A DNA stretch of 24,772 nucleotides. Source: Candidatus Altiarchaeota archaeon (GTDB taxonomy: Archaea > Altiarchaeota > Altiarchaeia > IMC4 > QMZM01). The DNA lies in contig JAFGDV010000010.1 in the NCBI GenBank assembly GCA_016931955.1, positions 1-24,772 on the forward strand, read 5' to 3'. Under the pieces are notes generated by a model. It was not told the DNA's origin. It did not search any database and saw only the letters and a program-made list of their open reading frames with translations. The position numbers and the translations under genes were made by a program. This document shows, in pieces, positions 1 to 24,772 of this stretch. Every line of letters begins with the position of its first letter. Positions within the stretch are counted from its first letter, which is position 1.

Positions 1-2223
1 CCAAGCTCAGTAATACACGTCTTCAGAGTGAATCAGACACCTAATAGACCACCTAACAGACCAAATCTGAACTCTCCTAAGAATGACAGCTACGTCAACA
101 AAAAATATGTCTTGCTGAACTGGACCTGCACGGACCCCGACGGAGACAACATGACAGCATACATATACGGCGGAAACGAGACACTACAGCTCATAAACAC
201 CACCTCGAACTACGCGAACAACTCCTCTTACACGTTTAACTGGACGGGACTGAATGAGTCAATGTATTACTGGAAGGTGGTATGCAACGACTCTGCCTTA
301 GCGAATACTTCAGATACCTACAAGTTTACAGTAGACTGGACTGCGCCAACCACCAACGCCTCCGCGGTAAACGAAAATGGCTCAGTTTACGTGTTCGGCA
401 CATGGACCAGCTCCAGTTACGTGAACGTGACCTTGAGCTGCTCTGATACCGGCTCAGGATGCGACAAGATCCTTTACTGTATGGATCTAGTAGACTCCTG
501 TAATGCAAGTGATTCATATATATGGCCAGTCAATGTCAGCGTTGAGGGTACGAACTACGTCCGGTTCAGGTCGAATGACTCCGCAGGAAACCTTGAGGGC
601 ATAAATTCAGTGATAATAGGGATAAACACCTCCTCGGGCAGCATAGGGACATCACTCAGCTGCGGAGACCTGAATGAATCAGGAAAAACATACGTTCTCG
701 ATCAAGACGTTTCCTCTAGCGGAACCTGTTTCACAATAAGAAACTACAGCATCACATTAGACTGTCAAGGCCATAGGATTGATTACGCGAACAACTCTGT
801 AGGCTACGGCGTGAACGATTCAATGGGATATGACAATATAACCATCAAAAACTGTACGATTGCGCAGGAGCAAGCCGCATACGATGACTCCCATGCAGTC
901 TACTTTTATGATGTGACGGATTCTGTTATAGCAGCTAGTGAGATAAAGACATCCGGTTCTAATTCAACGGGGATATTTCTTGGGGCTGACTCAGACTCAA
1001 ACACGATAAGAGACAACAAAATCAAAAACCTGGAAGCGCATGCAATATATCTGAATGGATCCTCCACTAGTTACCCAGACAACAACCTCATCTACAACAA
1101 CCTGATAAACAGCTCACATCAGATAGGCTTCTATGGAACAGTAGGCAATAATGCCTGGAATACTACACTGCAGCTGGGTGGGAGGGTGGACGGCATAGGT
1201 AACCTGATTGGAGGAAACTACTACACCTATCCAACAGGTAGCGGATACTCTGAAAAGTGCGTGGACTCCAACCATAATGGATTCTGCGATAAACAATTCA
1301 ACATGACAAACGACACGAAAAACATCGACTACCACCCCTTGAGCGACAACAAGAGCTACTGCGGAAACAATGGGATAGAAGGTGTGGAAACATGTGAGTC
1401 AACTGGCAGTATTGGCTACCTTTATGTGGGGGGGGATTCCTGCGCAGACCATGGAATCTTTAACATGGGTTCACTTGATTGTGTCTCCTGCACCATCGAC
1501 ACCAGCGGTTGCTGGCTTCAGACAGGCGGCGGAGGGGGGGGAGGTGGTGGTGGCGGAGGCATCGTGAATCCTCCTCAAGCCACGTGCTTTGATGGAATAC
1601 AGAATCAAGGAGAAGATGATGTGGACTGCGGAGGACCATGCGCGGCTTGTATGGGCTGCAGTGATGGAGTGCAGAATCAAGGCGAAACAGGGATAGACTG
1701 CGGCGGACCATGCCAGCCCTGCGCCGCCACCACAACCAGCTCAATTCCGGAGACGACCACGACGCTGGCAGGCGGCGTTACCACTGGCATAGGAAACCGC
1801 ACAATTGGGGGTGGCGGCCCAATAGGCACGAATCCTGCGGTAACCGTGGTGACGACAACAACCACTACCTCAACAACAACCGCGACAACGCCGACGCAGA
1901 CCAAGAATACAGAAGAAGCCATCAAAGTAGTTGAAGCAGTCCAGAAACAATTCCAGGGATTCGTTTCAGGCGTCTACGAGATCGTGTCAGCGAATCCAGG
2001 TGGATCCAGCGCCTCAGCCCTTGGATTATTCGGGCTATTGTACTTATACTATAGAAAAACAAGATCAACCAGTTTGGGGAGAGAAGCGGAAAAGGTTAAG
2101 AAAGAAGTGGAGGGAAGGAGGGAAAAAACCACCCATCCACAACCGAAAGACAAGAAAAAGACTACTAGTTCTCACGCAAAAGATAAGAAGAATACTACTC
2201 GCTCTCACTCGAAAGCTCTTTGA
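1..2223 (+). CDS. Large membrane-anchored surface glycoprotein, 5'-partial (Ig-like domains, NosD-like right-handed beta-helix, Cys-rich repeats, Gly/Thr linker, C-terminal TM)
   Basis: Frame is open from base 1, so the true start lies upstream. Many N-x-S/T sequons, beta-helix-like repeats (ITLDCQGH..I, NNLIYNN), CxDGIQNQGExxxDCGGPC x2, poly-Gly, Thr-rich stalk, hydrophobic ALGLFGLLYLYY, then a basic tail. Confidence 0.85.
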   Translation, partial: PSSVIHVFRVNQTPNRPPNRPNLNSPKNDSYVNKKYVLLNWTCTDPDGDNMTAYIYGGNETLQLINTTSNYANNSSYTFNWTGLNESMYYWKVVCNDSALANTSDTYKFTVDWTAPTTNASAVNENGSVYVFGTWTSSSYVNVTLSCSDTGSGCDKILYCMDLVDSCNASDSYIWPVNVSVEGTNYVRFRSNDSAGNLEGINSVIIGINTSSGSIGTSLSCGDLNESGKTYVLDQDVSSSGTCFTIRNYSITLDCQGHRIDYANNSVGYGVNDSMGYDNITIKNCTIAQEQAAYDDSHAVYFYDVTDSVIAASEIKTSGSNSTGIFLGADSDSNTIRDNKIKNLEAHAIYLNGSSTSYPDNNLIYNNLINSSHQIGFYGTVGNNAWNTTLQLGGRVDGIGNLIGGNYYTYPTGSGYSEKCVDSNHNGFCDKQFNMTNDTKNIDYHPLSDNKSYCGNNGIEGVETCESTGSIGYLYVGGDSCADHGIFNMGSLDCVSCTIDTSGCWLQTGGGGGGGGGGGGIVNPPQATCFDGIQNQGEDDVDCGGPCAACMGCSDGVQNQGETGIDCGGPCQPCAATTTSSIPETTTTLAGGVTTGIGNRTIGGGGPIGTNPAVTVVTTTTTTSTTTATTPTQTKNTEEAIKVVEAVQKQFQGFVSGVYEIVSANPGGSSASALGLFGLLYLYYRKTRSTSLGREAEKVKKEVEGRREKTTHPQPKDKKKTTSSHAKDKKNTTRSHSKAL

Positions 2224-2914
2224 TCTTGGCTTCTATTTCGATCAGGCTCTTCTGGTAGTCTCTCATGATCTCTCTGAAGCTTTCTTCGTCTATTTTTCTT
2301 TTATGGTATTTGGTCTTCGTGATGTTGATCATGTACTCTATTCTGGCTTTCTCTTTCTTCAGCACTGAGATCTCGTCCATGGGTTCCCCTTCAGCAAGCT
2401 TTTCTTCGATGCTCTTCTTCTCGGCCTCTAAGTCTTTCTCTAATTCCCTCATCCTCCTCTTTCTTAGATAGAGTTGGTCTACAAGTATTACAGCGAGGAT
2501 TATTACTGCAACTATTACGACGATTAGGAAACCATCGCCTCCAACGATATCGCCGCCGCTGACGCTTTTCACGCTTTTCACGCTTATATCGAAGTCGACC
2601 TTCTGGATGTATCCTTCCCCAATGTAGACCGTCTGACGGGGGTTGACATTGCCAAGGCGGACATAGATGTCGTAGGTGTCGCCCGCCGGAACCGAGGTAT
2701 TATAGTAGCCCCTGATGTCAGTATACAGCGCAACCACTGGTTTGCTGTGGTCTGTGGAGGAAAAGATCTCCACTGCTATGTCGTCGAGGGGCTTCCCTGT
2801 GTCTGTGTCTATCACGTAACCGTGGATGGTTGCGTTCGATGCTGCATCGGCTGACGCGCATATGAGCATCAGGGAGAATATCAAGTGAAGCAAGCAAGAT
2901 TTTTTTATATCCAT
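2195..2914 (-). CDS. Membrane protein with carboxypeptidase-regulatory-like (transthyretin-fold) domain and cytoplasmic coiled coil
   Basis: Signal peptide, IHGYVIDTDTGKPL...TDIRGYY motif, TM helix (FLIVVIVAVIILAVILV), charged helical C-terminus. Confidence 0.8.
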   Translation of the reverse strand: MDIKKSCLLHLIFSLMLICASADAASNATIHGYVIDTDTGKPLDDIAVEIFSSTDHSKPVVALYTDIRGYYNTSVPAGDTYDIYVRLGNVNPRQTVYIGEGYIQKVDFDISVKSVKSVSGGDIVGGDGFLIVVIVAVIILAVILVDQLYLRKRRMRELEKDLEAEKKSIEEKLAEGEPMDEISVLKKEKARIEYMINITKTKYHKRKIDEESFREIMRDYQKSLIEIEAKIKELSSESE

Positions 2915-2953
2915 TGTATCTTAATTTATCATAGTTGTATAAATACATTTCTA

Positions 2954-4267
2954 ATGATGAAGACCGTTCTCTCGATTGCGGGCTCAGACTCCTGCGGCGG
3001 CGCAGGCGTGCAGCAGGACCTTAAGACCTTCACTGCTTACAGGCTTCATGGAGCATCTGTTATCGCTGCAGTAACCGCCCAGAACACCCTTGGAGTGCAG
3101 GAGGTATTCGTCTTGCCGTTGGACATCATAGAGGCGCAGATTGATTCCGTGATGTCTGATCTTAAACCATCTGCTGTGAAGACTGGGATGCTGGCTAATA
3201 CGGAGATAATAGATCTTGTGCGCAGGAAGATCAAGCAGTATAGAATATGTAATCTCGTCGTTGACCCAGTCATGGTCTCTACCTCAGGGGACCGGTTGCT
3301 TGAGGGGGAAGCCGTCTCTTCCATGAAGAAATTTGTCAAGGCTGCGAAGCTGTCGACGCCGAACATATACGAGGCTGAAATCCTATCGGGGGTGAGGGTA
3401 GAGACTGAGAGGGATATGGAATTAGCAGCCTCTAAACTCGGTGACTGTGTGGTGAAAGGCGGCCACCTTTATGGGATGGACATCCTCTGCTTTGAGGATG
3501 AGATCTATCGTTTCCCTACAAAAGAACTCAAGGATGTCAGACTGCATGGCACTGGCTGCGCCTTCTCTGCTGCGATAGCCTCTGGTCTGGCATTAGGCTT
3601 TGAAGTCCCTAAGGCGGTGGCTGAGGCGAAGGACTTCATGGACTCCATAATCAGCAGGAATTATTCTCCCGGCTCTGGGTTGAGGGTTATAGACACTGCA
3701 GGGATAAGGCTTGGAGTGACCTATGAGGACTCTGAGAGGGATGCTGTCGTACAGAACGTCGAGGACGCCGTCTATAGATTCATAGCAAGCAAGCATTCAC
3801 ATAAGTTGATGCCCGAGGTCGGAGTCAACATCGCGATGGCTTTGGATGGCACGAAGGTCATAGATGAGGTCGCAGGAGTAAGCGGCAGACTGGTGCGTTG
3901 TGGGAGAAGAGTCATACCAGTCGGCTTTGTGATGTTCGGGGGTTCCTCGCATATAGGCAGAGTCATTCTGACTGCGATGAAATCCGCCCCAGAGAAGAGG
4001 GCTGCTATGAATATCCGCTTCTCTGAGGGGATCCTGGGTATTTGTGAGAAGCTGGGTCTGAGTATTTCATCCTTCAGCAGAAAGAAGCAGCCTGAGGACA
4101 CACCGACGATGGAGTGGGGCACCTCTGAGGCGATAAAGAAGCTCGGCGGAATCCCGGACATCATCTACGATAAAGGGGCTATTGGAAAAGAAGCCATGAT
4201 CCGTATCCTTGGAATAGATGCTGTTTCAGTCGTAGAATTGGCCGTGAGGATAGCTGAACGCTTGTAG
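2954..4267 (+). CDS. thiD: Bifunctional hydroxymethylpyrimidine/phosphomethylpyrimidine kinase - thiamine-phosphate synthase (ThiDN)
   Basis: VLSIAGSDSCGGAGVQQDLKT, TAQNTLGV, VVDPVMVS, HGTGCAFSAAI, plus C-terminal ThiN domain (PEVGVNI, FGGSSH, GKEAMIRILG). Start moved to ATG 2954/2957. Confidence 0.95.
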   Translation: MMKTVLSIAGSDSCGGAGVQQDLKTFTAYRLHGASVIAAVTAQNTLGVQEVFVLPLDIIEAQIDSVMSDLKPSAVKTGMLANTEIIDLVRRKIKQYRICNLVVDPVMVSTSGDRLLEGEAVSSMKKFVKAAKLSTPNIYEAEILSGVRVETERDMELAASKLGDCVVKGGHLYGMDILCFEDEIYRFPTKELKDVRLHGTGCAFSAAIASGLALGFEVPKAVAEAKDFMDSIISRNYSPGSGLRVIDTAGIRLGVTYEDSERDAVVQNVEDAVYRFIASKHSHKLMPEVGVNIAMALDGTKVIDEVAGVSGRLVRCGRRVIPVGFVMFGGSSHIGRVILTAMKSAPEKRAAMNIRFSEGILGICEKLGLSISSFSRKKQPEDTPTMEWGTSEAIKKLGGIPDIIYDKGAIGKEAMIRILGIDAVSVVELAVRIAERL

Positions 4268-4729
4268 TCAGTACCCAACAGTACCCGTAATCCTTCCTGT
4301 TGAGTTTCTTTGAAGGACAGTACCTGCCACCCTCTCATAGTGAGTGATTGTCACGTCAGTTGAAAAAGATTCCCATGGATTTTTTGGATTGCAGTCGACG
4401 GATACGGTTGATGTTTCCAATGCCTTGAGTTCGCTTATGTAGTGGGTTTGTCCTGCGCAGTCGCCGGTGAAGGAAAAGCTTATGTTCTCAATTGATGTGC
4501 CCACAGCGTTTATTGCAACAAAGGACAATGTTCCATCATCCTTGTACTGGATGCTGCGGTCGAATGCTGTGACTTGTGTGAATCCCATAGCCCTATTTGT
4601 CCCAGAATCGCCTGCTGTGAAGGTTCCGAGCTGCCAGAGTACCACCCCTCCAACCAATAGAAAGAAAAAGCCAACAACTGCGATTACAACCACGGCTATG
4701 ATAACCATGACCGCGGTCTTCTTCTCCAT
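4268..4729 (-). CDS. Pilin-like small membrane-anchored protein
   Basis: Long N-terminal hydrophobic segment ending GVVLWQLGTF, then a beta-rich domain with a Cys pair and terminal G-x-I-x-G. Resembles archaeal pilin-like proteins, but no class III cleavage motif is visible. Confidence 0.6.
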   Translation of the reverse strand: MEKKTAVMVIIAVVVIAVVGFFFLLVGGVVLWQLGTFTAGDSGTNRAMGFTQVTAFDRSIQYKDDGTLSFVAINAVGTSIENISFSFTGDCAGQTHYISELKALETSTVSVDCNPKNPWESFSTDVTITHYERVAGTVLQRNSTGRITGTVGY

Positions 4730-4739
4730 TTCTTAGAAG

Positions 4740-4985
4740 TCAGTCTTTTACGACGACTACCTTGCTGACCGCGTTCACTGAGTCGTAGGGGATTATGAGG
4801 TTGCCGTCTTTGTCTTTTGGGTAGGCTATCTTCGGCAGTTCCTCACCGACGGGCTCCACTATCAGGGATATGAACTGCCCTGTTTTTTCGTCGATGACTA
4901 TGTCGTCTACGCGTCCGAGTTCTTCGCCACTTACCGTGATAACTGGTTTCCCACCCAGCTGCCTTGCGATTATATAGGTAACCAT
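4740..4985 (-). CDS. PRC-barrel domain protein
   Basis: LGGKPVITVSGEELGRVDDIVIDEKTG...IPYDSVNAVSKVVVV matches the archaeal PRC-barrel pattern. Confidence 0.9.
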   Translation of the reverse strand: MVTYIIARQLGGKPVITVSGEELGRVDDIVIDEKTGQFISLIVEPVGEELPKIAYPKDKDGNLIIPYDSVNAVSKVVVVKD

Positions 4986-5068
4986 CTTTTTAAGCCTCCA
5001 GACATAGGAGTCTGACTTATATTATTCTATTTATTAGAATATATATCCTTAAAAATGTACTGGGAAAA

Positions 5069-5986
5069 ATGATTCCTTCTGATGTCAGGGATGTACTGCT
5101 ACATCAGCATTATCACCTTGTTGGCGGACACTCTGCGGTCAAATTATGCCTCTGGACGAAGAAGAGTATTCAAGACCAGGGCTACTGTTATAAACAGAAG
5201 TTCTACGGCATCCAAAGCCACCGCTGCCTGCAGATGACACCCGCAGTTACGTGGTGCACGCAAAAATGCGTGTTCTGCTGGCGTAGCACGGAACACACCC
5301 TCGGAACCGCCTTGCAGGAAATCGACGACCCGGGAGAGATCATAGATGGAGCAATAATCGCCCAGAGGAGGCTCCTCAGCGGCTTCGGCGGAATACCTGA
5401 AAGAATAAACCAGAGAAAGCTCAAGGAGGCACAGGATCCTAATCAGGCTGCTATCTCTCTCTCAGGGGAGCCCACCATCTATCCAAGACTGTCTGAACTC
5501 ATAGGGGAGTTCACGAGGAGGGATTTCACCACCTTCCTCGTGACCAATGGAACACTGCCTCAGAGGCTCAATTCACTGGATAAGATGCCTACGCAACTCT
5601 ACGTTTCCCTCGACGCCCCCGATGAAGAAACCTATCAAAGGGTCTGCAATCCCCTGATTCCAGACGGCTGGGATAGGCTGCAGGAGACCCTCGAACTCCT
5701 CCCCTCCCTCAAAACTAGAAAGGTCATCCGGATAACGCTGGTCAAGGACTGGAACATGCACGACGTTGAAGGCTACAGCAGACTTATCAAGAAGGCTGAG
5801 CCGGACTTCGTCGAAGCCAAGGCCTTCATGCTGCTCGGGGGCTCAAGGAAAAGGTTGAGCTTAGAGAACATGCCCTCCTTCCATGAAGTGCTTGCGTTCT
5901 CTGAAAAACTGGCTTCGAAGATAGACTACGAGCTTGCTGACCAGAAAGAAGACAGCCGAGTCGTCCTTTTATCCAAGAAGGGGTAG
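5069..5986 (+). CDS. taw1: 4-demethylwyosine synthase TYW1 (radical SAM)
   Basis: HSAVKLCLWTK, CYKQKFYGIQSHRCLQMTP, CxxxCxxC (CTQKCVFC), AISLSGEPT. Confidence 0.97.
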   Translation: MIPSDVRDVLLHQHYHLVGGHSAVKLCLWTKKSIQDQGYCYKQKFYGIQSHRCLQMTPAVTWCTQKCVFCWRSTEHTLGTALQEIDDPGEIIDGAIIAQRRLLSGFGGIPERINQRKLKEAQDPNQAAISLSGEPTIYPRLSELIGEFTRRDFTTFLVTNGTLPQRLNSLDKMPTQLYVSLDAPDEETYQRVCNPLIPDGWDRLQETLELLPSLKTRKVIRITLVKDWNMHDVEGYSRLIKKAEPDFVEAKAFMLLGGSRKRLSLENMPSFHEVLAFSEKLASKIDYELADQKEDSRVVLLSKKG

Positions 5987-6027
5987 AGAACATATATATA
6001 TACTAATCTGCTAAATGAGTTTATACC

Positions 6028-7521
6028 ATGTCTGAAGCAATCGACGCCTATGGGTATATCAAGATTTTGAGGAGTGACGGCGGCGAACTGCCAGTTTACA
6101 CCGTAAAACCGCCGCAGTTTTCCCTGGAAGAGCTCAAGATCGTGGAAAACCCCACAGACCTTATGGGGGACTATAAGAGCATCTTAGCGAGGCTTGATGT
6201 CTTCAGGACGTCTATTGAGAAGGAAAACTTCCTCAACAGCTACATCAGACAGCACCTTGAGGGAAGGGAGGTGTCGCCTGAAAACATGGACCGCGTTGTC
6301 TCAATGATAATGGACAAGATCTTCTTCGGCTATGGGAAGCTGGGTCCGATGATGAGGGATGACAACCTTGAGGAGATAATGGTTAATGGAGTCGACATAC
6401 CAGTCTTCGTGGTCCACCGAAGCCACGGGATGTGCCTTACGAACATCGTATACGAAACCAATGAGGAACTGCAGGAGTTGATTGAGTGGCTTTCGAGGAA
6501 CGCCCACAGGGAGATAAGCCAAAAAAGCCCCCTCCTGGACGGTCACATGCCAGACGGCAGCAGGGCGAACGTCGCCATATCCCCTGCGTCGCCTAAGGGG
6601 CCTGCTATAACCATAAGAAGATTCCGGAGGGATCCATTCACCATCCTCGACTTGATAGCGAAGAGAAGCCTGAGCTCTGAATTGGCTGCTTTCCTGTGGG
6701 TCTGCGTTGAAGGCTTCGGCATCCACCCCTGCAATATATTGATCGCTGGGGGCTCCGGGAGCGGTAAGACAACTCTACTAAACTCCTTGATCATGTTCAC
6801 CCCACAGTACGAGCGAGTGGTGACGATAGAGGACACCCTGGAGCTTAACTTCAACTTCCTGAAGAACTGGGTTCCACTGGAGGCTAACCCGTCCCTCATA
6901 GAGAAAACTGAGGGAACAATAGACATGCAGACATTGGTGGAGAACTCCCTCAGGATGCGACCGGACAGGGTAGTGGTTGGAGAGATAAGGGGTAAAGAGG
7001 CTGAGACGTTATTCGTTGCCATGGACATCGGCTTGAACGGCTGCATGGGTACTGTGCATTCCAATACCGCCAAGGAGACCACGATAAGGCTTACAAGCGA
7101 TCCCATGAACCTGCCTGTGAGGATGTTCCCCCTGCTTGACCTGATCGTAGTAGTCAATAGACGCTTCGACAAAAACAAGGGCTTGGTGCGTAGAATCACT
7201 GAAGTGGGTGAGGTGGCCGGCTTAGAGGGTGAAGTGGTTCAGATAGGTCAGATCTACAAGCTTAACCCAAAGACTGAGGAGATCGCCAGAACAGAGTACC
7301 CAATACTGCTTACAGAAAAGATTGCCAGAAACTGCAGGCTTACCAAGCAGCAGGTCAACGTGGAGATCCTGAAGCGTAGGCTGGTCCTTGAAGCCATGAT
7401 GAAGAACAACATCCGGGGCCAAACAGATGTGATAAGGACCTTCCAAGAATACCACAAGAACCCTGACGCCGTTATCCTGAAACTGGGGGTTGCTGAGATG
7501 ATACACAACCAGAAGACTTAG
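6028..7521 (+). CDS. Type II/IV secretion system ATPase (CpaF/VirB11/FlaI-like)
   Basis: [14 protein letters not shown], Walker A GGSGSGKT, Asp box [23 protein letters not shown] Walker B, GTVHS. Confidence 0.93.
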
Positions 7522-7928
7522 TAGACGTCTTCTGGCTCGAATACCTTCTTTCCAGTAACCTCGAATCTTCTACCCTTTATCTTCCTGTAGAAACACGACC
7601 TGTATCCTGTATGGCATGCCCCGCCCTTCTGTTCCACCTTGAAGAGGAGCGCGTCTCCGTCGCAGTCTACGTAGAGTTCCTTGACCTCTTGTACGTGACC
7701 TGAACTTTCTCCCTTCATCCACAGCGTTTTCCTGCTTGTAGAGTAGTAGTGCATCTTCCCTGTCTCAAGGGTCTTTTTTATTGCATCCATGTTGGCGTAA
7801 GCCACCATCAAGACCTCATCTGTTTTATGGTCCTGTGCGATAGCCAATACAAGATCGGGATTACCGTCAACCTCCCTGAACTTCAGCGACTTAGATAGGA
7901 ATTCAGCGTCGGCATTTATACTCTCCAT
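7518..7928 (-). CDS. hisI: Phosphoribosyl-AMP cyclohydrolase
   Basis: [42 protein letters not shown]. Confidence 0.97.
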
Positions 7929-7958
7929 AACATATAATTAGTATCCGAAATTATAAAG

Positions 7959-8312
7959 ATGGTAGACGGAAAGAAGGATAACAGAAGGCACACAGGGGCG
8001 AAAAAGCAGACCGGTGGAGAGGACGAGCTAATACGCGTCCGTGTTCCTAGACGCGGCCAGATTCTGGGCGAGGTCGAGCAGCTTCTCGGAGACAGGAGGA
8101 TGAGTGTCCGCTGCACCGACGGCCACACAAGGCTTTGCAGGATACCTGGCAAGATCAGGAGAAGGATTTGGATCAAGGAGGGTAATATCGTCCTCGTCGA
8201 GCCATGGGAGGTTCAGACCAATGAGAGAGGAGATATCCTGTGGAGGTACACCTACCAGCAGGCTGAGTGGCTGGAGAGGAAGGGCTACCTGAAAAGCCTG
8301 GAAGGGGACTGA
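7959..8312 (+). CDS. eif1a: Translation initiation factor aIF-1A
   Basis: VEQLLG..RMSVRCTDGHTRLCRIPGKIRRRIWIKEG, GDILWRYT. Confidence 0.96.
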   Translation: MVDGKKDNRRHTGAKKQTGGEDELIRVRVPRRGQILGEVEQLLGDRRMSVRCTDGHTRLCRIPGKIRRRIWIKEGNIVLVEPWEVQTNERGDILWRYTYQQAEWLERKGYLKSLEGD

Positions 8313-8322
8313 TTCTGGAGCT

Positions 8323-9027
8323 ATGATCAAACAGACTGAATACGAGCTTAGGAAGATTTCTGAGGGCGTCTTCGACAGATCGACGCTGATGACCCTCTAT
8401 GATCTCTCAAAAAAGAACCTCATCAGAGAGCTAAAAAGCATCGTCGCCACAGGCAAGGAATCGAATGTCTACCATGGCCTACTGAATCGAGAAGAGATCG
8501 CCGTAAAGATCTACTTGGTAGAGACCTCAGACTTCAAGACCATGGAGAAGTATCTGAGGGGTGACAGGCGTTTTTCCTCCTGGAAGAACCACCGTCATCT
8601 CATCTATAACTGGGCTAAGAAGGAGTTCAAGAACCTCTCAAGACTTCAGAGCGTAGTAAGATGCCCTAAGCCTATAGGAGTCGAAAACAACGTGCTGGTG
8701 ATGGAGTTCATCGGCGAAGACGGAATCGCGGCCCAGAGATTGAAGGATTCCCCGCCAGAAAACCCTAAGAGATTCTTCAGGAAGATCAAACAGTATATGA
8801 AAGCCATGTATAAGCAGGGAATCATTCATGGCGACCTCTCCGAATACAACATCCTCAACTGGGGCGAACCTGTGATTATCGACCTCTCGATGGGTGTTCT
8901 CCTCGACCACCCATTGGCTGAGGAGCTTTTAAGGAGGGATATCAGAAATGTCCTGAACTACTTCAGGAAGTTCGGCATAGAAGAAGACGAAGAGAAAGTC
9001 CTTGATTTCGTGAGGAAGAAATGTTGA
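8323..9027 (+). CDS. rio1: RIO1-type serine/threonine kinase
   Basis: ATGKESNVY, AVKIY, WAKKEFKNL, LVMEFIG, HGDLSEYNIL, IIDLSMGV; lies directly after aIF-1A. Confidence 0.93.
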   Translation: MIKQTEYELRKISEGVFDRSTLMTLYDLSKKNLIRELKSIVATGKESNVYHGLLNREEIAVKIYLVETSDFKTMEKYLRGDRRFSSWKNHRHLIYNWAKKEFKNLSRLQSVVRCPKPIGVENNVLVMEFIGEDGIAAQRLKDSPPENPKRFFRKIKQYMKAMYKQGIIHGDLSEYNILNWGEPVIIDLSMGVLLDHPLAEELLRRDIRNVLNYFRKFGIEEDEEKVLDFVRKKC

Positions 9028-9440
9028 CTGAAAGGATCAGTGCCTTGGGCCACCGTAATGTTTCAGCCAGGCATGAGACCACCTTTGAGGTTACTAAAGA
9101 AAAGCATCTGACGCCTCGAGGAGACTGTATCATTTCCGTTTCTGCAGACAAGGCATTCCCTGAACTTTCAGAGGAATTCAAGAAAACGCTCAGGGGGGAT
9201 GACACCGTCCTTGAGATAACGATAAGCTGCGCCGGCTTATCTGAAAAGGTCATCGCCCACGGAAGCTGCGATCTGCAGCTGTCTCATCCAACCGATCTCG
9301 TTGTTAGGAGGAGCTCCTTCATCTGTGAGAGGACGCTTGCAATTAGGGCTGACAAGGCTGCCATAGATTTCAACAGAGAGCTTGTGAAGAGCCTGTCAGA
9401 GAATAATCCAGTAGAAATCGAACTGAGAATACTGGACTGA
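9021..9440 (+). CDS. DUF371 domain protein
   Basis: GHRNVSARHETTFEVTKE.HLTPRGDCII, DLVVRRSSF..ERTL.IRADKAA. Confidence 0.9.
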   Translation: MLTERISALGHRNVSARHETTFEVTKEKHLTPRGDCIISVSADKAFPELSEEFKKTLRGDDTVLEITISCAGLSEKVIAHGSCDLQLSHPTDLVVRRSSFICERTLAIRADKAAIDFNRELVKSLSENNPVEIELRILD

Positions 9441-9502
9441 GATTTATTGCACTATTTCCAATGAAGTACATGGTCTTAGGACTACGTTCCCACTGATTGA
9501 GA

Positions 9503-10405
9503 ATGGATAGGATAGCCTTTCTAGCGCAGCTTGCCGCAGTCCTTGAGGTAAGCACCGAAAAGCCAGGTAATGTTTCCCCAGCTCACGACTTCGCCGACAC
9601 AACCTACGGAGACTTTCTCTTAAGCTCCGTCGCCGTAGGCTTCATAGCAAAGGAGTCTGCTTTGAGGGGGCTTCAAGCAGGCAAGGGTGAGATCCCCTTC
9701 AGCAAGATAGGAGTCGGCGGACTTATATTAGAGGGCGTCAAAGAGATCCAAAGATCAAACATCAGAGGAAACACCCACTTCGGCACACTTTTGCTCTTCG
9801 TTCCCTTAGCGGCGGCGGCAGGCTACTGCATATCCAGGAGCATCCCACTCAGGAAGGGTTTACGGAGTACCGCTGCTGATATCCTCAAGGATTCCTCCGT
9901 ACAAGATTCAAGAAACTTCTATGAAGCCATTAAACTAACTGGCGTCGGAGGCCTGGTTGAGCCCTTAGAGGATCCTGAGGTATCATTCCACGATCTCATG
10001 AAGATTTCTTCCTCAGTCGACCGGATAGCGGAGGAATTATCTGATGGGATGGAGATCACCTTCGAGTTTTCCGTTCCTGCCTTGGATAATATCCTCCAGA
10101 GGACTGATGCTATGATGGACGCCATCCTGCAGACTTACCTCATCATCTTGTCGGAGTTCCCCGATACCTTGATCGCTAAGAAACTCGGCATCGAAAAATC
10201 TCGGGAGGTCTCGGTGAAGGCATCTGAGGCCTTAGAGGCTGGTGGCGTATTCAGTGAGGCTGGGAAGACTGCTATAGAGGAATTCAACGTCTTCCTTCGA
10301 ACGGACGATAACATCCTTAATCCAGGGACCACCGCTGACTTGGTCGCTGCAGCAGTCTATGTTTGGCTCCTCTATAATTATTCCCAGGAAGCCCAGCTGC
10401 CGTAG
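9503..10405 (+). CDS. citG: Triphosphoribosyl-dephospho-CoA synthase (archaeal CitG family)
   Basis: LEVSTEKPGNVSP, NTHFGTLLL, PDTLIAKKLG, NPGTTADLVAA. Confidence 0.88.
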   Translation: MDRIAFLAQLAAVLEVSTEKPGNVSPAHDFADTTYGDFLLSSVAVGFIAKESALRGLQAGKGEIPFSKIGVGGLILEGVKEIQRSNIRGNTHFGTLLLFVPLAAAAGYCISRSIPLRKGLRSTAADILKDSSVQDSRNFYEAIKLTGVGGLVEPLEDPEVSFHDLMKISSSVDRIAEELSDGMEITFEFSVPALDNILQRTDAMMDAILQTYLIILSEFPDTLIAKKLGIEKSREVSVKASEALEAGGVFSEAGKTAIEEFNVFLRTDDNILNPGTTADLVAAAVYVWLLYNYSQEAQLP

Positions 10406-11229
10406 ATCTTTTCCCGCATCATCTGAGCCTTCTCTCTGTTGAATCCCTTGACCTCCACTCCCCCCCTAAGCTCCTCTATTGTGGGGATGTAGGCGTCTGA
10501 CTCTAGATTCCTGTATGGGCAGACTGGGTAGAATGGGTGCTGTTTTCCAACCCTCACCCCTGTGACGCCGCTTTCCGGGCACGCGCCTCGCATAAAACCC
10601 CTGCATCCAATAAGCCCTTCCAGTAGGGGCAACTCCTCCACCAATTTAGCGTATAGTTGTGATGCGATGCACCTGAACTCTGGGGAGGATCTAACACACA
10701 ACCTCAGAGACAGTAGGTTCAGCAGCGACCTCAGGTTTATGGTCACATGGTATACGCCAACGGCTTGCGCGAACGGCAGAACATAGCGTGATATCTCCCT
10801 CGGCGTCTCCTTGGAGATCATCTGAGCATAGTTTTTTATCGAATCATGGAGGCTTGACTCCATGACTTCTCTGATCTCTTTTTGTGTCAGCAGATGCGTT
10901 GGCAGGATCACTTCATAGGTTTTTTCTTTTTTTTCTATTCCCTCACTCACTTCTATGTAGCGCGTTGAATAGCCTGAATGCGACATCATCCTATGCTCCA
11001 GGAACTCTGGGGCGTTTCCCTTGGACATCTTGACGTCGAATTTTATGGTTACATGCTCTAACGCAGAACCGTAGTCGTTTGCCACCAGCATTTTGAAGAC
11101 TTTTTCGTCTTTCACCTGAGGCGGCACCCCACTCAGCCTCGCAGAGTACACTACCTCCTTCCAGGCATCCTCTCCGCCTACTACCTTGAAGTTCCAGACT
11201 TCGGGTTTAACAAGCTTAACCTCTCTCAT
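10378..11229 (-). CDS. thyX: FAD-dependent thymidylate synthase
   Basis: SALEH, variant ThyX motif EHRMMSHSGYSTRY, PREISRYVLP, NLRSLLNLLSLRLC. Confidence 0.85.
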   Translation of the reverse strand: MREVKLVKPEVWNFKVVGGEDAWKEVVYSARLSGVPPQVKDEKVFKMLVANDYGSALEHVTIKFDVKMSKGNAPEFLEHRMMSHSGYSTRYIEVSEGIEKKEKTYEVILPTHLLTQKEIREVMESSLHDSIKNYAQMISKETPREISRYVLPFAQAVGVYHVTINLRSLLNLLSLRLCVRSSPEFRCIASQLYAKLVEELPLLEGLIGCRGFMRGACPESGVTGVRVGKQHPFYPVCPYRNLESDAYIPTIEELRGGVEVKGFNREKAQMMREKIYGSWASWE

Positions 11230-11326
11230 CCTAACCAGATAATAAAAAATGGTTTTCTAATTAAATAAGAAAAAATACCCAATACATTACAATATTTGAA
11301 CATATAAACAGCTAAGAGAGAAAAAA

Positions 11327-11521
11327 ATGGAAGGAAAAGTTAAATGGTTTAATCGGAATAAAGGGTATGGTTTTGTCCAAGGCGACGACGGCGAAGACTA
11401 CTTCGTACACCACTCAGCAATCGCTGAAGGTGTTGTTTTGAACGAAAACGACCAGGTCTCCTTTGAAGTGACTGAAACCGAACGCGGAAAACAGGCCAAA
11501 GATGTTAGACTGAAGGAGTAA
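11327..11521 (+). CDS. cspA: Cold-shock protein
   Basis: GKVKWFN, RNP1 KGYGFV, RNP2 YFVHHSAI. Confidence 0.95.
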   Translation: MEGKVKWFNRNKGYGFVQGDDGEDYFVHHSAIAEGVVLNENDQVSFEVTETERGKQAKDVRLKE

Positions 11522-11543
11522 TCCTCGAAAAAAGAAACCAATA

Positions 11544-11575
11544 GAATTCGCCCAAAGGCGAATTCCAGTTTTTTT
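11544..11575 (+). terminator. Hairpin plus T-tract downstream of the cold-shock gene
   Basis: GAATTCGCC-CAAA-GGCGAATTC (9-bp stem) followed by CAG and a T run; A-rich on the other side, so possibly bidirectional. Confidence 0.6.
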
Positions 11576-11588
11576 CTAAAAAGAAAGG

Positions 11589-11606
11589 TGGGCCCGGTGG
11601 GATTCG
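11589..11606 (-). repeat. Duplicated tRNA 3' end (att-like), copy 1
   Basis: TGGGCCCGGTGGGATTCG is identical to 11917-11934. Confidence 0.85.
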
Positions 11607-11612
11607 TACATA

Positions 11613-11771
11613 AGGGTGGGAACTTCGTTCCCTCCCTCGCACAATACACGTAAGTGTATTGGCGCGCAGAGCGCTGCGCGCTCTCGCGTATCAACCCAAC
11701 CCTCCTCGTTGAATCTACGAAGCAGATTCCCTTTTTTCTTTCGCTGAGCGAGACCTTCGGTCTCGACTCAG
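11613..11771. other. Cluster of five stem-loops between tRNA-end duplicates (MITE/REP-like element or ncRNA)
   Basis: Inverted repeats at 11613-11637, 11642-11661, 11662-11681, 11711-11729 and 11744-11771. Confidence 0.6.
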
Positions 11772-11804
11772 ACAAGACCATAGTTCTTGCTGATAGCACT
11801 TTTC

Positions 11805-11837
11805 TTTTTCTAAAAGAAAAGGGCTATGGGCCCGGTG
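11805..11837 (-). repeat. Duplicated tRNA 3' end plus trailer, copy 2
   Basis: 33 bp TTTTTCTAAAAGAAAAGGGCTATGGGCCCGGTG is identical to 11895-11927. Confidence 0.9.
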
Positions 11838-11916
11838 AGATCACAGAGCACCTTTTTCTTTAAAAAAGAAAAACGTGCACGAAAAAGAAATCAGTTTTTC
11901 TAAAAGAAAAGGGCTA

Positions 11917-11991
11917 TGGGCCCGGTGGGATTCGGACTCACGACCACTCGATTATGAGTCGAGCGCTCTAACCAGGCTGAGCTACGGGCCC
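11917..11991 (-). tRNA. tRNA with CAT anticodon, most likely tRNA-Ile2(CAU) rather than Met
   Basis: Cloverleaf GGGCCCG/CGGGCCC-A, D arm GCTC/GAGC, anticodon arm CTCGA-CTCATAA-TCGAG. A GGGCCC acceptor stem is typical of archaeal tRNA-Ile. No encoded CCA; T arm is atypical. Confidence 0.9.
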
Positions 11992-12079
11992 TTTTTTTGG
12001 AGGTAATTATTTATGATTCTGGGTTTTTATTTATAAAAGGGTTAAGGATTTATCCTCTGAATCGCATATATGTGATGGG

Positions 12080-12544
12080 ATGAAATCTTGGTTTTTTTTT
12101 CTTGGTTTTTTTGTGTTGGCTTCGGAGGCTGCTGCATCTGGCATGCTCGTCTATGGTTATGCTTATGTTGATGGCGGACCTATGCCGTCTGGTTCCGTAG
12201 TTACTGCGATGGTTGCTGATTCTGTTGTCGGTGGTTGTTCTGTGGGGGATGATGGCTTGTATAGTGTCTTTGTCAGAACTAATAGGTCGGAGTATTCTCC
12301 TGTGGAGTTTTATGTCGGCTGGGGTAAGGCGACACAGGTGGTGCCTTTCGTCGGTTATGGTGTTATGGAGATTGACTTGGATTTTGAGCCTCTAACGGAG
12401 ACGACGACGACCTTGTATCATCCTCCCGCCGTAACGGGTGGGGCTGTTTCTGTGACGATAAGCGATAATGTGTTGACTTTCGGGATCATTGCTTTGTTGG
12501 TCGTCATAGTCTACTCGATAAAGGACATCCTCATGTTCCAGTGA
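12080..12544 (+). CDS. Hypothetical secreted, C-terminally anchored protein
   Basis: Signal peptide, beta domain (YGYAYVDG.P.P.GSVVTA...G.Y), Thr linker, VTGGAV, C-terminal TM. Confidence 0.75.
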   Translation: MKSWFFFLGFFVLASEAAASGMLVYGYAYVDGGPMPSGSVVTAMVADSVVGGCSVGDDGLYSVFVRTNRSEYSPVEFYVGWGKATQVVPFVGYGVMEIDLDFEPLTETTTTLYHPPAVTGGAVSVTISDNVLTFGIIALLVVIVYSIKDILMFQ

Positions 12545-12577
12545 GAGTATTTATCCCTGTTATCATAATAATTTTTC

Positions 12578-15500
12578 ATGTTTGATGATATGTGTCGAAG
12601 GTTTATCTGTTTTTTGCTTTGCCTGCTACTGCTTGTGTTTTTTTGTGGTCTTGCTTCAGCCCCCCAAGAGGGTGAGTCGATAAGTAGTGTTCAAGTGGGG
12701 GATAGTATTCCAGTGATCGTGGTCTTGAGGGGGGATATAGGCAAGTTACCAGAACATAGGCTGCAGGTTTCGGCTGCTCGGGAGAGGGTTCTCTTTAGAT
12801 TGGATAAGCAGAAATTCAAGCTTAAGCATAGTTACTCTGCGATAAATGGTTTTTCTGGGGAGGTTTCTGAGGATGAATTAGGGAGGCTTTTGGATGACCC
12901 TGATGTTTTAGGGGTTTATAGGGATAAAAGGGTTCATGCTTTCCTACCTCAAAGTGTTCCTCTGATAAATGCCTCCGCCGTCTGGGGTCTACAAGTCGGT
13001 GTAGAGAATATCACTGGTAAGGGAGAGACCATCTGCATCATAGATACCGGTGTGGATTATACGCACCCTGATCTTGGGGGTTGTAATCCAATGAACTATA
13101 AGCTTTCAGGGAATACAGTGGATTACACTCGCCAATCACCTCACCCTTATCCAGATGATTACGACAATATCTGGAATATCACTCAACCGGGTTTTGAGAG
13201 GATTGCAGTTCACTTTAAGAATTTTAGCCTGGAGATGCCGAGTTTCTTTTTTGATGCCCTTGATAGGATCTACGTCTATGACGGGAACATGGTAGGGATT
13301 GCCGCCTACCGTGGTGTCAACGTCCATGATGTCTGGACCCCATCTGCTGAGGGAGATACAATCTATATCCGTTTAGTGTCTGATGCTTCAGTTAATGACT
13401 ATGGTTTTTACATCGACAGGATTATTAATGGGACGGCTAATCAGACTCTTAACTGGTCTTCTTGTTCTAAGGTGGTTGGTGGCTGGGATTTCGTCAACTC
13501 TGATTCGAATCCGTGGGATGATGAAGGACATGGAACCCACTGCGCAGGTATTGCTGCCGCTAACGGTGCTGTGAAGGGTGTTGCTCTGGATGCGAGGATC
13601 GTGGCAGTGAAGGCCTTGGACGACACTGGAAGCGGTTGGAATTCGGACGTTATTGCAGGGATTGACTGGTGCGTGGATAACTCCCTCAGCTATAACATCT
13701 CTGTTATCTCAATGAGTCTTGGAACGGACTCAGTCTATGGGAGCTACTGCGATGATGAGGATCCTCCTACGACCTTGGCCATAAATGCCGCCGTCGCGCG
13801 AAATATCTCTGTCGTGGTTGCAAGCGGAAATGGAGGCCATAATGTGGGTATCTCGCTTCCTGCATGCATACAGAATGCCACGCCAGTTGGCTCCGTGGAC
13901 GATGGCTCGGGTGGGACGACCGCTGATGTTTTTTCTTCATTCACGGACAGGGACTCTGGTTTTCCTGAGATGCTTCTCGCCCCGGGCAAATGGATCACAT
14001 CAACTGTTCCCGGAGGTGGATATGATACTTGGAGTGGCACTTCGATGGCTACTCCCCATGCGGCTGGTGCTGTTGCTTTGTTGAAACAATATCTTAGGCT
14101 CAGTAATCAGGATCGGACTCCTCAGGAGATCGAGGATTTGTTCAATGATACTGGGAGGAGGGTCTACGACAGCGGAACTGGTTTATATTTTTCCAGGATT
14201 GACATCTATAGCACTATCACAGACCTCGATAATCCCCCAGTCGTTTCCTTAAATAAGCCGTTGAATGCTTCTTTCTTAGACAGAGACTACAGCCTTCTTA
14301 ACTGGACCTGTGTTGATCCGGAAGGGTTGGATATGACTTCTTGGGTCTACGGAGACAACATAAGCGCAAACACTTTACTGACCTCAAATAATTGCTCCAG
14401 CAATGTCTCATGCTCTTATAACTGGACTAACCTAAGTGAAGGGGTCTATTATTGGAGGGTAAATTGCAAGGATAACCTGAGTTTAACTAGTTCATGTATC
14501 TTGGGCTTTGAGGTTGACATGACTGCGCCAAGTGTCGCCTTTACCTCACCTACACCCAATAATGGATCGGTTGTTGACTTTAACACAATAGGGTTTAATG
14601 TAAGCCACTCTGAGGCGAACCCTGACACCTTGATGTTCTACTTTAACGGGGTGGCAGAAGATGACGGCTATTCTGGAGGCAACACTCTCATAGAAAAAAT
14701 CCTTTCTAATGGCTTCTATAATTTCTCTGTTTGGTTGAATGATTCCGCCGGTAATGTGAACCAAACTGGTATACGATACTTCACAGTGAATGCCACGCCT
14801 CCAACGGTGGCTTTGGTTTCGCCTCCGGCTCTGTCGTTCTCTAATGGAACGGTTAATCTTACATGTAATGCCTCAGATAACATGGGACTTGAATCAGTGT
14901 CGTTGTATTGGAACTATTCTGGGGGCTGGCATGTGAACGAAACAAAGAACGTTTCCGGGAAATCTTCTCTAGCATGGTTTCATAAAAGCGTTTCCGGGGA
15001 GGGATTGTTTGGATGGAATTGTCTTGCATGCGATAATTCCTCCAACTGCGCCCTTTCTCCAGGTAATCTCTCCGTGACAGTGGACACTGTTCCACCTGCA
15101 ATCAACTCGTATTCGATTAATCCGAGGGTTGCAATCAATGGAAGTAATGTTTCATTGTCCTTGGATGTTACAGACTCTCACCTGAATTCTTCGTGGGCCT
15201 TCGTTTATCCCCCAAACCTGTCTCAGACAGGGATTAGCCTCCCAGGGGATTATAGCACTGGTATATTAGGGTGGCATAATGTCTCCTTCCACGTTAATGA
15301 TTCCGCTGGTAATAAGGCCTCCGTAGAGGACTATTTTGTAGTAGGCGAAGAGATGGTCTTTAATTCGTCTTTTCAGGGATACAACAACACCTCGTTGAAT
15401 GTCACTTTAAGGGTTTTCTTTGGGGATAGCCTTATAGCCTTCAACCAGTCCGCGGGCAATGTCAGCATGACTCTAGCAGACTACGTCTATGACCTCGAGT

Positions 15501-16501
15501 TTTCAGTCTTCAACAACTCTCTGGTGGTCTTTCTCCTGGGCGTTAATCTTTCAGGGAACAACAATAGGGTGATTGGCTTCGACATTCTCACCTCCGTTGG
15601 GGATTATCTAGTAACCTATGCCGTGAACAGCTCTTATCTGATGGAAAACGCCTCCCTGAATCTGAGTTATTCTGGTTCGGGGTACACGAACAGCAACTAC
15701 TTGGGAGTCTATAGGTGTGCTTCTTGGAATTTCACGGCCAGGAATTGCTCTGGGGCCTGGGAGGAAGTCAACGCCAGCAAGTTCGCAGCCGGCGAGTATT
15801 TCCTCCTTAACGTCAGCGGTTTCTCTGCCTTTTCTGTTAAACAGGAGCCCTACTGCGGTGACGGCTTTATAGGCGCTGGCGAGCAGTGTGACGGCAGTAA
15901 CTTCGGCGGAAAAACGTGCCAGAGTTACGGATTCGATTATGGCTCTCTCTCCTGTTCTGCTTCCTGCACGATATCCACTGCAGGGTGTAGTTACAGTGGA
16001 GGGGGAGGTGGTGGCGGCTCCTCGGGTGGTGGCGGAAGAGGGGGTTTGAAGGTTACCGTAAGCTGCTTTGACGGCATAAAGAACTGCCACGACAACAGCT
16101 GCGAGGAAGGCATAGACTGCGGTGGGCCGTGCAGAGCATGCCCCAGCTGCGATGATGGTGTACAGAACCAGGGAGAACAGGGAATAGACTGCGGGGGGCT
16201 GTGTAAGCCGTGCTCTGTTACCACGTCGACGACAAGGTTTATCAGGTCAACTACTTCAACGCTTTTCTCTCCGATAGCAACGATGGGTTCTACAATGCCG
16301 ACATCGACTTCATTGGTTGGTTCTACGACAACCCTCACAGTATACGAGAAGACAAGTGGGGGATATGAGGGTCTCCTGGTAGCGGTCCTTGTTTTAGCGG
16401 TCTTGGTGTTTGCCCTCCATATCAGGTATACTAAACATGCTAAGGCAAAGGTCGAAGAGGAGGAAAGCGATCTTAGAGAGGCCATCTCCGGCAATGATTA
16501 A
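12578..16501 (+). CDS. Membrane-anchored S8 (subtilisin) serine protease with I9-like prodomain, CUB-like insertion, Ig-like domains and Cys-rich repeats
   Basis: Catalytic motifs IIDTG, GHGTHCAG, VASGN, SGTSMATPH; signal peptide; prodomain (YSAINGFSG); VSGFSAFSV (PGF-pre-PGF-like end); Cys repeats, Thr/Ser stalk, TM. Confidence 0.93.
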   Translation: MFDDMCRRFICFLLCLLLLVFFCGLASAPQEGESISSVQVGDSIPVIVVLRGDIGKLPEHRLQVSAARERVLFRLDKQKFKLKHSYSAINGFSGEVSEDELGRLLDDPDVLGVYRDKRVHAFLPQSVPLINASAVWGLQVGVENITGKGETICIIDTGVDYTHPDLGGCNPMNYKLSGNTVDYTRQSPHPYPDDYDNIWNITQPGFERIAVHFKNFSLEMPSFFFDALDRIYVYDGNMVGIAAYRGVNVHDVWTPSAEGDTIYIRLVSDASVNDYGFYIDRIINGTANQTLNWSSCSKVVGGWDFVNSDSNPWDDEGHGTHCAGIAAANGAVKGVALDARIVAVKALDDTGSGWNSDVIAGIDWCVDNSLSYNISVISMSLGTDSVYGSYCDDEDPPTTLAINAAVARNISVVVASGNGGHNVGISLPACIQNATPVGSVDDGSGGTTADVFSSFTDRDSGFPEMLLAPGKWITSTVPGGGYDTWSGTSMATPHAAGAVALLKQYLRLSNQDRTPQEIEDLFNDTGRRVYDSGTGLYFSRIDIYSTITDLDNPPVVSLNKPLNASFLDRDYSLLNWTCVDPEGLDMTSWVYGDNISANTLLTSNNCSSNVSCSYNWTNLSEGVYYWRVNCKDNLSLTSSCILGFEVDMTAPSVAFTSPTPNNGSVVDFNTIGFNVSHSEANPDTLMFYFNGVAEDDGYSGGNTLIEKILSNGFYNFSVWLNDSAGNVNQTGIRYFTVNATPPTVALVSPPALSFSNGTVNLTCNASDNMGLESVSLYWNYSGGWHVNETKNVSGKSSLAWFHKSVSGEGLFGWNCLACDNSSNCALSPGNLSVTVDTVPPAINSYSINPRVAINGSNVSLSLDVTDSHLNSSWAFVYPPNLSQTGISLPGDYSTGILGWHNVSFHVNDSAGNKASVEDYFVVGEEMVFNSSFQGYNNTSLNVTLRVFFGDSLIAFNQSAGNVSMTLADYVYDLEFSVFNNSLVVFLLGVNLSGNNNRVIGFDILTSVGDYLVTYAVNSSYLMENASLNLSYSGSGYTNSNYLGVYRCASWNFTARNCSGAWEEVNASKFAAGEYFLLNVSGFSAFSVKQEPYCGDGFIGAGEQCDGSNFGGKTCQSYGFDYGSLSCSASCTISTAGCSYSGGGGGGGSSGGGGRGGLKVTVSCFDGIKNCHDNSCEEGIDCGGPCRACPSCDDGVQNQGEQGIDCGGLCKPCSVTTSTTRFIRSTTSTLFSPIATMGSTMPTSTSLVGSTTTLTVYEKTSGGYEGLLVAVLVLAVLVFALHIRYTKHAKAKVEEEESDLREAISGND

Positions 16502-16534
16502 TCGTTATATATGCTTAGAAAAACAAATAAGGAT

Positions 16535-17593
16535 ATGCGGATGAAAGAATCAAGCCGAGGTATGCTTATAAAGGCCGGTGTCTTGTTTTTTGTGTTCATA
16601 GTAGTCTACTCTGCTGACGCGCAACTGCCCAGCAGGAGGTACCTCGAAGTCGGCATCTCTGGTAACTGCACAAATCAGACTGTGACAATACGCACTACCG
16701 ACAGAAACGATAACAGCTTGTATGGGGTCGACATAGAGGTCTACTTTAACCATTATCTAATCCATGACCTTAGGACCGACTCTGAGGGGATTGCGTCTTT
16801 TACCCCCGCCTTTGTGGGCGAATACGAGTTACAGCTAACGAAAGCTGGATACCAGGGCAGGGAAGTAGACCTCCTGGTGGGGTACTGTGGTTCATGTTCG
16901 GATGGGATACATAATCAGGGAGAACAGGGGATAGATTGCGGGGGACCATGCCAGCCCTGCACGACCACCTCGACCACCACCACCACGACCACGACGACCA
17001 CGACCACGACGACCACCACCACGACCACGACTACGACGACGACCACTACTACAACCACTACTACGACGACTACCTCAACAACCTCGACCTTGGCTGAAGA
17101 GTCGAAGGGGTTTGATATGGGACTCTTTGGCATAATTCTTGCAGCCGTTGTTGTCTTGTTCGTTCTTTATAGTAGGTTCAGGGGTGGGAAGGGAACTGTG
17201 GAAGCTGAGGAGGAACCCAAGAGTGCGCTTTATAGGGGCTCAATGGGGGCTGCGTCAGCCGAAGAAAGGTATAGGGGCTTCAAGGAAAAGGCTGAGGAAC
17301 CGCAGGGGGATAAGCTGGAGGAAGGCTTCGATGAGATCAAGAAGCTGAATGAGGAATTGGAGACCCTCAAAGAGGGGTTAAAGGAGAACCACCGGTATGC
17401 TGGATTTATGGAAAGCAAGGGCAGTGGTTCTCTGAAGGATGTCTCCCAGAGCATCAAGGGGGGGCAAGCAGTTGGGAGGAAGAGTGTGTTTGATATCAAC
17501 TTGGCGGGCATCACGGATTTAGCGGGCAAGATGAGGTTCCTTGATGTGCCTGGACAGAGTGGGGGTAAAAAGAAGGGGGAGAAGAAGGGTTGA
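16535..17593 (+). CDS. Membrane protein: carboxypeptidase-regulatory-like domain, Cys-rich repeat, poly-Thr stalk, TM, cytoplasmic tail
   Basis: TDSEGIASF..GEY.L..TKAGY, CSDGIHNQGEQGIDCGGPCQPC, long Thr run, TM. Start ambiguous (16511/16535/16541). Confidence 0.82.
   Translation: MRMKESSRGMLIKAGVLFFVFIVVYSADAQLPSRRYLEVGISGNCTNQTVTIRTTDRNDNSLYGVDIEVYFNHYLIHDLRTDSEGIASFTPAFVGEYELQLTKAGYQGREVDLLVGYCGSCSDGIHNQGEQGIDCGGPCQPCTTTSTTTTTTTTTTTTTTTTTTTTTTTTTTTTTTTTTTSTTSTLAEESKGFDMGLFGIILAAVVVLFVLYSRFRGGKGTVEAEEEPKSALYRGSMGAASAEERYRGFKEKAEEPQGDKLEEGFDEIKKLNEELETLKEGLKENHRYAGFMESKGSGSLKDVSQSIKGGQAVGRKSVFDINLAGITDLAGKMRFLDVPGQSGGKKKGEKKG
16961..17089 (+). repeat. ACN-codon low-complexity tract (poly-Thr)
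   Basis: About 43 codons, almost all ACC/ACG/ACT/ACA. Confidence 0.9.
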
Positions 17594-17594
17594 A

Positions 17595-19082
17595 TTATTT
17601 CTTTTTCAGTTTGTAGGCGACTGCCACGACTATGATAAGTAGGACCGCTGCTGGTAACAGTATTCCTGTGCCACCTCCCTTGGTCGGCTGTGTCGTCGTT
17701 GTCTCACTGGCCGCTTCTGTCGTCGAAGTCGTTGTCCCCAGCATTACTACTGGCTGAGTCCTGGTTGTCGTAGTAATCTTTCCCATGATTTTCTGCTTCA
17801 GTGTGTCGCAGTCTTGGGGGTCTTCTTGACATTTCCCCAGGTTACATGCGGCGTCTGTCGTGGTCAACTGCTCTATCCTCTCTCTTGCCTCCTCGTATCT
17901 GCCTTCGTTGTATAGTGTCTCCGCTTCTTCATAGAGCGTATAGGTCTGCCTTTCTTTTATGTAGATTTCCCTGGCCTTGAACAGGTATACAGTATGGTCG
18001 GCGCCGCTTACTATTAGATCGTTTCGACCGTCGTTGTCTACGTCTCCTATGTATAGCTCAGTGGATGTTCTATATGGGTCATACGTCCACTGCTCTTCTC
18101 CATCCTTACCCAGTACGTAGATCTTCTTTGATGCGGCCGCTATCTCTTTGACGCCGTCCCAGTCAAGGTCGCCGCTGTGAACGAAGTAGACCTTGTCTGT
18201 CGTATTATGAGTCCATAGTTCTTTTCCGTTGGCGTCCAATGCGTAGACCTTGTCTGAAGCTAGTATTATCTCCTTTTTTCCGTCTTCCTCCAGGTCCGTC
18301 ACGTGCACGCTTCTTACTATTCCCTCAGTCTTATACTCCCATTTCAGTTCGCCGTTGGTTTTTAGGACTGTGAGGTCAGGATATGAGCCGACCAGTATCT
18401 CGTCTTCTCCGTCGCCGTCTATGTCCTCTACTTTGAGGTCGTATGCTGAGCCATCCAGTCCATAGCTCCATAGTATGTTTCTGTCGGCGTCGTAGGTGAA
18501 GACCTGCGATCCAGCCAGTATGACCTCTTTTTTGCCGTCTTTGTTTGTGTCGTAGACTGCCATGCCCCAGGGGAAGTCTCCTCTGATGGTCTGCTGCCAT
18601 ATGACCTCCAGGTCTTTGTCGAATATGTATACTGTGTGGCTTCGAACGCTGCCTGCGCCAGCTATTATGTCGTCGGATCCGTCGCCGTCGAAGTCCTCCA
18701 CCACTATCTTCTTCACGTCATTGTCTGTCTTGACTTTCGTTATCACTGTGCCATTCAGGTCCAAGACGCGGAGGCTTGCCGCCCCCACCACAATCTCTTT
18801 TATGCCGTCTTTTTCCAGGTCGACTGTAGCTACCGAGTAGACGTAGGATCGTGCGTCATACACCCACTTCTGGTTCACCTTTGAGTCCAATAGGTATAAC
18901 TTGCTGTCATATGATGTCACCAGTATTTCCTTCCCTACGTTGTCGTCTACGTCTTCCACCAGTAGGTCGGTGACCTCCATCCTAGCGATGTGTTTGTTTT
19001 CAAGTGTTATGTAACCCTGGGATTGGGCGCTGCCTAATGCGATGAGGAATATGCATAGCACCGCGAGTGTTCTTTTTTCCAT
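17595..19082 (-). CDS. Secreted, membrane-anchored beta-propeller protein (FG-GAP/VCBS/PQQ-like repeats)
   Basis: About 8 repeats of DxDxDGxxEI...xYxLDxxGxxxW, a TPR-like helix pair, Thr stalk, TM and KKK tail. Confidence 0.88.
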   Translation of the reverse strand: MEKRTLAVLCIFLIALGSAQSQGYITLENKHIARMEVTDLLVEDVDDNVGKEILVTSYDSKLYLLDSKVNQKWVYDARSYVYSVATVDLEKDGIKEIVVGAASLRVLDLNGTVITKVKTDNDVKKIVVEDFDGDGSDDIIAGAGSVRSHTVYIFDKDLEVIWQQTIRGDFPWGMAVYDTNKDGKKEVILAGSQVFTYDADRNILWSYGLDGSAYDLKVEDIDGDGEDEILVGSYPDLTVLKTNGELKWEYKTEGIVRSVHVTDLEEDGKKEIILASDKVYALDANGKELWTHNTTDKVYFVHSGDLDWDGVKEIAAASKKIYVLGKDGEEQWTYDPYRTSTELYIGDVDNDGRNDLIVSGADHTVYLFKAREIYIKERQTYTLYEEAETLYNEGRYEEARERIEQLTTTDAACNLGKCQEDPQDCDTLKQKIMGKITTTTRTQPVVMLGTTTSTTEAASETTTTQPTKGGGTGILLPAAVLLIIVVAVAYKLKKK

Positions 19083-19114
19083 GTTTCTATTATTTGTCTT
19101 CTTGTATTAAATAC

Positions 19115-21067
19115 TTAGCCCTTGAAGTATCCGCGCTTGATGTAGTATACTAATTCGATCAACAGTAACAGGATTGTCACTCCTAGGAGGTATGGGTACA
19201 TATCCCATACCACGTCCACTTGTTCTTTTTGGATCCCAGCACCTTGGTCTATTGTCTCTATGTCGAGGAATTCTGCTATGTTTGATTCCCTCTCATTAAC
19301 TAGGTTTACTGCTATTTTTTCCTGGTTTCCGAGGTATTCTATGGAGTAGACTCCTACCTCGTCCAAGACCATGTTGGCTGCTGTTATCCTCTTGTTTGAT
19401 GGCGTCGTCACATTCACATTTTCCTTGATCGGCAGGTATTCTCCAGTCTTATGGTTTTGTTGGGTTGTCGCTGTCTCTACCTTGTTGATCCATTTGATGG
19501 TCTGGTACCAGAATATCGGCATCGAGGAGCTGTAGTAGAAGTTGCTCCATGTTGGGTTCGGGTTTAGTCCGACGTAGAGTACCTTGCCTTCGCCGTACAC
19601 CCCGTATACTATCTCAGGCACCCCGGAGACTTGGACTATCACTTCCGTGTTTTCTTTGGCTTCTGCCTTATAGTATCTGCTCACTATGATGCCTTCCAGT
19701 ACTGTGTCCTTCAGTATCTCGTGTTCGCTGAGTGTGGTTATCCCTGAGTCCATTGTTTTGATCCATTCAAGTCTTACAGGAAGCATCTGCTTCAGCTCTG
19801 CTTCTCCGATGTCCGCTAGATCCGTGGATGCTAGTATTATCAGGTTGCCTCCCTTTTTCACGTATTCCTCCAGTTCGGTGTACATTCCCTTCAGGAGCAG
19901 TTCTTTGTTCACCTCAGCATGTATTATGGTGTCGAATTCCTGGATCTCTGGTAGCACTGGCAGCACTGTCTTCGTTAGTCTTATGTCCGGTGACGCCTTG
20001 AGCGCGTATTCCAGGTACGTGTCTGAGCCTTCATCCGTTATCAGCAGTGTGGAGTATTTTCTGATTCTCGGGATCGCGACGTATGCTGTGTTATCCACCG
20101 CTAGATTGTCTTCGGTGTTTATCTTCACGCTCACTATGTGGGGGTCTGCATTAAGCGAATCCTCTACATATATGAGCCTCGTTGATTTTGCAGGAATTAT
20201 CTCATTTATCTCTTTTATGTTTTCGCCGTCCACCTGCACTTGTATCTTGGCTCCCCAGTCTCCTGGGTTGTAGTTTTGTATTGTCGCTGTTAGGTAGAAT
20301 CTTTCTCTGTTTGTCAGGAATCTTTTCGAATCTATTTCGGTGATGGCTAGATTGTTTCCGCCTTCTGCCACCTTTATCAGCCTTGTGTTTATGCCGTCTG
20401 CTGACGCTATCTTGTTTGCGAGTTCTATGTCTAAGCCCTCGCTTGTTGCATAGTCTGAGAACACATACATTTCTTTGTCTTCTTTTTGGGAGAGTGTGTC
20501 TTTTGCGAATAGTATGCTGTCTCCTATATTTGTTGGGGTGTCTGCGCAGCTGACTTGGTTCAGTATTCTTTGGGCTGTTTCTGCGTTTCCTTCTTTGAGT
20601 GCCATCACTGGGGTGTTCTCTGCCAGTATTATCGTGTATGTTGTCCCCTGAGCTGATTCGTCTATTATCTGTTTGGCGTATTCTTTAGCTTTCTGGAACC
20701 GGTTGGGTTGTACGTCGTTTGCCTGCATGCTCGCCGAGGTGTCTATTACCAAAGCTATGTTTCCTTGGGGTTTTTTCTCGGCCTTTGTTGTCATGTTGGG
20801 GTTCACTATCGCCAGAACCAGTACTGTGATGGCCAGTATCTGTATTAGTAGCAGGGGGTCTCGGATGAATCTCTTCGGTAGTAGCCTGAATCTTTTGTCT
20901 TTTTCCATCCGGGTTATGAACATTATGGTGGGGAATTTTATTTTTTTTGGTTTAGGCTTCAGTAGGTATAGTAGGATTACTGGTATTATCAGTAGCAGCC
21001 CTATCAGCGCCCAGGGGTTTGCCAGCATTAGCGTTTGTATGTTCAGTATCTCCGGCGGTAGTTGCAT
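19115..21067 (-). CDS. BatA-domain / von Willebrand factor A domain membrane protein
   Basis: NPWALIGLLLIIPVILLYLLKPKP..FPT (BatA), MIDAS IDTSASM, T..GDSI, VFSD, DNL..DN, GATase-like YVKKGGNL, NL...ESNI, C-terminal TM. Confidence 0.9.
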   Translation of the reverse strand: MQLPPEILNIQTLMLANPWALIGLLLIIPVILLYLLKPKPKKIKFPTIMFITRMEKDKRFRLLPKRFIRDPLLLIQILAITVLVLAIVNPNMTTKAEKKPQGNIALVIDTSASMQANDVQPNRFQKAKEYAKQIIDESAQGTTYTIILAENTPVMALKEGNAETAQRILNQVSCADTPTNIGDSILFAKDTLSQKEDKEMYVFSDYATSEGLDIELANKIASADGINTRLIKVAEGGNNLAITEIDSKRFLTNRERFYLTATIQNYNPGDWGAKIQVQVDGENIKEINEIIPAKSTRLIYVEDSLNADPHIVSVKINTEDNLAVDNTAYVAIPRIRKYSTLLITDEGSDTYLEYALKASPDIRLTKTVLPVLPEIQEFDTIIHAEVNKELLLKGMYTELEEYVKKGGNLIILASTDLADIGEAELKQMLPVRLEWIKTMDSGITTLSEHEILKDTVLEGIIVSRYYKAEAKENTEVIVQVSGVPEIVYGVYGEGKVLYVGLNPNPTWSNFYYSSSMPIFWYQTIKWINKVETATTQQNHKTGEYLPIKENVNVTTPSNKRITAANMVLDEVGVYSIEYLGNQEKIAVNLVNERESNIAEFLDIETIDQGAGIQKEQVDVVWDMYPYLLGVTILLLLIELVYYIKRGYFKG

Positions 21068-21099
21068 ATTAATTATCTATGAAGTCTTAAGGTAAATAT

Positions 21100-21537
21100 A
21101 TGAGCGGCTACAGAGTCCATGCCTTATCTTATATGGTCTTCATCTCTGTTCTACTCTGCGTCCTCTCCTTCCTTGGTTTCCAGGCTCCTGTGTCTTCTTT
21201 GTTGCCGGCTTTCTTTGTCGGTTTTTTTTATTCTCTTCTCCCGGACGTCGACGTGGATAGGTCTATGGTGCGGCGTTTTTTTGTTTTTTGTCTTCTCGTA
21301 TGTCTCGGTCTTTTTTTCTTTTCTGATGTTTTCTTCTTCGCCTTAGCTGGTGTTGTCTTGGGTTTCTTTCTTTTTGTTTCTTTTTTTGTCAGACACCGCG
21401 GCTTTTTTCATTCTTTTTCTGCAGCTGTTTTGTTTTCTCTGCCCCTCTATTTTTTGGATCCAGTTCTCTTCTTCTTCGGCTTCTTCGGTTTCTTGACTCA
21501 TCTGGCGGTGGATGGCAGATTCTTCAGTCTATTCTGA
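21100..21537 (+). CDS. Metal-dependent membrane hydrolase (YdjM/LexA-binding inner-membrane hydrolase family)
   Basis: N-terminal H, LLPDVD, HRGFFHS, THLAVD. Confidence 0.88.
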   Translation: MSGYRVHALSYMVFISVLLCVLSFLGFQAPVSSLLPAFFVGFFYSLLPDVDVDRSMVRRFFVFCLLVCLGLFFFSDVFFFALAGVVLGFFLFVSFFVRHRGFFHSFSAAVLFSLPLYFLDPVLFFFGFFGFLTHLAVDGRFFSLF

Positions 21538-21561
21538 TGTAGAAAAAAAGAGGAAAGGGGT

Positions 21562-22509
21562 TTATTCCCTTTTCTTTGCCATCAGGTATGCGAATCCTGA
21601 GCTTGTTAGTATCACTATTAATGCCACACCTGCTGAGCTGAATTCCGGTACCGTTGGAATAGTCGTCGTAGTCGTCGGTAGAGTTGTAGTCGTCGTAGTC
21701 GTCGGTAGAGTTGTAGTCGTCGTAGTCGTCGGTAGAGTTGTAGTCGTCGTAGTCGTGGTGGTGGTCGTCGTGGTCGTGGTGGTGGTCGTCGTGGTCGTGG
21801 TGGTGGTCGTCGTGGTCGTTGGTGGTGTGTCCCAGTCGAATGTTGTGTATATTACGTCGTTTCCGCAGGTTTGTGTTACGTGTATGTCGCTCATGGTTGC
21901 TTGTGGTGGTAGTCCTAGTGCGGATTTAGGTATTTTGGCTTCGATTATGTAATTTTTTAGGCAGTGTGAGCTGCTCCCTAGGGTGCATCCTGCTGGGTAG
22001 TCGTTTATCGTTGCTTGTATGTATACTAAGTTGGTTGCGTATCCCATGCTTGTTCCGCAACTTAGTATGCGGCTTGGTTCTCCCTTTACGATCGACCAGT
22101 CGGGATTGTAGCATACTTGTCCCATGACGCCTGTTAGTCTGATTCCGTATTCGTAGCCGTCTTCCCCGGTTAGTGGGTTGTTGTCGACGTCTAGTGCCAG
22201 GTCTCCTGGTTGGTAGGTACCACTTCCTGTTGGCGGGAAGGATGTCACGATTGCGAAGTATGCGTATCCTACTTCGTCGTCGCAGTACATTGCTTCTATG
22301 TCGTAGAGTTCTCCTCCGGCTGGCATGGCACTGCTGCTTACTGGGTAGTCTTCTAGTGTGTAGTCGCAGGTTGGGCTGCTGGGTGTCCAGTCTGTGAAGG
22401 GTGTTACGCCCCAGTCAGCTAGGTTTCCATCTATTGTGTAGGGTGGTCCTGCTGTGGCTGTTGTCAGTGTTATGAGAAGCATCAAAAAAACCATGATTTG
22501 TTTTTTCAT
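21562..22509 (-). CDS. PEF-CTERM sorting-domain surface protein
   Basis: Signal peptide, TIDGNLADW domain, Thr stalk, VPEFSS + TM + KKRE. Confidence 0.88.
   Translation of the reverse strand: MKKQIMVFLMLLITLTTATAGPPYTIDGNLADWGVTPFTDWTPSSPTCDYTLEDYPVSSSAMPAGGELYDIEAMYCDDEVGYAYFAIVTSFPPTGSGTYQPGDLALDVDNNPLTGEDGYEYGIRLTGVMGQVCYNPDWSIVKGEPSRILSCGTSMGYATNLVYIQATINDYPAGCTLGSSSHCLKNYIIEAKIPKSALGLPPQATMSDIHVTQTCGNDVIYTTFDWDTPPTTTTTTTTTTTTTTTTTTTTTTTTTTTTLPTTTTTTTLPTTTTTTTLPTTTTTIPTVPEFSSAGVALIVILTSSGFAYLMAKKRE
21661..21819. repeat. Coding tandem repeats: 3 x 27 bp and 3 x 21 bp
   Basis: AGTCGTCGTAGTCGTCGGTAGAGTTGT x3 (21661-21741); GGTGGTGGTCGTCGTGGTCGT x3 (21757-21819). Confidence 0.92.
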
Positions 22510-22655
22510 GTCAAATCTACCTTTTAGGCCTTTTTGGGGTGTAGACTATATTGAACATTGGAGTATAAAAAGCACTTTAACTTAGTCCAATAAACTTGTT
22601 TAGTCTTTTTCTGATTTTTTTTATTCCTAAAAGTGGCCTATTTGTGGTAAAATGT

Positions 22656-22758
22656 AAAAAAAAGAAAAGAGGGGAGAGTTTTATTCTCTCTTCCTTATCA
22701 GGTAGATCATTCCCGGCACCAATAGGGATAGTATTCCTATTGCAAGCGCCGGCTCTGG
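22656..22758 (-). repeat. Direct repeat copy A (PEP anchor-coding region plus terminator)
   Basis: Highly similar to 23428-23532; 22665-22713 is identical to 23439-23487 (49 bp). Confidence 0.92.
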
Positions 22759-23235
22759 TGTCGATATTGTTTCTGTCTCGAACGTCACATCGTCGACTGC
22801 GAAGTAGTTGTAGTTGTTGCATACTACACTCACGTTGTCGACTGATGCGAAGTTTGCATTCAAGAACTGTGGTGTACTAGTCATTGCTATCGTCGCTGAG
22901 GTTCCAACCAAGACACCGTCATCGTATCCTTCAAAGTAGCAGCTTACACCTGTCCCTGAGAAGTATGCTCCCGTGAAGTCGACGTCCTGCGGGAACTCCA
23001 TCCATCCGCCGTAGTTGTGTGTGGCTATTCTCGTATTCGGCGAGCTTGGAGTATATGGTGGTTGTTCCCAACTCCAATAGAACCACTCTGAATCCCAGGT
23101 TATGCCGCCGTAGTTTGTGGGCAGCTGGGGCGAATCCCCATATGCGCAGACTAGGTCGTCGAAGTTTATCACCGTCGCCGCGGCTGTTGCTGCTAGCATG
23201 ATGACTGATGCTAGCATTACTATCATTTTCTTCAT
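22681..23235 (-). CDS. PEP-CTERM-like surface protein
   Basis: GGAGGTG SD at 23245-23251 favours ATG 23235; signal peptide, ATVINFDDL...FAVDDVTF domain, TPEP + TM + RKRE. Confidence 0.88.
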   Translation of the reverse strand: MKKMIVMLASVIMLAATAAATVINFDDLVCAYGDSPQLPTNYGGITWDSEWFYWSWEQPPYTPSSPNTRIATHNYGGWMEFPQDVDFTGAYFSGTGVSCYFEGYDDGVLVGTSATIAMTSTPQFLNANFASVDNVSVVCNNYNYFAVDDVTFETETISTPEPALAIGILSLLVPGMIYLIRKRE

Positions 23236-23244
23236 TCTGTTTTT

Positions 23245-23323
23245 CACCTCCTTTACATTATCGGTTTATGTCGCCCCGCCTCGGCGAATTTTGATTGATA
23301 GATTTAGGCTTCGTTCCTTAAAA
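23245..23323 (-). promoter_or_regulatory. TATA box plus conserved leader motif and SD, copy A
   Basis: TTTTAAGG (23316-23323), AAAATTCGCCGAGGCGGGGCGA (23271-23292), ACCGATAATGT, AAGGAGGTG. Confidence 0.7.
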
Positions 23324-23427
23324 GACAATGTACAAGTTTTCTAAAGAAGAAAAATCTTATGTACTACATATTCTTTATCTCATATATCACAGTACATACT
23401 TCAAGCTGATGCGATAGCATTTAGTAC

Positions 23428-23532
23428 AAAAAAAAAGAAAAAGAGGGGAGAGTTTTATTCTCTCTTCCTTATCAGGTAGATCATTCCTGGCACAACTAGG
23501 GATAGTAGTCCTATTGCTAACGCAGGCTCTGG
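23428..23532 (-). repeat. Direct repeat copy B (PEP anchor-coding region plus terminator)
   Basis: Matches copy A at 22656-22758. Confidence 0.92.
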
Positions 23533-24045
23533 CACCGTTGTCCCAGTGTATGGGCCTGTCGTCCCAGAGACGGTGAATGCTGCCGGGCACATATTTTCTG
23601 CAGCGATCTCCTCTGCTGTGTGTGCTTGGAATCCTGCGTCTCTCACCTCTATGGTGTATGTTCCTGGTGTCAGGCTTATTGTCGCTGAGCCTGAGCTTAG
23701 TCCCTCTCCGTAGGTACCGCTCTCGCATCCCCATTCGCTTGGCACGGGTGTTGTTCCAATCAGTACGATGTCTACGTATATCTCGAAGTAGTCTCCTGGG
23801 CAGCAGCAGTCATCCACTTGTATGGTGACGTCTTTAGCTTCTGTCAGTGTCAGTATCCATCTGTCATATGCCCACCCAGTAGTGCTGCCGTAGACGCAGT
23901 CAATTGTTCCTGTGGATGTGTTCCAGCCGGATGCGTCCACTGGTATGTCGCTGTGTGGGTGGAATATCGTCGGGTCGCCTCCGTTGTCGGCGGTTGCCAT
24001 ACCTATTGCTGTTAATATCATCAGTATTGTCAGTATTTTTTTCAC
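23455..24045 (-). CDS. PEP-CTERM-like surface protein
   Basis: GGAGGTGG SD then GTG start; signal peptide; DCCCPGDYFEIYVD..LIGTT...LTPGTYTIEV domain; VPEP + TM + RKRE. Confidence 0.88.
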   Translation of the reverse strand: MKKILTILMILTAIGMATADNGGDPTIFHPHSDIPVDASGWNTSTGTIDCVYGSTTGWAYDRWILTLTEAKDVTIQVDDCCCPGDYFEIYVDIVLIGTTPVPSEWGCESGTYGEGLSSGSATISLTPGTYTIEVRDAGFQAHTAEEIAAENMCPAAFTVSGTTGPYTGTTVPEPALAIGLLSLVVPGMIYLIRKRE

Positions 24046-24053
24046 CTTATCTC

Positions 24054-24138
24054 CACCTCCTTGACATTATCGGTATTCTGCTTCGCCCCGCCTCGGCGAA
24101 TTTTAGGGCTCAAATATTTAGGTTTTATTTCTTATAAA
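24054..24138 (-). promoter_or_regulatory. TATA box plus conserved leader motif and SD, copy B
   Basis: TTTATAAG (24131-24138), the identical 22-mer at 24083-24104, ACCGATAATGT, AAGGAGGTG. Confidence 0.7.
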
Positions 24139-24384
24139 CCAATATTTATGAAATTCTAAAATTATCGGTTTTTTGTACTTTCTTGTGTCCATGTGTTTTT
24201 CCCATGTTCTCTTTTTCCTCTATACTGCAGGGCCATAGTACGAAATAGCTTGTCTTCGGCGGCGTAATAAGGCGCTAGAATAAAGTCGTCGACCAACCAA
24301 ACCCCCCCCTGATTATTTCTTCGATTTATTCCCTATAAGGCGGCTTTAGATTAGTTCACAGAAGACGGCTGATTCAGTCCCTTA

Positions 24385-24699
24385 TCAAAATCCAAGAACC
24401 ACGCGGATCCTTTCTGAGACTTCCTTCTTCAGTATGGAGCCTATCTCTCCAATCTCCCCCAAGATCAGGGTCTTAGAGAGGGTTGCTATCTTGTCCAATC
24501 TTATCACAGAATCTGTTTTAAGGCCGCTTACCTTGAACTCTGGATGGTCTTCAGCTACCAACACAACTGCGTCGTTTGTTTTATCTGAAGCCTTAGAGGA
24601 TATGAAGGACACCACCACATCATGTTCTCTCTCCAGCAGAACAAGGGCGGGTCTTAGTTTAGTCTCGCTCAGGTCAGTGAAGGGGAAATCAACAACCAC
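24385..24699 (-). pseudogene. PemK/MazF family toxin, probably 5'-truncated
   Basis: FPFTDLSETKLRPALVL, FISS, SGLKTDSVIRLDKIATL. The usual N-terminal MxxGDIVLVP is missing and an in-frame TAG lies two codons upstream of the GTG. Confidence 0.8.
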
Positions 24700-24772
24700 A
24701 CCCTAAAGGGTGTGGTATGTACTTACAAACACACTAAAATGTCAAAAACAAAGGAGGTGCAAGCGCAAGGTA
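24688..24772. mobile_element. Probable end of an IS200/IS605-family element (partial, runs off the window)
   Basis: TCAACA followed by the perfect hairpin ACCACACCC-TAAA-GGGTGTGGT (24695-24716), abutting the point where PemK similarity stops. Confidence 0.65.

Follow-up and report, generated by a model that had tools for sequence, protein, structure and literature searches.

Two altiarchaeal genes with unrelated passengers between near-identical ends: a likely archaeal counterpart of the modular exosortase tails of bacteria

The closest described relative of the genes considered here is the PEP-CTERM/exosortase system of bacteria (EpsH; TIGR02595, PF09721). In the sections of Haft (2006, PMC1569441) drawn on here, the PEP-CTERM tail is modular and more alike within than between species, the genes form single-gene units with a common upstream motif, and the hosts are bacteria with an outer membrane and exopolysaccharide genes. 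On the archaeal side stand PEF-CTERM with archaeosortase C (TIGR03024, TIGR03762; via PMC5244752 and PMC6098224) and PGF-CTERM with ArtA of Haloferax volcanii. In the consulted parts of PMC6098224, ArtA is given as the sole experimentally studied member, which cleaves the C-terminal helix and thereby yields a lipid-anchored surface glycoprotein; the same parts state that the predicted active-site residues of sortases are conserved in general and that Candidatus Altiarchaeum hamiconexum is reported to possess two membranes. The literature searched contained no description of such a sorting system in Altiarchaeota.

Here, we describe three neighbouring genes, gA, gB and gC, in a window of 24,772 nucleotides (the whole stretch of DNA that was analysed) from a genome of Altiarchaeota (G000; 1.55-Mb, 92% complete). 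The initial annotation of the window had read them as a cassette-like array in which variable passengers are swapped between constant flanks, and as the best candidate for an undescribed system. As a principle, the general pattern is already present in the cited sections of Haft (2006, PMC1569441) for bacterial PEP-CTERM.

Three tail-bearing genes and the flanks of two of them

gA (positions 23455-24045, minus strand) is an ORF of 196 aa whose beta-sandwich passenger lies between a signal peptide and the sorting tail VPEP-TM-RKRE, VPEPALAIGLLSLVVPGMIYLIRKRE. gB (22681-23247, minus strand) is an ORF of 188 aa, or 184 aa in its database form P0001, which starts from the ATG at 23235; its passenger is a jelly roll, again preceded by a signal peptide and followed by a sorting tail, TPEP-TM-RKRE, TPEPALAIGILSLLVPGMIYLIRKRE. 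In both tails the P-E-P motif, the hydrophobic helix and the cluster of basic residues can be read at the C-terminus. gC (21562-22509, minus strand) encodes a secreted protein of 315 aa, in which an N-terminal domain that matched no Pfam family is followed by a long poly-Thr linker and, as had been noticed at the outset, a VPEF-TM-KKRE tail, VPEFSSAGVALIVILTSSGFAYLMAKKRE, scoring 55.6 bits against the tail profile built here. The linker (21660-21827, minus strand) consists of tandem units of 27-nt and shorter (repeat family D1), and because of its low complexity it draws many unrelated contigs, the sole pile-ups in contig mapping. A Thr-rich linker ahead of the tail is typical of ArtA/PGF-CTERM-type proteins. 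An Rfam search gave nothing close to threshold (RAGATH-19 reached 25 bits, its gathering score being 85.6).

Repeat analysis confirmed what had first been seen at the ends of gA and gB, namely near-identical tails, 49 bp of perfect identity over the stop codon and a conserved leader. The 3′ constant block of gA (23430-23532, minus strand) comprises the sorting tail from the PEP motif on, the stop codon and a T-rich downstream tract, and its counterpart in gB (22656-22758, minus strand) forms with it a direct repeat of 103 nt at 91% identity. The longest exact run within this repeat (49 nt; 23439-23487 in gA and 22665-22713 in gB) takes in the final 10 codons and the stop codon and continues for 16 nt beyond it. 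The genes have a 26-residue tail in common, and of 27 tail codons 21 agree exactly, with synonymous and non-synonymous differences at 3 codons each. The 5′ leader block of gA (24054-24104, minus strand) holds the motif AAAATTCGCCGAGGCGGGGCGA and the ribosome-binding region, and corresponds to 23245-23292 (minus strand) in gB through a 22-nt exact repeat (24083-24104 and 23271-23292) and a 21-nt repeat at 95% identity (24054-24074 and 23245-23265) containing the GGAGGTG ribosome-binding site. The limits of homology coincide with those of the modules: the downstream homology runs from the PEP motif to 26 nt beyond the stop, and the upstream one goes as far as the start codon. In the whole 1.55-Mb genome, with up to 3 mismatches allowed, the flank motifs occur at gA and gB only; the remaining tails of the same class are encoded by different codons, and gC has a different tail class and lacks the gA/gB leader. 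The proposed array is thereby reduced to two units.

The leader core was also found upstream of tail-bearing genes in two other genera. As a pattern it matched five times in 61 genomes, four times upstream of tail-bearing genes, and a reversed control matched 0 times; the fifth match (G059), which sits within a coding region, was dismissed as chance. A leader alignment (A2) was made of gA, gB and two relatives, and the minimum-energy structure contains a stem of 5-6 bp in 3 of 4 leaders. A stable RNA hairpin was nevertheless rejected: shuffled sequences fold as well as the two leaders of G000 (z 0.12 and -0.54), and the stem of the G004 copy carries a mismatch. On these grounds the motif may be a DNA site instead. 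None of the listed runs that contain the locus is recorded as RNA, and two RNA runs from the study behind the one DNA run that contains it are almost devoid of its sequence words.

Passengers, tails and the sortase

The passengers of gA and gB are unrelated over their length, in agreement with the initial annotation: when signal peptides and tails are removed, the sole similarity is a 14-residue match (E 0.009), and full-length homology was not seen. Because a profile comparison of the two passenger families gave a single 30-column local match at a probability of 87%, they may have a very distant motif in common. Their structure models differ in top fold matches, which are pre-peptidase C-terminal and collagen-binding domains for gA (pLDDT 68) and DUF4465/BtuJ and CBM51/CBM6 modules for gB (pLDDT 90.5). 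gA and gB are secreted proteins with predicted binding-type domains.

Both families extend beyond the locus. Members of the gA family end in a PEP tail (G000), a PET tail (P0005), a PEF-class tail (G021) or a different membrane tail (P0006), while P0007-9 are tailless; the gA/gB tail itself is found on a third unrelated passenger, P0010, from another sample. The gB family has 648 representatives at E<=1e-3; by our own pattern, a PEP-CTERM-type tail is present in 116 of 151 homologues, and 25 of 47 members match TIGR02595 at E<=0.01. Of the initial suggestion that both passengers resemble those of bacterial PEP-CTERM proteins, the part on gB is borne out. In a quick, unrooted tree search, gB falls in a supported 12-row clade with mixed tails, and the tails of its closest relatives (P0002, P0003 and P0012) are under the PEP-CTERM cut-offs. 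P0021, among 10 homologues examined, is Candidatus Altiarchaeota by cluster annotation, and a search of JGI metagenomes for the genomic context of P0003 gave 121 pattern matches and 0 confirmed ones. A likeness of gB to the PEP-CTERM zinc protein ZepA was rejected, since the H-x-H-[FY]-H motif is absent from gB; the consulted sections of PMC10957091 report no archaeal homologues of ZepA.

In G000 a tail of this family is present on 9 intact ORFs, and 2 further tails are orphans that belong to no proper gene. A loose pattern search returned 14 ORFs, 9 with true VPE[FPS] tails; the tail profile found 11 places in this genome and also hit 18 of the 41 related genomes. Four residues (P, E, L and Y) do not vary among the nine tails of G000, five of which, including that of gC, have the PEF motif. 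PEP is one of several third-position variants (P/S/T/F) within one tail family, and the PEP/PES subtype is present in 3 of 61 genomes of the phylum. Against TIGR02595 (cut-off 16 bits), gA scored 18.6 as a tail alone, 16.5 in the genome scan and 12.7 as a whole protein; whole gB gave no match at E<=10, and 3 of the 9 tails matched at E<=1. The cut-off of TIGR03024 (23 bits) was not reached in G000, where the best score was 15.7 and that of gC 12.6. Going by these scores, the tails are a putative lineage-specific signal between the PEP-CTERM and PEF-CTERM models, neither of which captures them well. From the archaeal PEP-type subfamily proposed earlier, such a lineage-specific signal can be retained but a separate PEP system cannot, as the third position varies. 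JGI metagenomes gave 0 matches to a degenerate back-translation of VPGMIY.IRKR.

The expected sortase-like gene is present, and G000:C23:27556-28404 is the sole member of the exosortase/archaeosortase family in the genome. It exceeds the cut-offs of TIGR04178 (57.3 and 54 bits; cut-off 23) and PF09721 (48.8 bits; cut-off 25.7) and belongs to no named subtype by score, all being below cut-off (ArtC 25.3/100, XrtE 28.3/150, 8TM_EpsH 27.6/105.55, XrtH 26.3/86 and XrtA 22.7/208). Cys178, Arg223, His244 and His246, which we take to be the proposed catalytic residues, are invariant in 7 Altiarchaeota sortase sequences. Two tail-bearing genes lie directly upstream, and the surroundings are glycan-synthesis genes. 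A type-Y query for a second sortase returned the same gene and a 12.6-bit fragment with stop codons. A single detected sortase faces two tail classes; because the genome is 92% complete, a second one may be absent from the assembly.

Origin of the near-identical flanks

How did two neighbouring genes come to have the same ends around different middles? The explanation we prefer, with a probability of roughly 0.6, is that gA, gB and gC are archaeosortase substrates and that recombination between neighbours homogenised the ends of gA and gB. The identity of the flanks at the codon level and in non-coding DNA points to recombination or conversion rather than selection alone. Of five adjacent pairs examined, three (G000:C21, G001:C68 and G021:C27) have both upstream DNA and tail in common around unrelated passengers, and the other two the tail only. 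Such homogenisation is apparently patchy, since adjacent tails are only modestly more alike (mean identity 0.60, 13 pairs) than others in the same genome (0.53, 59 pairs) or between genomes (0.50, 748 pairs).

According to the preferred explanation, the three genes would be single-gene units for secreted surface proteins, laid out as a signal peptide at the N-terminus, a beta-sandwich passenger of binding type and, at the C-terminus, a signal in which a VPE[P/S/T/F] motif is followed by a membrane helix and then a basic end. The single sortase would recognise the tail, remove the helix and hand the protein to a surface anchor. A recent exchange between neighbours, either by gene conversion or by tandem duplication of one unit and subsequent replacement of its middle, would have made the flanks of gA and gB near-identical, leaving two unrelated passengers inside one promoter-leader and one tail-terminator. 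The passenger of gB, whose family is otherwise mostly found on bacterial-type PEP-CTERM tails, was for this reason probably acquired laterally and then refitted with the local tail. A wider and more tentative picture, which we regard as somewhat doubtful, is that Altiarchaeota, with two membranes reported, run an exosortase-like sorting type of their own and slot foreign passengers, bacterial PEP-CTERM ones included, into a resident promoter-leader, sorting tail and terminator by neighbour-gene recombination, a process that would have been repeated in at least 3 genomes and would have left the orphan tails behind.

It is unlikely that the locus belongs to an active cassette system, in which leader and tail serve as recombination arms and passengers, some of them bacterial, are swapped within the population to diversify the cell surface. 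Such a system would account for the agreement of homology limits with module limits, for the third passenger on P0010, for the both-flank pairs of G001 and G021 and for the two orphan tails of G000. However, the flanks occur on two units only in the genome and the tail subtype in just 3 of the phylum genomes, and a search of 5.8 billion proteins with the gA/gB tail, which is incomplete since it missed P0010, returned only gA, gB and P0005. The G001 and G021 pairs have flanks of different sequence, which argues against a universal recombination arm. A scan of 20 window ORFs at E<=1e-5 turned up no integrase or recombinase family, which speaks against the recombinase of a cassette system. The contigs of a single DNA run, possibly the source sample, showed no joints, loose ends or alternative paths at the flanks, although contigs cannot reveal rare variants; the strain variation first suggested was likewise not seen in them. 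What stands of the proposed swapping is the signs of recombination or conversion, the orthologous passengers with different tails and the pairs in two relatives; alternative inserts did not appear.

Selection alone is a still weaker candidate, and we think it quite improbable that the tail has been kept by sortase recognition and the leader and terminator by common regulation with no recent DNA exchange. The four residues invariant in all nine tails, the leader core upstream of tail-bearing genes in two other genera (4 of 5 pattern matches, control 0) and the conserved regulatory motif upstream of PEP-CTERM genes (Haft 2006, PMC1569441, sections drawn on here) would fit such constraint, but every synonymous site is identical in the final 10 codons, as are the 16 non-coding nt; the PES-class tails of G000 spell nearly the same residues with other codons; and in the G001:C68 pair the tails are 97.6% identical over 84 nt and the upstream DNA 89% identical over 139 nt. 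Finally, a chimeric or duplicated contig join produced by the 49-nt repeat is hardly credible: short-read assemblies do break at repeats this long and Logan contigs end within them, but the contigs of a second assembler (21790-22694 and 22684-23468; an independent assembly though not independent data, from a run that may be the source sample) have no differing letters and give the order gC, gB, gA tail, and gA and gB are both complete ORFs with homologues elsewhere.

Comparison with known sorting systems

Under the preferred explanation, the exosortase/archaeosortase world would gain a sorting signal missing from the catalogues and a sortase type outside the present classification, with unusually clean sequence evidence, beyond conservation, for exchange of a sorting tail as a DNA module together with the regulatory ends of its gene. 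This bears on how microbes refit laterally gained surface proteins to local export machinery, and tail and sortase models for Altiarchaeota would allow better annotation of surface proteomes.

The locus differs from integron- and shufflon-like cassette systems in that the scan of 20 window ORFs gave no recombinase and in that the flank motifs have two copies only in the genome. With ArtA/PGF-CTERM it has in common the Thr-rich linker before the tail of gC, whereas the PGF motif and the sortase subfamily are different. PEF-CTERM/archaeosortase C, as far as the cited parts of PMC5244752 and PMC6098224 describe it, agrees in archaeal host, sortase superfamily and the PEF motif of five of the nine tails; however, gA and gB have PEP rather than PEF, the tails, at 12.6-15.7 bits, stay under the cut-off of 23, and the C23 sortase remains far from the ArtC cut-off (25.3 against 100).

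The likeness to PEP-CTERM/exosortase is the most extensive. In both, the C-terminal signal has three parts and includes a P-E-x motif; the tail is a module carried by passengers that are otherwise unrelated and mostly lack annotation; tails resemble each other more within a genome than across genomes; the genes are single-gene units with long upstream regions and an upstream DNA motif in common; and the sortase gene lies amid glycan-synthesis genes. Most of the gB passenger family, moreover, carries tails of the PEP-CTERM type. In contrast to that system, the host here is an archaeon; the helix ends in a conserved P-G/A-x-[AI]-Y-L motif followed by RKRE, where bacteria have a Gly-rich helix and RRR; P, S, T or F may stand at the third motif position; the sortase comes nowhere near the cut-off of any named exosortase subtype; and flank identity extends into non-coding DNA on both sides. 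gA and gB look like an archaeal version of the bacterial modular exosortase tail system rather than a new cassette machine.

Shared flanks around unrelated passengers

Three neighbouring minus-strand genes of the window encode secreted proteins with C-terminal sorting tails (a VPE[P/S/T/F] motif, a helix and a basic end): gA (23455-24045, 196 aa), gB (22681-23247, 188 aa) and gC (21562-22509, 315 aa). Their C-terminal ends are VPEPALAIGLLSLVVPGMIYLIRKRE, TPEPALAIGILSLLVPGMIYLIRKRE and VPEFSSAGVALIVILTSSGFAYLMAKKRE, respectively, the last of which is preceded by a long poly-Thr linker. A repeat finder detected between gA and gB a 3' repeat of 103 nt with 91% identity (22656-22758 and 23430-23532), an exact upstream repeat of 22 nt (23271-23292 and 24083-24104) and a further repeat of 21 nt at 95% that contains the ribosome-binding site. 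The longest exact run, 49 nt, spans the last ten codons, the stop codon and 16 nt downstream; in the tail, gA and gB use the same codon at 21 of 27 positions, with three synonymous and three non-synonymous differences. The locus is a real feature, and the common tail and flanks of gA and gB described in the initial annotation are confirmed by these repeats. That annotation had grouped all three genes. In the 1.55-Mb genome both flank motifs are confined to gA and gB (up to three mismatches allowed), and therefore the set with these flanks comprises two genes rather than three, gC not being a member.

The poly-Thr linker of gC (21660-21827, minus strand) is built of perfect 27-nt tandem units, and its length could vary between strains; because contigs of other organisms pile up on it, run data are uninformative there. 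An ORF for a PemK/MazF-like toxin (24385-24699, minus strand, 104 aa) has the same orientation as gA and lies some 340 nt upstream of it. The neighbouring genes at 12578-21067 likewise code for envelope proteins, of 1307 aa (a subtilase carrying Ig-like domains), 495 aa (an FG-GAP beta-propeller protein) and 650 aa (a BatA/VWA membrane protein).

The mature domains (passengers) of gA and gB had been described as dissimilar. In BLASTP the alignment of the whole proteins covers little beyond the tail, and after removal of signal peptides and tails the sole match is 14 residues long (E 0.009). The gA-family profile aligns with gB over 26 tail columns alone, and profile-profile comparison of the two families gives one local match of 30 columns with a probability of 87%. 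The structure model of gB (pLDDT 90.5) is a jelly roll, nearest to DUF4465/BtuJ proteins and CBM51/CBM6 modules (best E 2.1e-5, TM about 0.5); that of gA is weaker (pLDDT 68), with pre-peptidase C-terminal and collagen-binding domains as its nearest folds (E 1.8e-5). We conclude that the two passengers are distinct binding-type beta-sandwich domains, not diverged duplicates.

The core of the upstream leader, AAAA-NN-CGCCGAG-N2-5-GGGCR, has five matches in 61 genomes and none for the reversed control. Four of these precede tail-bearing genes, namely gA, gB and genes on contigs G004:C40 and G021:C28 of related genomes; the remaining one falls within a coding sequence. The leader might form a small hairpin, a possibility not supported by folding energies in the genome of the window, and it matches no Rfam family.

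Probable exchange of tails and origin of the gB passenger

Six relatives of the gA passenger are present among 5.8 billion proteins, and the related genome G021 has an orthologue. One relative, P0005, ends in VPET..PGMIYLVRRKR, another, P0006, has a different membrane tail, and P0007-9 are tailless. The G021 orthologue (54% identical) carries a PEF-class tail near-identical to that of an unrelated neighbour. P0010 joins the gA/gB tail (24 of 26 residues identical) to a third kind of passenger, which is related to neither gA nor gB. Judged from these sequences, tails appear to move relative to passengers.

At the DNA level, five adjacent pairs of tail-bearing genes were compared. Both upstream DNA and tail are common around unrelated passengers in three of them (G000:C21, that is, the window, G001:C68 and G021:C27), and the tail alone in the other two. 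The pairs in relatives, L044 (G001:C68) 1321-3700 and L040 (G021:C27) 173-2055, have promoter-region DNA 89-93% identical, with flank sequences that differ from those of the window; in the former, identity is 89% over 139 nt of upstream DNA and 97.6% over 84 nt of the tail. In the anchored tails as a whole, taken from 43 tail ORFs, neighbours are just modestly more alike than other pairs, mean identity being 0.60 for adjacent (13 pairs), 0.53 for same-genome (59) and 0.50 for between-genome pairs (748). Homogenisation of tails is local and recent where present, not general.

When all 1.84 billion representatives were scanned, the gB passenger had 648 relatives at E<=1e-3. When the best 150 of these plus P0003 were classed by our own pattern, 116 of the 151 had PEP-CTERM-type tails; the rest comprised three PEF, one Altiarchaeota PEF-class and eight other membrane tails, and 23 proteins were tailless. 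TIGR02595 matches 25 of 47 aligned family members at E<=0.01 and does not match gB itself, and the tails of its nearest relatives score under the PEP-CTERM cut-offs. One homologue is annotated as Candidatus Altiarchaeota. In a quick, unrooted tree of 63 rows, 11 having been dropped because of their length, gB falls in a 12-row clade (SH-aLRT 95) whose tails are three PEP-type, two PEF, one Altiarchaeota PEF-class, gB's own, one other and four none; almost all rows outside it have PEP-type tails. As far as an unrooted tree can indicate, this fits a gB passenger that would have been laterally acquired and then refitted with the local tail.

Tail classes and the sortase

A loose tail pattern found 14 ORFs in the genome of the window (G000), nine of them with a VPE[F/P/S] tail. 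On alignment these nine fall into a PEF class (n=5, ending ..TP-A-F-A-Y-L..) and a PEP/PES class (n=4, ending ..L-V-P-G-[ML]-I-Y..). Their joint profile matches 11 places in G000 and is also found in 18 of 41 related genomes; the PEP/PES-class profile is restricted to three of 61 genomes of the phylum (four in G000, one each in G002 and G025). Curated models barely see these tails: the PEF-CTERM model gives at most 15.7 bits against a cut-off of 23, and the PEP-CTERM model gives gA 16.5-18.6 bits against 16, and less for the whole protein. Two profile matches lack a proper gene, VPES.. at G000:C39:793-876 (plus strand) and VPEY.. at G000:C23:18880-18969 (minus strand); they stand at the end of open frames (78 and 106 aa) without plausible start, signal peptide or passenger, and are possibly recombination remnants or decayed genes.

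P0006, P0023 and P0032, homologues of both passenger families, bear a tail of a third type, in which ..GL[IV][ML]PW precedes a helix and RRR; it is matched by no NCBIfam model and is possibly another uncatalogued sorting signal. Separately, two small PEF-tailed proteins with dockerin type I domains are encoded on G000:C11 (L002, 2816-3205 and 9036-9446). Several relatives have orthologues with the ending ITFCGK..VPEF, suggestive of a surface assembly of the cohesin-dockerin kind.

The sortase-like gene anticipated in the initial annotation is present. The assembly (46 contigs, 92% complete, the window being contig C21) contains a single exosortase/archaeosortase-family gene, at G000:C23:27556-28404, and querying with the other sortase type brought up no further gene. 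TIGR04178 (cut-off 23) matches it at 57.3 and 54 bits and PF09721 at 48.8 bits, and it is far under the cut-off of all named subtypes (e.g., ArtC, 25.3 bits against 100). Cys178, Arg223 and His244/246 are invariant in seven Altiarchaeota homologues. A search with the sortase alignment found six loci, five labelled as Candidatus Altiarchaeota or Altiarchaeales, including a contig of the same-genus genome, and the sixth labelled only as archaeal.

The sortase cluster (G000:C23:24833-31484; L004 4834-11484) begins with two tail-bearing genes just upstream, for a PEF-tailed beta-helix protein and a PES-tailed protein. A family-4 glycosyltransferase gene then precedes the sortase, and after it come a UDP-sugar dehydrogenase gene, an uncharacterised ORF of 253 aa and a gene for a FemAB-like/GNAT protein. 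Identity of the sortase is 65% with the enzyme of G025, a genome from another family, versus only 32% with that of same-genus G001, and both G000 (one gene away) and G025 (adjoining) have a PES-tailed gene close to their sortase; therefore, in these two genomes, the PEP/PES class may travel with the sortase type. Contig C23 has a G+C content of 44.4%, versus about 47% in most contigs. Together with the sortase identities (G000:C23 versus G025:C89 and G001:C68), this may be a sign that the sortase module was laterally transferred.

Cassettes and known systems

The initial annotation had proposed a cassette array, taking the flanks of gA and gB as constant ends around exchangeable passengers. 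This is now a minority reading: the genome has no more than two units with these flanks, no recombinase was found among the 20 ORFs of the window that were scanned, and no variant was observed in the assembled contigs of one DNA run. The accessible text of Haft et al. 2006 (PMC1569441) describes the PEP-CTERM domain as modular and about 24 residues long, its copies as resembling one another more within one species than across species, its genes as mostly single-gene operons after long intergenic regions, and an upstream DNA motif as common to most PEP-CTERM genes in Proteobacteria. In the accessible part of a 2018 review (PMC6098224), Altiarchaeota and archaeosortase/exosortase appear as separate topics. 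Set against the 2006 description, the gA/gB locus is an archaeal counterpart of the bacterial PEP-CTERM picture; it differs in its tail variant, its archaeal host and its unclassified sortase, and in that the identity of its flanks extends into non-coding DNA.
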